Shown here one piece after another: positions 1 to 64,000 of a DNA stretch of 64,000 nt. The notes below the pieces were generated by a model. The model saw nothing but the letters and a program-made list of their open reading frames with translations, made no database searches and was not told the DNA's origin. How positions within the stretch are numbered: position 1 is the stretch's first letter; each line of letters opens with the position of its first letter. This DNA comes from Escherichia coli. Lineage in GTDB: Bacteria; Pseudomonadota; Gammaproteobacteria; Enterobacterales; Enterobacteriaceae. The stretch is taken from the NCBI RefSeq assembly GCF_044324785.1, contig NZ_CP172127.1; one strand, given 5' to 3'. The translations under genes and the position numbers were made by a program.

Positions 1-47
1 GACTTCACAGCGTAAGATAATTGTTCATTTCGCGCTGTGGAGTCGGT

Positions 48-623
48 ATGACGCAACAAATCACCCTCATTAAAGACAAAATTCTCTCCGATAACTATTT
101 CACCCTGCACAACATTACTTACGATCTCACGCGCAAAGATGGCGAAGTTATCCGCCATAAACGTGAAGTTTACGATCGCGGTAATGGTGCAACGATCCTC
201 CTGTACAACGCGAAGAAAAAGACCGTGGTTCTGATTCGTCAGTTCCGCGTCGCTACCTGGGTTAATGGCAATGAAAGCGGGCAGCTGATTGAAACCTGCG
301 CCGGGCTGCTGGATAACGACGAACCGGAAGTGTGTATTCGTAAAGAAGCGATTGAAGAGACGGGTTATGAAGTTGGCGAAGTGCGCAAATTATTTGAACT
401 GTATATGTCGCCAGGCGGTGTGACTGAGCTAATCCACTTCTTTATCGCCGAATACAGTGACAGCCAGCGCGCTAACGCGGGCGGTGGTGTCGAAGATGAA
501 GATATTGAAGTGCTCGAGTTGCCGTTCAACAAGGCGCTGGAGATGATTAAAACCGGCGAGATACGTGACGGTAAGACGGTGTTATTGCTTAACTATTTGC
601 AAATGTCACATTTAATGGACTGA
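48..623 (+). CDS. nudK: GDP-mannose pyrophosphatase (Nudix hydrolase)
   Basis: ORF 21..623; translation from internal Met [11 protein letters not shown] recognised as NudK/YffH; 191 aa from ATG at 48. Confidence 0.85.
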
Positions 624-748
624 AAAATAACAATAATATTTCGTTGTTTATTATTGGCTCAATCCGATAAATCCGATTGAGCCGCGCTACCTGCGCAACG
701 AAGATACGACTTGTGCTGTTTGTTTGAACTTCTGGGGTCGTACCGTCC

Positions 749-1792
749 ATGCGCTATCGCATTTTCCTTCTCTTTTTTTTCGCTTTGTTGCCGACGTCTT
801 TGGTGTGGGCGGCACCAGCGCAACGGGCGTTTTCCGACTGGCAGGTTACCTGTAATAACCAAAATTTCTGTGTAGCGCGCAATACGGGCGATCATAATGG
901 ACTGGTGATGACCCTGAGCCGCAGCGCCGGGGCGCATACCGATGCCGTTTTACGTATTGAGCGCGGCGGGTTGAAATCGCCGGATGCGTCTGAAGGGGAG
1001 ATAGCGCCACGGCTGCTGTTAGATGGTGAGCCGTTGGCATTAAGTGGTGACAAGTGGCGGATTTCACCATGGTTATTAGTAACCGATGATACGGCAACCA
1101 TCACCGCGTTTTTGCAGATGATTCAGGAAGGGAAGGCGATCACCTTACGCGACGGCAATCAGACCATTTCTCTGAGTGGCTTAAAAGCGGCGTTGTTGTT
1201 TATTGATGCTCAGCAAAAGCGCGTTGGCAGTGAAACCGCGTGGATCAAGAAAGGGGACGAACCGCCGCTCAGCGTACCGCCCGCGCCTGCGCTGAAAGAG
1301 GTCGCGGTGGTTAACCCAACGCCGACGCCACTCTCACTCGAAGAACGTAACGATTTGCTGGATTATGGAAACTGGCGGATGAATGGTCTGCGCTGCTCGC
1401 TTGATCCGTTACGTCGTGAGGTGAATGTCACTGCGTTGACCGATGATAAAGCACTGATGATGATTAGCTGTGAGGCAGGGGCCTATAACACCATTGATTT
1501 GGCATGGATTGTGTCGCGTAAAAAGCCGCTAGCCTCGCGCCCGGTTCGGTTGCGTTTGCCGTTCAACAACGGTCAGGAGACGAATGAACTGGAACTGATG
1601 AACGCAACATTTGATGAGAAATCGCGTGAACTGGTGACCTTAACGAAAGGGCGCGGATTAAGCGATTGTGGCATTCAGGCGCGCTGGCGCTTTGACGGTC
1701 AGCGTTTTCGCCTGGTGCGTTACGCCGCAGAACCCACCTGCGATAACTGGCATGGGCCAGACGCCTGGCCCACGTTGTGGATCACCCGTTAA
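749..1792 (+). CDS. ypfG: DUF1176 family secreted protein YpfG
   Basis: 347-aa ORF with N-terminal signal peptide (MRYRIFLLFFFALLPTSLVWA); position between nudK and tktB as in E. coli. Confidence 0.75.
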   Translation: MRYRIFLLFFFALLPTSLVWAAPAQRAFSDWQVTCNNQNFCVARNTGDHNGLVMTLSRSAGAHTDAVLRIERGGLKSPDASEGEIAPRLLLDGEPLALSGDKWRISPWLLVTDDTATITAFLQMIQEGKAITLRDGNQTISLSGLKAALLFIDAQQKRVGSETAWIKKGDEPPLSVPPAPALKEVAVVNPTPTPLSLEERNDLLDYGNWRMNGLRCSLDPLRREVNVTALTDDKALMMISCEAGAYNTIDLAWIVSRKKPLASRPVRLRLPFNNGQETNELELMNATFDEKSRELVTLTKGRGLSDCGIQARWRFDGQRFRLVRYAAEPTCDNWHGPDAWPTLWITR

Positions 1793-1823
1793 ACAAAATC
1801 CCAGATGCGCCCCTAAAAAGAGC

Positions 1824-1873
1824 ACGGACCGTCCCCTCGCCCCTCTGGGGAGAGGGTTAGGGTGAGGGGAACA
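1824..1873. repeat. GC-rich imperfect-palindromic intergenic repeat (boxC-like), copy 1
   Basis: acggaccgtcccctcgcccctctggggagagggttagggtgaggggaaca; near-identical to the copy at 15217..15266; lies between convergent ypfG and tktB. Confidence 0.5.
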
Positions 1874-1894
1874 TACAGCATCCGGCGATCACCA

Positions 1895-3898
1895 TCAGGC
1901 ACCTTTCACTCCCAGCACCTTATGCGCTTTTGCCACAATATTCTCGGCGGTAAAGCCAAAGAACGGGAACAGCTTATCCGCCGGAGCAGATTCCCCATAA
2001 CCTGTCATCCCGACAATTGCCCCTTTCAGGCCAACATATTTGTACCAGTAATCGGCAATACCCGCTTCCACCGCCACGCGAGCCGCAACGTTAGAAGGCA
2101 ACACCGACTCGCGATATTCCTCATCCTGGGCGTCGAAAATATCGGTCGAGGGCAGGGAAACTACGCGTACATTGCGACCTTCTCCCGCTAATTTCTCTGC
2201 CGCTTGCAGGGTGATTTCCATCTCTGAACCGGTGGCAATCAAAATAATATCCGGCTTGCCGCCGCTGTCTTTCAACACATAACCACCACGAGCAATCTCT
2301 TTAACCTGATCCGGCGTACGTTCCACCTGGGCCAGATTCTGCCTGGAGAGGATCAGTGCCGTCGGTCCGTTGTGGCGCTCAACCGCCAGCTTCCAGCCCA
2401 CCGCTGCTTCCACCTGATCGCACGGTCGCCAGGTGCTGAAATTTGGCGTTAAGCGCAGACTGGCCAGTTGCTCAACAGCCTGGTGCGTAGGACCATCTTC
2501 GCCCAGACCAATTGAGTCGTGGGTATAAACCATAATCTGCCGCGCTTTCATCAGTGCCGCCATCCGCGCGGCGTTACGGGCGTATTCAACAAACATCAGG
2601 AACGTCGCGGTATACGGTACAAATCCACCGTGGTGCGCGATGCCATTGGCGATAGCGGTCATACCAAATTCACGCACCCCGTAGTGAATATAGTTGCCCG
2701 CCGGATCTTCCTTCAGCGACACAGAACCTTTCCAGATGGTGAGGTTGCTGGGAGCCAGATCCGCCGAACCGCCGAGCAGCTCCGGTAGCATCGGCCCGTA
2801 AGCGTTAAGCGTATTTTGCGAAGCCTTACGGGTAGCGATTTTCGCCGGATTTGCCTGTAACTCATTGATATATTTCTGAGTCGTTTTCTCCCAGTCCTTC
2901 GGTAAACCACCGCTCATCCGACGGGTAAACTCTTCTGCCAGTTGCGGATGGGCCTTTTTGTAGGCTGCATACTTCTCATTCCAGCTCTGCTGCGCTTTTT
3001 CGCCTTTTTCGCGGGCATCCCAGGCGTGATAAATCTCTTTAGGGATTTCAAATGGCGGATGGTGCCAGCCCAGTTTTTGCCGTGCCAGCGCCACTTCTTC
3101 TTCCCCCAGCGGTGCGCCATGCGCCTCTTCCTTACCTGCTTTATTCGGCGATCCAAAGCCAATCACTGTACGACAGATAATCAGCGACGGCTTATCTTTC
3201 ACGCTTTGCGCTTCAAGGATCGCTTCCTTCACCGCCTGCGGATCGTGACCGTCGATCTCGTGGATCACATGCCAGTGATAGGCTTCAAAACGTTTTGCTG
3301 TATCGTCGGTAAACCAGCCTTCGGTTTCACCGTCGATGGAAATACCGTTGTGATCGTAAAAACCAATCAGCTTGCCCAGTCCCAGCGTGCCCGCCAGCGA
3401 ACAGACTTCGTGGGAAATACCTTCCATCAGGCAACCGTCGCCCATAAACACATAGGTGAAGTGATCGACAATTTCATGATCCGGCTGGTTAAACTGCGCC
3501 GCCAGTGTACGCTCTGCTATCGCCAGCCCGACGGCGTTCGCCAAACCTTGTCCAAGTGGACCGGTGGTGGTTTCAACACCTGGCGTATAACCAATCTCCG
3601 GGTGACCTGGGGTTTTTGAATGCAACTGACGGAAGTTCTTCAGCTCTTCCAGCGGCAGGTCGTAACCGGTCAGATGCAGCAAACTGTAGAGCAGCATCGA
3701 CGCGTGGCCGTTGGAAAGAATAAAGCGGTCGCGATCATACCAGGTTGGGTCGGTGGGGTTATGTTTAAGAAAATCGTTCCACAGCACTTCGGCAATATCA
3801 GCCATGCCCATCGGCGCGCCGGGATGACCAGAATTGGCTTTTTGTACCGCATCCATACTGAGTGCGCGAATCGCATTGGCAAGGTCTTTTCGGGACAT
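1895..3898 (-). CDS. tktB: transketolase 2
   Basis: Translation [40 protein letters not shown]... with TPP-binding motifs; 667 aa from the internal Met of ORF 1895..3961. Confidence 0.9.
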
Positions 3899-3917
3899 AT
3901 AACACTCCGTGGCTGGT

Positions 3918-4868
3918 TTATAGTTTGGCGGCAAGAAGATCTTCCAGTTTGCGTTGATCAACGGCGAACAGACGAATGCCTTCAGACAGTTTTTCTACCG
4001 CCATCGCATCCTGATTGTGCTCCCAACGGAACTCCGCTTCGCTCATGGGAGCTGGGCGTGGGAACGTCTGAGAAGATGGGATTAATTTACGTACCACTGG
4101 CGAAACTTTTTCCTGCAGCTCCTTCAGCAAATTCGGTGCGATAGTCAGTCGATCGCAGCCGGTTAAGGCGAGGATTTGTTCGGTGCGACGGAAGCTCGCG
4201 CCCATCACAATGGTTTCATAGTGGTGTTGCTTATAGTAGTCGTAGATATTGCGTACTGATTTAACGCCTGGATCTTCTTCCACCACATACGGGTCCATCG
4301 GCTTGCGTGCCTGATACCAGTCATAAATACGCCCGACAAACGGCGAAATAAGAAATACGCCTGCTTCTGCACAGGCCCGCGCCTGTGCAAAAGAAAACAG
4401 CAGCGTCAGGTTGCAGTTAATACCTTCTTTTTCCAGCTCTTCTGCCGCGCGAATTCCTTCCCAGGTTGAAGCCAGCTTGATCAAAATGCGTGATTTCTCA
4501 ACGCCTTGTTGCTGATACAAGTCCACCAGATGGCGCGCTTTCTCAATACTCTTTTCTTTATCAAAAGAGAGGCGTGCATCAACTTCTGTTGACACGCGAC
4601 CGGGTACGATTTTGAGAATTTCAGCACCGAAATTGACCGCCAGTTTGTCACACGCTGCGACCACCTGTTGTTCCTGGGTCTTGCCATTTTTTTTACCCCA
4701 GGCGATAGCATCGTCTATTAAATGCTCATATTGTGATAATCCGGCAGCCTTGAGTAACAGCGAAGGATTGGTGGTGGCATCCTGGGGATGATAATGGCGA
4801 ATGGACTCAATATCGCCGCTGTCTGCCACGACAGTGGTGAACTGTTTGATGCCGTCTAACTCGTTCAT
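3918..4868 (-). CDS. talA: transaldolase A
   Basis: 316-aa [22 protein letters not shown]...; immediately upstream of tktB on the same strand (talA-tktB operon). Confidence 0.9.
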
Positions 4869-5156
4869 AGGAAATACTCCTTGAAAAGTAAAGTGTTAGA
4901 TGAGTGCGTTAATTCACACTTCTGAGAAATTTCGCTAAACGCATCAAAAAAGCATAGCAGACAGGCATGGTATTGCTGGATTAAGCAGGTAACATCAGTG
5001 TTATAGGATTATTACCAAAACATTATATTAATGGTGAGAGTTTGGACTTGCTCAAAGTCTGTAGACTCCGGCAAGGTAATAATGTGCGCCACGTTGTGGG
5101 CAGGGGCTGTTGCCCACACACTTTACTTGTGAACGTTACGTGAAAGGAACAACCAA

Positions 5157-7436
5157 ATGGATGACCAGTTAAAACAAAGTGCACTTGATTTCCATGAATT
5201 TCCAGTTCCAGGGAAAATCCAGGTTTCTCCAACCAAGCCTCTGGCAACGCAGCGCGATCTGGCGCTGGCCTACTCACCAGGCGTTGCCGCACCTTGTCTT
5301 GAAATCGAAAAAGACCCGTTAAAAGCCTACAAATATACCGCGCGCGGTAACCTGGTGGCGGTGATCTCTAACGGTACGGCGGTGCTGGGGTTAGGCAACA
5401 TTGGCGCGCTGGCAGGCAAACCGGTGATGGAAGGCAAGGGCGTTCTGTTTAAGAAATTCGCCGGGATTGATGTATTTGACATTGAAGTTGATGAACTCGA
5501 CCCGGACAAATTTATTGAAGTCGTCGCCGCGCTTGAACCGACCTTCGGCGGCATCAACCTCGAAGACATTAAAGCGCCAGAATGTTTCTATATTGAACAG
5601 AAACTGCGCGAGCGAATGAATATTCCGGTATTCCACGACGATCAGCACGGCACGGCAATCATCAGCACTGCCGCCATCCTCAACGGTTTGCGCGTGGTGG
5701 AGAAAAACATCTCCGACGTGCGGATGGTGGTTTCCGGCGCGGGTGCCGCAGCAATCGCCTGTATGAACCTGCTGGTAGCGCTGGGTCTGCAAAAACATAA
5801 CATCGTGGTTTGCGATTCAAAAGGCGTTATCTATCAGGGCCGTGAGCCAAACATGGCGGAAACCAAAGCCGCATATGCGGTGGTGGATGACGGCAAACGT
5901 ACCCTCGATGATGTGATTGAAGGCGCGGATATTTTCCTCGGCTGTTCCGGCCCGAAAGTGCTGACCCAGGAAATGGTGAAGAAAATGGCTCGTGCGCCAA
6001 TGATCCTGGCGCTGGCGAATCCGGAACCGGAAATTCTGCCGCCGCTGGCGAAAGAAGTGCGTCCGGATGCCATCATCTGCACCGGTCGTTCCGACTACCC
6101 GAACCAGGTGAACAACGTTCTTTGCTTCCCGTTCATCTTCCGTGGCGCGCTGGACGTTGGCGCAACCGCCATCAACGAAGAGATGAAACTGGCGGCGGTA
6201 CGCGCGATTGCAGAACTGGCCCATGCGGAACAGAGTGAAGTGGTGGCTTCAGCTTATGGCGATCAGGATCTGAGCTTTGGTCCGGAATACATCATTCCAA
6301 AACCGTTTGATCCGCGCTTGATCGTTAAGATCGCTCCTGCGGTCGCTAAAGCAGCGATGGAGTCGGGCGTGGCGACGCGTCCGATTGCTGATTTCGACGT
6401 CTACATCGACAAGCTGACGGAGTTCGTTTACAAAACCAACCTGTTTATGAAGCCGATTTTTTCCCAGGCTCGCAAAGCGCCGAAGCGCGTCGTTCTGCCG
6501 GAAGGGGAAGAGGCGCGCGTTCTGCATGCCACTCAGGAACTGGTAACGCTGGGGCTGGCGAAACCGATCCTTATCGGTCGTCCGAACGTGATCGAAATGC
6601 GCATTCAGAAACTGGGCTTGCAGATCAAAGCGGGCGTTGATTTTGAGATCGTCAATAACGAATCCGATCCGCGCTTTAAAGAGTACTGGACCGAATACTT
6701 CCAGATCATGAAGCGTCGCGGCGTCACTCAGGAACAGGCGCAGCGGGCGCTGATCAGTGACCCGACAGTGATTGGCGCGATCATGGTTCAGCGTGGCGAA
6801 GCCGATGCAATGATCTGCGGTACGGTGGGCGATTATCATGAACATTTTAGCGTGGTGAAAAATGTCTTTGGTTATCGCGATGGCGTTCACACCGCAGGTG
6901 CCATGAACGCGCTGCTGCTGCCGAGTGGTAACACCTTTATTGCCGATACTTACGTTAATGACGAACCAGACGCAGAAGAGCTTGCGGAGATCACCTTGAT
7001 GGCGGCAGAAACTGTTCGTCGTTTCGGTATTGAACCGCGCGTGGCTCTGTTGTCGCACTCCAACTTTGGTTCTTCTGACTGCCCGTCGTCGAGCAAAATG
7101 CGTCAGGCGCTGGAACTGGTCAGGGAACGTGCACCAGAACTGATGATTGATGGTGAAATGCACGGCGATGCAGCGCTGGTGGAAGCGATTCGCAGCGACC
7201 GTATGCCGGACAGCCCTTTGAAAGGTTCCGCTAATATTCTGGTGATGCCGAACATGGAAGCTGCCCGCATTAGTTACAACTTATTGCGCGTTTCCAGCTC
7301 GGAAGGTGTGACTGTCGGTCCGGTGCTGATGGGCGTGGCGAAACCGGTTCACGTGTTAACGCCGATCGCATCGGTACGTCGTATCGTCAACATGGTGGCG
7401 CTGGCTGTGGTTGAAGCACAAACCCAACCGCTGTAA
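5157..7436 (+). CDS. maeB: NADP-dependent malic enzyme (malic enzyme domain fused to a phosphotransacetylase-like domain)
   Basis: 759-aa [32 protein letters not shown]...; length and sequence match MaeB. Confidence 0.9.
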
Positions 7437-7453
7437 TTCATTCTTAACTCTCA

Positions 7454-7488
7454 CGCTTACCCTGAATATTCAGGGTAAGCGGTTTTCC
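7454..7488 (+). terminator. rho-independent terminator downstream of maeB
   Basis: Perfect inverted repeat cgcttaccctgaatattcagggtaagcg followed by gttttcc, 18 bp after the maeB stop. Confidence 0.6.
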
Positions 7489-7728
7489 TGAAATATATTA
7501 GCAAAGCTTATTACTGAGTTTGCGAATAATAAAAAAAGCAGTATATAAAATATCTCGATATTATTTTATTTATATTCATGCCTCGCATATGAAAGTTTAT
7601 TCATAACAGTAAATATCTCTCCATTCTTAGTGATCTACCTCACCTTTTAAACGCGCTTGCCGAATTTTGTTATTTACTCTGACGAAAAATTGTCACGATA
7701 CACGAAAGTTTTTCACAGGCGGCGACTC
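7489..7728 (+). promoter_or_regulatory. AT-rich control region upstream of eutS (eut operon main promoter / EutR target region)
   Basis: 240 bp strongly AT-rich intergenic DNA immediately upstream of the first eut gene; exact -10/-35 and EutR site not resolved by eye. Confidence 0.35.
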
Positions 7729-8064
7729 ATGGATAAAGAACGCATCATTCAGGAATTTGTGCCCGGTAAACAGGTCACACTGGCGCATCTCATCGCGCAT
7801 CCCGGCGAGGAACTGGCGAAGAAAATCGGCGTTCCGGATGCGGGCGCAATCGGCATTATGACGCTAACTCCTGGCGAAACGGCGATGATCGCCGGTGATT
7901 TAGCACTAAAAGCCGCCGATGTGCATATCGGTTTTCTCGACCGTTTTAGCGGCGCGTTGGTGATTTATGGCTCGGTGGGTGCAGTAGAAGAAGCGTTATC
8001 ACAAACCGTCAGCGGTTTAGGGCGTTTATTAAATTATACGCTTTGTGAAATGACCAAAAGTTAA
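7729..8064 (+). CDS. eutS: ethanolamine utilisation microcompartment shell protein (permuted BMC domain)
   Basis: 111 aa from ATG at 7729 ([32 protein letters not shown]...); first gene of the eut operon. Confidence 0.85.
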
Positions 8065-8076
8065 TACGAGGCATTC

Positions 8077-8556
8077 ATGAAACGAATTGCGTTTGTGGGT
8101 ACCGTCGGGGCAGGAAAAACAACGTTATTTAATGCGTTGCAGGGAGATTATACCCTCGCCAGAAAAACGCAGGCCGTAGAATTTAATGATAAGGGTGATA
8201 TTGATACGCCGGGTGAATATTTTAGCCATCCCCGCTGGTATCACGCCTTAATTACCACGCTACAGGATGTGGACATGCTGATCTATGTCCACGGCGCGAA
8301 TGACCCGGAAAGTCGGTTGCCTGCCGGGTTGCTGGATATTGGCGTCAGCAAACGGCAAATCGCCGTCATCAGTAAAACGGACATGCCAGATGCTGACGTC
8401 GCCGCAACGCGAAAGTTATTGCTTGAGACGGGCTTCGAAGAGCCGATTTTCGAGCTAAACAGCCACGACCCGCAAAGCGTGCAGCAACTGGTGGATTATC
8501 TGGCATCTCTCACCGAACAGGAGGAAGCAGGTGAAAAAACTCATTACAGCGAATGA
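8077..8556 (+). CDS. eutP: ethanolamine utilisation P-loop GTPase/acetate kinase-like protein
   Basis: 159 aa, Walker A motif GTVGAGKTT; operon position. Confidence 0.85.
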   Translation: MKRIAFVGTVGAGKTTLFNALQGDYTLARKTQAVEFNDKGDIDTPGEYFSHPRWYHALITTLQDVDMLIYVHGANDPESRLPAGLLDIGVSKRQIAVISKTDMPDADVAATRKLLLETGFEEPIFELNSHDPQSVQQLVDYLASLTEQEEAGEKTHYSE

Positions 8557-9232
8557 TATTCGTGAAGCACACGCGCGCGGCGAACAGGCAATGTCCGTGG
8601 TTCTGCGCGCCAGCATTATTACCCCGGAAGCCCGTGAAGTGGCGGATCTGTTGGGTTTTACCATCACTGAATGTGATGAATCGACTGCGGTAACGACGTC
8701 TGTTCCCGCCAGCGTGCCAGCCGATAAAACCGAAAGCCAGCGCATCCGCGAAACCATCATCGCCCAGCTGCCGGAAGGCCAGTTTACCGAAAGCCTGGTC
8801 GCGCAGCTGATGGAAAAAGTGATGAAGGAAAAACAGTCACTGGAGCAGGGTGCAATGCAGCCGAGTTTCAAATCGGTTACCGGCAAAGGCGGCATCAAAG
8901 TTATTGATGGCAGCAGCGTCAAGTTTGGTCGTTTTGACGGCGCACAGCCACACTGCGTCGGATTAACGGATCTGGTCACCGGAGACGACGGCAGCAGCAT
9001 GGCCGCTGGTTTTATGCAGTGGGAGAACGCCTTCTTCCCGTGGACCCTGAACTATGACGAAATCGACATGGTACTGGAAGGGGAACTGCACGTTCGCCAC
9101 GAAGGCGAAACCATGATCGCCAAAGCAGGCGACGTGATGTTTATCCCGAAAGGCTCCAGCATCGAATTTGGTACGACATCCAGCGTGAAATTCCTGTATG
9201 TCGCCTGGCCGGCTAACTGGCAATCCCTATGA
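8531..9232 (+). CDS. eutQ: ethanolamine utilisation cupin-domain protein (acetate kinase activity reported)
   Basis: 233-aa ORF with GTG start overlapping the eutP end; MKKLITANDIREAHARGEQ... Confidence 0.85.
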   Translation: MKKLITANDIREAHARGEQAMSVVLRASIITPEAREVADLLGFTITECDESTAVTTSVPASVPADKTESQRIRETIIAQLPEGQFTESLVAQLMEKVMKEKQSLEQGAMQPSFKSVTGKGGIKVIDGSSVKFGRFDGAQPHCVGLTDLVTGDDGSSMAAGFMQWENAFFPWTLNYDEIDMVLEGELHVRHEGETMIAKAGDVMFIPKGSSIEFGTTSSVKFLYVAWPANWQSL

Positions 9233-10032
9233 AAGATTTCATCACCGAAGCATGGCTAAGAGCGAACCATACGCTCAGCGAAGGCGCAGAGATCCATCTC
9301 CCTGCGGACAGTCGCCTGACGCCCTCTGCCCGGGAGTTGCTGGAAAGCCGCCATCTGCGCATCAAGTTTATTGACGAGCAGGGCCGCCTGTTTGTTGACG
9401 ATGAACAGCAGCAGCCGCAGCCCGTTCATGGGCTGACCAGTAGCGATGAACATCCGCAGGCGTGCTGCGAACTGTGCCGCCAGCCGGTGGCGAAAAAGCC
9501 GGATACGCTGACTCACCTGTCGGCGGAAAAAATGGTCGCCAAAAGCGATCCGCGCCTGGGTTTTCGCGCTGTTCTCGACAGCACCATTGCGCTGGCAGTG
9601 TGGCTGCAAATTGAACTGGCAGAACCGTGGCAGCCATGGCTGGCGGACATCCGCTCGCGTCTTGGCAACATTATGCGCGCCGATGCGCTGGGGGAACCGC
9701 TGGCCTGCCAGGCGATTGTCGGGCTTTCTGACGAAGATCTGCATCGGCTTTCTCACCAGCCGCTGCGCTATCTTGGTCACGATCATCTGGTGCCGGAAGC
9801 CAGCCACGGGCGCGATGCGGCGTTGCTCAATCTGCTACGCACCAAAGTGCGGGAAACCGAAACCGTGGCGGCGCAGGTCTTTATCACCCGCAGCTTTGAA
9901 GTATTACGCCCGGACATCTTGCAGGCGCTGAACCGCCTTTCCAGCACGGTCTACGTGATGATGATCCTGAGCGTAGCGAAACAACCGCTAACGGTGAAGC
10001 AGATCCAACAACGACTGGGGGAAACGCAATGA
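9229..10032 (+). CDS. eutT: ethanolamine utilisation corrinoid adenosyltransferase
   Basis: 267-aa ORF, ATGA overlap with eutQ; Cys-rich motif [11 protein letters not shown]; operon position. Confidence 0.85.
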
Positions 10033-11045
10033 TTATTGAACGTTGTCGTGAACTGGCGTTGCGAGCGCCCGCCAGAGTGGTATTTCCGGATGCGTTAGAT
10101 CAACGTGTGCTGAAAGCTGCGCAATATTTACATCAACAAGGTCTGGCAACGCCCATTCTGGTCGCCAATCCGTTTGAACTTCGTCAGTTTGCGCTCAGTC
10201 ACGGCGTGGCGATGGACGGGCTACAGGTGATAGATCCGCATGGCAACCTCGCAATGCGGGAAGAATTTGCTCTCCGCTGGCTGGCCCGTGCGGGCGAAAA
10301 AACGCCGCCGGATGCGCTGGAAAAACTCACCGATCCGCTGATGTTCGCTGCCGCAATGGTCAGCGCCGGGACAGCGGATGTTTGCATTGCGGGCAATCTC
10401 TCTTCCACGGCGAATGTGCTGCGTGCCGGATTACGCATTATTGGCTTACAGCCAGGCTGTAAAACGCTCTCCTCCATTTTCCTGATGCTGCCGCAGTACA
10501 GCGGCCCGGCGTTGGGCTTTGCCGATTGCAGCGTGGTGCCACAGCCGACGGCGGCGCAGCTGGCGGATATCGCGCTTGCCAGCGCCGAAACCTGGCGCGC
10601 CATCACCGGAGAAGAGCCGCGCGTGGCGATGTTGTCGTTTTCCAGTAACGGCAGCGCCCGTCACCCCTGCGTTGCCAACGTCCAGCAGGCGACAGAAATC
10701 GTCCGTGAGCGCGCGCCGCAGTTGGTAGTCGATGGCGAGTTGCAGTTTGACGCCGCCTTCGTGCCGGAAGTGGCGGCGCAAAAAGCGCCTGCCAGCCCAC
10801 TACAAGGCAAAGCCAATGTGATGGTTTTTCCGTCGCTGGAAGCCGGAAATATTGGCTACAAAATCGCACAACGACTCGGCGGATATCGTGCCGTCGGGCC
10901 ATTGATACAAGGACTTGCCGCGCCGATGCACGATCTCTCTCGTGGTTGTAGCGTGCAGGAAATTATCGAGCTGGCGCTGGTGGCAGCTGTGCCGCGTCAG
11001 ACAGAAGTAAACCGTGAAAGCAGTTTACAAACACTGGTTGAATGA
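10029..11045 (+). CDS. eutD: phosphotransacetylase of the eut pathway
   Basis: 338 aa, PTA family; ATGA overlap with eutT. Confidence 0.85.
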
Positions 11046-11083
11046 ACGGTCCCGTTCTGGACCCTGATAAAGAGGAAAGCACA

Positions 11084-11377
11084 ATGGAAGCATTAGGAAT
11101 GATCGAAACCCGGGGCCTGGTTGCACTGATTGAGGCTTCTGACGCGATGGTGAAAGCTGCGCGCGTCAAGCTGGTTGGTGTTAAGCAGATTGGCGGCGGC
11201 CTGTGTACTGCCATGGTTCGTGGTGATGTTGCAGCCTGTAAAGCCGCGACCGACGCAGGTGCTGCAGCGGCACAGCGTATCGGCGAGCTGGTATCTGTAC
11301 ACGTTATCCCGCGTCCGCACGGCGACCTGGAAGAAGTCTTCCCGATCGGCCTCAAAGGCGATAGCAGCAACCTGTAA
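11084..11377 (+). CDS. eutM: BMC-H hexameric microcompartment shell protein
   Basis: 97 aa from internal Met: [40 protein letters not shown]... (canonical BMC domain). Confidence 0.9.
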
Positions 11378-11483
11378 TCACCCTGTGTGACGTCGATTCG
11401 GGCGTCACGCTCTCTCCTTTTTCATTTTACCTTCCGCGGAGGGTAGGGGGAGCTTTTACCTGAAATACGCCACGGAGGCGGGT

Positions 11484-11771
11484 ATGAAACTGGCAGTCGT
11501 CACTGGACAAATTGTTTGTACCGTACGCCATCACGGACTGGCGCATGACAAATTGCTGATGGTGGAAATGATTGATCCACAAGGTAATCCTGACGGGCAA
11601 TGCGCCGTCGCCATCGACAATATTGGCGCGGGAACCGGGGAGTGGGTGTTGCTGGTGAGTGGCAGTTCCGCCCGCCAGGCGCATAAAAGCGAAACGTCAC
11701 CGGTCGATCTGTGCGTGATTGGCATCGTCGATGAGGTGGTGTCTGGCGGTCAGGTAATTTTCCACAAATAA
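11484..11771 (+). CDS. eutN: BMC vertex (pentamer-type) shell protein
   Basis: 95 aa MKLAVVTGQIVCTVRHHGLAHDKLLMVEMIDPQGNP...; EutN/CcmL family. Confidence 0.9.
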   Translation: MKLAVVTGQIVCTVRHHGLAHDKLLMVEMIDPQGNPDGQCAVAIDNIGAGTGEWVLLVSGSSARQAHKSETSPVDLCVIGIVDEVVSGGQVIFHK

Positions 11772-11782
11772 GGCAGAACATC

Positions 11783-13186
11783 ATGAATCAACAGGATATT
11801 GAACAGGTGGTGAAAGCGGTACTGCTGAAAATGCAAAGCAGTGACACGCCGCCCGCCGCCGTTCATGAGATGGGCGTTTTCGCGTCCCTGGATGACGCCG
11901 TTGCGGCAGCCAAAATTGCCCAGCAAGGGTTAAAAAGCGTGGCAATGCGCCAGTTAGCCATTGCTGCCATTCGTGAGGCAGGCGAAAAACACGCCAGAGA
12001 TTTAGCGGAACTTGCCGTCAGTGAAACCGGCATGGGCCGCGTCGAAGATAAATTTGCCAAAAACGTCGCTCAGGCGCGCGGCACACCAGGCGTTGAGTGC
12101 CTCTCTCCGCAAGTGCTGACAGGCGACAACGGCCTGACTTTAATTGAAAACGCGCCCTGGGGCGTGGTGGCTTCGGTGACGCCTTCCACTAACCCGGCGG
12201 CAACCGTAATTAACAACGCCATCAGCCTGATTGCCGCGGGCAACAGCGTCATTTTTGCCCCGCATCCGGCGGCGAAAAAAGTCTCCCAGCGGGCGATTAC
12301 GCTGCTCAACCAGGCGATTGTTGCCGCAGGCGGGCCGGAAAACTTACTGGTTACTGTGGCCAATCCGGATATCGAAACCGCACAACGCTTGTTCAAGTTT
12401 CCGGGTATTGGCCTTTTGGTGGTGACCGGCGGCGAAGCGGTAGTAGAAGCGGCGCGTAAACACACCAATAAACGTCTGATTGCCGCAGGTGCCGGTAACC
12501 CGCCGGTAGTGGTGGATGAAACCGCCGACCTCGCCCGTGCCGCTCAGTCCATCGTTAAAGGTGCTTCTTTCGATAACAACATCATTTGTGCCGACGAAAA
12601 GGTACTGATTGTTGTTGATAGCGTAGCCGATGAACTGATGCGTCTGATGGAAGGCCAGCACGCGGTGAAACTGACCGCAGAGCAGGCGCAGCAGCTACAA
12701 CCGGTGTTGCTGAAAAATATCGACGAGCGCGGAAAAGGCACCGTCAGCCGTGACTGGGTTGGTCGCGATGCGGCGAAAATCGCGGCGGCAATCGGCCTTA
12801 AAGTTCCGGAACAAACGCGACTGCTGTTTGTGGAAACCACTGCAGAACATCCGTTTGCCGTGACTGAACTGATGATGCCGGTGCTGCCCGTCGTGCGCGT
12901 CGCCAACGTGGCGGATGCCATTGCGCTGGCGGTGAAACTGGAAGGCGGTTGCCACCACACGGCGGCAATGCACTCGCGCAATATCGAGAACATGAACCAG
13001 ATGGCGAATGCCATTGATACCAGCATTTTCGTTAAGAACGGACCGTGCATTGCCGGGCTGGGGCTGGGCGGGGAAGGCTGGACCACCATGACCATCACCA
13101 CGCCAACCGGTGAAGGGGTAACCAGCGCGCGGACGTTTGTCCGTCTGCGTCGCTGTGTATTAGTCGATGCGTTTCGCATTGTTTAA
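11783..13186 (+). CDS. eutE: CoA-acylating acetaldehyde dehydrogenase
   Basis: 467-aa aldehyde dehydrogenase family ORF at the expected operon position. Confidence 0.9.
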   Translation: MNQQDIEQVVKAVLLKMQSSDTPPAAVHEMGVFASLDDAVAAAKIAQQGLKSVAMRQLAIAAIREAGEKHARDLAELAVSETGMGRVEDKFAKNVAQARGTPGVECLSPQVLTGDNGLTLIENAPWGVVASVTPSTNPAATVINNAISLIAAGNSVIFAPHPAAKKVSQRAITLLNQAIVAAGGPENLLVTVANPDIETAQRLFKFPGIGLLVVTGGEAVVEAARKHTNKRLIAAGAGNPPVVVDETADLARAAQSIVKGASFDNNIICADEKVLIVVDSVADELMRLMEGQHAVKLTAEQAQQLQPVLLKNIDERGKGTVSRDWVGRDAAKIAAAIGLKVPEQTRLLFVETTAEHPFAVTELMMPVLPVVRVANVADAIALAVKLEGGCHHTAAMHSRNIENMNQMANAIDTSIFVKNGPCIAGLGLGGEGWTTMTITTPTGEGVTSARTFVRLRRCVLVDAFRIV

Positions 13187-13196
13187 GGAGTAACCG

Positions 13197-14033
13197 ATGG
13201 CGCACGACGAACAATGGCTCACCCCTCGACTGCAAACGGCGGCAACGCTGTGTAACCAGACGCCCGCCGCGACGGAATCTCCGCTGTGGCTGGGGGTGGA
13301 TCTGGGCACCTGCGATGTGGTGTCGATGGTTGTCGACTGCGACGGTCAGCCGGTGGCGGTATGTCTCGACTGGGCCGATGTGGTCCGCGACGGCATCGTC
13401 TGGGATTTCTTCGGTGCGGTCACCATTGTTCGTCGCCATCTCGACACCCTCGAGCAGCAATTCGGTCGCCGTTTTAGCCATGCGGCGACCTCTTTTCCTC
13501 CAGGTACGGATCCGCGTATTTCCATCAACGTGCTGGAGTCTGCCGGGCTGGAAGTGAGCCATGTGCTGGATGAGCCAACCGCAGTCGCGGATCTGCTGCA
13601 ACTGGACAACGCCGGTGTAGTGGATATCGGCGGCGGCACCACCGGCATTGCCATCGTGAAAAAGGGCAAGGTGACTTACTCGGCAGATGAAGCCACCGGC
13701 GGACATCATATCTCTCTGACTCTCGCCGGAAATCGCCGTATTTCGCTGGAAGAGGCGGAGCAGTACAAGCGCGGTCACGGTGAAGAGATTTGGCCTGCGG
13801 TGAAACCGGTGTACGAAAAAATGGCGGACATTGTCGCCCGGCATATTGAAGGGCAGGGCATTACTGATTTATGGCTGGCGGGCGGCTCTTGTATGCAACC
13901 GGGCGTGGCGGAACTGTTTCGCAAACAATTCCCGGCGTTACAGGTGCATTTACCGCAGCACAGTTTGTTTATGACCCCGCTGGCGATCGCCAGTAGCGGG
14001 CGAGAGAAAGCGGAGGGGCTATATGCAAAATGA
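13197..14033 (+). CDS. eutJ: ethanolamine utilisation chaperone-like protein (Hsp70/actin fold)
   Basis: 278 aa with DLGTCDVV and DIGGGTTGIAIV motifs. Confidence 0.85.
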   Translation: MAHDEQWLTPRLQTAATLCNQTPAATESPLWLGVDLGTCDVVSMVVDCDGQPVAVCLDWADVVRDGIVWDFFGAVTIVRRHLDTLEQQFGRRFSHAATSFPPGTDPRISINVLESAGLEVSHVLDEPTAVADLLQLDNAGVVDIGGGTTGIAIVKKGKVTYSADEATGGHHISLTLAGNRRISLEEAEQYKRGHGEEIWPAVKPVYEKMADIVARHIEGQGITDLWLAGGSCMQPGVAELFRKQFPALQVHLPQHSLFMTPLAIASSGREKAEGLYAK

Positions 14034-15210
14034 ATTGCAGACCGCGCTCTTTCAGGCGTTCGATACCCTGAATCTGCAACGGGTAAAAACATTTAGCGTT
14101 CCACCGGTGACGCTTTGCGGTCCGGGCGCGATGAGCAGTTGCGGGCAGCAAGCGCAAACGCGTGGGCTGAAACATCTGTTCGTGATGGCAGACAGCTTTT
14201 TGCATCAGGCGGGGATGACCGCCGGGCTGACGCGTAGCCTGGCCGTTAAAGGTATCGCCATGACGCTCTGGCCATGTCCGGTGGGCGAACCGTGCATCAC
14301 CGACGTGTGTGCAGCCGTGGCGCAGTTGCGTGAATCAGGTTGTGACGGGGTGATCGCGTTTGGCGGCGGCTCGGTGCTGGATGCGGCGAAAGCCGTGGCG
14401 TTGCTGGTGACAAACCCGGATAGCACGCTGGCAGAAATGTCAGAAACCAGCGTTCTGCAACCGCGCCTGCCGTTGATTGCCATTCCAACGACCGCCGGAA
14501 CCGGCTCTGAAACCACCAACGTAACGGTGATTATCGACGCGGTGAGCGAGCGCAAGCAGGTGTTAGCCCATGCCTCGCTGATGCCGGATGTGGCGATTCT
14601 TGACGCCGCATTGACCGAAGGTGTGCCGTCGCATGTCACGGCGATGACCGGTATCGACGCGTTAACTCATGCCATTGAAGCGTACAGCGCGCTGAACGCC
14701 ACACCGTTTACCGACAGTCTGGCGATTGGCGCTATTGCGATGATTGGCAAATCGCTGCCGAAAGCGGTGGGCTACGGTCACGACCTTGCCGCGCGCGAGA
14801 GCATGTTGCTGGCTTCATGTATGGCGGGAATGGCGTTTTCCAGTGCGGGGCTTGGGTTATGCCACGCGATGGCGCATCAGCCGGGGGCGGCGCTGCATAT
14901 TCCGCACGGTCTGGCGAACGCCATGCTACTGCCAACGGTGATGGAGTTTAACCGGATGGTCTGTCGTGATCGGTTTAGTCAGATTGGTCGGGCGCTGACA
15001 AACAAGAAAACTGACGAGCGCGAGGTAATTAGCGTGATAAGCGAGCTGATTGCGGAAGTTGGGATCAACAAGCGGCTGGCTGATGTGGGCGCAACCACCG
15101 GACATTACCGCGCATGGGCGCAGGCCGCGATGGAAGATATTTGTCTGCGCAGCAACCCGCGTACCGCCAGCCTGGAGCAGATTATTGGTCTGTATGCTGC
15201 GGCGCAATAA
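14023..15210 (+). CDS. eutG: iron-containing alcohol dehydrogenase of the eut pathway
   Basis: 395 aa, Fe-ADH family (GGGSVLDAAKAVA motif); overlaps the eutJ end. Confidence 0.85.
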   Translation: MQNELQTALFQAFDTLNLQRVKTFSVPPVTLCGPGAMSSCGQQAQTRGLKHLFVMADSFLHQAGMTAGLTRSLAVKGIAMTLWPCPVGEPCITDVCAAVAQLRESGCDGVIAFGGGSVLDAAKAVALLVTNPDSTLAEMSETSVLQPRLPLIAIPTTAGTGSETTNVTVIIDAVSERKQVLAHASLMPDVAILDAALTEGVPSHVTAMTGIDALTHAIEAYSALNATPFTDSLAIGAIAMIGKSLPKAVGYGHDLAARESMLLASCMAGMAFSSAGLGLCHAMAHQPGAALHIPHGLANAMLLPTVMEFNRMVCRDRFSQIGRALTNKKTDEREVISVISELIAEVGINKRLADVGATTGHYRAWAQAAMEDICLRSNPRTASLEQIIGLYAAAQ

Positions 15211-15216
15211 AAGTGT

Positions 15217-15328
15217 ACGGACAGTCCCCTCGCCCCTTTGGGGAGAGGGTTAGGGTGAGGGGAACAGAGTCGCGCCGGTGCAAACAATTACCCTCACCCC
15301 GGCCCCTCGGCTTCCAGAGTGAGGGAAA
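15217..15328. repeat. GC-rich imperfect-palindromic intergenic repeat (boxC-like), copy 2, with an extended inverted arm
   Basis: acggacagtcccctcgcccctttggggagagggttagggtgaggggaaca, then ccctcaccccggcccctcgg...gagtgaggg; sits in the 169-bp eutG-eutH gap inside the operon. Confidence 0.5.
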
Positions 15329-15379
15329 AACCCACTTTCAGCATTGGCAATAAATAACAACTAACAGGGAGTAAAGGTG

Positions 15380-16606
15380 ATGGGAATTAACGAAATCATC
15401 ATGTACATCATGATGTTCTTTATGCTGATAGCTGCCGTAGACAGGATCCTGTCGCAGTTCGGTGGTTCTGCTCGTTTCCTCGGTAAGTTCGGTAAAAGTA
15501 TCGAAGGATCAGGCGGTCAGTTCGAAGAAGGCTTTATGGCAATGGGCGCACTGGGCCTGGCGATGGTTGGTATGACCGCGCTGGCACCGGTACTGGCCCA
15601 CGTACTCGGGCCGGTGATTATCCCGGTTTACGAAATGCTCGGCGCAAACCCGTCAATGTTCGCCGGAACACTGCTGGCGTGCGATATGGGCGGCTTCTTC
15701 CTCGCCAAAGAGCTGGCGGGCGGCGACGTAGCAGCGTGGCTATACTCTGGGTTAATTCTCGGGTCGATGATGGGGCCAACGATTGTGTTTTCCATTCCGG
15801 TGGCGCTCGGCATTATCGAACCTTCTGACCGTCGTTATCTGGCGCTCGGCGTGCTGGCGGGCATTGTGACCATTCCAATTGGTTGTATCGCCGGTGGCCT
15901 GGTGGCTATGTACTCCGGTGTACAGATCAACGGCCAGCCGGTGGAATTCACCTTTGCGCTTATCCTGATGAACATGATCCCGGTACTTATCGTCGCGGTA
16001 CTGGTGGCGCTGGGGCTGAAATTCATCCCGGAAAAAATGATCAACGGCTTCCAGATCTTCGCCAAATTCCTCGTTGCATTGATCACCCTCGGTCTTGCTG
16101 CCGCGGTAGTGAAATTCCTGCTTGGCTGGGAACTGATCCCCGGTCTGGATCCTATCTTTATGGCCCCTGGCGATAAACCCGGTGAAGTGATGCGCGCCAT
16201 TGAAGTTATCGGTTCTATCTCCTGCGTTCTGTTAGGGGCGTACCCGATGGTACTGCTGCTGACTCGCTGGTTTGAAAAACCGCTGATGAGCGTCGGTAAG
16301 GTGCTGAATATGAACAATATCGCGGCAGCTGGCATGGTGGCAACGCTTGCCAACAACATCCCAATGTTTGGCATGATGAAGCTGATGGATACCCGCGGCA
16401 AAGTCATCAACTGCGCCTTCGCCGTTTCCGCTGCTTTCGCCCTGGGTGACCACTTAGGCTTCGCCGCTGCCAACATGAACGCCATGATTTTCCCGATGAT
16501 TGTCGGCAAATTGATCGGCGGCGTAACGGCGATTGGCGTGGCGATGATGCTGGTGCCAAAAGAAGACGCGACCGCGGCTAAAACCGAAGCGGAGGCACAA
16601 TCGTGA
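15380..16606 (+). CDS. eutH: ethanolamine permease/facilitator
   Basis: 408-aa polytopic membrane protein MGINEIIMYIMMFFMLIAAVDRIL... Confidence 0.85.
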   Translation: MGINEIIMYIMMFFMLIAAVDRILSQFGGSARFLGKFGKSIEGSGGQFEEGFMAMGALGLAMVGMTALAPVLAHVLGPVIIPVYEMLGANPSMFAGTLLACDMGGFFLAKELAGGDVAAWLYSGLILGSMMGPTIVFSIPVALGIIEPSDRRYLALGVLAGIVTIPIGCIAGGLVAMYSGVQINGQPVEFTFALILMNMIPVLIVAVLVALGLKFIPEKMINGFQIFAKFLVALITLGLAAAVVKFLLGWELIPGLDPIFMAPGDKPGEVMRAIEVIGSISCVLLGAYPMVLLLTRWFEKPLMSVGKVLNMNNIAAAGMVATLANNIPMFGMMKLMDTRGKVINCAFAVSAAFALGDHLGFAAANMNAMIFPMIVGKLIGGVTAIGVAMMLVPKEDATAAKTEAEAQS

Positions 16607-18006
16607 ACACTCGCCAGCTACTGAGCGTCGGTATCGATATCGGCACCACCACCACCCAGGTGATCTTCTCCCACCTGGAACTGGTTAACCGTGCGGCGGT
16701 GTCGCAGGTGCCGCGCTACGAATTCATCAAACGCGAAATTAGCTGGCAAAGCCCGGTGTTCTTTACCCCTGTCGATAAACAGGGTGGTTTAAAAGAAGCG
16801 GAACTGAAATCGCTGATTTTAGAGCAATATCAGGCTGCGGGCATTGCGCCGGAAAGCGTTGATTCTGGTGCCATCATCATCACCGGTGAAAGCGCGAAAA
16901 CCCGCAACGCTCGCCCGGCGGTGATGACGCTCTCCCAGTCGCTGGGCGATTTTGTCGTCGCCAGCGCCGGGCCGCATCTCGAATCCGTGATCGCCGGTCA
17001 CGGTGCCGGGGCGCAAACCCTTTCTGAACAACGGCTGTGTCGGGTACTGAATATCGACATCGGCGGTGGCACCGCGAACTACGCCCTGTTCGATGCCGGA
17101 AAAATCAGCGGCACTGCCTGCCTCAACGTTGGCGGTCGCCTGCTGGAAACCGACAGCCAGGGGCGCGTGGTTTACGCTCATATACCGGGGCAGATGATTG
17201 TGGATGAGTGCTTCGGTGCAGGCACTGACGCCCGTTCGCTGACCGGCACGCAGTTGGTGCAGGTTACCCGGCGGATGGCAGAACTGATTGTCGAAGTGAT
17301 TGACGGAACGCTCTCGCCGCTCGCGCAGGCATTGATGCAAACCGGTTTGTTGCCCGCAGGTGTTACGCCCGAAATCATTACGCTTTCTGGCGGCGTGGGC
17401 GAATGTTATCGCCACCAGCCCGCCGACCCGTTCTGTTTTGCCGATATCGGCCCGCTTCTGGCAACGGCGCTGCATGACCATCAGCGCCTGCGTGAGATGA
17501 ACGTGCAGTTTCCAGCGCAAACCGTGCGCGCCACGGTGATTGGCGCGGGCGCACATACCCTTTCGCTCTCTGGCAGCACAATCTGGCTGGAGGGCGTACA
17601 ACTGCCGCTGCGCAATTTGCCGGTGGCGATCCCAATTGATGAAACGGATCTGGTGAGTGCCTGGCAACAGGCGCTGATTCAGCTGGATCTTTGCCCCAAA
17701 ACTGACGCGTACGTGCTGGCGCTTCCCGCCTCGCTGCCTGTGCGTTACGCCGCGGTACTGACGGTCATCAACGCGCTGGTCGATTTCGTCGCGCGTTTTC
17801 CGAATCCGCATCCCCTGCTGGTGGTGGCCGGGCAGGACTTTGGTAAAGCTCTGGGCATGTTGTTGCGCCCACAGCTACAACAACTCCCGTTGGCAGTCAT
17901 TGACGAAGTGATTGTCCGCGCGGGGGACTATATCGACATTGGTACGCCTCTTTTTGGCGGATCGGTTGTGCCGGTGACGGTGAAATCACTCGCATTTCCT
18001 TCCTGA
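16603..18006 (+). CDS. eutA: ethanolamine ammonia-lyase reactivase
   Basis: 467-aa ORF with GTG start overlapping the eutH stop; operon position. Confidence 0.85.
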   Translation: MNTRQLLSVGIDIGTTTTQVIFSHLELVNRAAVSQVPRYEFIKREISWQSPVFFTPVDKQGGLKEAELKSLILEQYQAAGIAPESVDSGAIIITGESAKTRNARPAVMTLSQSLGDFVVASAGPHLESVIAGHGAGAQTLSEQRLCRVLNIDIGGGTANYALFDAGKISGTACLNVGGRLLETDSQGRVVYAHIPGQMIVDECFGAGTDARSLTGTQLVQVTRRMAELIVEVIDGTLSPLAQALMQTGLLPAGVTPEIITLSGGVGECYRHQPADPFCFADIGPLLATALHDHQRLREMNVQFPAQTVRATVIGAGAHTLSLSGSTIWLEGVQLPLRNLPVAIPIDETDLVSAWQQALIQLDLCPKTDAYVLALPASLPVRYAAVLTVINALVDFVARFPNPHPLLVVAGQDFGKALGMLLRPQLQQLPLAVIDEVIVRAGDYIDIGTPLFGGSVVPVTVKSLAFPS

Positions 18007-18017
18007 GGGAACGACTT

Positions 18018-19379
18018 ATGAAACTAAAGACCACATTGTTCGGCAATGTATATCAGTTTAAGGATGTAAAAGAGGTGCTGGCTAAAGCCAACGAACTGCG
18101 TTCGGGGGATGTGCTGGCGGGCGTTGCAGCGGCAAGCTCACAAGAGCGCGTGGCGGCAAAGCAGGTGTTGTCGGAAATGACCGTAGCGGACATCCGCAAT
18201 AATCCGGTGATTGCCTATGAAGATGACTGCGTGACGCGGCTGATTCAGGACGACGTTAACGAAACGGCCTACAACCAGATTAAAAACTGGAGCATCAGCG
18301 AACTGCGTGAGTATGTGCTGAGCGATGAAACCAGCGTGGACGACATTGCCTTTACCCGCAAAGGGCTGACCTCGGAAGTGGTCGCGGCGGTAGCGAAGAT
18401 TTGCTCCAACGCGGACCTGATCTACGGCGCGAAGAAAATGCCGGTAATCAAAAAGGCCAATACCACCATCGGTATTCCGGGCACCTTTAGCGCCCGTTTG
18501 CAGCCAAATGACACCCGTGACGACGTGCAAAGTATCGCCGCGCAAATCTACGAAGGGCTTTCCTTCGGGGTGGGCGATGCGGTGATCGGCGTTAACCCGG
18601 TGACTGACGATGTGGAAAACTTAAGCCGCGTGTTGGACACCATTTACGGCGTGATCGACAAATTCAACATTCCGACCCAGGGCTGCGTGCTGGCGCACGT
18701 CACCACCCAGATTGAAGCGATCCGTCGTGGCGCACCAGGCGGGCTGATTTTCCAGAGTATCTGCGGCAGCGAAAAAGGGCTGAAAGAATTTGGCGTGGAG
18801 CTGGCGATGCTCGATGAAGCACGCGCAGTGGGCGCGGAGTTCAACCGTATCGCCGGGGAAAACTGCCTCTACTTCGAAACCGGACAAGGCTCTGCGCTGT
18901 CCGCTGGCGCTAACTTCGGCGCAGACCAGGTGACGATGGAAGCACGTAACTATGGGCTGGCGCGTCATTACGATCCGTTTATCGTCAACACCGTGGTCGG
19001 CTTTATTGGGCCGGAGTATCTCTACAACGACCGCCAGATTATCCGTGCGGGCTTAGAAGATCACTTTATGGGTAAGCTGAGCGGCATCTCTATGGGCTGT
19101 GACTGCTGCTACACCAACCACGCTGACGCTGACCAGAACCTCAACGAAAACCTCATGATCCTGCTCGCCACCGCAGGCTGCAACTACATCATGGGGATGC
19201 CGCTGGGTGATGACATCATGCTCAACTACCAGACCACCGCCTTCCACGATACTGCCACTGTGCGTCAGTTACTCAACCTGCGCCCGTCACCGGAGTTTGA
19301 ACGCTGGCTGGAAAGCATGGGCATTATGGCAAACGGTCGCCTGACCAAACGGGCGGGCGATCCGTCACTGTTCTTCTGA
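18018..19379 (+). CDS. eutB: ethanolamine ammonia-lyase large subunit
   Basis: 453 aa MKLKTTLFGNVYQFKDVKEVLAKANELRSGD... Confidence 0.9.
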   Translation: MKLKTTLFGNVYQFKDVKEVLAKANELRSGDVLAGVAAASSQERVAAKQVLSEMTVADIRNNPVIAYEDDCVTRLIQDDVNETAYNQIKNWSISELREYVLSDETSVDDIAFTRKGLTSEVVAAVAKICSNADLIYGAKKMPVIKKANTTIGIPGTFSARLQPNDTRDDVQSIAAQIYEGLSFGVGDAVIGVNPVTDDVENLSRVLDTIYGVIDKFNIPTQGCVLAHVTTQIEAIRRGAPGGLIFQSICGSEKGLKEFGVELAMLDEARAVGAEFNRIAGENCLYFETGQGSALSAGANFGADQVTMEARNYGLARHYDPFIVNTVVGFIGPEYLYNDRQIIRAGLEDHFMGKLSGISMGCDCCYTNHADADQNLNENLMILLATAGCNYIMGMPLGDDIMLNYQTTAFHDTATVRQLLNLRPSPEFERWLESMGIMANGRLTKRAGDPSLFF

Positions 19380-19399
19380 TGACGCGGAGATAACACATC

Positions 19400-20284
19400 A
19401 TGGATCAAAAACAGATTGAAGAAATTGTACGCAGCGTGATGGCGTCAATGGGACAAGCGGCCCCCGCGCCGTCAGAAGCAAAGTGCGCCACCACCTATGC
19501 GGCACCGGTGACCTCGGAAAGCTGCGCGCTGGATTTAGGCTCTGCGGAAGCAAAAGCGTGGATTGGCGTTGAAAACCCGCATCGCGCAGACGTATTAACA
19601 GAACTGCGTCGCAGCACCGTGGCCCGCGTTTGTACCGGTCGTGCCGGTCCGCGTCCGCGTACCCAGGCGTTGCTGCGTTTCCTGGCCGATCACTCTCGTT
19701 CGAAAGATACCGTACTGAAAGAAGTGCCGGAAGAGTGGGTGAAAGCGCAGGGCTTGCTGGAAGTCCGCTCTGAAATTAGCGACAAAAATCTCTACCTGAC
19801 TCGTCCGGATATGGGCCGCCGCCTGTGTGCAGAAGCTGTTGAAGCGCTGAAAGCACAGTGTGTTGCTAATCCGGACGTGCAGGTCGTTATTTCTGATGGC
19901 CTGTCAACTGATGCGATCACCGTGAACTACGAAGAGATCCTGCCGCCGCTGATGGCGGGCCTGAAACAGGCCGGGCTGAAAGTCGGTACACCATTCTTTG
20001 TTCGTTATGGTCGCGTGAAGATTGAAGATCAGATCGGTGAGATCCTCGGCGCGAAAGTGGTGATCCTGCTGGTGGGGGAACGCCCGGGATTAGGGCAGTC
20101 AGAAAGCCTCTCCTGCTACGCCGTTTACTCGCCGCGTATGGCAACCACCGTTGAGGCCGATCGCACCTGCATCTCTAACATTCACCAGGGCGGCACGCCG
20201 CCGGTTGAAGCCGCAGCCGTCATTGTGGATTTGGCGAAACGTATGCTGGAGCAGAAAGCATCCGGCATCAACATGACCCGATAA
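19400..20284 (+). CDS. eutC: ethanolamine ammonia-lyase small subunit
   Basis: 294 aa [18 protein letters not shown]...; follows eutB. Confidence 0.9.
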
Positions 20285-20293
20285 GGAGGCATC

Positions 20294-20953
20294 ATGCCAG
20301 CTTTAGATTTGATTCGACCGTCGGTAACCGCCATGCGGGTGATTGCCTCCGTTAACGCCGAATTTGCGCGTGAACTGAAATTGCCGCCGCATATTCGTAG
20401 CCTCGGGCTGATTTCTGCTGATTCCGATGACGTCACCTACATTGCGGCTGACGAAGCGACCAAGCAGGCGATGGTGGAAGTGGTGTATGGACGCTCGCTG
20501 TATGCGGGAGCCGCACACGGCCCGTCACCGACTGCCGGTGAAGTGCTGATTATGCTTGGTGGGCCAAACCCGGCGGAAGTGCGTGCTGGTCTGGATGCGA
20601 TGGTTGCGCATATTGAAAATGGCGCGGCTTTCCAGTGGGCTAATGACGCAGAAAACACAGCCTTCCTGGCACATGTAGTTTCGCGTACCGGTTCTTATCT
20701 CTCATCAACCGCCGGGATCACGCTTGGCGATCCGATGGCGTATCTGGTGGCACCGCCGCTGGAAGCGACCTATGGCATTGATGCAGCCCTGAAATCTGCC
20801 GACGTGCAACTGGTGACCTACGTACCGCCGCCGTCTGAAACCAACTACTCGGCAGCATTTTTAACCGGTAGCCAGGCCGCGTGTAAAGCAGCCTGTAACG
20901 CCTTTACCGATGCAGTGCTGGAAATCGCGCGTAATCCAATCCAGCGTGCGTAA
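20294..20953 (+). CDS. eutL: BMC-T tandem-domain microcompartment shell protein
   Basis: 219 aa [57 protein letters not shown]... Confidence 0.9.
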
Positions 20954-20965
20954 CGGAGGTTGCCG

Positions 20966-21466
20966 ATGATCAATGCACTGGGATTGCTGGAAGTGGACGG
21001 CATGGTCGCCGCGATAGATGCTGCGGATGCCATGCTCAAAGCAGCTAACGTTCGTCTGCTCAGTCACGAAGTGCTTGACCCTGGTCGCCTAACGCTGGTG
21101 GTGGAAGGCGATCTGGCGGCGTGTCGTGCGGCGCTGGACGCAGGTTGTGCTGCCGCGATGCGTACCGGGCGTGTCATCAGCCGTAAGGAGATCGGTCGGC
21201 CAGACGATGACACCCAGTGGCTGGTTACTGGCTTTAACCGCCAGCCGAAGCAACCCGTAAAGGAACCCGACGCGCCAGTTATCGTCGCGGAATCTGCTGA
21301 CGAGTTGTTGGCGCTGTTAACATCAGTACGTCAGGGAATGACGGCAGGAGAAGTGGCTGCCCACTTTGGCTGGCCGCTGGAAAAAGCCAGAAATGCGCTC
21401 GAACAGCTCTTTTCTGCCGGGACGTTACGTAAACGCAGTAGTCGTTATCGTCTCAAGCCCCATTAA
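20966..21466 (+). CDS. eutK: BMC-H shell protein with C-terminal extension
   Basis: 166 aa from ATG at 20966 (MINALGLLEVDGMVAAIDAADAMLKAANV...), GGAGG 7 nt upstream; track ORF starts 6 nt earlier at a TTG. Confidence 0.85.
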   Translation: MINALGLLEVDGMVAAIDAADAMLKAANVRLLSHEVLDPGRLTLVVEGDLAACRAALDAGCAAAMRTGRVISRKEIGRPDDDTQWLVTGFNRQPKQPVKEPDAPVIVAESADELLALLTSVRQGMTAGEVAAHFGWPLEKARNALEQLFSAGTLRKRSSRYRLKPH

Positions 21467-21511
21467 CCTGTCGGAGGTGCCGGGTGTCCTACAACACCCG
21501 GCATTAACATC

Positions 21512-22564
21512 ATGAAAAAGACCCGTACAGCCAATTTGCACCATCTTTATCATGAACCCTTACCCGAAAACCTGAAGCTCACGCCGAAGGTCGAAGTGGA
21601 TAATGTTCATCAACGACAGACAACGGATGTCTATGAACATGCTTTGACAATTACCGCCTGGCAGCAGATTTACGATCAGCTGCATCCGGGCAAGTTTCAT
21701 GGTGAATTTACGGAAATTCTACTCGATGATATTCAGGTTTTTCGTGAATACACCGGTCTGGCGCTGCGTCAGTCGTGCCTGGTCTGGCCGAACTCGTTCT
21801 GGTTTGGCATTCCGGCGACGCGCGGTGAGCAGGGATTTATCGGTTCGCAATGTCTGGGAAGTGCAGAAATAGCCACGCGGCCTGGCGGCACTGAGTTTGA
21901 ATTGAGTACGCCGGACGATTACACCATCCTTGGCGTGGTGCTTTCTGAAGATGTCATTACCCGGCAGGCTAACTTTTTGCATAACCCGGAGCGGGTGTTG
22001 CATATGTTGCGTCACCAGTCGGCGCTGGAAGTGAAAGAGCAGCATAAAGCCGCGCTGTGGGGCTTTGTCCAACAGGCGCTGGCGACGTTTTGCGAGAACC
22101 CGGAAAATCTCCATCAGCCTGCAGTGCGAAAAGTGTTGGGGGATAATTTGCTCATGGCGATGGGGGCGATGCTGGAAGAAGCGCAACCAATGGTGACGGC
22201 GGAAAGCATCAGTCATCAGAGTTACCGTAGATTACTTTCCCGCGCCCGTGAATATGTGCTGGAAAATATGTCTGAGCCGGTGACGGTGCTGGACTTGTGT
22301 AATCAACTGCATGTCAGTCGCCGCACGCTACAAAACGCGTTTCACGCTATTTTAGGCATTGGCCCGAACGCGTGGCTGAAACGCATTCGCCTGAACGCCG
22401 TACGCCGCGAACTGATAAGCCCGTGGTCGCAAAGCACAACGGTAAAAGACGCCGCCATGCAGTGGGGATTCTGGCATCTGGGGCAATTCGCCACGGATTA
22501 CCAGCAGCTGTTTGCCGAGAAGCCGTCACTGACGCTGCATCAGCGGATGCGGGAATGGGGGTGA
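21512..22564 (+). CDS. eutR: AraC-family transcriptional activator of the eut operon
   Basis: 350 aa, C-terminal AraC-type HTH; last gene of the operon. Confidence 0.85.
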
Positions 22565-22569
22565 GGGAG

Positions 22570-23472
<903 letters not shown>

Positions 23473-24342
23473 TTACCGCTTTCTCGAGTGTGCTTTCTGG
23501 TTGTCAAACCAGTGAAAATAACTGATCACGCCTTCGGCAATCGCTGTGGCGATTTTCTGGCGAAATGCTGCCGTGCCTAACAGCCGCTCTTCTTCCGGGT
23601 TGGTGATAAACGAGGTTTCCACCAGCACCGAAGGAACCGACGGCGATTTCAACACCACAAACGCGGCTTGTTCGGTGTTGCGGCTGTGCAGTTTATGCAC
23701 CGGCTTAATCTTTTTCAGAATATGCGAGCCGAGCGTCAGGCTGTTTTTAATAGTATCGGTTTGCACCAGATCAAACAGCACTTGCTGCAATAGGTGATCC
23801 TTGTCAGTCGCCTTTTTACCGGCAACTTCATCGGCGCGGTTTTCGCGTTCAGACAGGTATTTCGCCATTGCGCTACTTGCCCCACGGTTAGAGAGGGCAA
23901 ATACCGAAGCACCGGCAGCTTTCGGGTTGGTAAAGCCGTCGGCATGAATTGACATAAACAGATCTGCGCCATGTTTATGGGCGATTTCAACGCGATCGTA
24001 AAGTGGGATAAACGTATCGCCAGAACGCGTTAAACGCGCATCAATCCCATGATTACGCAAAATGGAACGGACGTTTTTAGCAATCGCCAGCACCACATGT
24101 TTTTCTTTCGAACCGTTGCGCCCGATCGCTCCGGTATCAATCCCGCCGTGGCCTGGATCGAGAACAACGACACGTTTGCCGCCAGATTTTTTGGCTTTCG
24201 GCTTGCTGTGTCCGTTGCTGGTTTTTAAAGGTTCGTCTTTGGCGATGGCTTGCGACATTCCTGACAACGTCAGCGCTGCAAGTCCTGCTTTCAGCACCTG
24301 GCGGCGCGAAGTGAGTGTTTTTAGTGGTTTAAAAGTGCTCAT
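23473..24342 (-). CDS. amiA: N-acetylmuramoyl-L-alanine amidase A (Tat-exported)
   Basis: 289 aa with twin-arginine signal (SRRQVLKAGLAAL); immediately upstream of hemF. Confidence 0.9.
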   Translation of the reverse strand: MSTFKPLKTLTSRRQVLKAGLAALTLSGMSQAIAKDEPLKTSNGHSKPKAKKSGGKRVVVLDPGHGGIDTGAIGRNGSKEKHVVLAIAKNVRSILRNHGIDARLTRSGDTFIPLYDRVEIAHKHGADLFMSIHADGFTNPKAAGASVFALSNRGASSAMAKYLSERENRADEVAGKKATDKDHLLQQVLFDLVQTDTIKNSLTLGSHILKKIKPVHKLHSRNTEQAAFVVLKSPSVPSVLVETSFITNPEEERLLGTAAFRQKIATAIAEGVISYFHWFDNQKAHSRKR

Positions 24343-24555
24343 ACGGCCTGAGTTGTAATAATAAAGTTCCAGATGTTATATCGTATCGCGTAATCCGTTA
24401 CGACCGTTTGCTGTTGAGAATTGTTTTACTTTTCATTTCAATAGTTGACAACTCCCCATTATGCCACTTTTTCAACCGATTTTCGTCAGATATTGGCTAA
24501 TTCGACCGTTCACGCCATAATCAGCCTTTTAACCCGCAAAAAGGTAACGAATACC

Positions 24556-24981
24556 ATGGAGATACGCGTATTTCGCCAGGAAGATTTCGAAGAGGTCATC
24601 ACCCTTTGGGAGCGTTGCGACTTGCTGCGTCCGTGGAACGATCCGGAAATGGACATCGAGCGTAAGATGAACCATGACGTCAGTTTGTTTCTGGTCGCTG
24701 AGGTGAACGGTGAAGTGGTCGGAACGGTGATGGGCGGTTATGACGGGCATCGCGGGTCTGCTTATTATCTTGGCGTGCATCCAGAGTTTCGTGGGCGTGG
24801 GATTGCTAATGCGTTGCTTAATCGGCTGGAGAAAAAGCTGATTGCTCGCGGCTGCCCGAAAATTCAGATCAACGTGCCGGAAGATAACGACATGGTGCTC
24901 GGAATGTATGAACGCCTGGGATATGAACACGCCGACGTGCTGAGTCTGGGTAAGCGTTTGATTGAAGATGAAGAGTACTGA
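24556..24981 (+). CDS. ypeA: GNAT-family N-acetyltransferase
   Basis: 141 aa from ATG at 24556 ([23 protein letters not shown]...); GNAT motifs. Confidence 0.8.
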
Positions 24982-25417
24982 GTTTCATCCTGTCCATTAT
25001 GATGCGCACGGTCGCCTGCGTTTACCCTTGCTCTTCTGGCTTGTGCTATTGCTTCAGGCGCGAACCTGGGTGCTGTTTGTCATTGCCGGTGCGTCGCGCG
25101 AGCAGGGTACTGCGCTGCTAAATCTGTTTTATCCCGATCACGATAACTTCTGGCTGGGGTTGATTCCCGGCATTCCGGCGGTGCTGGCGTTTTTGCTGAG
25201 TGGTCGGCGGGCTTCATTTCCCCGTATCTGGCATGTGCTCTATTTTCTGTTGCTGTTGGCGCAAGTGGTTTTACTTTGCTGGCAACCGTGGCTGTGGCTG
25301 AACGGTGAATCCGTTAGCGGTATCGGTCTGGCGCTGGTAGTGGCGGATATTGTGGCGTTAATCTGGCTGCTGACCAATCGACGTTTACGCGCTTGTTTTA
25401 ATGAAGAAAAAGAATAA
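24968..25417 (+). CDS. yfeZ: inner-membrane protein YfeZ
   Basis: 149 aa hydrophobic protein [26 protein letters not shown]...; start could be 6 nt upstream (24962). Confidence 0.7.
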
Positions 25418-25477
25418 CGGCACTTTTTGGTGAATTTGCACTCCAAGCAACGTTATTGAATAACCAAAGGAAGTGAC

Positions 25478-26053
25478 ATGAAATCGCTGCGTTTAATGTT
25501 ATGCGCTATGCCGTTGATGCTGACCGGCTGTTCCACGATGTCGTCAGTTAACTGGTCTGCCGCTAACCCGTGGAACTGGTTTGGGTCGTCCACCAAAGTG
25601 AGCGAGCAGGGCGTTGGTGAATTAACGGCGTCCACACCACTGCAAGAACAAGCCATTGCTGATGCGCTTGATGGCGATTATCGCCTGCGCAGCGGAATGA
25701 AAACCGCGAACGGCAACGTGGTGCGCTTTTTTGAAGTGATGAAAGGCGACAACGTGGCGATGGTGATTAACGGTGATCAAGGCACGATCAGCCGCATTGA
25801 TGTGCTGGATAGCGATATTCCTGCTGACACCGGTGTTAAAATCGGTACACCGTTTAGCGACCTTTACAGCAAAGCATTTGGCAATTGCCAAAAAGCTGAT
25901 GGTGATGATAATCGTGCCGTCGAATGTAAAGCCGAAGGCAGTCAACATATTAGCTACCAGTTCAGCGGGGAATGGAGTGGTCCTGAAGGGTTAATGCCTT
26001 CGGACGATACCCTGAAAAACTGGAAAGTCAGTAAAATTATCTGGCGGCGTTAA
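25478..26053 (+). CDS. yfeY: lipoprotein YfeY
   Basis: 191 aa with lipoprotein signal peptide ending LTGC. Confidence 0.8.
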   Translation: MKSLRLMLCAMPLMLTGCSTMSSVNWSAANPWNWFGSSTKVSEQGVGELTASTPLQEQAIADALDGDYRLRSGMKTANGNVVRFFEVMKGDNVAMVINGDQGTISRIDVLDSDIPADTGVKIGTPFSDLYSKAFGNCQKADGDDNRAVECKAEGSQHISYQFSGEWSGPEGLMPSDDTLKNWKVSKIIWRR

Positions 26054-26064
26054 TTTGCGTCTGA

Positions 26065-27048
<984 letters not shown>

Positions 27049-27070
27049 TCGTTTCTGATTCATTGATTAA

Positions 27071-27107
27071 AGGCCAGCCAGTAACACAACTGACTGGCCT
27101 TTTTATT
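27071..27107. terminator. bidirectional rho-independent terminator after yfeX
   Basis: aggccag...ctggcct stem flanked by aaa and ttttatt. Confidence 0.55.
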
Positions 27108-27133
27108 ACTGCTTTAACGCCGCATACACTTGA

Positions 27134-27223
27134 TCAACTACTTTCTGTCAGAACAGGGTATTTTGCGGCGCTGACGCTACAACTAACAGCCAGCAGAGAA
27201 AGATAGAGCATTGTCCGTTTCAT
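27134..27223 (-). pseudogene. 29-codon 5' remnant of a secreted protein at the position expected for yfeW (PBP4B); probable deletion remnant
   Basis: Minus-strand ATG 4 nt after the murP stop encodes MKRTMLYLSLLAVSCSVSAAKYPVLTESS then stop; signal-peptide-like; only about 180 bp separate murP from yfeX. Confidence 0.4.
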
Positions 27224-27227
27224 ATTA

Positions 27228-28652
<1,425 letters not shown>

Positions 28653-28655
28653 GGG

Positions 28656-29552
28656 TTATTCCTTGTCTAAAACCTGACGAATAAAGCCGCCGTGTTGATC
28701 AAGGCGTTTTTTAGCTTCTGCGGCATCGAGATTTTTCAGCACCATCACAATGGCCGTTTTACAGTTGCGCTCGCAGGCAACCAATGCCGCTTCCGCTTGC
28801 TCTGCGCTACATCCGGTAGCGTTTTTGACGATATTGACCTGGCGCACATGCAGTTTTTCGTTGGTGGCGACCACATCAACCATCAGGTTACCGAACACTT
28901 TGCCGGATTTAATCATCAGCCCGGTGGAGAGCATGTTGAGCACCAGTTTCTGCGCCGTACCTGCTTTCATTCGCGAAGAACCTGTGACCACTTCGGCCCC
29001 AACAACTGGCGTAATGGCAAACTCAGCGGTGGTTGAAACAGCGCTCCCGGGATTACAGGAAATTCCCACTGTGCGGCAGCCGAGCTGGCGTGCGTATTCC
29101 AGTCCGGCAATCACATACGGCGTGCGTCCGCTGGCCGCAATACCAACCACCACATCCTGCGCGGTTAAATTAAGATTTTTCAGATCGTTAACACCACCTT
29201 CCCGGCTATCTTCCGCGCCTTCCACCGCGTGCTGAATGGCATATTCGCCGCCAGCAATTAATCCAACTACCAGGCCTGGCTTCACGCCGTAGGTGGGCGG
29301 ACATTCGCTGGCATCCAGAATCCCCAGACGACCGGATGTTCCCGCACCGAGATAAATCAGACGCCCGCCGCCGCTTACCTGGGCGTGGATAACATCGATC
29401 GCCGCGGCGATATCCGGCAGTACGCGCTCAACGGCAAGCGGTACGGTTTTATCTTCATCGTTGATAATCCGGCACATTTCCAGCGTTGATACGCGGTCAA
29501 TTTCAGCCGAGGCGGCGTTCGAGCCTTCGGTAATCATCTTTTCAAGTTGCAT
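28656..29552 (-). CDS. murQ: N-acetylmuramic acid 6-phosphate etherase
   Basis: 298 aa, SIS-domain etherase; directly upstream of murP. Confidence 0.9.
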
Positions 29553-29715
29553 CGGTGGTGACCTTACTATTTACGATCAAATAATTGCAGATGTATGGAA
29601 TCATATATCCCGAATTGACAGACTTAAAGGAATCATTGAGTCTACACTCGCAGAGTGTGAAGAGCGTCATAAGAACTTAAGCGGAATTTTTGCTGCCAGC
29701 CCAGGAGAGTGGAAG

Positions 29716-30573
29716 ATGTTGTACCTGACGAAAATACGCAATGCGGAAAGTGAATTTACCGAGAACGAGCAAAAAATTGCTGACTTTCTGCGGGCCAACG
29801 TGAGTGAGCTGAAATCCGTCTCTTCGCGCAAGATGGCGAAACAGCTCGGCATCAGCCAGTCGAGTATTGTGAAGTTTGCCCAGAAGCTCGGCGCGCAAGG
29901 ATTTACTGAATTGCGTATGGCGTTAATTGGCGAATACAGTGCCAGCCGGGAGAAAACGAATGCCACGGCGCTGCACCTGCACAGTTCGATTACCAGTGAT
30001 GATTCGCTGGAAGTGATTGCCCGCAAACTGAATCGCGAAAAAGAGCTGGCGCTGGAGCAAACCTGCGCGTTGTTTGACTACGCGCGGCTGCAAAAAATCA
30101 TTGAGGTCATCAGTAAAGCACCGTTTATCCAGATAACGGGCTTGGGTGGGTCGGCGCTGGTGGGGCGCGATCTGTCGTTCAAACTGATGAAAATTGGCTA
30201 TCGCGTGGCCTGTGAAGCCGACACGCACGTACAAGCCACCGTTTCTCAGGCGCTGAAAAAAGGCGATGTACAAATCGCTATCTCTTACAGCGGCAGTAAA
30301 AAAGAGATTGTCTTGTGCGCCGAGGCAGCGCGAAAGCAGGGGGCAACGGTGATTGCCATTACCTCGTTAACCGATTCTCCGCTGCGGCGGCTGGCGCATT
30401 TCACGCTCGATACCGTTTCCGGTGAAACCGAATGGCGTAGCTCGTCGATGTCTACCCGCACGGCGCAAAATTCTGTTACCGATTTACTGTTTGTTGGCCT
30501 TGTGCAACTCAATGATGTGGAGTCATTGAAAATGATTGAGCGCAGCAGTGAGCTAACGCAACGCCTGAAATGA
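29716..30573 (+). CDS. murR: RpiR-family transcriptional regulator of murQP
   Basis: 285 aa from ATG at 29716 ([25 protein letters not shown]...), HTH plus SIS domain; divergent from murQ. Confidence 0.85.
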
Positions 30574-30701
30574 TGCATAAAGCAGCGACTGAATTGAGAT
30601 TTTCCTGAATTAGTGAGCTGATCCGCAGCAATATTTTGTTTATCCTGTATTTTCAGAGGGAATGGAGTGTAACGCTCTGTATTAACAAGGAGAGCATTAA
30701 A

Positions 30702-31493
30702 ATGGGTAAACTCACGGGCAAGACAGCACTGATTACGGGCGCATTGCAAGGAATTGGCGAAGGTATTGCCAGAACTTTTGCGCGTCATGGCGCAAACCTA
30801 ATCTTGCTGGATATCTCCCCTGAGATCGAAAAGCTGGCGGACGAACTGTGTGGTCGTGGTCATCGCTGTACGGCGGTTGTCGCCGATGTGCGTGACCCGG
30901 CGTCGGTCGCCGCAGCTATCAAGCGCGCGAAGGAAAAAGAAGGGCGCATTGATATCCTGGTGAATAACGCAGGCGTTTGTCGTCTGGGCAGTTTCCTCGA
31001 TATGAGCGATGAAGATCGCGATTTCCATATTGATATCAATATTAAAGGCGTATGGAACGTCACGAAGGCGGTGTTGCCGGAGATGATTGCCCGCAAAGAT
31101 GGTCGCATTGTGATGATGTCTTCAGTCACTGGCGATATGGTGGCCGATCCGGGTGAAACGGCGTATGCCTTAACGAAAGCGGCGATTGTTGGCCTGACTA
31201 AATCGCTGGCGGTGGAGTACGCGCAGTCTGGTATTCGCGTTAACGCCATCTGCCCGGGATACGTTCGCACGCCAATGGCGGAAAGCATTGCCCGCCAGTC
31301 GAACCCGGAAGATCCAGAAGCGGTGCTGACTGAAATGGCAAAAGCAATCCCGATGCGTCGCCTCGCCGATCCGCTGGAAGTCGGTGAACTGGCGGCCTTC
31401 CTCGCATCGGATGAATCCAGCTATTTAACCGGTACACAGAATGTGATTGATGGCGGCAGCACACTGCCGGAGACGGTTAGCGTCGGCATCTGA
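30702..31493 (+). CDS. ucpA: short-chain dehydrogenase/reductase
   Basis: 263 aa from ATG at 30702 (MGKLTGKTALITGALQGIGEGIA...), Rossmann GxxxGxG motif. Confidence 0.8.
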   Translation: MGKLTGKTALITGALQGIGEGIARTFARHGANLILLDISPEIEKLADELCGRGHRCTAVVADVRDPASVAAAIKRAKEKEGRIDILVNNAGVCRLGSFLDMSDEDRDFHIDINIKGVWNVTKAVLPEMIARKDGRIVMMSSVTGDMVADPGETAYALTKAAIVGLTKSLAVEYAQSGIRVNAICPGYVRTPMAESIARQSNPEDPEAVLTEMAKAIPMRRLADPLEVGELAAFLASDESSYLTGTQNVIDGGSTLPETVSVGI

Positions 31494-31663
31494 TTCACCT
31501 CTGTTTCCTCCCTGCATTTGTGGGGAGGATTTCGTCTTGAACCCGGTTCTTATTCCCTTTTCAACTTCCAAATCACCAAACGGTATATAAAACCGTTACT
31601 CCTTTCACGTCCGTTATAAATATGATGGCTATTAGAAAGTCATTAAATTTATAAGGGTGCGCA

Positions 31664-32680
31664 ATGGCCGTTAACTTACTGAAAAAGAACTCACTCGCGC
31701 TGGTCGCTTCTCTGCTGCTGGCGGGCCATGTACAGGCAACGGAACTGCTGAACAGTTCTTATGACGTCTCTCGCGAGCTGTTTGCAGCCCTTAATCCGCC
31801 GTTTGAGCAACAATGGGCAAAAGATAACGGCGGCGACAAACTGACGATAAAACAATCTCATGCCGGGTCATCAAAACAGGCGCTGGCGATTTTGCAGGGC
31901 TTAAAAGCAGACGTTGTCACTTATAACCAGGTGACCGACGTACAAATCCTGCATGACAAAGGCAAGCTGATCCCGGCCGACTGGCAGTCGCGCCTGCCGA
32001 ATAATAGCTCGCCGTTCTACTCCACCATGGGCTTCCTGGTGCGTAAGGGCAACCCGAAGAATATCCACGACTGGAACGACCTCGTGCGCTCCGACGTGAA
32101 GCTGATTTTCCCGAACCCGAAAACGTCGGGTAACGCGCGTTATACCTATCTGGCGGCATGGGGCGCAGCGGATAAAGCTGACGGTGGCGACAAAGCCAAA
32201 ACCGAACAGTTTATGACCCAGTTCCTGAAAAACGTTGAAGTGTTCGATACTGGCGGTCGTGGCGCGACCACCACCTTTGCCGAGCGCGGGCTGGGCGATG
32301 TGCTGATTAGCTTCGAATCGGAAGTGAACAACATTCGTAAACAGTATGAAGCGCAGGGCTTCGAAGTAGTTATTCCGAAAACTAACATTCTTGCGGAATT
32401 CCCGGTGGCGTGGGTCGATAAAAATGTGCAGGCCAACGGTACGGAAAAAGCAGCAAAAGCTTACCTGAACTGGCTCTACAGCCCGCAGGCGCAAACCATC
32501 ATCACCGACTATTACTACCGCGTAAATAACCCGGAAGTCATGGACAAACTGAAAGACAAATTCCCGCAGACCGAACTGTTCCGCGTGGAAGACAAATTTG
32601 GCTCCTGGCCGGAAGTGATGAAAACCCACTTCACCAGCGGCGGCGAGTTAGACAAGCTGTTAGCGGCGGGGCGTAATTAA
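31664..32680 (+). CDS. cysP: thiosulfate/sulfate ABC transporter periplasmic binding protein
   Basis: 338 aa with signal peptide; first gene of the cysPUWA(M) cluster. Confidence 0.9.
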
Positions 32681-33513
32681 TGTTTGCAGTTTCATCAAGA
32701 CGCGTGCTGCCGGGCTTTACCTTAAGCCTCGGCACCAGTCTGCTGTTTGTGTGCCTGATTTTGCTGCTGCCGCTCTCCGCGCTGGTGATGCAGCTGGCTC
32801 AGATGAGCTGGGCGCAGTACTGGGAGGTGATCACCAACCCGCAGGTGGTCGCGGCCTACAAAGTGACGCTGCTGTCGGCGTTTGTGGCATCAATTTTTAA
32901 CGGCGTTTTCGGCCTGCTGATGGCGTGGATTTTAACCCGTTATCGCTTTCCGGGCCGCACGCTGCTTGATGCGCTGATGGATTTACCCTTTGCGCTGCCA
33001 ACGGCAGTCGCCGGTTTAACGCTGGCCTCGCTCTTTTCTGTAAACGGTTTTTACGGTGAATGGCTGGCGAAGTTTGATATCAAAGTCACCTATACCTGGC
33101 TGGGGATTGCGGTGGCGATGGCCTTTACCAGCATTCCGTTTGTGGTACGTACCGTGCAGCCGGTGCTGGAAGAGTTAGGCCCGGAATATGAAGAAGCGGC
33201 AGAAACGCTTGGCGCAACGCGCTGGCAGAGTTTCTGCAAAGTGGTGCTGCCGGAACTTTCTCCGGCGCTGGTGGCGGGCGTGGCGTTGTCGTTTACCCGT
33301 AGTCTTGGTGAGTTTGGCGCGGTGATATTTATCGCCGGGAACATCGCCTGGAAGACGGAAGTGACGTCGCTGATGATTTTTGTGCGCTTGCAGGAGTTTG
33401 ATTACCCGGCGGCGAGCGCGATTGCCTCGGTGATCCTCGCGGCATCCCTGATATTGCTGTTCTCAATTAACACTCTGCAAAGTCGCTTTGGTCGGCGTGT
33501 GGTAGGTCATTAA
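32680..33513 (+). CDS. cysU: sulfate/thiosulfate ABC transporter permease
   Basis: 277-aa membrane protein; start overlaps the cysP stop. Confidence 0.9.
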   Translation: MFAVSSRRVLPGFTLSLGTSLLFVCLILLLPLSALVMQLAQMSWAQYWEVITNPQVVAAYKVTLLSAFVASIFNGVFGLLMAWILTRYRFPGRTLLDALMDLPFALPTAVAGLTLASLFSVNGFYGEWLAKFDIKVTYTWLGIAVAMAFTSIPFVVRTVQPVLEELGPEYEEAAETLGATRWQSFCKVVLPELSPALVAGVALSFTRSLGEFGAVIFIAGNIAWKTEVTSLMIFVRLQEFDYPAASAIASVILAASLILLFSINTLQSRFGRRVVGH

Positions 33514-34388
33514 TGGCGGAAGTGACACAATTGAAGCGTTATGACGCGCGCCCGATTAATTGGGGCAAATGGTTTCTGATTGGCATCGGGATGCTGGTAT
33601 CGGCGTTCATCCTGCTGGTGCCGATGATTTATATCTTCGTACAGGCGTTCAGCAAAGGGCTGATGCCGGTTTTACAGAATCTGGCCGATCCGGACATGCT
33701 GCACGCCATCTGGCTGACGGTGATGATCGCGCTGATTGCCGTACCGGTAAACCTGGTGTTCGGCATTCTGCTGGCCTGGCTGGTGACGCGCTTTAACTTC
33801 CCCGGACGCCAGTTGCTGCTGACGCTGCTGGACATTCCGTTTGCCGTGTCGCCGGTGGTTGCCGGTCTGGTGTATCTGCTGTTTTACGGCTCTAACGGCC
33901 CGCTTGGTGGCTGGCTGGATGAACATAATCTGCAAATTATGTTCTCCTGGCCGGGAATGGTGCTGGTCACCATCTTCGTGACGTGTCCGTTTGTGGTGCG
34001 TGAGCTGGTGCCGGTGATGTTAAGCCAGGGCAGCCAGGAAGACGAAGCGGCGATTTTGCTTGGCGCGTCTGGCTGGCAGATGTTTCGCCGCGTCACGCTG
34101 CCGAACATCCGCTGGGCGCTGCTTTATGGCGTGGTGCTGACCAACGCCCGCGCGATTGGCGAGTTTGGTGCGGTGTCGGTGGTTTCCGGCTCGATTCGCG
34201 GCGAAACACTTTCGCTGCCGTTACAGATTGAATTGCTGGAGCAGGACTACAACACCGTCGGCTCCTTTACCGCCGCTGCGCTGTTGACGCTGATGGCGAT
34301 TATCACCCTGTTTTTAAAGAGTATGTTGCAGTGGCGTCTGGAGAATCAGGAAAAACGCGCGCAGCAGGAGGAACATCATGAGCATTGA
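33513..34388 (+). CDS. cysW: sulfate/thiosulfate ABC transporter permease
   Basis: 291-aa membrane protein; start overlaps the cysU stop. Confidence 0.9.
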
Positions 34389-35475
34389 GATTGCCAATAT
34401 TAAGAAGTCTTTTGGTCGCACCCAGGTGCTGAACGATATCTCACTGGATATTCCTTCTGGTCAGATGGTCGCATTGCTGGGGCCGTCCGGTTCCGGGAAA
34501 ACCACGCTGCTGCGCATTATCGCCGGGCTGGAGCATCAAACCAGCGGGCATATTCGCTTCCACGGCACCGACGTCAGCCGCCTGCATGCGCGCGATCGTA
34601 AAGTTGGTTTCGTGTTCCAGCACTATGCGCTGTTCCGCCATATGACGGTGTTCGACAATATCGCTTTCGGCCTGACGGTGCTGCCGCGTCGCGAGCGCCC
34701 GAATGCCGCAGCCATCAAAGCGAAAGTGACAAAATTGCTGGAGATGGTGCAGCTTGCGCATCTGGCGGATCGTTATCCGGCACAGCTTTCCGGCGGGCAG
34801 AAACAGCGCGTGGCGCTGGCGCGTGCGCTCGCTGTGGAACCGCAAATTCTGCTGCTTGATGAACCGTTTGGCGCGCTGGATGCGCAGGTGCGTAAAGAGC
34901 TGCGTCGCTGGCTGCGTCAGTTACATGAAGAGCTGAAATTCACCAGCGTGTTTGTGACCCATGACCAGGAAGAAGCGACCGAAGTAGCCGATCGTGTAGT
35001 GGTGATGAGCCAGGGCAATATCGAGCAGGCTGATGCACCGGACCAGGTATGGCGCGAACCAGCGACCCGTTTTGTACTCGAATTTATGGGCGAAGTGAAC
35101 CGCCTGCAGGGAACCATTCGCGGCGGGCAGTTCCATGTTGGCGCACATCGCTGGCCGCTGGGCTATACACCTGCGTATCAGGGGCCAGTGGATCTCTTCC
35201 TGCGTCCGTGGGAAGTGGATATCAGCCGCCGTACCAGCCTCGATTCGCCGCTGCCGGTACAGGTACTGGAAGCCAGCCCGAAAGGCCACTACACCCAATT
35301 AGTCGTGCAGCCGCTGGGGTGGTACAACGAAGCGCTGACGGTCGTGATGCACGGCGACGACGCCCCGCAACGTGGCGAGCGTTTATTCGTTGGTCTGCAA
35401 CATGCGCGGCTGTATAACGGCGACGAGCGTATTGAAACCCGCGATGAGGAACTTGCTCTCGCACAAAGCGCCTGA
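34378..35475 (+). CDS. cysA: sulfate/thiosulfate ABC transporter ATP-binding protein
   Basis: 365 aa with Walker A (GPSGSGKTT) and ABC signature (LSGGQKQR). Confidence 0.9.
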
Positions 35476-35549
35476 TAGGTTGAGTGAATGTTAAACGCCC
35501 GGAGGCGCTTCCCGCGATCCGGGCTTTTTAATGGCAAGGTTTGTAACCT

Positions 35550-35585
35550 GTAGGCCTGATAAGACGCGCAAGCGTCGCATCAGGC
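35550..35585. repeat. REP (repetitive extragenic palindromic) element
   Basis: gtaggcctgataagacgcgcaagcgtcgcatcaggc between cysA and cysM. Confidence 0.65.
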
Positions 35586-35608
35586 AACACCACGTATGGA
35601 TAGAGATC

Positions 35609-36520
35609 GTGAGTACATTAGAACAAACAATTGGCAATACGCCTCTGGTGAAGTTGCAGCGAATGGGGCCGAATAACGGCAGTGAAGTCTGGTTGAAACT
35701 GGAAGGCAATAACCCGGCAGGTTCGGTAAAAGATCGTGCGGCACTTTCGATGATCGTCGAGGCGGAAAAGCGCGGGGAAATTAAACCGGGTGACGTGCTG
35801 ATCGAAGCCACCAGTGGTAACACCGGCATTGCGCTGGCAATGATTGCCGCGCTTAAAGGCTATCGCATGAAATTGCTGATGCCCGACAACATGAGCCAGG
35901 AACGCCGTGCGGCGATGCGTGCTTATGGTGCGGAACTGATTCTTGTCACCAAAGAGCAGGGCATGGAAGGTGCGCGCGATCTGGCGCTGGAGATGGCGAA
36001 TCGTGGCGAAGGAAAGCTGCTCGATCAGTTCAATAATCCCGATAACCCTTATGCGCATTACACCACCACCGGCCCGGAAATCTGGCAGCAAACCGGCGGG
36101 CGCATCACTCATTTTGTCTCCAGCATGGGGACGACCGGCACTATCACCGGCGTTTCACGCTTTATGCGCGAACAATCCAAACCGGTGACCATTGTTGGCC
36201 TGCAGCCGGAAGAGGGCAGCAGCATTCCCGGCATTCGCCGCTGGCCTGCGGAATATCTGCCGGGGATTTTCAACGCTTCTCTGGTGGATGAGGTGCTGGA
36301 TATTCATCAGCGAGAAGCGGAAAACACCATGCGCGAACTGGCGATGCGGGAAGGAATATTCTGTGGCGTCAGCTCCGGCGGCGCGGTTGCCGGAGCACTG
36401 CGCGTGGCAAAAGCTAACCCCGGCGCGGTGGTTGTGGCGATCATCTGCGATCGCGGCGATCGCTACCTTTCTACCGGGGTGTTTGGGGAAGAGCATTTTA
36501 GTCAGGGGGCGGGGATTTAA
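35609..36520 (+). CDS. cysM: cysteine synthase B (O-acetylserine sulfhydrylase B)
   Basis: 303 aa from GTG at 35609 (STLEQTIGNTPLVKLQRMGP...), PLP-enzyme fold. Confidence 0.9.
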   Translation: MSTLEQTIGNTPLVKLQRMGPNNGSEVWLKLEGNNPAGSVKDRAALSMIVEAEKRGEIKPGDVLIEATSGNTGIALAMIAALKGYRMKLLMPDNMSQERRAAMRAYGAELILVTKEQGMEGARDLALEMANRGEGKLLDQFNNPDNPYAHYTTTGPEIWQQTGGRITHFVSSMGTTGTITGVSRFMREQSKPVTIVGLQPEEGSSIPGIRRWPAEYLPGIFNASLVDEVLDIHQREAENTMRELAMREGIFCGVSSGGAVAGALRVAKANPGAVVVAIICDRGDRYLSTGVFGEEHFSQGAGI

Positions 36521-36522
36521 GA

Positions 36523-36891
36523 TTATTGCGCAGGCACCGTTTTATCCGTCTGCGCAATTAGCGCATGTAAAAAAGGTTGTGCGTTCTCATCGCTTTTACC
36601 GGGCATCTTCACGATATACGGCTTCCCGGTAATCGATGACGACGAGGCTACCTTATCAATAAACTGCTCGGCAGTGTCAATGCGGTTACGGGTATTGCCG
36701 AGCTTCAGACGCAGGTGGGAAACCGCTTCATCGCAGGTATGTTCATCACCGTTGCGCACAAATATCAAATCCTTTTTCTGTGCTAATCCCTCCAGCATGG
36801 CGTTGATACGGGCTTCTTCATGGGCAGTTAACTTCGCGTAAACGGGGAGTGTCATTAGCAGCGTAATGACCAGATAAATGATTTTCTTCAT
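36523..36891 (-). CDS. yfeK: small secreted protein, YfeK-like
   Basis: 122 aa with signal peptide [19 protein letters not shown]; divergent from pdxK; stop is 2 bp from the cysM stop. Confidence 0.55.
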
Positions 36892-36916
36892 TGAATTAAC
36901 TTATCCTTGTTTTGTG

Positions 36917-36982
<66 letters not shown>

Positions 36983-36995
36983 GAGAAAAAATTAA

Positions 36996-37847
36996 ATGAG
37001 TAGTTTGTTGTTGTTTAACGATAAGAGCAGGGCATTGCAGGCGGATATCGTCGCCGTGCAGTCGCAGGTAGTGTACGGCAGCGTAGGCAACAGCATTGCC
37101 GTGCCTGCTATCAAACAGAACGGCCTGAATGTCTTTGCCGTGCCGACGGTATTGCTGAGCAATACACCGCATTATGACACTTTCTACGGTGGTGCGATTC
37201 CGGACGAATGGTTTAGCGGCTATTTGCGTGCGCTTCAGGAGCGTGATGCGTTGCGCCAACTTCGTGCTGTAACCACGGGCTATATGGGAACGGCATCGCA
37301 AATCAAAATCCTTGCCGAGTGGCTGACTGCGCTACGCAAAGACCATCCTGACCTATTGATCATGGTCGATCCGGTGATTGGCGATATTGATAGCGGAATT
37401 TATGTCAAACCTGACCTTCCCGAGGCGTATCGACAATATTTACTGCCGCTGGCGCAGGGAATTACCCCCAATATCTTTGAGCTGGAAATCCTGACCGGTA
37501 AAAATTGCCGCGATCTCGACAGTGCCATTGCTGCTGCAAAAAGTCTGCTTTCAGACACATTAAAATGGGTAGTGATAACCAGCGCCTCCGGTAATGAAGA
37601 AAATCAGGAGATGCAGGTGGTGGTGGTCAGTGCCGACAGCGTGAATGTCATTTCCCATTCACGGGTTAAAACTGACCTGAAAGGGACTGGCGACCTGTTT
37701 TGTGCTCAGCTTATCAGTGGCTTGTTGAAAGGTAAGGAATTAACTGACGCGGTACATAGCGCGGGATTACATGTGCTGGAGGTGATGCGCTATACCCAGC
37801 AGCATGGTAGCGATGAATTGATTTTGCCGCCGCTGGCGGAAGCATAA
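36996..37847 (+). CDS. pdxK: pyridoxal/pyridoxine/pyridoxamine kinase
   Basis: 283 aa [37 protein letters not shown]... Confidence 0.9.
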
Positions 37848-37875
37848 AAAAATGGCGCCGATGGGCGCCATTTTT
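37846..37875. terminator. bidirectional rho-independent terminator between pdxK and crr
   Basis: aaaaaatggcgcc gatg ggcgccattttt: 8-bp GC stem flanked by an A-tract and a T-tract. Confidence 0.65.
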
Positions 37876-37889
37876 CACTGCGGCAAGAA

Positions 37890-38399
37890 TTACTTCTTGA
37901 TGCGGATAACCGGTGTTTCACCCACAGTCACGCTACCGGACAGTTTGATCAGTTCTTTGATTTCGTCCATGTTGGAGATAACAACCGGAGTCAGGGTAGA
38001 CTTGGCTTTCTCTTCCAGCAGCGGCAGATCAAATTCAATGACAGTATCGCCAACTTTCACGCGCTGACCTTCTTCAGCAATACGCTTGAAGCCTTCGCCT
38101 TTCAGTTCAACGGTGTCGATACCGAAGTGGACGAACAGTTCAACGCCGCTATCAGATTCGATAGAGAACGCGTGGTTGGTTTCAAAGATTTTACCAATGG
38201 TGCCGTCTACAGGCGCGACCATTTTGTTTCCAGTTGGTTTGATAGCAATGCCATCACCAACGATTTTTTCCGCAAAAACGACATCCGGCACGTCTTCGAT
38301 ATTGACGATCTCGCCAGAGAGCGGAGCAATGATCTCAATAGTTCCGGTATCCTTCTTGTCGTCGGAAACCAGAGATTTCAGTTTATCGAACAAACCCAT
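37890..38399 (-). CDS. crr: PTS glucose-specific EIIA component
   Basis: 169 aa [39 protein letters not shown]... Confidence 0.95.
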
Positions 38400-38439
38400 G
38401 ATCTTCTCCTAAGCAGTAAATTGGGCCGCATCTCGTGGA

Positions 38440-40167
38440 TTAGCAGATTGTTTTTTCTTCAATGAACTTGTTAACCAGCGTCATTAACTCGTCCGTTGTC
38501 GGTTGAGCAAGAGCCTGCTCTGCTAACACCTTCGCATCTTCGAAGTTCGTGTTACGGATAATCTTCTTAATGCGCGGGATAGAAATGGCGCTCATAGAGA
38601 ATTCGTCCAGACCCATCCCCAGCAACAGAAGTGTAGCACGTTCATCGCCAGCAAGCTCACCACACATGCCAGTCCATTTGCCTTCAGCATGAGAAGCATC
38701 AATAACTTGCTTGATCAAGTTCAGCACGGACGGTGACATTGGCTGGTAAAGGTGTGAAATCATATCATTACCACGGTCAACTGCCAGAGTGTACTGCGTT
38801 AAATCATTGGTGCCGATACTAAAGAAATCAACTTCTTTGGCTAAATGACGTGCAATTGTTGCGGCAGCCGGTGTTTCCACCATTACGCCGATTTCAATTG
38901 ACTCGTCAAACGCTTTACCTTCGTCGCGCAGTTCCTGTTTGTAGATTTCGATCTCTTTGCGCAGTGCACGTACTTCTTCAACAGAGATGATCATCGGGAA
39001 CATAATGCGCAATTTACCGAAAGCCGAGGCACGCAGGATAGCGCGGAGCTGATCGCGCAGGATCTCTTTACGATCCATCGCGATACGGATAGCGCGCCAG
39101 CCAAGGAACGGGTTCTCTTCTTTCGGGAAGTTCATGTATGGCAGCTCTTTGTCGCCGCCGATGTCCATGGTACGAACGATAACCGCCTGCGAGCCACACG
39201 CTTCAGCCACTGCTTTGTAAGCAGCAAACTGTTCTTCTTCAGTGGGCAGCGCGTCGCGGTCCATGAACAGAAACTCAGTACGATACAGACCAACGCCTTC
39301 AGCGCCGTTACGCTCTGCACCTTCAACGTCACGAACCGTACCAATGTTAGCGCACACTTCTACCTGGTGACCGTCCAGCGTAATAGCTGGCAGATCTTTC
39401 AGTTTAGCAAGCTCTGCTTTTTCAGAAGCCACTTGCTCCTGAACAGCGCGCATTTTATCAATAACTTCGTTGGTTGGATTGACGTAAACCTGATTATTTA
39501 CGGCATCCAGAATCAGATAGTCGTCATTTTTCACCTGAGAGGTGACGCTACCGGTACCCACGATAGCAGGCAGTTCCAGAGAACGCGCCATGATAGAGGT
39601 GTGGGAAGTACGGCCACCCGCGTCGGTGATGAAACCCAGCACCTTCTTCAGGTTCAGCTGTGCGGTTTCGGACGGCGTCAGGTCAGCGGCAACCAGAATG
39701 ACTTCATCCTGAATGGCGCTCAGGTCGATAATCTTCAGGCCCAGGATGTTGCGCAGCAGGCGCTTACCGATATCACGTACGTCAGCCGCACGTTCTTTCA
39801 GGTATTCATCATCCAGCTCTTCCAGGGCAGAAGCCTGACCTTCGATAACTTCATGAGCAGCTGCGTCAGCTGTCATGTGCTTATCTTTAATCAGGGCTAT
39901 GATTTCCTGCTCCAGCTCCTCATCTTCGAGCAGCATAATATGCCCTTCAAAGATGGCTTCTTTTTCTTCACCGAACGTTTCACCAGCTTTCGTTTTGATC
40001 GTTTCCAGCTGGGCTGATGCCTTGGCACGACCGCTCAGAAAACGTTCAACTTCCTGATCAACCTGGTCGGCAGAAATTTTTTTCCGGTCAATGACAATTT
40101 CGTCTTCTTTCAGAAGCAGAGCTTTACCGAAAGCGATACCCGGGGATGCTAAAATGCCTGAAATCAT
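38440..40167 (-). CDS. ptsI: PTS enzyme I (phosphoenolpyruvate-protein phosphotransferase)
   Basis: 575 aa [32 protein letters not shown]... Confidence 0.95.
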
Positions 40168-40211
40168 AACCCTACCTTACTTGTGACTGATTTTTAAAAG
40201 AACCCGGGAAA

Positions 40212-40469
40212 TTACTCGAGTTCCGCCATCAGTTTAACCAGATGTTCAACCGCTTTCTGCTCGTCTTCGCCTTCTGCGGAGATAGTCACAACGGTACCTT
40301 GAGTCAGGCCCAGAGTCTGCAGTTTAAACAGGCTTTTCGCGCTGGCGCTTTTGCCGTTGGAAGTCACAGTAATTTCAGAAGTGAAGCCCTTAGCTTCTTT
40401 TACAAACTGGGCAGCAGGGCGGGTGTGCAGACCGTTCGGAGCGGTAATGGTAACTTCTTGCTGGAACAT
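40212..40469 (-). CDS. ptsH: PTS phosphocarrier protein HPr
   Basis: 85 aa [29 protein letters not shown]... (active-site His15 context). Confidence 0.95.
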
Positions 40470-40707
40470 TGTATTTCCCCAACTTATAGGTTTAGTGTTG
40501 TGGAACTAAAGTCTAGCCTGGCGGTTCGACTTTAGCCTGTATTGTTAGCGCCAGTTTTTAACAGACGCGACGCACGAAGAGCGCAATACAGTCCATTGCT
40601 GGCGGGTGTTGACCGCTGACGTTTCGTACGTCATTAAACATTATGCCGCTAAAGGAAGAATTGAACCAAATCATAAAATCGATTCAGCTTTGGCTTTTCC
40701 TGTAACG

Positions 40708-40730
40708 ATTAATTTCGCGCATCAAAATAA
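40708..40730. promoter_or_regulatory. candidate Mlc/NagC-type operator in the ptsH promoter region
   Basis: attaatttcgcgcatcaaaataa: TT-N-cgcgc-N-AA dyad resembling Mlc operators, about 240 bp upstream of ptsH. Confidence 0.35.
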
Positions 40731-40802
40731 TTAGTCTGGTTAAATACCAGTTCCGACAGGCTGAATCAATGCCAGGAGGGGCGAAAGTTTGAAGCAGGCC
40801 AC

Positions 40803-40830
40803 AAAAAAGCACCTGAAAAGGTGCTTTTTT
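40803..40830. terminator. bidirectional rho-independent terminator downstream of cysK
   Basis: aaaaaagcacc tgaaaa ggtgctttttt immediately after the cysK stop. Confidence 0.65.
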
Positions 40831-40852
40831 ACGCATTTTTAACAAGCTGGCA

Positions 40853-41824
40853 TTACTGTTGCAATTCTTTCTCAGTGAAGAGATCGGCAAACAATGCGGT
40901 GCTTAAATAACGCTCACCCGATGACGGTAGAATAACCACAATATTCTTGTTGGTAAAGCTTTCATCTTCTTGTAGTTTCAACGCCGCAGCAACAGCTGCT
41001 CCAGAAGAGATACCAGCAAGAATACCTTCTTCTTCCATCAGACGACGCGCGGTAGAAATGGCTTCTTCATTGGTGATGCCAATGACTTTGTCGACCAGCT
41101 TGAGATCGAGGTTAGCCGGGATAAAACCAGCGCCAATACCCTGAATTTTATGCGGGCCAGGTTTAATCTCTTCACCTGCCAGCGCCTGGGCGATAACTGG
41201 AGAATCGGTTGGCTCAACAGCGACAGAGATAAGATCGGTCTTGCCTTTGGTGCCTTTAATGTAGCGGCTGACACCGGTCAGCGTACCGCCAGTGCCAACA
41301 CCAGCAATAAATACATCAACCTGACCGTCGGTATCTTCCCAGATCTCCGGACCGGTGGTTTTTTCGTGAATTTCAGGGTTTGCCGGATTGCTGAATTGTT
41401 GCAGCAGCAGGTATTTCTCTGGATTGCTGGCGACAATTTCTTCTGCTTTTTGGATTGCGCCTTTCATGCCTTTAGCACCTTCGGTCAGCACCAGGTTTGC
41501 ACCTAACGCTTTCAGCAGCTTGCGGCGTTCAATACTCATGGTTTCTGGCATGGTCAGGGTGAGTTTGTAACCGCGAGCGGCAGCGACATAGGCCAGTGCA
41601 ATCCCGGTATTACCGCTGGTTGGTTCAACCAGTTCAACGCCTGGTTTCAGCACGCCGCGCTTTTCGGCATCCCAAATCATGTTGGCACCGATACGGCACT
41701 TAACGCTGAAGCTGGGGTTACGAGATTCCACCTTCGCCAGAATGCGTCCGTTACCGATGCGATTCAGGCGAACCAGCGGCGTGTGACCGATAGTCAGCGA
41801 GTTATCTTCAAAGATCTTACTCAT
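40853..41824 (-). CDS. cysK: cysteine synthase A (O-acetylserine sulfhydrylase A)
   Basis: 323 aa [44 protein letters not shown]... Confidence 0.95.
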
Positions 41825-42008
41825 GGCCTGTCCTTAACTGTATGAAATTGGGATACAACAGGTAGCATACCCGCTCAGAGAATATGCGGAAGTAAGGATT
41901 TAGCATATCTATATGCAGAAGGGAAATAATGACATGCGAGATGGAATAAGGGGCGGCATAAGCCACCCCTGTTTCACACAAACGGTTTACAAAATAACCG
42001 GTAGATTG

Positions 42009-42770
42009 TTACCGCCACATCGCGTGTTTATCGCGATAGCAATCGACCCACATCGCCGTCGCGCCACAAACGGCAACGGGCATGATGAACAGATTAAGCA
42101 ACGGGATCATCGTAAACAGGCTGGTTAAAGCACCAAACTGCATATTGGTGATTTTGCGTGTGCGCAGGGCGGTGCGCATCTCTTTAAACGGCACTTTGTG
42201 GTTATCGAAGGGGTAATCGCAATACTGGATGGCTAACATCCAGGCGCTAAACAGGAACCACAGTACCGGCGCGACGGTTTGCCCAATACCAGGGATGAAG
42301 TAAAGAATTAGCAATACAATTGCGCGCGGCAGATACCAGGCAAATTTTTGCCATTCGCGTTTCATGATTCGCGGCACATCTTTCATGATACCGAAAATCC
42401 CGGTATCTGGCGGTGTAGCGCCAGTCAATCGTGCTTCCAGTTGTTCAGCCAATAAACCGTTAAACGGAGCGGCAATCCAGTTAGCAATCGTTGAGAAGAA
42501 ATAGCCAAACACTAACAGCACGGAGATGACTGCCAGAGGCCACAACAGATAGCTCAGCCATTGTAACCAGTCCGGAACATAACTCATGAGAGTCGGGATC
42601 CAGACATCGAGTTGCGTAAATAGCCACCAGAATGCGCCCCCCATCAACAAAATATTGACCAGCAGCGGTAAAATAACGAAACGCCGAATCCCAGGTTGCG
42701 AGACGAGCTTCCAGCCTTGCGCAAAATAGTAAAAACCGCTGCGTGGGGCAGATGTGAATGATGAAACCAT
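42009..42770 (-). CDS. cysZ: sulfate transporter CysZ
   Basis: 253-aa polytopic membrane protein; position upstream of cysK. Confidence 0.85.
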
Positions 42771-42999
42771 AATCAGGATGAGCTCCTTTTGACCAATCCC
42801 AGGAAAATTCTGCGTATTTTACCGGGTAATTGCGCAATGGACAGTTAGGATATGTTCGAAAAAACAGCAAAAAGCACGATTTCATCTATCTTTGTGCTGT
42901 GAAAGTTAATAGTGCACTTGCACTTGAGGTAATCGGCAAATACTCTTAGTGAGTAAATGTTTGCCGTGGTGGCAAGGTGTTAGAACAACAGAGAATATA

Positions 43000-43944
43000 A
43001 TGATGCAGGATTTGCGTCTGATATTAATCATTGTTGGCGCGATCGCCATAATCGCTTTACTGGTACATGGTTTCTGGACCAGCCGTAAAGAACGATCTTC
43101 TATGTTCCGCGATCGGCCATTAAAACGAATGAAGTCAAAACGTGACGACGATTCTTATGACGAGGATGTCGAAGATGATGAGGGCGTTGGTGAGGTTCGT
43201 GTTCACCGCGTGAATCATGCCCCGGCTAACGCCCAGGAGCATGAGGCTGCTCGTCCGTCGCCGCAACACCAGTACCAACCGCCTTATGCGTCTGCGCAGC
43301 CGCGTCAACCGCAGCCGGTGCAGCAACCCGTGCAGCAGCCTGCCTATCAGCCGCAGCCTGAACAGCCGTTGCAGCAGCCAGTTTCGCCACAGGTCGCGTC
43401 AGCGCCGCAGCCAGTGCATTCAGCGCCGCAACCGGCACAACAGGCTTTCCAGCCTGCAGAACCCGTAGCGGCACCACAGCCTGAGCCTATAGCGGAACCG
43501 GCTCCAGTTATGGATAAACCGAAGCGCAAAGAAGCGGTGATTATCATGAACGTCGCGGCGCATCACGGTAGCGAGCTAAACGGTGAACTGCTTCTTAACA
43601 GCATTCAACAAGCGGGCTTCATTTTTGGCGATATGAATATTTACCATCGTCATCTTAGCCCGGATGGCAGCGGCCCGGCGTTATTCAGCCTGGCTAATAT
43701 GGTGAAACCGGGAACCTTTGATCCTGAAATGAAGGATTTCACTACTCCGGGTGTCACTATCTTTATGCAGGTACCGTCTTACGGTGACGAGCTGCAGAAC
43801 TTCAAGCTGATGCTGCAATCTGCGCAGCATATTGCCGATGAAGTGGGCGGTGTAGTTCTTGACGATCAGCGCCGTATGATGACTCCGCAGAAATTGCGCG
43901 AGTACCAGGACATCATCCGCGAAGTCAAAGACGCCAACGCCTGA
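43000..43944 (+). CDS. zipA: cell division protein ZipA (FtsZ membrane anchor)
   Basis: 314 aa from ATG at 43000: N-terminal TM ([26 protein letters not shown]), P/Q-rich linker, C-terminal FtsZ-binding domain. Confidence 0.85.
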
Positions 43945-44005
43945 TACACTTAAGGCATATTAACTCCTCTTCGAACCCCCGCTTGTCGGGGGTTTTTAGC
44001 ATTGA

Positions 44006-46030
<2,025 letters not shown>

Positions 46031-46031
46031 G

Positions 46032-46250
46032 ATGGAAAAAGAGCAGCTGATTGAAATAGCCAATACGATAATGCCGTTTGGCAAATACAAAGGGCGTCGC
46101 TTAATCGACCTGCCGGAGGAGTATCTTCTGTGGTTTGCCCGCAAAGATGAGTTCCCGGCAGGGAAGCTCGGTGAGCTAATGCAAATCACGCTGCTGATTA
46201 AAACTGAGGGGCTGACGCAACTGGTCCAGCCCCTGAAGCGTCCTCTTTAA
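46032..46250 (+). CDS. ypeB: small DUF3820-family protein YpeB
   Basis: 72-aa ORF starting 2 nt after the ligA stop. Confidence 0.7.
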   Translation: MEKEQLIEIANTIMPFGKYKGRRLIDLPEEYLLWFARKDEFPAGKLGELMQITLLIKTEGLTQLVQPLKRPL

Positions 46251-47245
46251 GCTTTATTGGCGCGGCTTTCCTGCTGCGCCTGTAACTGTTCGGTCTGGTG
46301 TTTGTATCGACGCGCCAGCACCGCACAGACCATCAATTGGATCTGATGGAAAATCATCAGAGGCAGCACCATCATACCGATCACCGATGTGGGGAAAAGA
46401 ATGTTTGCCATCGGGATGCCATTTGCCAGACTCTTTTTCGAACCACAAAAGACGATAGTAATTTCATCTGCCTTATTGAAGCCCAGTCGGCGTGCCATAA
46501 AGACGTTAACTACGATCACGATAGCCAGAAGAACGCAGCTGACCACCACGATAAACAGCAATGATCCCCAGCCAACTTTATGCCAGATACCATTAACAAC
46601 GGCTTCGCTAAACGCTGTATAAACCACCAACAGAATGGACGTCTGGTCAGTTTTCGCAATCCATTTTTTATTGCGCGACACCCAGTCACCAATCCACGGC
46701 CGGGAAAGATGCCCCAACACAAACGGCAGCAGCAGTTGCAGCATAATTTTACCGACCTGCTCAAGGCTGCCTCCCGCACCGTGAACATTCATCACCAGAC
46801 CAACCAGCAATGGTGAAAGGAAAATCCCCAGCAGGCTGGATGCTGACGCAGAACAAACCGCTGCCGCGACGTTACCGCCCGCCATTGAAGTAAAGGCGAT
46901 TGCAGACTGCACGGTAGCGGGGAGAATGCACAAGTAGAGAAAACCGGAGTAGAGCATCGGGTCGACATTTACCGGTTTCCACCAGGCAAACAGCACGCCC
47001 AGAATCGGAAACAATACGAAGGTGCTGCACATTACCCACAAATGCAGTCGCCAGTGCCCACCGCCAGCAATAATCGCCTCACGCGACAACTTCGCGCCGT
47101 GCATAAAAAACAGCAGGGCAATCGCTGCGGTGGTCAGATTTTCAAAGAAGGGGACGAAATCGCCTCTGGCCGGAAAGAAAGAGGCCAGCAACACCACCGT
47201 GATCAGGGTTAAGGTGAAAGGATCGAGGATACGAAAAAGTTTCAT
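46247..47245 (-). CDS. yfeH: bile acid:sodium symporter-family membrane transporter
   Basis: 332-aa polytopic membrane protein; divergent from the LysR-type regulator. Confidence 0.8.
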   Translation of the reverse strand: MKLFRILDPFTLTLITVVLLASFFPARGDFVPFFENLTTAAIALLFFMHGAKLSREAIIAGGGHWRLHLWVMCSTFVLFPILGVLFAWWKPVNVDPMLYSGFLYLCILPATVQSAIAFTSMAGGNVAAAVCSASASSLLGIFLSPLLVGLVMNVHGAGGSLEQVGKIMLQLLLPFVLGHLSRPWIGDWVSRNKKWIAKTDQTSILLVVYTAFSEAVVNGIWHKVGWGSLLFIVVVSCVLLAIVIVVNVFMARRLGFNKADEITIVFCGSKKSLANGIPMANILFPTSVIGMMVLPLMIFHQIQLMVCAVLARRYKHQTEQLQAQQESRANKA

Positions 47246-47334
47246 AAAGACTCCAGATGATCGATGGTTCTATTGTGCTTCTTCCAGTTTGAGAAATAAA
47301 ATTGATTTATTGCATCCATTCATGAAGAAAACAG

Positions 47335-48261
47335 ATGAATTATTCTTTAAAACAATTAAAGGTTTTCGTCACAGTAGCGCAGGAGAAAAGTTTTAGTCGT
47401 GCAGGAGAGCGTATCGGCCTGAGCCAGTCGGCAGTGAGTCACAGTGTGAAGGAGCTGGAAAATCATACTGGTGTTCGCCTGCTGGACAGAACCACGCGTG
47501 AAGTGGTGCTTACAGATGCAGGGCAGCAGTTGGCTTTGCGTCTTGAGCGACTGCTGGATGAACTGAACAGCACGTTGCGCGATACCGGGCGTATGGGGCA
47601 ACAACTGAGCGGAAAAGTTCGGGTCGCTGCCAGCCAGACCATTTCCGCGCATCTTATTCCGCAATGCATTGCTGAAAGCCATCGCCGCTATCCAGATATT
47701 CAGTTTGTCCTGCACGATCGTCCGCAGCAGTGGGTGATGGAAAGTATTCGCCAGGGAGATGTCGATTTTGGCATCGTCATCGATCCAGGCCCAGTGAGCG
47801 ATCTGCAATGTGAAGCGATTCTTTCCGAGCCTTTCTTTCTGCTTTGCCATCGCGATAGCGCTTTGGCCGTGGAAGATTATGTACCCTGGCAGGCATTACA
47901 GGGAGCGAAATTGGTGTTGCAGGATTACGCGTCAGGCAGCCGACCGCTGATTGACGCAGCTCTGGCGCGCAACGGTATTCAGGCGAATATTGTGCAGGAG
48001 ATTGGTCATCCGGCGACGCTGTTCCCGATGGTAGCCGCAGGCATCGGCATTAGTATTCTTCCCGCACTGGCGCTGCCGTTACCTGAAGGTAGCCCGCTGG
48101 TGGTAAAGCGCATTACGCCGGTGGTGGAACGCCAGTTGATGCTGGTGCGCAGGAAGAACCGTTCACTTTCCACCGCCGCTGAAGCGTTATGGGACGTGGT
48201 ACGAGGCCAGGGCCGTGCGCTAATGGCTGGGCGGGAAGGGGATCCGCTGTATCAGATATAG
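47335..48261 (+). CDS. yfeR: LysR-family transcriptional regulator
   Basis: 308 aa, N-terminal HTH ([42 protein letters not shown]). Confidence 0.8.
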
Positions 48262-48593
48262 ATATCGATCTGAGTCGTTTTTTCAACAGGATTTGGAAGG
48301 GATGCATTCAAAGACAAACTCTGCTCTTTCTCCTGCGCCTTTTCTGCCTGCTGTCTTTGCAACTGCGCCAGTTGTGTTTCCAGTAGGGTGATTTGCTGCT
48401 GAATCAATTCGGCCTGTTTTTGCTTGTCTTCAGCACTGCCGCTAGTGTCTGCAATCTCTTTAATTTGTTGAGTGAGTTTGATGATTTGCTGACTTATCCG
48501 CGCAATTTGTGAAGCAACATCGCTACCTTCTGATGCCCTGTTACTACTCTGTGTTTGTATGGAAGGAATTGAAGTTGAAGAGATAGTGGCCAT
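48252..48593 (-). CDS. small Q-rich coiled-coil protein, FlxA-like
   Basis: 113-aa ORF with GAGGA 6 nt upstream of ATG; S/T-rich N-terminus then heptad-like Q/L/I repeats ([18 protein letters not shown]...[23 protein letters not shown]); overlaps the yfeR 3' end by 10 bp. Confidence 0.5.
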
Positions 48594-48681
48594 TGTTCAG
48601 TCCTCGTCACTGTACGAGGTAATATCGGCAGAAGAACAAGGAACTTGAGAAGAAAAATCAATCTTACAAACCGCATATAGC

Positions 48682-48708
48682 AAAAAAGCGCCTTTAGGGC
48701 GCTTTTTT
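48682..48708 (-). terminator. rho-independent terminator of the tRNA operon (palindromic)
   Basis: aaaaaagcgcc ttta gggcgctttttt directly downstream of tRNA-Lys. Confidence 0.65.
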
Positions 48709-48712
48709 ACAT

Positions 48713-48788
48713 TGGTGGGTCGTGCAGGATTCGAACCTGCGACCAATTGATTAAAAGTCAACTGCTCTACCAACTGAGCTAACGACCC
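48713..48788 (-). tRNA. lysV: tRNA-Lys (anticodon UUU)
   Basis: Reverse complement reads GGGTCGTTAGCTCAGTTGGTAGAGCAGTTGACTTTTAATCAATTGGTCGCAGGTTCGAATCCTGCACGACCCACCA. Confidence 0.95.
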
Positions 48789-48792
48789 GAAG

Positions 48793-48868
48793 TGGTGGGT
48801 GATGACGGGATCGAACCGCCGACCCCCTCCTTGTAAGGGAGGTGCTCTCCCAGCTGAGCTAATCACCC
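48793..48868 (-). tRNA. valY: tRNA-Val (anticodon UAC)
   Basis: Reverse complement reads GGGTGATTAGCTCAGCTGGGAGAGCACCTCCCTTACAAGGAGGGGGTCGGCGGTTCGATCCCGTCATCACCCACCA. Confidence 0.95.
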
Positions 48869-48914
48869 ACTTCGGTACTTCACATTTTTACAAGAAATTT
48901 AGCTGGCGAGAAAG

Positions 48915-48990
48915 TGGTGGGTGATGACGGGATCGAACCGCCGACCCCCTCCTTGTAAGGGAGGTGCTCTCCCAGCTGAGCTAATCACCC
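48915..48990 (-). tRNA. valX: tRNA-Val (anticodon UAC)
   Basis: Identical 76-nt sequence to the preceding tRNA-Val. Confidence 0.95.
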
Positions 48991-49034
48991 ACTTCTCAAT
49001 TTCTTGCTACACGGCGGAGACTACATAAAGTAGT

Positions 49035-49110
49035 TGGTGGGTGATGACGGGATCGAACCGCCGACCCCCTCCTTGTAAGGGAGGTGCTCTCCCAGCTGAG
49101 CTAATCACCC
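49035..49110 (-). tRNA. valU: tRNA-Val (anticodon UAC)
   Basis: Identical 76-nt sequence; first gene of the four-tRNA operon. Confidence 0.95.
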
Positions 49111-49127
49111 CCGCTGTGTGGAGTCGC

Positions 49128-49155
49128 ATTATAGGGAGAGTTCAAAATGAGTCAA
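49128..49155 (-). promoter_or_regulatory. sigma70 promoter of the valU-valX-valY-lysV tRNA operon
   Basis: On the minus strand: TTGACT, 16-nt spacer, TATAAT, then GC-rich discriminator gcgactcc. Confidence 0.55.
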
Positions 49156-49368
49156 CGCATTTTCTAAAGAAATTGTTCGTTCGTCGTAAATTTAAGCAAG
49201 ATGATCGCAAAACAGACCGTGTTGCGCAATTTGTCAACGAAAACAATAATGCGTAAGGTTGCAACCCGAACTACATTGAGGAATCAGGCGGGAGTGATAG
49301 AATATCGCCCACTCAATTTTTCCAGGATTTGCCGGTTGTCGGCATCTTTCTAAACGTAAGGCCATTTC

Positions 49369-50784
49369 ATGAAAATCAAAACTCGCTTCGCGCCAAGCCC
49401 AACAGGCTATCTGCACGTTGGCGGCGCGCGTACTGCTCTTTACTCCTGGCTTTTTGCACGTAACCACGGCGGTGAGTTCGTGCTGCGTATTGAAGACACC
49501 GATCTTGAGCGTTCCACGCCGGAAGCTATCGAAGCCATTATGGATGGCATGAACTGGCTGAGCCTGGAGTGGGATGAAGGTCCGTACTACCAGACCAAAC
49601 GTTTTGATCGCTACAACGCGGTGATCGATCAGATGCTGGAAGAGGGCACAGCTTATAAATGCTATTGTTCTAAAGAGCGCCTGGAAGCGCTGCGCGAAGA
49701 GCAAATGGCGAAAGGTGAGAAGCCGCGTTATGACGGTCGCTGCCGCCACAGCCATGAGCATCATGCTGATGATGAACCGTGCGTTGTACGTTTTGCTAAC
49801 CCGCAGGAAGGTTCTGTTGTTTTTGACGATCAGATCCGTGGCCCGATTGAGTTCAGCAACCAGGAGCTGGATGATCTGATCATTCGCCGTACCGATGGTT
49901 CCCCAACCTATAACTTCTGTGTGGTTGTTGATGACTGGGATATGGAAATCACCCATGTTATCCGTGGCGAAGACCATATCAACAACACGCCGCGCCAGAT
50001 CAACATTCTTAAAGCCCTGAAAGCGCCGGTACCGGTTTACGCGCACGTTTCTATGATCAACGGCGATGACGGTAAAAAACTGTCCAAACGTCACGGGGCG
50101 GTCAGCGTAATGCAGTATCGTGATGACGGTTATCTGCCAGAAGCACTGCTGAACTATCTGGTGCGTCTGGGCTGGTCCCACGGCGATCAGGAAATCTTCA
50201 CTCGTGAAGAGATGATCAAATACTTCACCCTGAATGCCGTCAGCAAATCTGCCAGTGCGTTCAACACCGACAAGCTGCTGTGGCTGAACCATCACTACAT
50301 TAACGCGCTGCCGCCGGAGTATGTTGCTACTCACTTACAGTGGCACATTGAGCAGGAAAATATCGATACCCGTAACGGCCCGCAGCTGGCTGATCTGGTG
50401 AAACTGCTGGGCGAACGCTGCAAGACGCTGAAAGAGATGGCACAGAGCTGCCGTTATTTCTACGAAGATTTTGCTGAGTTCGATGCCGACGCCGCGAAAA
50501 AACATCTGCGTCCAGTAGCGCGTCAGCCGCTGGAAGTAGTTCGTGACAAACTGGCCGCGATTACTGACTGGACAGCTGAAAACGTTCATCACGCTATTCA
50601 GGCGACGGCGGATGAGCTGGAAGTGGGTATGGGTAAAGTTGGTATGCCGCTGCGTGTCGCCGTTACCGGTGCGGGGCAGTCTCCGGCGCTGGATGTTACC
50701 GTTCACGCAATCGGTAAGACCCGCAGTATCGAGCGTATCAACAAAGCGCTGGCTTTTATTGCTGAACGCGAAAATCAGCAGTAA
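49369..50784 (+). CDS. gltX: glutamyl-tRNA synthetase
   Basis: 471 aa [49 protein letters not shown] (HIGH-type motif) and KLSKR motif. Confidence 0.95.
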
Positions 50785-50802
50785 TTAGCGCATAAAAGAT
50801 AA

Positions 50803-50832
50803 ACGGCAGGAGAGATACCCCTGCCGTTTTTT
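50803..50832. terminator. bidirectional rho-independent terminator between gltX and yfeD
   Basis: acggcagg agagatacc cctgccgt followed by ttttt. Confidence 0.6.
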
Positions 50833-50834
50833 AT

Positions 50835-51227
50835 TTATTCTGATTCATCTATGTCGAGACGAGCAAGGAAATTACGAATTCCTTCGCGTGACAAAAATTG
50901 CGCAACTTTTTCCTGCTCACTGTGAGTCATGTTGTCTATTGCGCTGATGATTTGCCGATAAGCAGGAGTGCGAATCCCCGGTGCGTATTCGGCAAGGGGT
51001 TCTTCGGCTTCCAGAAGCATCGGCGTGTTATGGAAGGCTGGCGTGTTCTGAATAAACTCGCAAACTTGCGTATCGACCAGAATAAGTCTGGCACGACCGC
51101 CTTTCACGCCAGGAAATTTTTCCGTTTTCCAGCCTTTTTCTCTGATCCAACGGTTAACAGTTTGTTTAGCCACACCGAGGCATTCAGCCAGTTCTTCGGT
51201 GGTCATTTTATTGCGTAATCTTTTCAT
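50835..51227 (-). CDS. yfeD: DUF1323-family putative DNA-binding protein
   Basis: 130 aa MKRLRNKMTTEELAECLGVAKQTVNRWIREKGWKTEKFPGVKGGRARLILVD...; paralog of the adjacent ORF. Confidence 0.75.
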   Translation of the reverse strand: MKRLRNKMTTEELAECLGVAKQTVNRWIREKGWKTEKFPGVKGGRARLILVDTQVCEFIQNTPAFHNTPMLLEAEEPLAEYAPGIRTPAYRQIISAIDNMTHSEQEKVAQFLSREGIRNFLARLDIDESE

Positions 51228-51228
51228 A

Positions 51229-51573
51229 TTATTTGCTATCGCGAATCCCTAAGCGTTGTAATAATCCGATAATCCCTTCCCGCAGAAGCAAGGATGTAAA
51301 CTGTTTTTGTTCAACTGGCGTCATCTCTTTCGCCAGTGTCACCAGCAACACTTCAAGCGGCGCATCACCAGACAGGGCAGGCGCTTCTCCCTGACCTTCT
51401 GGACGTTCAGCATTGCGAATATATTCACGAACCTGTTCATTGACGTGAACCAGTCGGGCTTTGCCACCCTGGACGCCTGGTTTTGGTGACGTTGTCCAGC
51501 CTTCCTTGCGTACCCATTTATTAATGGTCTGGCGGCTATAGCCGGTCAGTCTGGCAAGTTCATCTGGCGTCAT
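51229..51573 (-). CDS. yfeC: DUF1323-family putative DNA-binding protein
   Basis: 114 aa from the internal ATG preceded by AAGGAGAGG (MTPDELARLTGYSRQTINKWVRKEGWTTSPKPGVQGGKARLVHVN...); track ORF extends 5 codons upstream. Confidence 0.75.
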   Translation of the reverse strand: MTPDELARLTGYSRQTINKWVRKEGWTTSPKPGVQGGKARLVHVNEQVREYIRNAERPEGQGEAPALSGDAPLEVLLVTLAKEMTPVEQKQFTSLLLREGIIGLLQRLGIRDSK

Positions 51574-51747
51574 CCTCTCCTTGAACATAACAATTCCCTG
51601 AATGTATGTGGGTCTATTAGTAGTTCATTTTATAACACCACTTTACAGGAAACCGTGACATGAATAACTACTGAATGCGAGCGGTTTTCCAAAATTGTTC
51701 ATTTGCCTGATTTTTCAGCGATTGAAACTACACGTTGCAATTTGCCG

Positions 51748-51776
51748 TTGACACATTCGGGCGGAATTCATATGAT
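51748..51776 (+). promoter_or_regulatory. sigma70 promoter of the alaX-alaW tRNA operon
   Basis: TTGACA, 17-nt spacer, TATGAT, then GC-rich discriminator gccgcccg, about 30 nt upstream of the first tRNA-Ala. Confidence 0.55.
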
Positions 51777-51808
51777 GCCGCCCGTCAACTCGACAAGCTT
51801 TACGTGAC

Positions 51809-51884
<76 letters not shown>

Positions 51885-51923
51885 AATTTTGCACCCAGCA
51901 AATTTGGTACGTAAACGCATCGT

Positions 51924-51999
<76 letters not shown>

Positions 52000-52008
52000 A
52001 ATTTCCAA

Positions 52009-52035
52009 CCCTCGCTGCAAAGCGGGGGTTTTTTG
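52009..52035 (+). terminator. rho-independent terminator after the tRNA-Ala pair
   Basis: ccctcgct gcaa agcggggg followed by ttttttg. Confidence 0.6.
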
Positions 52036-52206
52036 TCTCTGCTTTTTGCCGCTTTTGTAATACAGTCTACGTCCGGGTTAGCGCCGCCTGGTGAAAGCAT
52101 CATTGGATGAAAAATCGGCAACAGGCTGGCCCCTGTTTGCTTCGCGATGCGAATAAACTTATTATTTGTGTGCCTGAAAACCCCGATCAGTGAGAGTAGT
52201 GTACTC

Positions 52207-54396
52207 ATGTTTGTGGAGCATAACCTGATAAAAAATATCAAGATATTCACACTAGCGTTTACGCTCACCGTGGTACTTATTCAGCTATCCCGTTTTATTT
52301 CGCCACTTGCCATTATCCATTCCAGTTATATCTTTCTGGCGTGGATGCCACTGTGCGTAATGCTGTCAATCTTGTTTATCTTTGGCTGGCGCGGTGTCGT
52401 TCCCGTTTTATGCGGGATGTTTTGCACCAATCTGTGGAACTTTCATCTCTCTTTTTTACAGACTGCGGTCATGCTCGGCAGCCAGACGTTTGTCGTGTTG
52501 TGTGCCTGCGCAATATTACGCTGGCAGCTGGGGACGCGTTGGCGTTATGGTTTGACCAGCCGATATGTCTGGCAACGTCTGTTCTGGCTTGGTTTGGTGA
52601 CGCCGATCGGCATCAAATGCAGCATGTATCTTGTGGGGAGCTTTTTTGATTTCCCGCTAAAGATATCCACCTTTTTCGGCGATGCGGATGCCATTTTCAC
52701 AGTCGTTGATTTACTAAGCCTTTTCACCGCTGTGCTGATTTACAACATGCTTTTCTACTATCTCACTCGCATGATTGTAAGTCCCCACTTTGCGCAGATA
52801 TTGTGGCGCAGGGATATCGCTCCGTCGTTGGGCAAAGAGAAACGCGCATTTACCTTAAGCTGGCTGGCAGCGTTAAGCGTGCTGCTACTTCTGCTGTGCA
52901 CACCGTATGAAAATGACTTTATTGCCGGTTACCTGGTGCCCGTTTTCTTCATTATCTTTACCCTCGGGGTCGGTAAGCTCCGCTATCCGTTTTTAAATCT
53001 CACCTGGGCTGTTTCAACGCTTTGCCTTCTGAATTACAACCAGAACTTTTTGCAAGGGGTGGAAACCGAATATTCGCTGGCATTTATTCTCGCAGTGCTG
53101 ATTTCCTTTAGCGTTTGCCTGCTCTATATGGTGCGCATTTATCATCGCAGTGAATGGCTTAATCGCCGCTGGCATTTGCAGGCGCTGACCGATCCGTTAA
53201 CGCTCCTACCCAACTTTCGTGCGTTAGAACAAGCGCCGGAGCAAGAGGCGGGCAAGAGTTTTTGCTGCCTGCGCATTGATAATCTTGAGTTTATGAGCCG
53301 TCATTACGGCTTAATGATGCGCGTTCACTGTATCCGATCAATTTACCGTACGCTGCTGCCGTTGATGCAGGAAAACGAAAAGTTGTATCAATTGCCGGGT
53401 AGTGAACTGCTGTTAGTGCTGAGTGGACCGGAAACGGAAGGGCGACTCCAGCATATGGTTAACATCCTGAATAGTCGGCAAATTCACTGGAACAATACCG
53501 GGCTGGATATGGGCTATGGTGCTGCCTGGGGGCGTTTTGATGGAAATCAGGAAACCCTGCAACCCTTGTTGGGGCAGTTAAGCTGGCTGGCGGAGCAATC
53601 CTGCGCACATCACCATGTGCTGGCGCTGGATAGCAGAGAGGAGATGGTTTCCGGGCAGACCACTAAACAGGTGCTATTGCTGAATACCATTCGTACGGCG
53701 TTAGATCAGGGTGATTTGCTGCTCTACGCCCAGCCAATTCGCAACAAAGAGGGTGAAGGTTATGATGAGATCCTCGCGCGACTGAAATATGACGGCGGCA
53801 TTATGACCCCGGATAAGTTTCTGCCCCTTATTGCTCAGTTTAACCTTAGCGCGCGTTTTGATTTGCAAGTGCTGGAATCCCTGTTGAAGTGGCTGGCAAC
53901 ACATCCTTGCGACAAAAAAGGCCCGCGCTTTTCAGTCAATTTAATGCCGCTCACGCTGCTGCAAAAGAATATTGCCGGGCGGATTATTCGTCTGTTTAAG
54001 CGTTATCACATCTCCCCGCAGGCGGTCATTCTTGAGATCACCGAGGAGCAGGCGTTTTCTAACGCAGAAAGCAGCATGTACAACATCGAGCAACTGCATA
54101 AGTTTGGTTTCCGGATTGCGATTGATGACTTTGGCACCGGCTATGCCAACTACGAACGGTTAAAGCGTTTGCAGGCTGATATCATCAAAATTGATGGCGT
54201 CTTTGTGAAAGATATCGTCACGAATACGCTGGATGCGATGATTGTGAGATCAATTACCGATCTGGCGAAAGCAAAGTCATTGAGTGTAGTCGCGGAGTTT
54301 GTCGAGACGCAACAGCAGCAGGCGCTATTACATAAGCTCGGAGTGCAATATCTGCAAGGGTATTTGATTGGTCGCCCGCAGCCATTAGCTGATTAA
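52207..54396 (+). CDS. pdeA: membrane-anchored c-di-GMP phosphodiesterase (MASE1, degenerate GGDEF, EAL)
   Basis: 729 aa from ATG at 52207 (MFVEHNLIKNIKIFTLAFTL...); N-terminal polytopic region and C-terminal EAL domain. Confidence 0.8.
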   Translation: MFVEHNLIKNIKIFTLAFTLTVVLIQLSRFISPLAIIHSSYIFLAWMPLCVMLSILFIFGWRGVVPVLCGMFCTNLWNFHLSFLQTAVMLGSQTFVVLCACAILRWQLGTRWRYGLTSRYVWQRLFWLGLVTPIGIKCSMYLVGSFFDFPLKISTFFGDADAIFTVVDLLSLFTAVLIYNMLFYYLTRMIVSPHFAQILWRRDIAPSLGKEKRAFTLSWLAALSVLLLLLCTPYENDFIAGYLVPVFFIIFTLGVGKLRYPFLNLTWAVSTLCLLNYNQNFLQGVETEYSLAFILAVLISFSVCLLYMVRIYHRSEWLNRRWHLQALTDPLTLLPNFRALEQAPEQEAGKSFCCLRIDNLEFMSRHYGLMMRVHCIRSIYRTLLPLMQENEKLYQLPGSELLLVLSGPETEGRLQHMVNILNSRQIHWNNTGLDMGYGAAWGRFDGNQETLQPLLGQLSWLAEQSCAHHHVLALDSREEMVSGQTTKQVLLLNTIRTALDQGDLLLYAQPIRNKEGEGYDEILARLKYDGGIMTPDKFLPLIAQFNLSARFDLQVLESLLKWLATHPCDKKGPRFSVNLMPLTLLQKNIAGRIIRLFKRYHISPQAVILEITEEQAFSNAESSMYNIEQLHKFGFRIAIDDFGTGYANYERLKRLQADIIKIDGVFVKDIVTNTLDAMIVRSITDLAKAKSLSVVAEFVETQQQQALLHKLGVQYLQGYLIGRPQPLAD

Positions 54397-54403
54397 CAGG
54401 CGT

Positions 54404-54436
54404 AAAAAAGCCGGGGAATGATCCCCGGCTTTTTTA
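54404..54436. terminator. bidirectional rho-independent terminator between pdeA and nupC
   Basis: aaaaaagccgggga atgatc cccggctttttt. Confidence 0.7.
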
Positions 54437-54445
54437 TGTATGGTT

Positions 54446-55648
54446 TTACAGCACCAGTGCTGCGATTGACGCAGACAGCACACTCACCAGGGTAGAGCCG
54501 TAAACCAGCTTCAGACCGAAGCGAGAAACCACGTTACCTTGCTCTTCATTCAGGCCTTTAACTGCACCTGCGATAATCCCGATTGAAGAGAAGTTAGCGA
54601 AGGAAACCAGGAACACAGAGATGATGCCTTCAGCACGCGGAGAGAGCGTGGAAGCAATTTTCTGCAGATCCATCATCGCAACGAACTCGTTGGAAACCAG
54701 TTTGGTCGCCATGATACTGCCCACTTGCAGTGCTTCACTGGAAGGAACACCCATCACCCATGCAATCGGATAGAAGATGTAGCCCAGGATGCCCTGGAAG
54801 GAGATGCTGTAGCCAAACCAGCCAGTCACGGTGGCAAACAGTGCGTTCAGCGCGGCGATCAGGGCGATAAAGCCGATCAGCATCGCGGCAACGATAATGG
54901 CAACTTTGAAACCTGCCAGAATGTATTCACCCAGCATTTCGAAGAAGCTCTGACCTTCGTGCAGGTTGGACATCTGGATGTTTTCTTCACTGGCATCAAC
55001 ACGGTAAGGGTTGATCAGCGACAGCACGATAAAGGTGCTGAACATGTTCAGTACCAGTGCCGCAACGACGTATTTCGGTTCCAGCATGGTCATGTATGCA
55101 CCAACGATGGACATCGACACGGTGGACATCGCCGTGGCAGCCATGGTGTACATGCGATTGCGGGAGATTTTGCCGAGGATATCTTTATAGGCAATAAAGT
55201 TTTCAGACTGACCCAGAATCAGGGAGCTGACGGCGTTAAAGGATTCCAGTTTGCCCATGCCGTTGACTTTGGAGAGCAGGAAACCAATTGCGCGGATAAT
55301 CACCGGCAACACGCGAATGTGCTGGAGAATACCGATCAGTGCAGAGATAAAGACGATTGGGCACAGCACTTTAAGGAAGAAGAATGCCAGGCCTTGATCA
55401 TTCATGCTACCAAAGACGAAGTTAGTCCCTTCGTTGGCAAATCCGAGCAGTTTTTCAAACATTTCGGAGAAGCCTTTCACGAAGCCTAAACCAACGTCGG
55501 AGTTCAGGAAGAACCACGCCAGTAACACTTCGATAACAAGCAGTTGAATAACATAACGGATACGAATTTTTTTGCGGTCGCTGCTTACCAGCAGTGCGAG
55601 AATCGCAACAACGGCAAGTGCCAGTACAAAATGAAGGACGCGGTCCAT
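54446..55648 (-). CDS. nupC: nucleoside:H+ symporter (CNT family)
   Basis: 400 aa from ATG at 55648 ([22 protein letters not shown]...). Confidence 0.9.
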
Positions 55649-55915
55649 ATTTGCTCCAAATATGAGGCAGGTTAAATTTCCGTGCACATTCTATGTAACA
55701 TGGTTAAGGAAAACGAGATCTGACACACACTATAATGACGTCCTGTGACAAGCTTCAAAAATAGTGAGCTGTCATACATTTCTGCTATGTTGTGTATGGA
55801 AGCTGAAAGTTATGTAAATGTGCTAACATTAAACATAACCATAACATTCAAGTCATCAATCTTTTCGTAGTCATAATCCTGGTCTATCAGAGAAATCACC
55901 ACAACCCATTTAAAT

Positions 55916-55934
55916 GAATTTGATAATCATTCTC
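55916..55934. promoter_or_regulatory. Fur box upstream of mntH
   Basis: gaatttgataatcattctc matches the Fur consensus GATAATGATAATCATTATC at about 15 of 19 positions. Confidence 0.5.
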
Positions 55935-55949
55935 GTTTGGCATAGCATG

Positions 55950-55971
55950 AAACATAGCAAAGGCTATGTTT
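55950..55971. promoter_or_regulatory. MntR operator upstream of mntH
   Basis: Palindrome aaacatagc aaag gctatgttt ending 13 nt before the mntH ATG. Confidence 0.5.
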
Positions 55972-55974
55972 TAG

Positions 55975-57222
<1,248 letters not shown>

Positions 57223-57250
57223 TTCAACTGGCGTCGTACCAGGCATCACT

Positions 57251-57285
57251 GGCGGATGCGGCGTAAAACGCCTTATCCGCCCTAC
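57251..57285. repeat. REP element (first of a BIME pair)
   Basis: ggcggatgcggcgtaaaacgccttatccgccctac. Confidence 0.65.
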
Positions 57286-57303
57286 GCGTTAAAGAGACGG
57301 TTT

Positions 57304-57340
57304 GTAGGCCCGATAAGACGCACTAGCGTCGCATCAGGCC
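57304..57340. repeat. REP element (second, inverted orientation)
   Basis: gtaggcccgataagacgcactagcgtcgcatcaggcc. Confidence 0.65.
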
Positions 57341-57363
57341 TTGTGCTCCATTGGCAAATGTGT

Positions 57364-57690
57364 TTAATGGCGGTGTCCATGTCCGCGGCCTTTTCCGCGA
57401 TGATCGTCACGATCGCGCCAGCCTTCACGATAGCCACGCTCATACGCTTTACGCTTATCCCAGCCACGATGGTAGCCATTATCATGACGCCACCAGCGGT
57501 TTTTACGCCATTCATAATTGCGATGCCAGTAGTCACGGTCGCGCCAGTGACCACCGTCCCAGTAATTACCGTAATGATCGCGATCGCCAATTTGTAATTT
57601 GATTGATGGCAGTAGGGTGATTTCACCTGCGTTTGCCGCAAGCGGGGTAAATGCCATCAGGGCGGCCGCCAGAAACAGTGACCTGAACAT
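57364..57690 (-). CDS. ypeC: secreted DUF2502-family protein, His/Arg/Trp/Tyr-rich
   Basis: 108 aa with signal peptide [21 protein letters not shown]; low-complexity C-terminus ...[17 protein letters not shown]. Confidence 0.75.
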
Positions 57691-57804
57691 TGTTATTCTC
57701 CTTCACGATCGAAGCCGTCAGCGGCCTGTTAACGCAATATTACGGGGAGGTAAAGCCCCGTATCATCGCCATAACTCTTAAATCATAAAGGAGAGCATTT
57801 TTTG

Positions 57805-59061
57805 CTAAACGTTATCGTGGGGTGGCTGTTGCTTCGGACGATTGACCATCATCATCGGCTTACCTGCTAATAACAGCCATGCCGGAAGCATGACGATACA
57901 GAGCAGCGGTAGCAATGTGGTATTGGGTACAACGACTGCCGCCATAAAAAGACTTAACCAGCCATCGCGTGTTACCACCAGCACGATGCCGAGAATAGCG
58001 CAGGAAACGGTTATTGCCGCTGGAACGGCGGGAACGTGCTCATGCAGCATCAACCCTAATGCCACGCCGACAAACACTGCCGGGAAGATTCGCCCACCGC
58101 GAAAGCCACTGGCGGCAGCAACGACCAGGGCGGCAAGTTTAATTACCGCCAGCAAAAAGTAATCGCTGGTGCTGAAAGCCTGATTTGCCACCATCTGCTG
58201 CATCTCATCCAGCCCTTTAAACAGCGAAACTGGTCCACCAATAACCCCCAGAATACCGAGAATAAATCCGCCAATACCCAGCACGAGCACCGGATTTTTC
58301 ATTTGATGCATCATCGCGTGCAACCGTGGTAAGCACCATACGGCGACCATCCCTGCTGCGATGGCAATCGCCGCGACAATTGCACCGCTGAGAATATCGG
58401 TCATTTGCATCTGTCCGTAATGCGCAATGGGCAGTGAAAAATGAGGATGGAAAAATAATCCGGTAGTTAGTGCACCAGCTGCTGCCGCCATTAACGGCGC
58501 AAAGAGACGATCCCATAGCGGAACTTCACTACTGCCATTTAAGGTTTGCGAAAATATCAACGCCGCTGCAACAGGTGTGCCAAACAGCGCGCCGATGGTT
58601 CCGGCAGAGGATAAAATAGTCCACTCCATTCGGTTGACGCGCGGTAACAGACGAGCGCCAATGGCAACCGCAAGGGCGATATTGACGGTCATGATCGGAT
58701 GTTCTGGCCCCAGGCTGACGCCACCAGCAAGACCAAGAATTAATGCTACGATAAGTCCTGGTAGCGCAGAGGGCGGAACTGGTGCGCCGATCAGCGGTTC
58801 ACAGGCGGGGTCTGGTCCGGCATGACCCTGGCTGAAACGGATAACCAACCCCACTGCAATACCCGTTAGCGTTAATATACCGATGATCCAGAGAGGTGAA
58901 TCCTGGGCTATCCCCAGAGTTCCCGGCAGTCGTTGCCAGAGCAAATTCTGTAATACCGAGGCGATTTTCATCACCACAATCAGAATAAGACTGGACGCAA
59001 TCCCAATTGCCACGGCGGGGAGCGATAATAACAACATGGTTCTGGCTCGCGGATGGAGCAT
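57805..59061 (-). CDS. yfeO: ClC-family putative ion channel/transporter
   Basis: 418-aa polytopic membrane protein with ClC-like GxGIP-type segments. Confidence 0.8.
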
Positions 59062-59264
59062 GTTCTATTCCTTATGCGGGGTCAGATACTTAGTTTGCCC
59101 AGCTTGCAAAAAGGCATCGCTGCAATTGGTGCTGAAACGATAAAGTAATTGTGTGACCCAGATCGATATTTACAGGGAGCCTGCCTTTCCGGCGTTGTTG
59201 TTATGCCCCCAGGTATTTACAGTGTGAGAAAGAATTATTTTGACTTTAGCGGAGCAGTTGAAGA

Positions 59265-60230
59265 ATGACAAAGTATGCATTAGTCGGTGATGTGGGCGGC
59301 ACCAACGCACGTCTTGCTCTGTGTGATATTGCCAGTGGTGAAATCTCGCAGGCTAAGACCTATTCAGGGCTTGATTACCCCAGCCTCGAAGCGGTCATTC
59401 GCGTTTATCTTGAAGAACATAAGGTCGAGGTGAAAGACGGCTGTATTGCCATCGCTTGCCCAATTACCGGTGACTGGGTGGCAATGACCAACCATACCTG
59501 GGCGTTCTCAATTGCCGAAATGAAAAAGAATCTCGGTTTTAGCCATCTGGAAATTATTAACGATTTTACCGCTGTATCGATGGCGATCCCGATGCTGAAA
59601 AAAGAGCATCTGATTCAGTTTGGTGGCGCAGAACCGGTCGAAGGTAAGCCTATTGCGGTTTACGGTGCCGGAACGGGGCTTGGGGTTGCGCATCTGGTCC
59701 ATGTAGATAAGCGTTGGGTAAGCTTGCCAGGCGAAGGCGGTCACGTTGATTTTGCGCCGAATAGTGAAGAAGAGGCCATTATCCTCGAAATACTGCGTGC
59801 AGAAATTGGTCATGTTTCGGCAGAGCGCGTGCTTTCTGGCCCAGGACTGGTGAATTTGTATCGCGCGATTGTGAAAGCCGACAACCGCCTGCCAGAAAAT
59901 CTCAAGCCAAAAGATATTACCGAACGCGCGCTGGCTGACAGCTGCACCGATTGCCGCCGCGCGTTGTCGCTGTTTTGCGTCATTATGGGCCGTTTTGGCG
60001 GCAATCTGGCGCTCAATCTCGGGACATTTGGCGGCGTGTTTATTGCGGGTGGTATCGTGCCGCGCTTCCTTGAGTTCTTCAAAGCCTCTGGTTTCCGTGC
60101 CGCATTTGAAGATAAAGGGCGCTTTAAAGAATATGTCCATGATATTCCGGTGTATCTCATCGTCCATGACAATCCGGGCCTTCTTGGTTCCGGTGCACAT
60201 TTACGCCAGACCTTAGGTCACATTCTGTAA
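59265..60230 (+). CDS. glk: glucokinase
   Basis: 321 aa [52 protein letters not shown]... Confidence 0.95.
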
Positions 60231-60448
60231 CTCCTTCCTGTTATATCGGGAGATAACTCTCCCGATAATCTTTTAAATCATACAGTTAATTAAACTTTTC
60301 TTTGTGTCCCCTCACAAGGCCGACCTGCGTCACACTTCCGTACAGCGGGATTAATTCTCCAGTAAATGCATTATTTGTCTGGTAACGGCGATTTGTTTTG
60401 CACGTTCATAATTTCACTCGTCAACTATCACTGAACGAGGAATTAACG

Positions 60449-60775
60449 ATGAGTAAGAAACTGATTGCTTTATGTGCGTGCCCGATGGGCCTGGCTCACA
60501 CCTTTATGGCCGCTCAGGCGCTGGAAGAAGCGGCGGTAGAAGCCGGTTATGAAGTGAAAATTGAAACCCAGGGTGCGGACGGCATCCAGAATCGTCTGAC
60601 CGCGCAGGATATCGCCGAAGCGACCATCATCATCCACTCCGTGGCGGTTACGCCGGAAGATAACGAACGTTTCGAATCACGCGACGTTTATGAAATCACT
60701 TTGCAGGACGCAATTAAAAACGCTGCGGGCATCATCAAAGAAATCGAAGAGATGATTGCCTCTGAACAACAGTAA
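60449..60775 (+). CDS. fryB: PTS fructose-like EIIB component
   Basis: 108 aa from ATG at 60449 (MSKKLIALCACPMGLAHTFMAAQALEEAA...), Cys phosphorylation site. Confidence 0.8.
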   Translation: MSKKLIALCACPMGLAHTFMAAQALEEAAVEAGYEVKIETQGADGIQNRLTAQDIAEATIIIHSVAVTPEDNERFESRDVYEITLQDAIKNAAGIIKEIEEMIASEQQ

Positions 60776-60796
60776 TATTCGACAGGGATAATTGTT

Positions 60797-62044
60797 ATGG
60801 CCATTAAAAAACGCAGTGCAACCGTTGTGCCTGGCGCATCCGGTGCGGCAGCGGCAGTTAAGAATCCGCAGGCCTCTAAAAGCAGCTTCTGGGGTGAACT
60901 CTCGCAGCATGTGATGTCAGGGATTTCACGCATGGTGCCGACCTTAATTATGGGCGGTGTGATCCTCGCTTTCAGCCAGCTGATTGCTTATAGCTGGCTT
61001 AAAATTCCTGCTGATATCGGCATCATGGATGCTCTTAATAGCGGGAAATTCTCCGGTTTCGACCTCTCCTTACTGAAATTTGCCTGGTTGTCGCAGTCCT
61101 TCGGCGGCGTGTTGTTTGGTTTTGCCATTCCGATGTTTGCTGCATTTGTGGCGAACTCTATCGGTGGCAAACTGGCGTTCCCGGCTGGTTTTATCGGCGG
61201 GTTGATGTCTACCCAGCCGACGCAACTGCTGAACTTCGATCCCAGCACTATGCAATGGGCGACCTCTTCGCCGGTGCCGTCCACCTTCATTGGTGCCCTG
61301 ATTATTTCTATCGTTGCGGGTTACCTTGTGAAGTGGATGAACCAGAAAATCCAGTTACCGGATTTCCTGTTAGCGTTCAAAACCACATTTTTGCTACCGA
61401 TTCTTTCCGCCATTTTTGTCATGCTGGCGATGTACTACGTCATCACCCCCTTTGGTGGCTGGATCAACGGCGGTATCCGTACCGTGCTGACTGCCGCAGG
61501 TGAGAAGGGCGCGCTGATGTACGCGATGGGGATCGCCGCGGCGACAGCAATCGACCTTGGTGGCCCGATCAACAAAGCAGCTGGTTTCGTTGCCTTCAGC
61601 TTTACCACTGACCACGTATTACCGGTTACCGCGCGTTCCATCGCTATTGTTATTCCGCCGATTGGTCTGGGTCTGGCGACCATTATCGACCGCCGTTTAA
61701 CCGGCAAACGTCTGTTCAGTGCTCAGCTTTATCCGCAGGGTAAAACCGCCATGTTCCTGGCGTTTATGGGGATCAGTGAAGGTGCGATTCCGTTTGCGCT
61801 GGAAAGCCCCATTACCGCCATTCCGTCCTATATGGTCGGCGCGATTGTCGGCTCAACCGCCGCTGTCTGGCTGGGCGCAGTGCAATGGTTCCCGGAGTCC
61901 GCTATCTGGGCATGGCCGCTGGTCACTAACCTCGGCGTCTACATGGCGGGGATCGCGCTGGGGGCAGTCATTACTGCGCTGATGGTGGTGTTCCTGCGTC
62001 TGATGATGTTCCGTAAAGGCAAATTGTTAATCGATAGCCTGTAA
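60797..62044 (+). CDS. fryC: PTS fructose-like EIIC component
   Basis: 415-aa polytopic membrane protein directly downstream of fryB. Confidence 0.8.
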
Positions 62045-62058
62045 GAAGGAAAATCCAG

Positions 62059-63144
62059 ATGACATTACTCGCTTCGCTGCGTGACTGGCTTAAGGCGCAA
62101 CAACTGGATGCGGTGCTTCTCTCCTCACGGCAGAACAAACAGCCGCATCTGGGGATCTCCACCGGATCAGGCTATGTGGTGATTAGCCGTGAAAGTGCGC
62201 ACATTCTGGTGGACTCGCGCTATTACGCGGATGTCGAAGCCCGCACGCAAGGTTACCAGCTACATTTGCTTGACGCGACACACACGCTTGCAACCATCGT
62301 CAATAAAATCATTGCCGATGAGCAGTTGCAAACGCTCGGTTTTGAAGGCCAGCAGGTAAATTGGGAAACCGCGCACCGCTGGCAGTCTGAACTCAATGCG
62401 AAACTGGTAAGCGCCACGCCGGATGTGCTGCGGCAAATCAAAACGCCAGAGGAGGTGGAGAAAATCCGCCTCGCCTGTGGGATTGCCGATCGCGGAGCGG
62501 AGCATATTCGCCGCTTTATTCAGGCGGGGATGAGCGAATGCGAGATTGCTGCTGAACTGGAGTGGTTTATGCGCCAGCAGGGCGCAGAAAAAGCCTCTTT
62601 CGATACCATTGTCGCCAGTGGCTGGCGTGGGGCGCTGCCGCACGGCAAAGCCAGCGACAAGATTGTTGCAGCGGGCGAGTTTGTCACTCTCGATTTCGGT
62701 GCGCTGTATCAGGGCTACTGCTCTGATATGACGCGTACCTTGCTGGTGAATGGCGAAGGGGTGAGCGCCGAATCTCACCCGCTGTTTGACGTCTATCAGA
62801 TTGTCCTGCAGGCACAGCTCGCAGCAATCTCCGCGATTCGCCCCGGCGTGCGCTGCCAGCAGGTTGACGATGCCGCGCGCCGGGTCATTACAGAAGCAGG
62901 TTATGGCGACTATTTCGGTCATAACACCGGTCACGCTATCGGCATTGAAGTCCATGAAGATCCGCGTTTTTCACCGCGGGACACCACGACGCTACAGCCA
63001 GGCATGTTGCTGACCGTGGAGCCGGGGATTTATTTGCCAGGGCAAGGGGGCGTGCGCATCGAAGATGTTGTGCTGGTCACCCCGCAAGGCGTAGAAGTGC
63101 TCTACGCCATGCCGAAAACAGTGTTGCTCACGGGAGAGGCATAA
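62059..63144 (+). CDS. ypdF: Xaa-Pro aminopeptidase (M24 family)
   Basis: 361 aa with M24 metal-binding motifs ([13 protein letters not shown]). Confidence 0.8.
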
Positions 63145-64000
63145 TGGATTTATCGCTATTAAAAGCGTTGAGCGAGGCAGATGCGATCGCCTCCTCGGAA
63201 CAGGAAGTACGGCAGATCCTGCTGGAAGAAGCGGATCTCCTGCAAAAAGAAGTGCGATTTGACGGCCTGGGATCGGTGCTGATCCGCCTCAATGAATCGA
63301 CAGGTCCGAAGGTGATGATCTGTGCGCATATGGATGAAGTGGGATTTATGGTGCGCAGCATCTCCCGCGAAGGGGCGATTGATGTGCTGCCAGTTGGCAA
63401 CGTGCGCATGGCTGCCCGCCAGCTGCAGCCGGTGCGTATCACCACCCGTGAAGAGTGCAAAATTCCCGGTCTGCTTGATGGCGACCGGCAGGGAAATGAC
63501 GTCAGCACCATGCGCGTGGACATTGGCGCTCGCTCGTATGACGAAGTGATGCAGGCGGGAATTCGTCCAGGCGATCGCGTCACCTTTGATACCACTTTTC
63601 AGGTTCTCCCTCACCAGCGGGTAATGGGGAAAGCGTTTGATGATCGCCTCGGTTGCTACCTGCTGGTGACGTTACTGCGCGAACTACACAGCGCCGAACT
63701 GCCTGCGGAAGTGTGGCTGGTGGCCACCTCCAGCGAAGAGGTGGGATTACGCGGCGGGCAAACCGCTACCCGTGCGGTTTCACCGGACGTTGCGATTGTG
63801 CTGGATACCGCCTGCTGGGCGAAAAACTTTGATTATGGCGCGGCTAACCATCGCCAGATTGGTAACGGGCCGATGCTGGTATTAAGCGACAAGTCGCTGA
63901 TTGCGCCGCCAAAACTTACCGCGTGGATTGAAACCGTGGCGGCAGAAATTGGCGTACCGTTGCAGGCGGATATGTTCAGCAACGGCGGCACAGATGGCGG
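63145..64000 (+). CDS. ypdE: M42-family aminopeptidase (5' partial, runs off the window end)
   Basis: ATG at 63145 overlapping the ypdF stop; translation [51 protein letters not shown]... Confidence 0.8.

Follow-up and report, generated by a model that had tools for sequence, protein, structure and literature searches.

A FlxA-like gene with a predicted sigma-28 promoter in the yfeR–lysV interval of Escherichia coli and its relatives

Few transcripts of Escherichia coli K-12 depend on FliA as strongly as that of flxA, whose product has been without an assigned function for nearly 30 years. The gene has a FliA site mapped by ChIP-seq, TAAAGATT-N11-GCCGATAG, and deletion of fliA lowers its RNA from 280 to 2; the protein is described as playing no obvious part in the synthesis of flagella or in motility (PMC4183435). 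Other measurements place the transcript 28-fold down in a fliA deletion and 8-fold up on induction of FliA (PMC1935009). A listing from 2024 still carries flxA as uncharacterised (PMC11551758). At the protein level, FlxA is up in the culture exoproteome alongside FlgK, FliD, FliC, FlgL and FlgM, in a table that also contains the cytoplasmic protein CheY and metabolic enzymes (PMC6391000). FlxA protein and flxA mRNA change in opposite senses at 42 °C, a temperature at which the apparatus for flagellar export comes apart (PMC6551532). Until now the gene has been treated as a prophage oddity.

The analysis described here concerns a FlxA-like open reading frame, called flx below, in a 64-kb stretch of E. 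coli DNA (the whole of which is referred to as the window). The features of the locus are collected in Table 1.

Table 1. Features of the flx locus, with positions given in the 64-kb window
Feature	Position	Strand	Remarks
flx CDS, FlxA-like, 113 aa	48252..48593	-	ATG start; ORF list, PF14282, alignment, dN/dS, AlphaFold2
Shine-Dalgarno GAGGA	48605-48601	-	7 nt 5' of flx ATG; by direct reading
sigma-28 (FliA) promoter match TCAAGTTC-N11-GCCGATAT	48648-48622	-	13/16, 3 mismatches
sigma-28 -35 element TCAAGTTC	48641..48648	-	motif scan; cTcAAg conserved in footprint
11-nt spacer of flx promoter	48630-48640	-	between -35 and -10
sigma-28 -10 element GCCGATAT	48622..48629	-	ends 28 nt 5' of flx ATG
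flx cassette, 409 bp	48263..48671	.	promoter and nearly whole CDS; K-12 junction comparison
yfeR, LysR-type regulator	47335..48261	+	convergent with flx
Predicted intrinsic terminator of valU-valX-valY-lysV operon AAAAAAGCGCCCTAAAGGCGCTTTTTT	48682..48708	-	identified by eye
tRNA-Lys(UUU) lysV	48713-48788	-	then three tRNA-Val(UAC)
lysV, valY, valX, valU tRNA genes	48713..49110	-	Lys-UUU and three Val-UAC
tRNA operon promoter, sigma-70-like TTGACT-16-TATAAT	49155-49128	-	11/12 matches

The flx gene, its product and its promoter

A preliminary description of the locus had drawn attention to a 113-aa minus-strand ORF with a GAGGA ribosome-binding element, a Ser/Thr-rich N-terminus and a Gln/Ile-rich segment, overlapping the 3' end of yfeR by 10 bp. 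All of this is present as described: the overlap spans 48252–48261, the stop codon of yfeR lying inside the flx codons for the conserved ...IYI; Gln, Ser and Ile account for 20, 15 and 14 of the 113 residues, and 11 of the first 25 are Ser or Thr. Membership in the FlxA family, which had also been claimed, is borne out by an HMM search (Pfam FlxA PF14282, E=5e-15, 55.9 bits, residues 15–93 corresponding to model positions 4–83 of 101) and by BLASTP against K-12 FlxA (45% identity over 74 aa, E=3e-13). The same Pfam model is matched by 32/32 aligned relatives of the protein, with a best value of 8.8e-23. The RefSeq label of the product is already 'FlxA-like family protein'; flx belongs to a known family and carries this assignment in the database. 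Its function is uncharacterised, in agreement with the earlier description, the term 'FlxA-like' being absent from the literature searched.

Word-indexed protein searches returned 8 and 43 matches, as against 93 representatives in an exhaustive search. The layout of the family is shared by the flx protein: a length of approximately 105–120 aa, a low-complexity N-terminus, two heptad helices and a conserved C-terminus, where (I/V)D(I/V)Y(I/V) occurs in almost all of 67 family sequences. The motif reads IDIYI in the flx protein, and Y112 is nearly invariant in the family alignment. AlphaFold2 predicts a helical hairpin (helix 23–49, a loop, helix 54–96) with pLDDT below 50 at both termini, including residues 1–21: a Ser/Thr-rich N-terminus (residues 1–22) and the tail are thus predicted to be disordered. 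An NCBIfam scan yielded sub-threshold coiled-coil matches only, with no dedicated model, and the matches from a PDB sequence profile search and from Foldseek against the PDB were helical hairpins of a generic kind and designed coiled coils, none of them below E=0.2. A CdsO/FliJ-like PDB match (E=0.26) was rejected as not significant. Besides FlxA, the Pfam scan of 32 family members produced scattered coiled-coil families only; single matches to Flagellin_C and CT398_CC, one family member each, were judged compositional.

The best explanation is that flx encodes a protein of the FlxA family and is both intact and under selection.

The tRNA genes and, at 49369, gltX lie on the 5' side of flx. 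The predicted terminator of the tRNA operon, which was not listed by a simple terminator scanner, has the same sequence in TUM14771, BL21 and O157 and almost the same in Pseudocitrobacter; as read from the sequence, it sets the flx promoter apart from the tRNA transcript. The promoter sits in a gap of ∼90 nt between this terminator and the flx ATG. A sigma-70 promoter scan gave no match upstream of the ORF, and the preliminary description was therefore misled in concluding that no obvious promoter is present and that expression is uncertain: a strong sigma-28 match lies at 48648-48622 on the minus strand and is conserved in 61/63 orthologous loci. When both strands of the window (128 kb) were scanned for TAAAGTTT-N11-GCCGATAA with no more than three mismatches, this was the sole match, with 0.54 expected.

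Scores of at least 11/16, at sites ending 25–35 nt 5' of the ATG, characterize the 61 loci; 60 of the 63 reach 12/16 or more, as do 1.4% of random 120-nt windows. An exact GCCGATA is found 20–45 nt 5' of the ATG in 60/63 loci, against a background of 1.5e-4 per nt, and was not found within 400 nt in the orthologues L035 and L064. In a 64-sequence upstream footprint, strong conservation is confined to the -35 and -10 blocks, TGCCGATA being the most conserved, and an A/G-rich block at the Shine-Dalgarno position is weakly conserved. Pantoea carries TAAAGTCG-N11-GCCGATAA at 29 nt, and TTCAGTCC-N11-GCCGATAA accompanies a betaproteobacterial FlxA homologue at an unrelated locus. In BL21 the -10 element contains ACCGATAT. 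The TCAAGT of the -35 element recurs in the ChIP-mapped flgKL promoter (TCAAGT...GCCGATAAT), and GCCGATATT is common to the flx and motAB promoters (PMC4183435). A 5'-UTR hairpin, CCTCGT-N6-ACGAGG, that would mask the Shine-Dalgarno element was considered and dropped: the 5' arm of this hairpin contains or precedes the predicted sigma-28 start, and the hairpin is conserved only in Escherichia and Pseudocitrobacter.

The best reading of this promoter is that flx is a class-3 flagellar-regulon gene under its own predicted sigma-28 promoter. We infer its actual dependence on FliA on the analogy of K-12 flxA, the RNA-seq signal of which drops from 280 to 2 units in the fliA deletion.

Possible roles of the protein and of the transcript

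We consider it probable that flx is, as a whole, a selected FlxA-family gene of the sigma-28 class-3 regulon and an ancestral resident of its slot, as opposed to phage cargo. Its transcript would cover this one gene, starting at the sigma-28 promoter just 3' of the lysV terminator, and would appear late in the building of the flagellum, once export of FlgM has set FliA free. Ancestrally, flx would have occupied the slot in which Salmonella, K-12 and about 75% of E. coli now have the yfeN-xapABR (xap) island. K-12 and Salmonella, the two principal model organisms of flagellar research, would accordingly be devoid of a native flx; all that K-12 has is a diverged paralogue in a prophage, Qin flxA.

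A refinement of this reading, tentative and possible rather than probable, is that the flagellar type III export apparatus takes the flx protein as a late substrate, or that the protein acts at the gate of this apparatus: a small acidic helical hairpin with a FliD-like N-terminus would be exported or act on the gate, and motility would not require it. The family-wide sigma-28 promoter motif is in keeping with such a role, as is the N-terminal region, where the first 25 residues hold a family median of 11 Ser/Thr and one charged residue, and where, in the flx protein, pLDDT is below 50. The family start, M-[TSA]-[TS]-I, is near-invariant and resembles the MASISS of FliD; these N-termini are closer to those of FliD, FlgD and FlgM than to those of the cytoplasmic FliS, FliT and FlgN, and a Sec-type hydrophobic stretch was not seen by eye. 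Such N-terminal features are compatible with export without being diagnostic of it. Further indications come from K-12 FlxA, which is enriched in the exoproteome with all known late substrates (PMC6391000) and whose protein does not follow its mRNA when export breaks down at 42 °C (PMC6551532). However, the presence of CheY and cytoplasmic enzymes on the same exoproteome list means that lysis together with class-3 up-regulation would explain the appearance of FlxA (PMC6391000). Moreover, the N-terminal likeness to export substrates is one of composition only, and the NCBIfam, Pfam, PDB and Foldseek searches revealed no fold or sequence link to known flagellar proteins.

A second proposal, which we regard as unlikely, assigns a function to the RNA: the sigma-28 transcript of flx would act partly as an antisense RNA that lowers yfeR while cells are motile. 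The 3' ends of flx and yfeR overlap in 55/56 scorable orthologous loci (by 10 nt in 39, 4 nt in 15 and 22 nt in one) and in Pantoea, and a scan of the minus strand from 48252 to 47129 detected no terminator-like site. With no room left for a terminator, the transcript would read into the convergent yfeR. Reportedly, YfeR promotes anaerobic biofilm formation via FNR, NO and c-di-GMP, and a pro-biofilm regulator would fit a switch between motile and sessile states (PMC11227560). Against this, strong purifying selection on the amino acids designates the protein itself as the selected product; flx persists without yfeR in four loci (L017, L055, L059 and L060); Rho-dependent termination of the transcript is possible; and yfeR is regulated in K-12 and Salmonella, which have no flx.

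The broadest formulation combines the two: the FlxA family would be an Enterobacterales-wide late export substrate or gate factor, and the flx transcript may also couple motility to YfeR repression. We hold this to be doubtful. If true, an export role of FlxA would have been missed because K-12 and Salmonella lost the native copy to xap. For work on FlxA function, E. coli O157:H7, ST69-like strains, Enterobacter and Kluyvera would be better suited than these two. As it stands, flx is an annotated family member of modest practical importance.

Occupancy of the slot and constraint on the gene

In K-12 MG1655 the interval between yfeR and lysV is occupied by yfeN-xapA-xapB-DUF1427-xapR-RtT. The preliminary description had placed xapR-xapB-xapA-yfeN at this position; the MG1655 gene order agrees, with DUF1427 and RtT in addition. 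Homology to K-12 stops at 48262 and resumes at 48672, so that 409 bp replace 4,559 bp of K-12. The locus was also rightly described as strain-variable: the flx cassette is present in 1,316 of the 5,426 complete E. coli genomes surveyed, leaving 76% without flx, and the xap island, counted at a coverage of at least 80%, is present in 4,066 (about 75%). These counts are consistent with alternative occupancy of one slot, scrambled remnants of both cassettes being seen in only two genomes. The 1,324 places at which flx occurs in E. coli are all chromosomal and at the yfeR–lysV locus, with a median of one per genome. In Salmonella, flx is missing from the locus examined and the xap island is there, diverged from that of E. 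coli to the extent ordinary for orthologues (73–79% nucleotide identity). Judging by its absence from 76% of E. coli genomes and from the Salmonella locus, flx is dispensable.

The preliminary description implied that the carrier strain is the odd one with respect to K-12. A comparison at the scale of Enterobacterales reverses this polarity. A genome scan with a query profile built from 10 closer sequences gave an orthologue set of 63 genomes from roughly 25 Enterobacteriaceae genera, and Pantoea in addition; in nearly all of the 63, and likewise in Pantoea, flx lies in the same slot and orientation, gltX-valUXY-lysV-flx-yfeR-yfeH-ypeB. On this synteny, flx is probably the ancestral occupant of the tRNA–yfeR slot at the scale of Enterobacteriaceae and Erwiniaceae, and xap the replacement. 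The comparison documents a two-cassette polymorphism in E. coli, FlxA-like versus xanthosine utilisation, that would be old.

The same data bear on the possibility, towards which the preliminary description leaned in stating that FlxA-like proteins are usually phage-associated, that flx came from a phage or is mobile cargo inserted into a hot spot beside tRNA genes. K-12 flxA, on which the family was founded, does reside in the Qin prophage and matches PHROG 11044, the flx locus lies next to tRNA genes and exists in two forms in E. coli, and the yfeR-flx module has been exchanged between genera, with Pseudocitrobacter. However, no integrase, attachment-site repeats or phage genes are found near flx, whose neighbours are yfeR, the tRNA genes and gltX. 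A tblastn search with the flx protein against 50,697 phage records gave no match, whereas K-12 FlxA gave one; the PHROG match is weak (2e-9). With slot, orientation and 3' overlap constant in nearly all of the genomes compared, and with every E. coli copy chromosomal, the phage-cargo reading is largely refuted and very improbable.

Constraint on the protein is evident between species: dN/dS lies between 0.05 and 0.13 in eight inter-species pairs, in which synonymous sites are near saturation, and the flx protein is therefore under selection. Length, start and stop are conserved in at least 60 genomes, the reading frame, whose loss the preliminary description had named as refuting, being kept across strains and genera. 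Within E. coli the pattern is different: dN/dS is about 0.5–0.6 between two allele groups, two close allele pairs show 0 synonymous versus 2–4 non-synonymous differences, and in the O157:H7 allele the conserved C-terminus is broken (IGIYI). This non-synonymous excess and the O157:H7 change suggest that constraint on flx may be relaxed in E. coli. The reading of flx as an ORF that occurs by chance, or as a pseudogene in decay, without a product has a negligible probability and is already refuted at the family level: the relaxed alleles, frameshifted variants of 159 and 95 aa in public assemblies and the absence of flx from most E. coli could be cited for it, but the inter-species dN/dS, the constancy of length, start and stop, the conserved Shine-Dalgarno element and promoter, and the intact annotation of flx in 59/59 cassette-carrying records (from a 60-record spread sample of E. 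coli) stand against it.

Comparison with known systems

The xap island of K-12 and Salmonella fills exactly the same interval as flx, from the yfeR stop codon to the lysV terminator and RtT repeat. Its content is unrelated, comprising a nucleoside channel, a xanthosine phosphorylase, a transporter and a regulator, and it measures 4.6 kb as against 0.4 kb for the flx cassette.

The late class-3 substrates FlgM, FlgK, FlgL, FliD and FliC are preceded by sigma-28 promoters of the flx form. FlgM and other late substrates, like the flx protein, are small and largely helical, with a disordered N-terminus; flx begins MATISS and FliD MASISS. The late substrates co-occur with the K-12 paralogue FlxA in the exoproteome (PMC6391000). 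Sequence or fold homology between them and the flx protein was not found.

The closest described system is K-12 FlxA itself (b1566, Qin prophage), the founding member of PF14282, which is of similar size (110 versus 113 aa) and shows the same layout: a Ser/Thr-rich N-terminus, two helices and a C-terminal IDIY(I/V). In both genes a sigma-28 promoter, predicted in the case of flx, lies 23–28 nt 5' of the ATG, and the function of both proteins is uncharacterised. The differences concern sequence, setting and the kind of evidence available. Identity amounts to 45% and is confined to the helical core. K-12 flxA is a prophage gene adjoining relBE-hokD, whereas flx occupies a core slot across Enterobacterales and overlaps yfeR; the K-12-type gene is present in 1,200 of the 5,426 E. 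coli genomes. Dependence on FliA has been measured in K-12 flxA alone, whereas that of flx is predicted from its sequence motif. The native home of the FlxA family would be a core chromosomal slot, with a predicted sigma-28 promoter and a yfeR overlap conserved from Pantoea to Escherichia, and FlxA would no longer be a prophage oddity but an accessory component of the flagellar regulon that has been conserved.

A FlxA-family gene convergent with yfeR

The open reading frame at 48252..48593 (-), between yfeR and the lysV-valYXU tRNA cluster, starts with ATG, encodes 113 amino acids and is confirmed in the window as proposed. As yfeR ends at 48261 on the plus strand, the two genes are convergent and have 10 bp in common. 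The preliminary description, made from sequence alone, holds for the family, the strain variability and the comparison with K-12; it does not hold for the promoter or for the phage link. What appears to be new is that a sigma-28 promoter is conserved throughout the FlxA family, that the native position of the family, overlapping yfeR, is ancestral and that the xap island seems to have displaced the FlxA-like gene in both main model organisms. In the parts of the literature consulted, no description of these three points and no use of the term 'FlxA-like' was found, and the papers there naming flxA or yfeR seemingly do not concern this locus.

Features of the FlxA-like locus (window coordinates)
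Feature	Coordinates	Strand	Remarks
yfeR	47335..48261	+	convergent with FlxA-like gene
FlxA-like gene	48252..48593	-	113 aa
Shine-Dalgarno GAGGA	48605-48601	-	7 nt upstream of ATG
Predicted sigma-28 promoter TCAAGTTC-N11-GCCGATAT	48648-48622	-	FlxA-like gene
lysV terminator	48708-48682		upstream of FlxA-like promoter region
tRNA-Lys(UUU)	48713-48788	-	ARAGORN and Rfam
tRNA-Val(UAC), three copies	up to 49110	-	ARAGORN and Rfam
gltX	start 49369

The protein contains 20 Gln, 15 Ser and 14 Ile, with Ser or Thr at 11 of the 25 N-terminal positions. An HMM search bears out its assignment to the FlxA family: PF14282 (FlxA) is the sole significant Pfam match (E=5e-15, 55.9 bits), and BLASTP gives 45% identity to K-12 FlxA over the helical core (E=3e-13). 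NCBIfam holds no specific model for the protein; the identical locus in E. coli carries the RefSeq name "FlxA-like family protein" (e.g. WP_000201400.1). The gene is a database-annotated member of a known, functionally uncharacterised family. When 1.84 billion representative proteins were searched exhaustively, 93 clusters matched at E≤1e-3, almost all with lengths of 100–125 aa. The family alignment shows a near-invariant M-[TSA]-[TS]-I start and a Ser/Thr/Gly-rich stretch, followed by two heptad helices; beyond these, a variable linker leads to the conserved C-terminal motif G-x-N-x-P-x5-(I/V)D(I/V)Y(I/V). An AlphaFold2 model based on this alignment places helices at residues 23-49 and 54-96 (pLDDT 70-90) and leaves residues 1-21 and 97-113 disordered. 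Among solved structures, no relative other than generic coiled coils was found by sequence or fold.

Predicted sigma-28 promoter and conserved position

The ORF had been thought to have no obvious promoter of its own, and no sigma-70-like site was found ahead of it. A sigma-28 match does lie between the lysV terminator and the ATG: with both strands of the 64 kb searched, no other sequence comes within three mismatches of the consensus TAAAGTTT-N11-GCCGATAA, about 0.54 such matches being expected across the window. It resembles the FliA promoters mapped by ChIP-seq in K-12 upstream of flgKL (TCAAGTCC...GCCGATAAT), motAB (...GCCGATATT) and flxA (TAAAGATT...GCCGATAGT); deletion of fliA in K-12 reduces flxA RNA from 280 to 2 (PMC4183435). 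In other experiments K-12 flxA is 28-fold down upon fliA deletion and 8-fold up upon FliA induction (PMC1935009).

Scanning one genome per species yielded 63 loci, all from Enterobacteriaceae and spanning about 25 genera, whose start codons were corrected before motif scoring. The sigma-28 motif scores at least 11/16 in 61 of them, ending 25-35 nt upstream of the ATG; 60 reach at least 12/16, a score attained by only 1.4% of 120-nt windows drawn at random from these loci. Exact GCCGATA is present in the same upstream zone in 60/63 (background 1.5e-4 per nt), and was not found within 400 nt in the two exceptions, L035 and L064. When 64 distinct upstream regions are aligned on the -10 element, only cTcAAg and TGCCGATA are strongly conserved, together with a weak Shine-Dalgarno block. 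Pantoea carries TAAAGTCG-N11-GCCGATAA at 29 nt, in the same gene neighbourhood. A distant homologue in the betaproteobacterium Xylophilus (L073 5890-6378), at an unrelated locus, is preceded by TTCAGTCC-N11-GCCGATAA 34 nt upstream; judged from this single sequence, the association with sigma-28 may extend beyond Enterobacterales. The reading of the FlxA-like gene as a monocistronic class-3 gene of the flagellar regulon, with predicted FliA dependence, is well supported.

Position is conserved as well. Nearly all 63 loci show the order gltX-adjoining Val/Lys tRNA operon, FlxA-like gene, convergent yfeR, yfeH and ypeB, and the yfeR stop codon falls within the last FlxA-like codons in 55 of 56 scorable loci (overlaps of 10 nt in 39, 4 nt in 15 and 22 nt in one). 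The suggested phage association finds no counterpart: the window protein has no tblastn match in 50,697 phage records, K-12 FlxA has one, a Qin-like phage, and the PHROG of K-12 FlxA matches the window protein weakly. These comparisons therefore make the FlxA-like gene the original resident of the slot in Enterobacterales and the prophage-borne flxA of K-12 the exception.

Alternative occupants of the slot

Homology to K-12 stops at 48262, one base beyond the yfeR stop, and restarts at 48672, at the RtT/lysV-terminator repeat. As stated in the preliminary description, K-12 carries the xap genes here: the 409 bp of the window, a cassette with the promoter and nearly the whole FlxA-like CDS, stand in place of 4,559 bp comprising yfeN-xapA-xapB-DUF1427-xapR-RtT. 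The locus is indeed strain-variable. Among 5,426 complete E. coli genomes the cassette is present in 1,316, always chromosomal and with a median of one copy, the K-12-type xap island (≥80% coverage) in 4,066 and a Qin-type prophage flxA in 1,200. In a 60-record spread sample, all 59 cassette-carrying records are annotated with an intact FlxA-like gene. The cassette occurs in BL21, O157:H7, O145:H28 and ST69-like strains, and this state therefore spans more than one lineage. Its alleles form two groups, with ~99% (175 genomes) and ~97% (1,139 genomes) identity to the window.

Further variation surrounds the slot. The RtT sRNA was not found in the window by Rfam; the lysV terminator region (48667-48730) matches K-12 twice, reflecting the RtT repeat that follows lysV. 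K-12 and some cassette strains (H2, H3) have one more RtT unit here, of ~158 bp, so that RtT copy number is independent of the cassette. The closest cassette-carrying strain, TUM14771, has an IS609 tnpA pseudogene and a TnpB gene between gltX and yfeD (L001 6803-8444; window ~50790-50830), an insertion missing from the window. A third, rare state, seen in two genomes including HH97 (L069 3644-4860), consists of ~1.2 kb in which pieces of the FlxA-like gene (84% identity), xapB (84%) and RtT repeats are scrambled, with long poly-A runs, and is either a decayed mosaic or poorly assembled. Across E. coli genomes the xap island (K-12, L002 7164-11722) appears to fall into one group at ≥99% identity and another at ~93%; the latter divergence, deeper than is typical of the E. 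coli core, points to a second class of alleles that is either old or imported. Over 20 kb (36000-56000) the nearest of the 5,426 complete E. coli genomes are only 98.8-98.9% identical, with an ST69 strain, which we take to be phylogroup D, among the best matches; the lineage of the window thus seems poorly represented among complete E. coli genomes and is possibly Shigella or a divergent clade.

In Salmonella enterica the slot reads yfeR-yfeN-xapA-xapB-DUF1427-xapR, and no FlxA-like remnant was found there. Its xap genes are 73-79% identical to those of K-12 at the nucleotide level, similar to the flanking genes, and the island has therefore long been present in the Escherichia-Salmonella group. 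E. coli yfeR (both haplotypes) and the FlxA-like gene share 87-95% nucleotide identity with Pseudocitrobacter (47285-48670 versus L003 and L004) and 73-76% with Salmonella, Kluyvera, Citrobacter and Enterobacter. The Pseudocitrobacter identity drops to the general background within yfeH, just past the yfeR-yfeH intergenic region, which indicates exchange of a ~1.4-kb yfeR-flx module between the two lineages.

Constraint and possible function

Between species dN/dS is 0.05-0.13 (Nei-Gojobori; eight pairs with usable dS). Within E. coli constraint may be relaxed: the window and TUM14771 differ at no synonymous and two non-synonymous sites, BL21 and O157 (L067 and L068, both CDS 1490-1831) at none and four, and dN/dS of the window against the 97% allele group is ~0.5-0.6. 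One of the four changes turns the conserved C-terminal IDIYI into IGIYI in O157:H7, and non-motile BL21 (BL21-AI) has ACCGATAT in place of the -10 element GCCGATAT. Frameshifted forms of 159 and 95 aa in public assemblies may be genuine alleles or stem from sequencing errors. The 159-aa variants (P0001, P0002) arise at an A6 run late in the CDS (48283-48278, minus strand), lose the IDIYI tail and continue antisense through yfeR; the 95-aa form (P0007), from an NCBI genome, is a separate event.

The FlxA family is dispensable for motility. Its likeliest role, put forward tentatively, would be that of a substrate exported by the flagellar type III apparatus or of a factor acting at the export gate. 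A weaker idea, which we consider improbable, is that the sigma-28 transcript controls yfeR in antisense: the two genes never leave space for an intervening terminator and the minus strand has no intrinsic terminator before 47128, so that the transcript may extend into yfeR, whose product is reported to promote anaerobic biofilm formation via FNR, NO and c-di-GMP (PMC11227560). However, selection clearly acts on the FlxA-like protein, and four genomes without yfeR keep the gene.

Export or a gate function draws on the behaviour of K-12 FlxA and on the N-terminus of the protein. FlgK, FliD, FliC, FlgL and FlgM form the complete set of late flagellar export substrates. K-12 FlxA is up in the culture exoproteome alongside these five, as are CheY and metabolic enzymes (PMC6391000). 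At 42 C, where FlgM is no longer secreted and the export apparatus comes apart, FlxA protein and mRNA levels move in opposite directions (PMC6551532). The N-terminus of the FlxA-like protein is disordered, uncharged and Ser/Thr-rich: its MATISS start compares with MASISS in FliD, MSIAVTTT in FlgD and MSIDRTS in FlgM, whereas the cytoplasmic FliS, FliT and FlgN begin with structured helices.

Follow-up and report, generated by a model that had tools for sequence, protein, structure and literature searches.

The yfeC-yfeD pair of the Enterobacteriaceae is probably a core operon encoding two paralogous small winged helix-turn-helix transcription factors

The adjacent genes yfeC and yfeD of Escherichia coli probably constitute a two-gene core operon of the Enterobacteriaceae that encodes two paralogous small transcription factors. 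Its transcription, divergent to that of the tRNA-Ala operon, would probably start at a conserved extended -10 promoter and would end at a bidirectional terminator common with gltX. Ribosomes that finish yfeC, whose stop codon precedes the yfeD start by 1 nt, would then probably go on to translate yfeD. Each protein is predicted to place a MerR/excisionase-type winged helix-turn-helix (HTH) domain on DNA, joined by a variable disordered linker to a conserved C-terminal two-helix hairpin, which most likely mediates dimerization. In this model, YfeC would for the most part repress its targets from some tens of sites, and the sites of the faster-evolving YfeD would be largely different ones. Databases and the literature already cover the genes, their family, the DNA binding of their products and a first regulon, and the pair matters little as it stands; it is a known pair of paralogous winged-HTH regulators with a restricted lineage range. 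What is new is limited to a start codon of yfeC that is probably mis-set and an unusually split variant population of yfeD.

Organization of the yfeCD locus

The window analysed here is a stretch of 64,000 nucleotides of E. coli DNA, in which yfeD and yfeC lie in tandem between gltX, which converges on yfeD, and two tRNA-Ala(GGC) genes on the opposite strand (Table 1). An earlier note on this DNA, made from the letters alone, had placed these flanks on the correct sides. Several complete E. coli genomes match the segment 50700..51900 at 100% identity and are annotated there with gltX, yfeD, yfeC and tRNA-Ala. The junction of the two genes reads ...AAA TAA T ATG AAA..., in keeping with the 1-bp separation given in the note. 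A Shine-Dalgarno sequence of its own is absent within 10 nt of the yfeD start; this start lies 1 nt past the yfeC stop, and the translation of yfeD is therefore probably coupled to that of yfeC. Downstream of yfeD, the intrinsic terminator has a 12-bp stem in which seven pairs are GC; a T-rich tail lies on the minus strand, and a T run follows the stem on the plus strand, as read from the sequence.

Upstream of yfeC, a block that is conserved in 80 species contains a putative extended -10 element with a weak -35. The consensus promoter scan made no call at this site, and it is from the conserved block that we infer the position of the yfeCD promoter. The promoter of the tRNA-Ala operon alaW-alaX, which adjoins the yfeC promoter region in back-to-back orientation, is of the near-consensus stable-RNA type, with 11/12 matches in the promoter scan, and is conserved across species. 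When the spacer between yfeC and alaW was searched for repeats, no dyad convincing as an operator emerged; its one good inverted repeat, CGGGCGGAAT/ATGCCGCCCG, belongs to the alaW promoter, of which it forms the discriminator region. An Rfam search of 48500..52300 returned tRNAs only.

Beyond the tRNA genes, the mechanically listed ORF of pdeA encodes 749 aa from the first ATG, compared to 729 aa (2190 nt) in RefSeq, and its listed start is probably upstream of the true start. In the E. coli record NZ_OZ547136.1, the 1.2-kb region was matched in three pieces with an IS200C transposase annotated beneath, which indicates an IS200 insertion within or beside the yfeCD region of that strain.

Table 1. 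Coordinates of the yfeCD locus and its surroundings in the window
Feature	Position	Strand	Remarks
gltX	49369..50784	+	convergent with yfeD
Dimorphic block	50791..51024	-	3' two-thirds of yfeD (linker, C-terminal helices) and terminator loop
Bidirectional intrinsic terminator	50801..50829	both	common to yfeD (-) and gltX (+)
yfeD	50835..51227	-	130 aa; paralog of yfeC; from the ORF list; Pfam PF07037, E 2e-61
yfeC	51229..51588	-	119 aa from the conserved upstream ATG; PF07037, E 3.6e-51
yfeC as annotated in K-12 (b2398)	51229..51573	-	114 aa, 345 nt; start at 51573
Five codons ATG TTC AAG GAG AGG (M-F-K-E-R)	51574..51588	-	read in the earlier note as a Shine-Dalgarno sequence
Conserved ATTCAGG(G/A)AATTG block	51589..51603	-	4-15 nt upstream of the upstream ATG; 80 upstream regions aligned
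Putative yfeCD promoter block TGTCACGgTTTCc..GTAAAgTGGTGtTATAAAAT	51629..51660	-	conserved in 80 species
Putative extended -10 TGtTATAAA	51637..51629	-	for yfeCD; -35 weak
alaW-alaX (tRNA-Ala) promoter	51748..51776	+	TTGACA-17-TATGAT, then GC-rich discriminator
tRNA-Ala(GGC), two genes	51809..51884, 51924..51999	+	upstream of yfeC, opposite strand
Published "yfeC" ChIP-exo peak, converted	51977..52010		NC_000913.3 2518030-2518063
pdeA, mechanically listed ORF	52147..54396	+	749 aa from the first ATG

Paralogy, family and predicted fold

Pairwise alignment of YfeC and YfeD by BLASTP gave 37% identity over 125 columns with an E value of 1e-26, far past chance, which bears out the tandem paralogy that the earlier note had proposed. 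The motif block on which that proposal was built (QTxNxWxRxxGWxT, PGVxGGxARL, REGI..L.RL) coincides with invariant or near-invariant columns of the two family alignments. Both proteins match the Pfam family PF07037, "Transcription regulator YfeC-like" (formerly DUF1323), over profile positions 1-122 of 122, with scores of 173 bits for YfeC and 206 bits for YfeD against a gathering score of 22.9. The two-part architecture of this family, with an HTH at the N terminus and a conserved REGI..L.RLGI block at the C terminus, is found in the alignments and in the AlphaFold2 model. Generic HTH models (HTH_17, HTH_23, HTH_3 and similar) gave weak, sub-threshold matches to both proteins. A sequence search of the PDB with YfeD returned nothing but a chance match to Pannexin-2 (E ~1), and a search of PHROGs gave weak HTH-level matches only.

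The structure of YfeC was modelled by AlphaFold2 from a 113-sequence alignment, with a mean pLDDT of 81. Residues 5-60 adopt a strand-helix-helix-strand-wing-strand-helix arrangement that ends in a short helix at residues 51-60, followed by a disordered, unconserved linker (residues 61-77) and a confident two-helix hairpin (residues 78-112). The N-terminal domain is thus predicted to be a winged HTH of the MerR/excisionase type, and the "excisionase-like" SCOP assignment in the supplement of PMC8464067 agrees with this fold. The description of the two products as small DNA-binding proteins is upheld by the predicted winged HTH and by ChIP-exo data for both proteins (PMC8464067).

The start codon of yfeC

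The RefSeq PGAP annotation gives yfeC a 119-aa product (360 nt), which differs from the 114 aa of the K-12 annotation. The open frame runs up to an in-frame ATG at 51588, 15 nt 5' of the ATG at 51573. In the earlier note, the five codons between the two had been taken as a strong Shine-Dalgarno sequence of the internal ATG; AAGGAGAGG-ATG is literally present there, but it is probably coding, and translation probably starts mainly elsewhere than at the internal ATG.

Conservation of the upstream ATG, and of the peptide M-[F/I/L]-K-E-R-M, holds in 80/80 species, that is, in the best 80 of 195 loci. Across these 80 species, codon 2 is TTC, ATC or CTC, and codon 5 is AGG, CGG, CGA, AGA or CGT, all of which encode Arg, or ATG in two Escherichia lineages; such synonymous turnover of Arg codons is typical of translated sequence. 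An AGG(G/A)A is conserved 7-9 nt before the upstream ATG, and the conserved block that precedes this ATG is likely the ribosome-binding site (AGGG/AGGA) of the 119-aa YfeC. In the AlphaFold2 model, residues 5-6 lie within a β-strand of the DNA-binding domain, and deeper homologs also start with MF(K/R)E(K/R)MT. The conserved ATG, the Arg codon turnover, the AGG(G/A)A, the strand residues and the deeper homologs therefore make the 119-aa form better supported than the 114-aa form, though both starts may be used. The start codon of yfeC in K-12 is thus probably annotated 15 nt too far downstream.

Distribution and evolution

A survey of one genome per GTDB species (100,044 species) returned 195 matching stretches, and the best 80 of these loci all belong to genera of the Enterobacteriaceae. 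The tandem pair and the convergent gltX are kept in 80/80 of the species representatives (best 80 of 195), in the order yfeC, yfeD, convergent gltX in the loci with both flanks available. Identity to the window proteins ranges over 68-94% for YfeC, 44-97% for YfeD and 91-99% for GltX. The yfeC ATG and the tRNA-Ala upstream of it are 216-221 nt apart in most loci, a spacer length that is nearly invariant across genera, and the distance from the yfeC stop to the yfeD start is -20 to +9 nt in 76 species, mostly 1 nt. More distant homologs sit in the same frame, nupC-pdeA-tRNA-Ala-(pair)-gltX-tRNA-Val/Lys.

An exhaustive profile search across 1.84 billion representative proteins gave only 257 matches at E values up to 0.001, including many fragments or unrelated multi-HTH proteins matched in the HTH stretch only. 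No match was found by tblastn in 50,697 phage records. The 13 tblastn matches among plasmids, including records of 1.4-5.4 Mb, appear to be chromosomal sequence filed as plasmids, the smaller records being annotated with the same chromosomal gene. The YfeC-like family is tiny, chromosomal and absent from phages, and these searches gave no sign of mobility.

The dN/dS ratios of yfeC and yfeD, about 0.03-0.2, indicate that both genes are under purifying selection. In the N-terminal domain, mean pairwise identity is 0.88 among YfeC sequences and 0.67 among YfeD sequences, and among 14 outgroup homologs tested, nine were nearer to YfeC and three nearer to YfeD. The slower evolution of YfeC and the mostly YfeC-like outgroups mark YfeD as the derived, faster-evolving duplicate, and YfeC as the conserved, ancestral-like copy.

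Copy number varies in a few genomes. A short metagenomic contig carries a single copy beside gltX. Enterobacter sp. BIGb0383 (L047:3986-5129) possesses three tandem YfeC-like genes of 122, 131 and 128 aa with 4-nt ATGA overlaps, of which the second and third are YfeD-like, indicating a further local duplication. In GCA_000758305.1 (L083:3597-4357) there are two 118-aa copies 47 nt apart, the second of which begins MFKEKMT and resembles YfeC more than YfeD; this pair could stem from an independent duplication, from gene conversion or from divergence that was very fast in that lineage. In GCA_033843265.1 (L091:3501-3899), a dispersed single YfeC-like paralog of 132 aa (P0140) lies away from gltX, between a sulfate-transporter/acetyltransferase pair and DUF2583/pth/ychF.

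Two forms of the yfeD 3' region

Compared to K-12 YfeC (b2398) and YfeD (b2399), the genes of the window are the same, with protein identities of 100% and 93.8%, respectively, and the window carries a non-K-12 allele of the 3' half of yfeD. Within the dimorphic block, the two sequences differ at ~45 positions (~19-21% divergence), compared to 0.5% in the HTH part of yfeD and 1.4% in yfeC; dS of gltX is 0.09. This divergence changes about nine residues, which are located in the linker and the first hairpin helix of YfeD. Among 5,426 complete E. coli genomes, identity to the window allele of yfeD is bimodal, being at least 95% in 2,243 records, 80-90% in 3,129 and in between in 55, and yfeC is at least 95% identical in all 5,426.

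The K-12-type block differs by 1.6-3.7% from that of E. whittamii and two other Escherichia lineages, whose yfeC is 9-10% from that of K-12; the window-type block has its nearest counterpart in E. albertii, 13% away. The pattern looks like a short-block exchange between species, or an old polymorphism. A bolder version, which we hold to be improbable, is that the C-terminal half of YfeD is kept as two old allele classes (~20% diverged, in roughly 41% and 58% of genomes), one of which moves between Escherichia species. If true, the two classes would point to balancing or partner-driven selection on the pairing of YfeD with itself, with YfeC or with another partner. As it stands, the dimorphism is a modest population-genetic curiosity that could help direct experiments toward the binding partner of the C-terminal hairpin.

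Published binding sites, deletion phenotypes and autoregulation

Gao et al. (2021) applied ChIP-exo to tagged YfeC and YfeD and reported 50 YfeC and 36 YfeD sites (PMC8464067). An inverted-repeat motif was enriched for YfeC (E 7.1e-10), 205 genes changed in RNA-seq of a yfeC deletion, and among the directly bound genes 20 changed, of which 16 went up (PMC8464067). The same paper recalls an earlier screen that linked yfeC deletion to more extracellular DNA. A transposon study of strain K1 found a gut-colonisation defect of the yfeC deletion, and an EHEC study found it without effect on LEE expression. RefSeq names K-12 YfeC a "DNA-binding transcriptional dual regulator" and YfeD a "putative DNA-binding transcriptional regulator".

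That the two genes form a small regulatory pair is supported, in that both proteins act as regulators (ChIP-exo, PMC8464067). A poorly defined function no longer describes YfeC, given its 50 sites, deletion transcriptome and RefSeq name, but it still describes YfeD, to which no role is assigned despite 36 sites; prior functional assignment thus covers one gene of the two. The suggested link to the neighbouring stable-RNA operons and gltX finds no support: synteny is conserved, but neither list names gltX or genes of the val/lys or ala tRNA operons as nearest, and the one peak in the vicinity falls on the 3' end of the distal tRNA-Ala. The earlier interpretation was thus largely right and is out of date.

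There appears to be noise in the ChIP-exo site lists. Of the YfeC sites, many are intragenic (40%) or located at very highly expressed genes (rpmH, rpmB, rpsU, rplU, lpp and a tRNA gene), and most YfeD sites are merely 8-10 bp wide. A TTCCGGAA-like palindrome is present in 3/10 of the strongest YfeC sites (four matches at no more than one mismatch, versus 0.53 expected).

In the published list, yfeCD is a direct YfeC target with a peak at 2516052-2516085, and yfeD rises 20-fold in the K-12 yfeC deletion (log2 fold change 4.3; PMC8464067). The peak coordinates refer to NC_000913.2, as the methods of that paper state. The abgR, dtpB, yajI, adrA and ychN sites match their named genes only after the NC_000913.2-to-.3 offset, and the coordinate system was validated with six other sites. 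After conversion, the "yfeC" peak sits on the 3' end of the distal tRNA-Ala gene (alaX) and its terminator. In K-12 the yfeC start is ~400 bp away from this position, and pdeA starts ~200 bp downstream of it; in the window, the peak position is ~140 bp upstream of the start of the pdeA-frame ORF. The published YfeC site list has no peak within the conserved yfeC promoter block. In a scan of the yfeC promoter for the TTCCGGAA-like element every match had at least two mismatches, so a self-operator is unsupported. With the peak at alaX and a promoter that has neither peak nor motif, the case for autorepression therefore comes down to the expression change, which makes it plausible; the 20-fold rise of yfeD could reflect either autorepression or a polar effect of the deletion construct. 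What has been published as YfeC autoregulation is thus built on a peak at a tRNA gene, away from the yfeC promoter.

Both site lists include genes related to c-di-GMP turnover and biofilm, namely dgcC/adrA, pdeN/rtn and bluF among the YfeC sites and pdeG and bcsC among the YfeD sites (PMC8464067 Dataset S4). In the part of the yfeC-deletion RNA-seq data covered here, dgcC is unchanged (PMC8464067). The position of the "yfeC" peak upstream of the conserved neighbour pdeA and these recurring c-di-GMP genes would fit a role in the control of biofilm and extracellular DNA, a weaker lead than the yfeD alleles.

Separate, joint or architectural action of YfeC and YfeD

The published site lists barely overlap, which argues for YfeC and YfeD acting mostly separately. 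Among the 50 YfeC and 36 YfeD rows, the overlap consists of the ispB-sfsB locus, which occupies three rows across the two lists taken together and provides one identical peak start (PMC8464067). The shared peak start would fit a heterodimer or hetero-oligomer joined through the C-terminal hairpins, a single regulator with two different DNA-reading heads; so would the tight coupling of yfeC and yfeD in all species examined and the conservation of the C-terminal block L..REG....L.RL between the paralogs. Moreover, a fusion model of YfeC and YfeD from paired alignments packs the two hairpins together, though with moderate confidence (pTM 0.52) and run without a homodimer control, so that it supports the hairpin as a pairing module compatible with homomeric and heteromeric assembly alike. 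Set against the barely overlapping lists, the much faster evolution of YfeD and the lineages with one or three copies, a partnership of this kind seems to us unlikely. It is less likely still, and in our view improbable, that the two proteins are small architectural, nucleoid-associated-like binders of the Xis/BldC/RacA type that cooperatively coat or bend DNA with low sequence specificity, the published regulons being largely indirect or ChIP artefacts. The closest structural relatives are indeed Xis, the pSK1 Par DNA-binding domain, BldC and RacA, all of which bind repeated sites cooperatively, and the intragenic sites, the sites at hyper-expressed and tRNA genes and the scarcity of the TTCCGGAA-like element among the strongest sites would agree with it. 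However, the enriched motif and the finite set of 50 sites (PMC8464067) speak against it, and the conserved C-terminal domain is an extra that Xis and BldC lack.

RASTA-Bacteria (2007) predicted yfeD/yfeC as a toxin-antitoxin module, with a high-confidence rank (PMC2374986). This type II reading is invited by the small size of the two-gene operon, its tight spacing and the presence of an HTH protein, and weak sub-threshold matches to YdaS_toxin (PF15943), itself an HTH family, could be cited for it. Nevertheless, YfeC and YfeD are paralogs with the same HTH fold instead of two unrelated proteins, in Pfam and NCBIfam every toxin family stays below its cut-off, and the PADLOC matches are weak and at HTH level only. 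In addition, the locus belongs to the syntenic core genome, with no phage match and with plasmid matches that are apparently chromosomal. Deletions of yfeC have been made in K-12, K1 and EHEC backgrounds and used for RNA-seq and infection assays; the growth rate of the K1 deletion is reported as indistinguishable from that of its parent, and yfeD rises 20-fold in the K-12 deletion. Paralogy, the missing toxin family, the non-mobile locus and the viable deletions effectively refute a toxin-antitoxin module, to which we give next to no credence. Two paralogous regulators with largely separate sites remain the preferred reading.

Comparison with known DNA-binding families

The RefSeq product name of yfeD is "MerR family transcriptional regulator". 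However, the MerR profiles PF13411 and PF00376 are not among the Pfam matches up to E 0.1. In MerR proteins, the wing is followed by a long antiparallel coiled-coil helix and an effector-binding domain, both of which are absent here; in the YfeC model, the coiled coil is replaced by the disordered linker and the short helical hairpin. "MerR family" is therefore a superfamily-level label that overstates what the sequence supports. MerR regulators act by DNA distortion at promoters with an over-long spacer of 19-20 bp, whereas the published YfeC motif is an inverted repeat with 6-nt spacing.

Compared to the excisionases, YfeD scores 27.5 bits and YfeC 18.7 bits against TIGR01764 ("excise"), for which the curated cut-off is 28.8. 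Unlike genes for Xis, yfeC and yfeD have no adjoining integrase (in all species examined they neighbour gltX, tRNA genes and pdeA), lie outside mobile elements and are absent from phage genomes, and relative to Xis and BldC (HTH_17, TIGR01764) their products carry an additional C-terminal domain. The likeness to the N-terminal domain of lambda Nu1-type terminase small subunits and to the DNA-binding domain of the Mu repressor is limited to the DNA-binding domain, and the gene context of yfeCD is unrelated to DNA packaging or transposition.

Follow-up and report, generated by a model that had tools for sequence, protein, structure and literature searches.

The gene ypeC of Escherichia coli lies beside the manganese transporter gene mntH and encodes a small, apparently secreted protein with a His-rich tail, which raises the question of whether its product handles metals, as its position might suggest, or serves the cell envelope in some other way. 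An earlier note on this DNA, made from the letters alone, had described a YpeC-like open reading frame for a secreted, repetitive low-complexity protein, and had proposed a periplasmic metal-binding or stress role from the His-rich tail and from the Fur and MntR boxes upstream of the neighbouring mntH. We addressed the question in a window of 64,000 nucleotides (contig NZ_CP172127.1 of assembly GCF_044324785.1), considering the reading frame, its promoter and its neighbourhood together with published binding and expression data. The gene, a high-affinity MarA/SoxS target, is among those most strongly induced by disturbance of the outer membrane or of lipoprotein sorting in E. coli, and our search of the open-access literature found no function for it or for any other DUF2502 protein. 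A ligand for YpeC would fill a gap in the enteric envelope-stress response, which affects tolerance to antibiotics and antimicrobial peptides.

The ypeC gene and its protein family

The ORF list places the ypeC coding sequence at positions 57364 to 57690 of the minus strand, with an ATG start and 108 codons followed by a stop. Its product matches the Pfam family DUF2502 (PF10697) along the complete profile (positions 1-90 of 90), with 85.4 bits against a cut-off of 27 and E = 3.1e-24. No other Pfam family was found in the window protein or in 78 relatives, and NCBIfam holds no model that matches the product. The E. coli genome annotation for this ORF reads "ypeC: DUF2502 domain-containing protein YpeC", and with the family match (E = 3e-24) this shows that the name given in the earlier note was right.

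All but two of 5426 complete E. coli genomes (5424) carry a segment of 678 bases around ypeC. Comparison of the first 58 codons with 16 other genera gave mismatch fractions of 0.14, 0.11 and 0.40 at the three codon positions, which indicates that the ypeC frame is under purifying selection and that the ORFs overlapping it in other frames are spurious. The same codon-position conservation and the presence of the gene in nearly all E. coli genomes rule out a spurious ORF at 57364..57690. The window contains no second DUF2502 gene. The neighbours of ypeC are nupC (54446-55687, minus strand), mntH (55984-57222, plus strand), which adjoins it, yfeO (57805-59061, minus strand), which lies upstream of it and encodes a CLC-type ion channel, and glk (59265-60230, plus strand). 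This order of nupC, mntH, ypeC, yfeO and glk is the annotated E. coli order, and is found in most of the approximately 78 genome loci that bear the gene.

DUF2502 is a small family. At 90 % identity it comprises 278 clusters, and a set of 1.84 billion representatives contains 85 clusters of it at 50 % identity. Its named members belong to Enterobacteriaceae, to Erwiniaceae (Pantoea) and to Yersiniaceae (Chimaeribacter, Rouxiella), with one betaproteobacterium, Jeongeupia, as an outlier. This phyletic range appears to match that of the Rcs system. One source labels a Pantoea member "Zinc ABC transporter substrate-binding protein", which is probably an artefact of its composition. The literature already describes the gene, its family and its regulatory inputs, and the identity of ypeC and its regulation as an envelope-stress gene can be stated with high confidence.

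Export, composition and predicted fold of YpeC

Residues 1-21 of YpeC (57628..57690, minus strand) have the features of a Sec-type signal peptide, as judged by rules. The n-region is positive (R3), the h-region (residues 4-15) has a mean Kyte-Doolittle value of 2.05, and Ala occupies positions -3 and -1 of the predicted cleavage site, between ANA and GE; A19 and A21 are invariant across 15 genera. The N-terminus contains no twin-arginine motif and no Cys, and without a Cys there is no lipobox. These features back the earlier claim that the protein is secreted, and support a mature YpeC that is a periplasmic protein of 87 residues and about 11 kDa, predicted to be exported by the Sec route.

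The mature protein consists of 18.4 % R, 14.9 % G, 11.5 % D, 10.3 % H, 9.2 % W and 8.0 % Y. Each of these residues is 1.9 to 7.6 times as frequent as in 32 long ORFs taken from the window, and together they account for 72 % of the sequence, against 23 % in those ORFs, while hydrophobic residues make up 8 % against 44 %. The calculated pI is about 10, and the net charge rises from +7.5 at pH 7 to +14 at pH 5.5. The strong compositional bias implied by the description of the protein as repetitive and of low complexity is thus present, but the repeats are not: the best alignment of one half of YpeC with the other scores 37, no better than shuffled sequences (42.7 ± 7.9), and internal repeats were rejected.

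The low-complexity description also fails for residues 23-70 (57481..57624, minus strand), which instead form a position-specifically conserved domain, the DUF2502 core, delimited by its conserved columns and by AlphaFold2. After the signal peptide it carries the motif LPxxxLxIGDRDxxGxYWDGxxWRxxxWW, which is present in the window YpeC, and the region is near-invariant among Enterobacteriaceae. In an alignment of 78 sequences the columns P28, G35, D38, G41, Y43, W44, D45, G46, W49, R50 and W55 are invariant or conserved to at least 90 %, and the window YpeC has all of them; the folded core has no conserved His, Cys or Glu column in this alignment. The unit GxRDxxGxYWDGxxWR occurs twice in some distant DUF2502 members. 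AlphaFold2 with the 78 sequences gave pLDDT values of 81-90 over residues 31-70, with a helix at 52-58 and a hairpin at 59-68, and values below 50 over residues 73-108; with 15 sequences the picture was the same at lower confidence. YpeC is therefore predicted by the model to consist of a compact core of about 40-48 residues, rich in Trp, Asp, Gly and Arg, followed by a disordered cationic tail.

This tail, predicted from the pLDDT values and from the family composition to comprise residues 71-108 (57367..57480, minus strand), is rich in Arg, Gly, Asp and His. Throughout the family its composition is kept while its sequence drifts, with mean contents of 14.5 % H, 17.1 % R and 14.6 % G, and 47 of 75 members have at least four His within the last 20 residues. 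Most of the DUF2502 members without four tail His look like frameshifted (metagenomic) predictions.

Two explanations other than the one we prefer arise from these properties. YpeC could be a hydrophilin or disordered-chaperone protectant, which would need no specific ligand to shield membranes or proteins of the periplasm under acid, osmotic or desiccation stress. Hydrophilins are recognized by a Gly content above 6 % and by high hydrophilicity, and YpeC has 14.9 % Gly, a GRAVY of -2.1 and more than a third of its length predicted to be disordered; its expression also rises together with that of osmB, yjbJ, spy and further stress proteins, and mildly on rapid acid treatment. However, the position-by-position conservation of residues 23-70, with invariant Trp, Asp, Gly and Arg and a confident predicted fold, is that of a specific domain, and we consider a ligand-free protectant distinctly unlikely.

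The second is a periplasmic metal binder or buffer, in which the His-rich tail would chelate Ni, Zn, Cu or Mn as a sink or chaperone. The family-wide retention of His in the tail (mean 14.5 %, with the 47 of 75 members given above), the GHGHRH of the YpeC tail, the (GH)n stretches or His runs of relatives and the similar tail of YaaX, the E. coli paralogue, are all in keeping with such a function, and the zinc-transporter label of the Pantoea member would be too, were it not probably an artefact. The conserved His-rich tail fits metal binding and polyanion binding equally well. In contrast, the invariant residues of the folded core are P, G, D, Y, W and R, with no His, Cys or Glu among them.

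Regulation of ypeC and its relation to mntH

Published work has shown that ypeC depends strongly on the Rcs envelope-stress phosphorelay. In an O157:H7 isolate with a disrupted rcsB, ypeC expression was 23.7-fold lower (PMC5343319), and a LolCDE inhibitor raised it 42- and 60-fold and induced osmB, bdm, the wca genes, rcsA and spy as well (PMC5105897). The second input is the mar/sox/rob system: MarA ChIP-seq in ETEC lists the site GCATTTTTTGCTAAA for ypeC (PMC5684230 Table 1), purified MarA binds this site at 0.3 μM, the lowest concentration tested (PMC5684230), and the gene is also a SoxS ChIP-exo target in K-12, as noted in the same work (PMC5684230). In Salmonella, SoxS ChIP-seq found the same ypeC site, in a class I promoter with a start determined by Cappable-seq (PMC10268841 Fig. 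S1). Lesser published signals are that ypeC belongs to a multi-stress co-expression hub, responds to conjugation and rises mildly on rapid acid treatment. The proposed stress role therefore stands for envelope damage, through Rcs, and for mar/sox/rob (PMC5343319, PMC5105897, PMC5684230, PMC10268841), but not for metal stress. We found no experiments on the YpeC protein itself in open-access full text, and no metal-responsive expression of ypeC (b2390) in open-access main texts.

A generic promoter scan gave nothing upstream of ypeC above its threshold of 9/12, and the promoter was located by phylogenetic footprinting together with the published Salmonella start site. Transferred by alignment from the Salmonella Cappable-seq data (PMC10268841 Fig. 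S1), the start inferred for the window strain is at 57728 on the minus strand, which gives a leader of about 37 nt. It is preceded by the -10 hexamer TAATAT (57737..57742, minus strand), which ends 8 nt before the inferred start and whose TAAnAT block is kept in most of 77 distinct orthologous upstream regions, and, across an 18-bp spacer, by a weak -35-like hexamer ATGATA (57761..57766, minus strand) that matches TTGACA in 4 of 6 positions. The Shine-Dalgarno sequence GAAGGAG (57698..57704, minus strand) lies 7 nt before the ATG and is kept in 20 genera. The gene has a weak sigma-70 promoter of its own, and the weak -35 and core elements would fit an activator-dependent one.

The spacer itself holds an inverted repeat, CGGGGC-TTTACC-TCCCCG (57743..57760, minus strand), which retains 5-6 of 6 pairs in most genera and is weaker in the Enterobacter group; in the Klebsiella indica locus both arms have changed, to CGGAGC/GCTCCG. 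Conservation extends from about -80 to the ATG across 20 genera despite a differing upstream gene, which is yfeO in Escherichia and elsewhere an aldo-keto reductase gene downstream of ipdC. The conserved blocks follow each other in the order TTTAGCAAAAA(A/G)TGC, GATTTA(A/G)GAGTT, the weak -35, the inverted repeat CGGGGC...GCCCCG, TAATAT and GAAGGAG.

The first of these blocks is the reverse complement of the marbox GCATTTTTTGCTAAA, a MarA/SoxS/Rob site at 57795..57809 on the plus strand, which overlaps the yfeO stop codon and is kept in 20 genera. It is identical to the published 15-mer, matches the degenerate consensus AYnGCACnnWnnRYYAAAY in 12 of 14 positions, and is the only exact occurrence of GCATTTTTTGCTAAA in the window, where none is expected by chance. 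Relative to ypeC the site is in reverse orientation; it precedes the -35 and lies about 74 bp before the inferred start.

Between the marbox and the -35 lies a further block kept in 20 genera, GATTTAAGAGTT (57773..57784, minus strand), with an RcsB-type half-site TAAGA (57776-57780) centred near -50. The pattern T-N-R-G-A is found in all 58 aligned upstream regions, with TAAGA, TAGGA and TCGGA as the only variants. The consensus of the RcsB box is TN(G/A)GAN4TC(T/C)NA (PMC7913699); upstream of ypeC the best match to this full box is 6/8, which is at background level, and the second half-site TCYNA is absent at the N4 spacing and present at N5 in 8 of the 58 regions. Direct binding of RcsB to the ypeC promoter is plausible from the conserved half-site, but Rcs control could also be indirect or need a partner, since there is a half-site only and no full homodimer box.

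We looked for metal-regulator sites in the same region. Upstream of mntH, an MntR palindrome without mismatch (16/16, 55951-55970) and a Fur-like box (15/19, 55916-55934) confirm the earlier observation that ypeC adjoins a gene with Fur and MntR boxes upstream, and these two sites served as positive controls for the scan. The check for Fur, MntR or OxyR motifs upstream of ypeC, which had been proposed in the earlier note, gave nothing above background: the best matches in 57691-57830 are 12/19, 9/16 and 10/20, respectively, and 13 %, 60 % and 52 % of the 140-bp segments of the window match equally well. The best Zur match in this region, 14/23, stands out only through its AT-richness and does not come near a genuine site.

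The arrangement of the two genes offers no other connection. mntH ends at 57222 on the plus strand and ypeC at 57364 on the minus strand, so that the genes are convergent, with stop codons 141 bp apart, and there is neither a shared transcription unit nor a divergent promoter. Two REP-type elements on the minus strand (57201-57282 and 57307-57378, together 57201..57378) occupy this gap, and the second of them overlaps the last ypeC codons. They are sub-threshold matches to the REP-derived Rfam family naRNA4 (40.6 and 40.1 bits, E = 5e-5 and 7e-5), with an inverted repeat at 57251-57281 in the REP region, and were the only matches in an Rfam scan of 55600-59300, which gave no riboswitch or sRNA. 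About 1.8 kb separates the Fur and MntR boxes, which lie beyond mntH, from the ypeC promoter. A role drawn from the adjacency to mntH thus loses its basis, with convergent genes, REP elements between them and the boxes on the far side of mntH. ypeC appears not to be wired to the Mn and Fe regulators of mntH; the suggested Mn/Fe connection stems from gene order and is unsupported by the sequence.

The gene order itself extends to other families. ypeC and mntH are convergent in most of the approximately 78 loci and also in Pantoea and Chimaeribacter, but the entire block from glk through ypeC, mntH and nupC is syntenic. Several Citrobacter loci have no mntH within 4 kb, and other genomes have insertions between the two genes. 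The relatives elsewhere, yaaX and the Jeongeupia homologue, have neighbours other than mntH, and the Jeongeupia gene is not beside a metal gene. With a syntenic block, with exceptions and with relatives at other loci, adjacency is weak evidence for a shared function, and the position of ypeC beside mntH looks like inherited gene order. These observations also bear on the idea that YpeC is an accessory of MntH, for example a functional partner that delivers periplasmic Mn2+ to the transporter. The convergent arrangement in most loci and in two further Enterobacterales families is what speaks for it. Against this, synteny of the whole glk...nupC block means that adjacency carries little information, the Citrobacter loci and the insertions break the association, the convergent genes answer to unrelated regulators, and neither yaaX nor the Jeongeupia homologue is beside mntH, so that we regard such a partnership as extremely improbable.

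For the metal binder or buffer, the reach of the mntH synteny to Pantoea and Chimaeribacter can be counted in favour, together with the tail. On the other side stand the results of the site scans, in which the ypeC upstream region showed no box for Fur, MntR or OxyR and at best a Zur-like match of 14/23, the convergent genes without a common promoter, the position of the Jeongeupia homologue, and the fact that all reported regulators of ypeC are regulators of envelope or xenobiotic stress. We therefore consider metal binding as the function of YpeC unlikely.

Possible role of YpeC and comparison with known systems

The best explanation as a whole is that YpeC is an exported envelope-stress protein, regulated by Rcs and mar/sox and acting through polyanion binding, a reading that we hold with slightly more belief than doubt. 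Envelope damage would fill the periplasm with a polycationic, aromatic-rich protein, which would bind an anionic component of the envelope through Arg, Trp and Tyr contacts. Candidate ligands would be periplasmic or surface glycans, peptidoglycan, and the head groups of phospholipids or LPS. The charge of the His-rich tail, and hence binding, may be set by periplasmic pH or by a bound divalent metal. An anionic ligand is favoured because the core has invariant Trp, Tyr, Asp and Arg, residues of the kinds that contact sugars and head groups, and the tail adds Arg and His. The binding step taken separately is drawn from composition alone, and as a mechanism it is tentative, possible but on balance doubtful.

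A more specific form of the anionic-ligand reading would make DUF2502 proteins (YpeC, YaaX) a group of Enterobacterales-specific, Rcs-induced periplasmic "sticker" proteins, in which the core reads an envelope glycan and the tail condenses a polyanion. The core could recognize osmoregulated periplasmic glucans, cyclic enterobacterial common antigen, or strands of colanic acid or peptidoglycan, and the Arg/Gly/His tail could drive a pH- or metal-switchable condensation or cross-linking of an envelope polyanion. If this were true, a damaged envelope would be physically stiffened or re-sealed, and the His-rich tail would tie envelope stress to the pH or metal status of the periplasm. We regard this proposal as speculative and its being correct as improbable.

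The closest relative for comparison is YaaX (b0005), which shares with YpeC the family, the signal peptide and the core motif, with 62 % identity over 65 residues. Its tail is likewise His-rich and basic, but has a Pro-rich PPPPP stretch followed by HHKKAPHDHHGGHG, whereas the YpeC tail is rich in RD and GW instead. The loci also differ, as yaaX is tail to tail with the stress gene yaaA and ypeC with mntH. YaaX is reported to belong to the RcsB regulon and to be induced by colicin M (PMC2731931, PMC3599342), and a Serratia DUF2502 promoter has been used as an Rcs reporter (PMC8470065).

Among other proteins, OsmB, Bdm, Spy, Ivy, YmgD/YmgG and YjbJ resemble YpeC in being small, mostly exported and co-induced by the LolCDE inhibitor and by other envelope insults. 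They have no sequence or fold relationship with it, being lipoproteins or having helical-cradle or inhibitor folds, and they lack its Arg/Trp/His composition. At the level of the promoter, ypeC is similar to the class I mar/sox/rob promoters (marRAB, acrAB, fpr), which also have a reverse marbox upstream of the -35 and are bound by MarA/SoxS in vivo, but it differs from them in its additional RcsB dependence, in the TNRGA half-site and in the inverted repeat of the spacer.

The metal proteins ZraP, ZinT, ZnuA (with its His-rich loop) and RcnB are, as YpeC, exported and have a His-rich flexible segment. YpeC has no sequence similarity to them, and in contrast to them no metal-regulator site and no conserved His in its core. 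By composition only, YpeC resembles the Arg/Trp-rich cationic antimicrobial peptides and the RGG/aromatic "sticker" domains, since it is net positive with 18 % R, 17 % W plus Y and 15 % G, which suggests binding to membranes or polyanions. Unlike these peptides and stickers, YpeC is made by the cell for its own periplasm and has a folded core that is conserved.

The ypeC promoter and its upstream genes

The promoter of ypeC (57364-57690, minus strand), which encodes a small exported DUF2502 protein, is retained outside Escherichia despite the presence of different upstream genes. In Escherichia, the ypeC marbox (57795-57809), a site for MarA/SoxS/Rob, overlaps the stop codon of the upstream gene yfeO (57805-57807), and in most other genera the two genes are separated by about 3 kb. 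In Pantoea and Chimaeribacter, the position upstream of ypeC is taken by an ipdC-like gene for a TPP-dependent decarboxylase together with an aldo-keto reductase gene.

The promoter spacer, between the -35 and -10 elements, contains a conserved inverted repeat on the minus strand (CGGGGC-TTTACC-TCCCCG, 57743-57760), of which most genera retain five or six of the six pairs. Klebsiella indica carries a double change in this repeat (CGGAGC/GCTCCG), and the Salmonella version reads CAAAGC/GCTTCG. The repeat could be either a 3' hairpin of the transcript of the upstream gene or an operator.

The mntH-ypeC gap and the mntH start

The gap between the convergent genes mntH and ypeC is occupied by two REP-type elements, both on the minus strand (57201-57282 and 57307-57378), the second of which runs into the 3' end of ypeC, covering its stop codon and the codons just before it. 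Both were detected as sub-threshold matches to the Rfam family naRNA4, with scores of about 40 bits versus a gathering score of 59.5. At the other end of mntH, one RefSeq genome (locus L001, 2725-2769, corresponding to 55947-55991 of the window) is annotated with a 14-residue "hypothetical protein", which overlaps both the mntH start codon and the MntR box, and in the window the same frame runs through 15 residues with no stop codon inside those coordinates.

Divergence and assembly labels

Only 45 complete E. coli genomes match the region around ypeC (57223-57900) at 99% identity or more, while 5376 others match it at 95-99%, and the YpeC protein of Escherichia whittamii is 100% identical to that of the window. 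The source of the window may be one of the less common lineages of Escherichia.

Enterobacterial ypeC loci were also observed in assemblies labelled Rhizobium wenxiniae (a 398-bp contig, 100% identical) and Chryseobacterium sp. 18061 (80% identical), most likely by contamination or mislabelling and not by horizontal transfer.

The DUF2502 motif and the two E. coli paralogues

In the distant DUF2502 proteins P0160, P0164, P0170, P0172, P0188 and P0194 the GxRDxxGxYWDGxxWR unit is doubled in tandem, which suggests that this motif of about 25 residues is the functional module. One source names the Pantoea stewartii member P0224 "Zinc ABC transporter substrate-binding protein", probably an annotation artefact due to its His-rich composition.

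Each of the two DUF2502 genes of E. coli has a gene linked to peroxide or metal homeostasis as its tail-to-tail neighbour, a shared setting that, with only two cases, may be a coincidence: one pair is ypeC and the Mn transporter gene mntH (together 55984-57690 of the window), and the other is the paralogue yaaX and yaaA (together 5234-6459 of K-12, NC_000913.3), the annotated product of yaaA being a peroxide stress response protein.

Follow-up and report, generated by a model that had tools for sequence, protein, structure and literature searches.

The fry operon of Escherichia coli: gene context, promoter region and a possible role in the uptake of sugar-linked amino acids or short peptides

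The fry locus and its closest described systems

The fry operon (fryBC-ypdFE-fryA, b2387-b2383) is a known and annotated operon of E. coli K-12. Among the described systems closest to it are other phosphotransferase system (PTS) operons. MngA/MngB and the PTS-GH38 operons serve the import of 2-O-alpha-mannosyl-D-glycerate or other alpha-mannosides, which are subsequently cleaved in the cytoplasm by GH38 enzymes. The EIIC of MngA/MngB and of the Firmicute and Fusobacterial PTS-GH38 operons comes from the same fructose-type family as FryC, and the EIICs that accompany GH38, such as those of Hungatella, Leptotrichia and S. suis, share 51–62% identity with FryC and are mixed with peptidase-linked EIICs in the tree. 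Unlike these operons, fry contains no glycoside hydrolase and carries M24 and M42 peptidases in that position. MngA of E. coli itself is only a distant FryC paralogue (102 bits on the MngA model, cut-off 763). Two further E. coli operons, frvABXR and sgcXBCQAER, resemble fry in being orphan putative PTS operons with an M42 gene inside and overlapping junctions. However, their EII components are of other families or architectures (an EIIBC in the case of FrvB, while SgcBC are annotated as separate EIIB and EIIC), and they have neither an M24 partner nor an EI/HPr of their own. On the FrvX-type model, YpdE reaches only 193 bits. A third likeness concerns the Firmicute relatives of fry, whose PepV-like M20 peptidase and PatB-family lyase recall the thioalcohol pathway of Staphylococcus hominis, composed of a Cys-Gly-3M3SH dipeptidase and a PatB C-S lyase. 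Both share the logic that a peptide is trimmed and the conjugate then beta-eliminated, with the M20 protein of the Firmicute clusters scoring 217 bits on the Cys-Gly-3M3SH dipeptidase model, below the equivalog cut-off and thus a likeness at family level only. The S. hominis pathway includes no PTS or sugar, and the E. coli fry operon no lyase.

The window analysed here is a stretch of 64,000 nt from E. coli (NZ_CP172127.1). Its positions 60449–64000 almost certainly represent the 5' four-fifths of the fry operon, fryB-fryC-ypdF-ypdE, with fryA to follow:

fryB, 60449–60775, plus strand: PTS enzyme IIB, 108 aa (ORF listing and translation, Pfam, NCBIfam)
fryC, 60797–62044, plus strand: PTS enzyme IIC membrane permease, 415 aa (ORF listing, Pfam, NCBIfam)
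ypdF, 62059–63144, plus strand: M24B Xaa-Pro-type aminopeptidase, 361 aa (Pfam, NCBIfam, PDB 5CNX)
ypdE, 63144–64000, plus strand: M42 aminopeptidase, 285 of 345 codons in the window, the rest past the window end

The genes are separated by 21 nt (fryB/fryC) and 14 nt (fryC/ypdF), and the start codon of ypdE overlaps the stop codon of ypdF by 1 nt (TAATG). A Shine-Dalgarno-like purine run is found 6–9 nt 5' of each of the four start codons. Of the 5426 complete E. coli genomes compared by megablast, 5412 have the genes under the same annotations, at 95.4–99.3% identity, and the remaining 14 show less than 80% coverage. Fused or truncated fry ORFs are seen in some isolates. The closest relative is strain N3, with 98.7–99.3% nucleotide identity to the fry genes of the window; in both N3 and K-12, fryA starts 24 nt after ypdE. 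These results are in line with an earlier note on this DNA, which had named the four genes in this order with overlapping or near-overlapping junctions (here borne out by ORF calls, Pfam/NCBIfam matches and megablast annotations) and had expected fryA just past the window end. The note had further described the arrangement as known but functionally unresolved, and this still holds: the K-12 operon is annotated, and a literature search on the fry/ypd genes (older names included) and on a PTS-PatB-peptidase pathway found no functional assignment.

The locus shares its genes, their order, the junctions and the flanks with K-12 (glk precedes the operon, and in relatives fryA and ypdC come after ypdE), and the difference is allelic only, with 94.5–97.6% nucleotide identity per gene. 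FryB differs from the K-12 protein at no position, FryC at 4, YpdF at 11 and YpdE at 5. No internal stops were found in fryB, fryC, ypdF or the portion of ypdE in the window, and dN/dS against K-12 amounts to 0, 0.044, 0.114 and 0.042, respectively, over a dS of about 0.1–0.23. Purifying selection thus acts on each of the four genes, and each is intact; they do not show the pseudogenisation that the earlier note had named as a refuting finding.

Proteins encoded by the operon

FryB matches PF02302 (PTS_IIB; 71 bits, cut-off 23.6) and TIGR00829 (92 bits, cut-off 76.9), and harbors an N-terminal phospho-acceptor, Cys11, in the motif CPMGLAHT. FryC matches PF02378 (PTS_EIIC; 53 bits, cut-off 30.7) and barely passes TIGR01427 (159 bits, cut-off 157.55). 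On these matches, FryB is assigned to the fructose/mannitol-type enzymes IIB and FryC to the fructose-family enzymes IIC of the PTS. Neither protein reaches any NCBIfam equivalog cut-off, and the models of transporters with named substrates score FryC at 98.9 (FruA, cut-off 793), 140.5 (FrwC-type, cut-off 426), 102.5 (MngA, cut-off 763) and 88.5 (FrvB, cut-off 806). The term "fructose-like", which the earlier note applied to both, therefore names their family but not their substrate. Past the window end, fryA of strain N3 and of K-12 encodes an 831-aa protein comprising HPr (residues 10–84), EI (118–683) and EIIA (687–828).

YpdF matches PF00557 (Peptidase_M24, 246 bits), PF01321 (Creatinase_N, 71 bits) and the equivalog PRK09795 (811 bits, cut-off 393), and possesses all five metal-ligand motifs (D212, D223, H292, E321 and E335). 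In addition, it matches PDB entry 5CNX, titled "Aminopeptidase YpdF", at 777 bits. The 285 residues of YpdE in the window match PF05343 (Peptidase_M42) at 242 bits, and the full-length copy of strain N3 scores 677 bits on the equivalog PRK09961 (cut-off 412). The motifs AHMDE (H62), FDDR (D166/D167), SEEVG (E198/E199) and VLDT (D221) are present; the fifth ligand, H308, falls past the window end, and both strain N3 and PDB entry 1YLO, which matches YpdE, have it. By sequence, YpdF is thus placed in peptidase family M24B and YpdE in family M42. A characterisation from 2005 reportedly found that YpdE halts before Pro and that YpdF takes Xaa off Xaa-Pro, so that the two activities would be complementary on Pro-rich peptides; the in-vitro substrates of both are said to be ordinary, unmodified peptides. 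We count the complementarity for, and the activity on plain peptides against, the glycopeptide mechanism set out below.

Transcription unit and promoter region

Promoters of the araBAD/rhaBAD type, in which an AraC-family activator acts on tandem repeats abutting the -35 position and CRP acts further upstream, bear a general likeness to the region 5' of fryB, which contains the following elements:

60244–60267, plus strand: terminator-like hairpin after glk, a 100% complementary inverted repeat with a 10-bp stem, a 4-nt loop and a T-rich tail
60319–60334, plus strand: CRP-like box ccGA-N6-TCACA, with conservation of 70–90% or above across the upstream regions of 37 Enterobacterales
60347–60365, plus strand: distal 19-nt direct repeat GGGATTAATTCTCCAGTAA, candidate site of an AraC-type activator (YpdC)
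60367–60385, plus strand: proximal 19-nt direct repeat TGCATTATTTGTCTGGTAA, abutting the -35 position
60407–60412, plus strand: candidate -10 hexamer CATAAT, (nearly) invariant in the 37-sequence Enterobacterales alignment

The hairpin is kept in K-12 and divides glk from the fry unit. Pattern scans found no strong internal promoter within the fry genes, and terminator-like sites in the unit are fewer than chance (4, against a mean of 5.8 in shuffled sequence). This anatomy, together with the literature listing of the fry genes as one operon, suggests that fryB through ypdE are co-transcribed as one unit starting after the glk terminator.

The 129 nt directly preceding the fryB start codon share 100% identity with K-12, despite a dS of 0.1–0.2 in the neighbouring genes. 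The -10 hexamer has no good -35 partner (AACGGC at 17-nt spacing); the predicted transcription start is at about 60419, followed by the Shine-Dalgarno sequence GAGGAA at 60437–60442. The two repeats match at 13 of 19 positions with a 20-nt offset and form the best pair in the intergenic region, with a score equalled in 76 of 2000 shuffles and hence, taken alone, only modestly unusual. The TCCaG..Aa core of the distal copy is kept across genera. Moreover, the block GCaT.aTTt.TC.GgTAAc in the proximal copy is 70–90% or more conserved in the 37 Enterobacterales regions, and the next 21 nt are unconserved. The ccGA-N6-TCACA box has a weak left half, and its centre lies at about -92 relative to the predicted start; it may be a CRP site.

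The fryB region therefore parallels araBAD/rhaBAD in its two direct repeats of about 19 nt at about -72 to -34, its weak or absent -35, its conserved TCACA-containing box near -92 and its co-inherited AraC-family gene. Unlike in those promoters, the elements are known from sequence only, and ChIP-exo detected no YpdC binding sites under the standard conditions tested (PMC8464067), which counts against regulation by YpdC. The co-inheritance of ypdC and the conserved repeats are nevertheless suggestive of a YpdC-dependent promoter. Transcription of fry would probably begin at an activator-dependent promoter with CATAAT as its -10 and no -35, and the most likely candidate regulator would be YpdC, answering some inducer. 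Such a promoter, with its inducer requirement, would explain the silence of the operon in the laboratory.

Two other candidate elements were rejected. A sigma-54 promoter upstream of fryB does not fit, as the spacing between GG and GC in ACGGCGATTTGTTTTGCA is 11 nt instead of 10, and a canonical CRP site at TTGTGTCCCCTCACAA (about 60303–60318) has the wrong half-site spacing and is unconserved outside Escherichia. An Rfam search (by E-value) of 57000–64000 gave no leader RNA or riboswitch match in the fry region; its only matches are two REP-like elements near 57.2–57.4 kb.

Neighbour genes across phyla and the candidate substrate

FryC belongs to a tight EIIC family that extends across phyla. 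Its closest relatives outside Enterobacterales are EIICs of Bacillota and Fusobacteriota, which are 50–67% identical to FryC and linked to either GH38 alpha-mannosidases or the same peptidase pair. A fused EIIABC on a Mycoplasmatales-like contig, 54% identical to FryC, is paired with M24 and M20 peptidases. The breadth of the family became apparent with this 54%-identical relative as query and a genome scan; a single-sequence search of a 50% identity library, which returned 55 FryC matches at 1e-30 or better, many of them fragments, understated its size. The 80 species compared below are the best 80 of 127 hits of the genome scan, classified by what directly follows the EIIC:

GH38 alpha-mannosidase: 17 loci
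M24 and M42, Enterobacterales: 36 loci
M24, M42 and a PatB-type lyase: 15 loci
PepV-like M20, then M24 and PatB: 8 loci
M24 and PatB, no M20 detected: 1 locus
M20 and M24: 2 loci
PatB alone: 1 locus (Streptobacillus)

The 36 Enterobacterales species among these best 80 of 127 hits share a six-gene cassette, EIIB-EIIC-M24-M42-FryA with a convergent AraC-type gene (ypdC), which occurs in at least three chromosomal contexts. Of the 36 loci, 32 include fryA; in the other four it is cut or missing, and at least some of these four run up to a contig end. Salmonella has the cassette without ypdAB, and YpdA/YpdB (PyrSR) were rejected as part of the module, not being beside it in Salmonella or in the other contexts examined.

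In the Firmicute loci, the M24 and M42 proteins score best on the YpdF and YpdE equivalog models (337 and 393 bits), and the gene product labelled "aminotransferase" is a PatB-family C-S lyase (340–357 bits, cut-off 340). One Enterobacterales MAG (L050) retains a PatB-like gene after fryA. For E. coli and Salmonella, AlaC was considered as the "missing" PatB partner and rejected as a non-orthologue, since it reaches only 42 bits against the cluster lyase, compared with 293–584 bits for true cluster members. RidA was likewise rejected as a regular cluster member, being adjacent in one locus (L009) and 3–4 kb away in three others (L056, L061 and L063). In Streptobacillus, the lyase occupies the exact slot of GH38 in Leptotrichiaceae relatives, and a mannose-6-phosphate isomerase gene adjoins five PatB-class loci among the best 80 of 127 hits.

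The alternation of GH38 with the peptidases and beta-lyase after EIICs that interleave in the tree, the lyase standing alone in Streptobacillus and the occasional adjacent mannose-6-phosphate isomerase point to glycosyl-amino acids or glycosyl-peptides as the substrate class. The 80-species comparison thus suggests that the substrate of fry is a sugar joined to an amino acid or to a short peptide; that the sugar may be a mannoside is read from gene neighbourhood in other phyla, not from chemistry. In the mechanism we propose, FryA, with HPr, EI and EIIA in one chain, would draw phosphate from PEP independently of PtsI and HPr and pass it to Cys11 of FryB, while FryC would bring in the substrate for FryB to phosphorylate on entry. 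The sugar of this substrate would be alpha-mannoside-like, and its aglycone either an amino acid or a short peptide, probably with Pro in it; O-glycosyl-Ser/Thr or S-glycosyl-Cys peptides would be examples. The peptide part would be trimmed in the cytoplasm by YpdE, as a broad aminopeptidase, and YpdF, as an Xaa-Pro aminopeptidase. A PatB-type beta-lyase may then free the sugar phosphate in the Firmicute versions, whereas E. coli would need a lyase encoded elsewhere, or the pathway would end at the glyco-amino acid.

It is possible, though doubtful, that a PTS pathway for amino acids or short peptides bearing a sugar exists across phyla and that fry is its version in enterobacteria. In this pathway, the peptidase pair (M24 with M42 or M20), joined in Firmicutes by the beta-lyase, would replace GH38, and the candidate substrates would be S-glycosyl-Cys conjugates or the alpha-mannosyl-O-Ser/Thr remnants left from glycoproteins of yeast or the host. 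The explanation as a whole, which joins the identity of the operon, YpdC-type regulation and this uptake mechanism, is a tentative one that we consider plausible but would not call probable. Three points count against the mechanism. The E. coli operon encodes no glycosidase or lyase, which leaves it without an explanation for how the sugar phosphate is released; PTS EIIC permeases are, to our knowledge, not peptide carriers; and we know of no substrate, inducer or phenotype for fry.

In a simpler reading, FryABC imports an ordinary hexose or hexitol, and YpdE and YpdF are co-expressed general aminopeptidases, coupling, for example, carbon uptake to the use of peptide nitrogen. Their reported activity on ordinary peptides agrees with this, as do their membership of genuine metallopeptidase families, their intact active-site motifs and the name that the depositors of 5CNX gave to YpdF. 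After 24 h in LB culture, an in-frame fryA deletion improved growth on LB plates, a peptide-rich medium (PMC5364489), an effect that suits this reading and that we also count for a peptide-linked substrate class. However, the peptidase pair is tied to FryC-family EIICs across Pseudomonadota and Bacillota (with M24 and M20 on the Mycoplasmatales-like contig), always directly after the EIIC in the slot held by GH38 in sister loci, and its Firmicute versions are accompanied by a PatB-type lyase as well. Since co-regulation alone would not be expected to outlast so much rearrangement, we regard import of a plain sugar as rather unlikely.

YpdE and YpdF could instead act on a non-peptide sugar conjugate, for example by deacylating a PTS product such as an N-acyl or N-aminoacyl amino-sugar phosphate. 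The M24 family includes non-peptidase hydrolases, with YpdF showing weaker matches to ectoine hydrolase and DMSP lyase models, and the clan of M42 and M20 includes deacylases. Moreover, M42 proteins were for a long time annotated as glucanases in sugar operons (PMC3511314), and all three E. coli M42 paralogues sit in PTS operons, a finding that we also count for the glycosyl-amino acid or glycosyl-peptide class. Two exopeptidase families, interchangeable with a PepV-type dipeptidase, nonetheless fit stepwise trimming of a peptide better than a single deacylation, and the PatB lyase partner requires a free alpha-amino acid moiety, which makes an amidohydrolase role improbable.

That FryA and FryB form a regulatory phosphorelay is a long shot. 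Like PtsP-PtsO-PtsN, they would respond to PEP or carbon status, and they would regulate the activity of the peptidases or of other targets, with FryC as a sensor rather than a nutrient transporter; the self-contained HPr-EI-EIIA chain of FryA, its ptsP label from the NCBI annotation pipeline in the strain N3 record, the weak matches of its EIIA domain to PtsN models and the lack of any known growth substrate all lean that way. Against it, Firmicute relatives have ordinary separate EIIA, EIIB and EIIC with PRD-type regulators, and genes of catabolic enzymes (GH38 and mannose-6-phosphate isomerase) are linked to the same EIIC family, a layout that as a whole is typical of catabolic PTS operons. 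Finally, a decaying cryptic remnant, to which the lack of known expression under laboratory conditions, the 14 genomes with low coverage and the fused or truncated ORFs might point, is scarcely credible given the intact frames with dN/dS of 0–0.114 over a dS of 0.1–0.23, an operon near-universal in E. coli with its cassette kept in 36 Enterobacterales species (best 80 of 127 hits), and the non-coding region upstream of fryB, which is conserved too.

Finding the fry locus again is in itself ordinary, as it is a textbook-annotated orphan operon of E. coli. What is new is its context, namely the cassette with ypdC in 36 Enterobacterales species (best 80 of 127 hits), the promoter-like region with its repeats, the cross-phylum EIIC family and the classes of neighbour genes. 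Some value lies in fryABC, ypdE, ypdF and ypdC being among the E. coli K-12 genes still without a physiological role. The comparison narrows the search to a small, testable substrate class, glycosyl-amino acids and glycosyl-peptides, and the conserved repeats 5' of fryB provide a concrete candidate operator for YpdC. If the proposed pathway is true, no PTS before fry would have been shown to use glyco-amino acids or glycopeptides, and functions would follow for the orphan fryABC, ypdE, ypdF and ypdC of E. coli and for the conserved operon of C. difficile and Enterocloster. Its confirmation would also widen the substrate range of the PTS and give a reason for the recurrence of M42 peptidases in sugar operons.

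The fry genes are intact and under selection

The six-frame ORF listing and translation place four co-directional genes at the 3' end of the window, separated by gaps of 21 and 14 nt and then a 1-nt overlap (GCA TAA TG).

60449-60775, + strand: fryB, 108 aa
60797-62044, + strand: fryC, 415 aa
62059-63144, + strand: ypdF, 361 aa
63144 to the window end, + strand: ypdE, 285 of its 345 codons inside the window

A Shine-Dalgarno-like purine-rich run lies 5' of every start codon. Families were assigned with Pfam and NCBIfam. FryB is a PTS_IIB protein with the phospho-acceptor Cys11, and FryC is a PTS_EIIC protein that barely reaches the threshold of the fructose subfamily. YpdF is composed of Creatinase_N and Peptidase_M24 domains and matches its equivalog model (YpdF, cut-off 393) at 811 bits. 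YpdE belongs to Peptidase_M42, the full-length copy from the closest relative matching the YpdE equivalog (cut-off 412) at 677 bits. Both structures have been solved (5CNX, 'Aminopeptidase YpdF'; 1YLO, YpdE from Shigella flexneri), and both proteins contain the metal-ligand motifs, with the fifth YpdE ligand, H308, located just past the window end. The tightly joined gene set described in the earlier note is thus borne out by the ORF listing, the family searches and megablast. Its prediction of fryA past the window end also holds in K-12 and in N3, the closest E. coli genome, where the gene starts 24 nt 3' of ypdE. FryA (831 aa) combines HPr (10-84), EI (118-683) and EIIA (687-828); ypdC, of AraC type, is convergent with fryA.

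By megablast, 5412 of the 5426 complete E. coli genomes carry the block annotated fryB, fryC, ypdF and ypdE, with identities of 95.4-99.3%; K-12 is ~97% identical across the fry stretch. Pseudogenisation, which would have spoken against the earlier note, was checked against K-12: the four genes have no internal stops and no length changes, and dN/dS (Nei-Gojobori) is 0 for fryB, 0.044 for fryC, 0.114 for ypdF and 0.042 for ypdE, with dS of 0.10-0.23. The intact frames and low ratios show that none of the four is a pseudogene and that purifying selection acts on them. The operon was known before and is an ordinary part of the E. coli core genome. In strain B379 (NZ_CP090456.1, 1507418-1507684), one of few such E. 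coli genomes, the match is limited to the glk-fryB intergenic stretch and the feature annotated there is yfdV, implying deletion of the operon. Some isolates carry FryC-YpdF fusion ORFs of 657-688 aa and, in one case, a FryC-M42 fusion of 653 aa (database proteins P0082, P0083, P0112, P0085), presumably where small indels or deletions have struck the closely spaced junctions.

Elsewhere, the N3 region syntenic to the window (record L008, about 4800-49700) contains the annotated pseudogenes eutT, eutR, pdxK and xapA, with its fry genes intact. Compared with N3, the window is without yfeS and without yfeN-xapA-xapB-xapR (sites about 36525 and 48263-48666), both being common E. coli presence/absence variants. 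The gene order cysM-yfeK is shared by 4038 genomes, yfeR/FlxA-like/tRNA by 1299. Two sub-threshold Rfam matches to the REP-type naRNA4 (57201-57282 and 57307-57378, - strand; 40 bits vs a gathering score of 59.5) lie within the mntH-ypeC intergenic region.

The region upstream of fryB

The final 129 nt 5' of the fryB ATG are exactly those of K-12, while synonymous sites nearby differ by 10-20%. Alignment of 37 Enterobacterales upstream regions, with FryC identity down to 73%, revealed four conserved blocks with unconserved spacers between them; they are listed here after the end of glk and its hairpin.

60230: end of glk
60244-60267: terminator-like hairpin after glk, perfect 10-bp stem and T-rich tail
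60319-60334: conserved box ccGA-N6-TCACA
60347-60365 and 60367-60385: two 19-nt direct repeats
between the proximal repeat and CATAAT: unconserved 21-nt spacer
60407-60412: CATAAT, candidate -10 hexamer

The repeats match at 13 of 19 positions at a 20-nt offset, a level reached by 76 of 2000 shuffles. No -35 element is recognisable upstream of fryB, and the layout resembles activator-dependent promoters of the araBAD/rhaBAD type. Within the four genes, pattern scans found no strong internal promoter and no excess of terminator-like sites (4 vs 5.8 expected), and no leader RNA turned up when the region was searched with Rfam. YpdC is the sole regulator that travels with the cassette in Enterobacterales neighbourhoods, so we infer that it may activate the fry promoter in response to some inducer. 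In ChIP-exo under standard conditions YpdC yielded no peaks; according to the authors, it may require suitable growth conditions to be active (PMC8464067).

One EIIC family is backed by GH38 or by peptidase and lyase sets

FryC has close orthologues (65% identity or more) in, among others, Citrobacter, some Salmonella subspecies, Kluyvera, Enterobacter, Buttiauxella, Hafnia and Serratia. On Pfam-annotated contigs, the cassette is EIIB-EIIC-M24-M42-HPr/EI/EIIA with the convergent AraC-type gene. Its chromosomal surroundings are of at least three unrelated kinds, the Salmonella copy being without ypdAB, and one Enterobacterales MAG keeps a PatB-like gene after fryA. All three K-12 M42 genes (ypdE, frvX, sgcX) lie within putative PTS operons (fry, frvABXR, sgcXBCQAER). 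Overlapping junctions are also seen in the frvX and sgcX operons (K-12 coordinates 4089855-4092823 and 4526106-4531651).

The FryC family is tight (70% mean column identity in a 14-sequence alignment; members 50-85% identical to FryC) and extends to Bacillota, Fusobacteriota and a Mycoplasmatales-like lineage. Neighbours were assigned by phmmer against reference proteins from Pfam-annotated contigs in 80 species-level loci, the best 80 of 127 hits.

Gene neighbourhoods of the FryC family (best 80 loci)
Enterobacterales: EIIB-EIIC-M24-M42-FryA (+ AraC-type gene); 36 loci
GH38: PRD regulator-EIIA-EIIB-EIIC-GH38 alpha-mannosidase; 17 loci
M42 + lyase: PRD regulator-EIIA-EIIB-EIIC-M24-M42-'aminotransferase'; 15 loci
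M20 + lyase: M20-PRD regulator-EIIA-EIIB-EIIC-M24-'aminotransferase'; 8 loci, plus 1 without a detected M20
Rahnella: LacI-M20-EIIB-EIIC-M24; 2 loci
Streptobacillus: PRD regulator-EIIA-EIIB-EIIC-'aminotransferase', without peptidase; 1 locus

The M42 + lyase class includes Enterocloster, Hungatella, Breznakia, Caproiciproducens, Lachnospiraceae and Ruminococcaceae, and the M20 + lyase class C. difficile, Pelosinus, Lucifera and others. NCBIfam identifies the 'aminotransferase' as a C-S beta-lyase of the PatB family (340-357 bits, cut-off 340) and the M20 protein as a PepV/Sapep-type dipeptidase that matches the Cys-Gly-3M3SH dipeptidase model more weakly; the Firmicute M24 and M42 proteins have the YpdF and YpdE equivalogs as top models (337 and 393 bits). 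Mannose-6-phosphate isomerase immediately adjoins five PatB-class loci.

In a neighbour-joining tree of EIIC, GH38-linked and peptidase-linked members are intermixed, and the Enterobacterales clade is sister to one of Firmicute M24+M42+PatB loci plus a small Hungatella GH38 group. The lyase-only Streptobacillus EIIC is nested within GH38-linked Leptotrichiaceae, placing the lyase in the glycosidase slot. At this locus (S. notomytis, L083 7138-10284), the PatB-type lyase directly follows EIIA-EIIB-EIIC. In C. difficile CD10-165 (L087 2678-11664), a conserved cluster comprises a PepV-like M20, PRD regulator, EIIA, EIIB, EIIC (53% identical to FryC), YpdF-like M24 and PatB-type lyase, with a mannose-6-phosphate isomerase divergent from the remaining genes; we found no literature on this cluster.

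A possible substrate for the fry system

We found no functional assignment for the operon in the literature, in line with the earlier note, which called the arrangement known but functionally unresolved. E. coli has three M42 peptidases, YpdE being one already characterised (PMC3511314, 2012). After 24 h of culture in LB, strains with an in-frame deletion of fryA showed improved growth on LB plates; the authors concluded that the deletion is advantageous during prolonged LB culture (PMC5364489).

From these neighbourhoods, the FryC family would carry alpha-mannoside-like glycosides, the aglycone in the peptidase class being an amino acid or short peptide. PTS phosphorylation would come first, after which the M24 and M42/M20 enzymes would strip flanking residues. 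In Firmicutes, the PatB-type lyase would then release the sugar phosphate from Ser/Cys by beta-elimination, a step whose equivalent in sister operons would be GH38 hydrolysis. YpdE reportedly halts before proline and YpdF is said to take Xaa off Xaa-Pro, according to biochemical work of 2005; such specificities suit Ser/Thr/Pro-rich O-glycosylated peptides. The E. coli system supplies EI, HPr and EIIA itself, as FryA, and is accompanied by an AraC-type regulator, whereas Firmicutes have a separate EIIA and a PRD regulator. The lyase is absent from the E. coli system, so the last step is not accounted for there.

We tentatively favour fry as a PTS whose substrate is a sugar joined to an amino acid or peptide and in which YpdE and YpdF take part in catabolism, at somewhat below even chances; the specific glyco-amino-acid or glycopeptide reading of its substrate is more doubtful. 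A plain-sugar PTS with merely co-regulated peptidases appears unlikely, the action of YpdE and YpdF as non-peptide amidohydrolases improbable, and a regulatory phosphorelay of Fry proteins very improbable. A decaying remnant is scarcely credible given the intact, selected frames. The interest of fry, read as a conjugate PTS, rests on this sharper, testable hypothesis from the cross-phylum comparison, together with a candidate YpdC operator.
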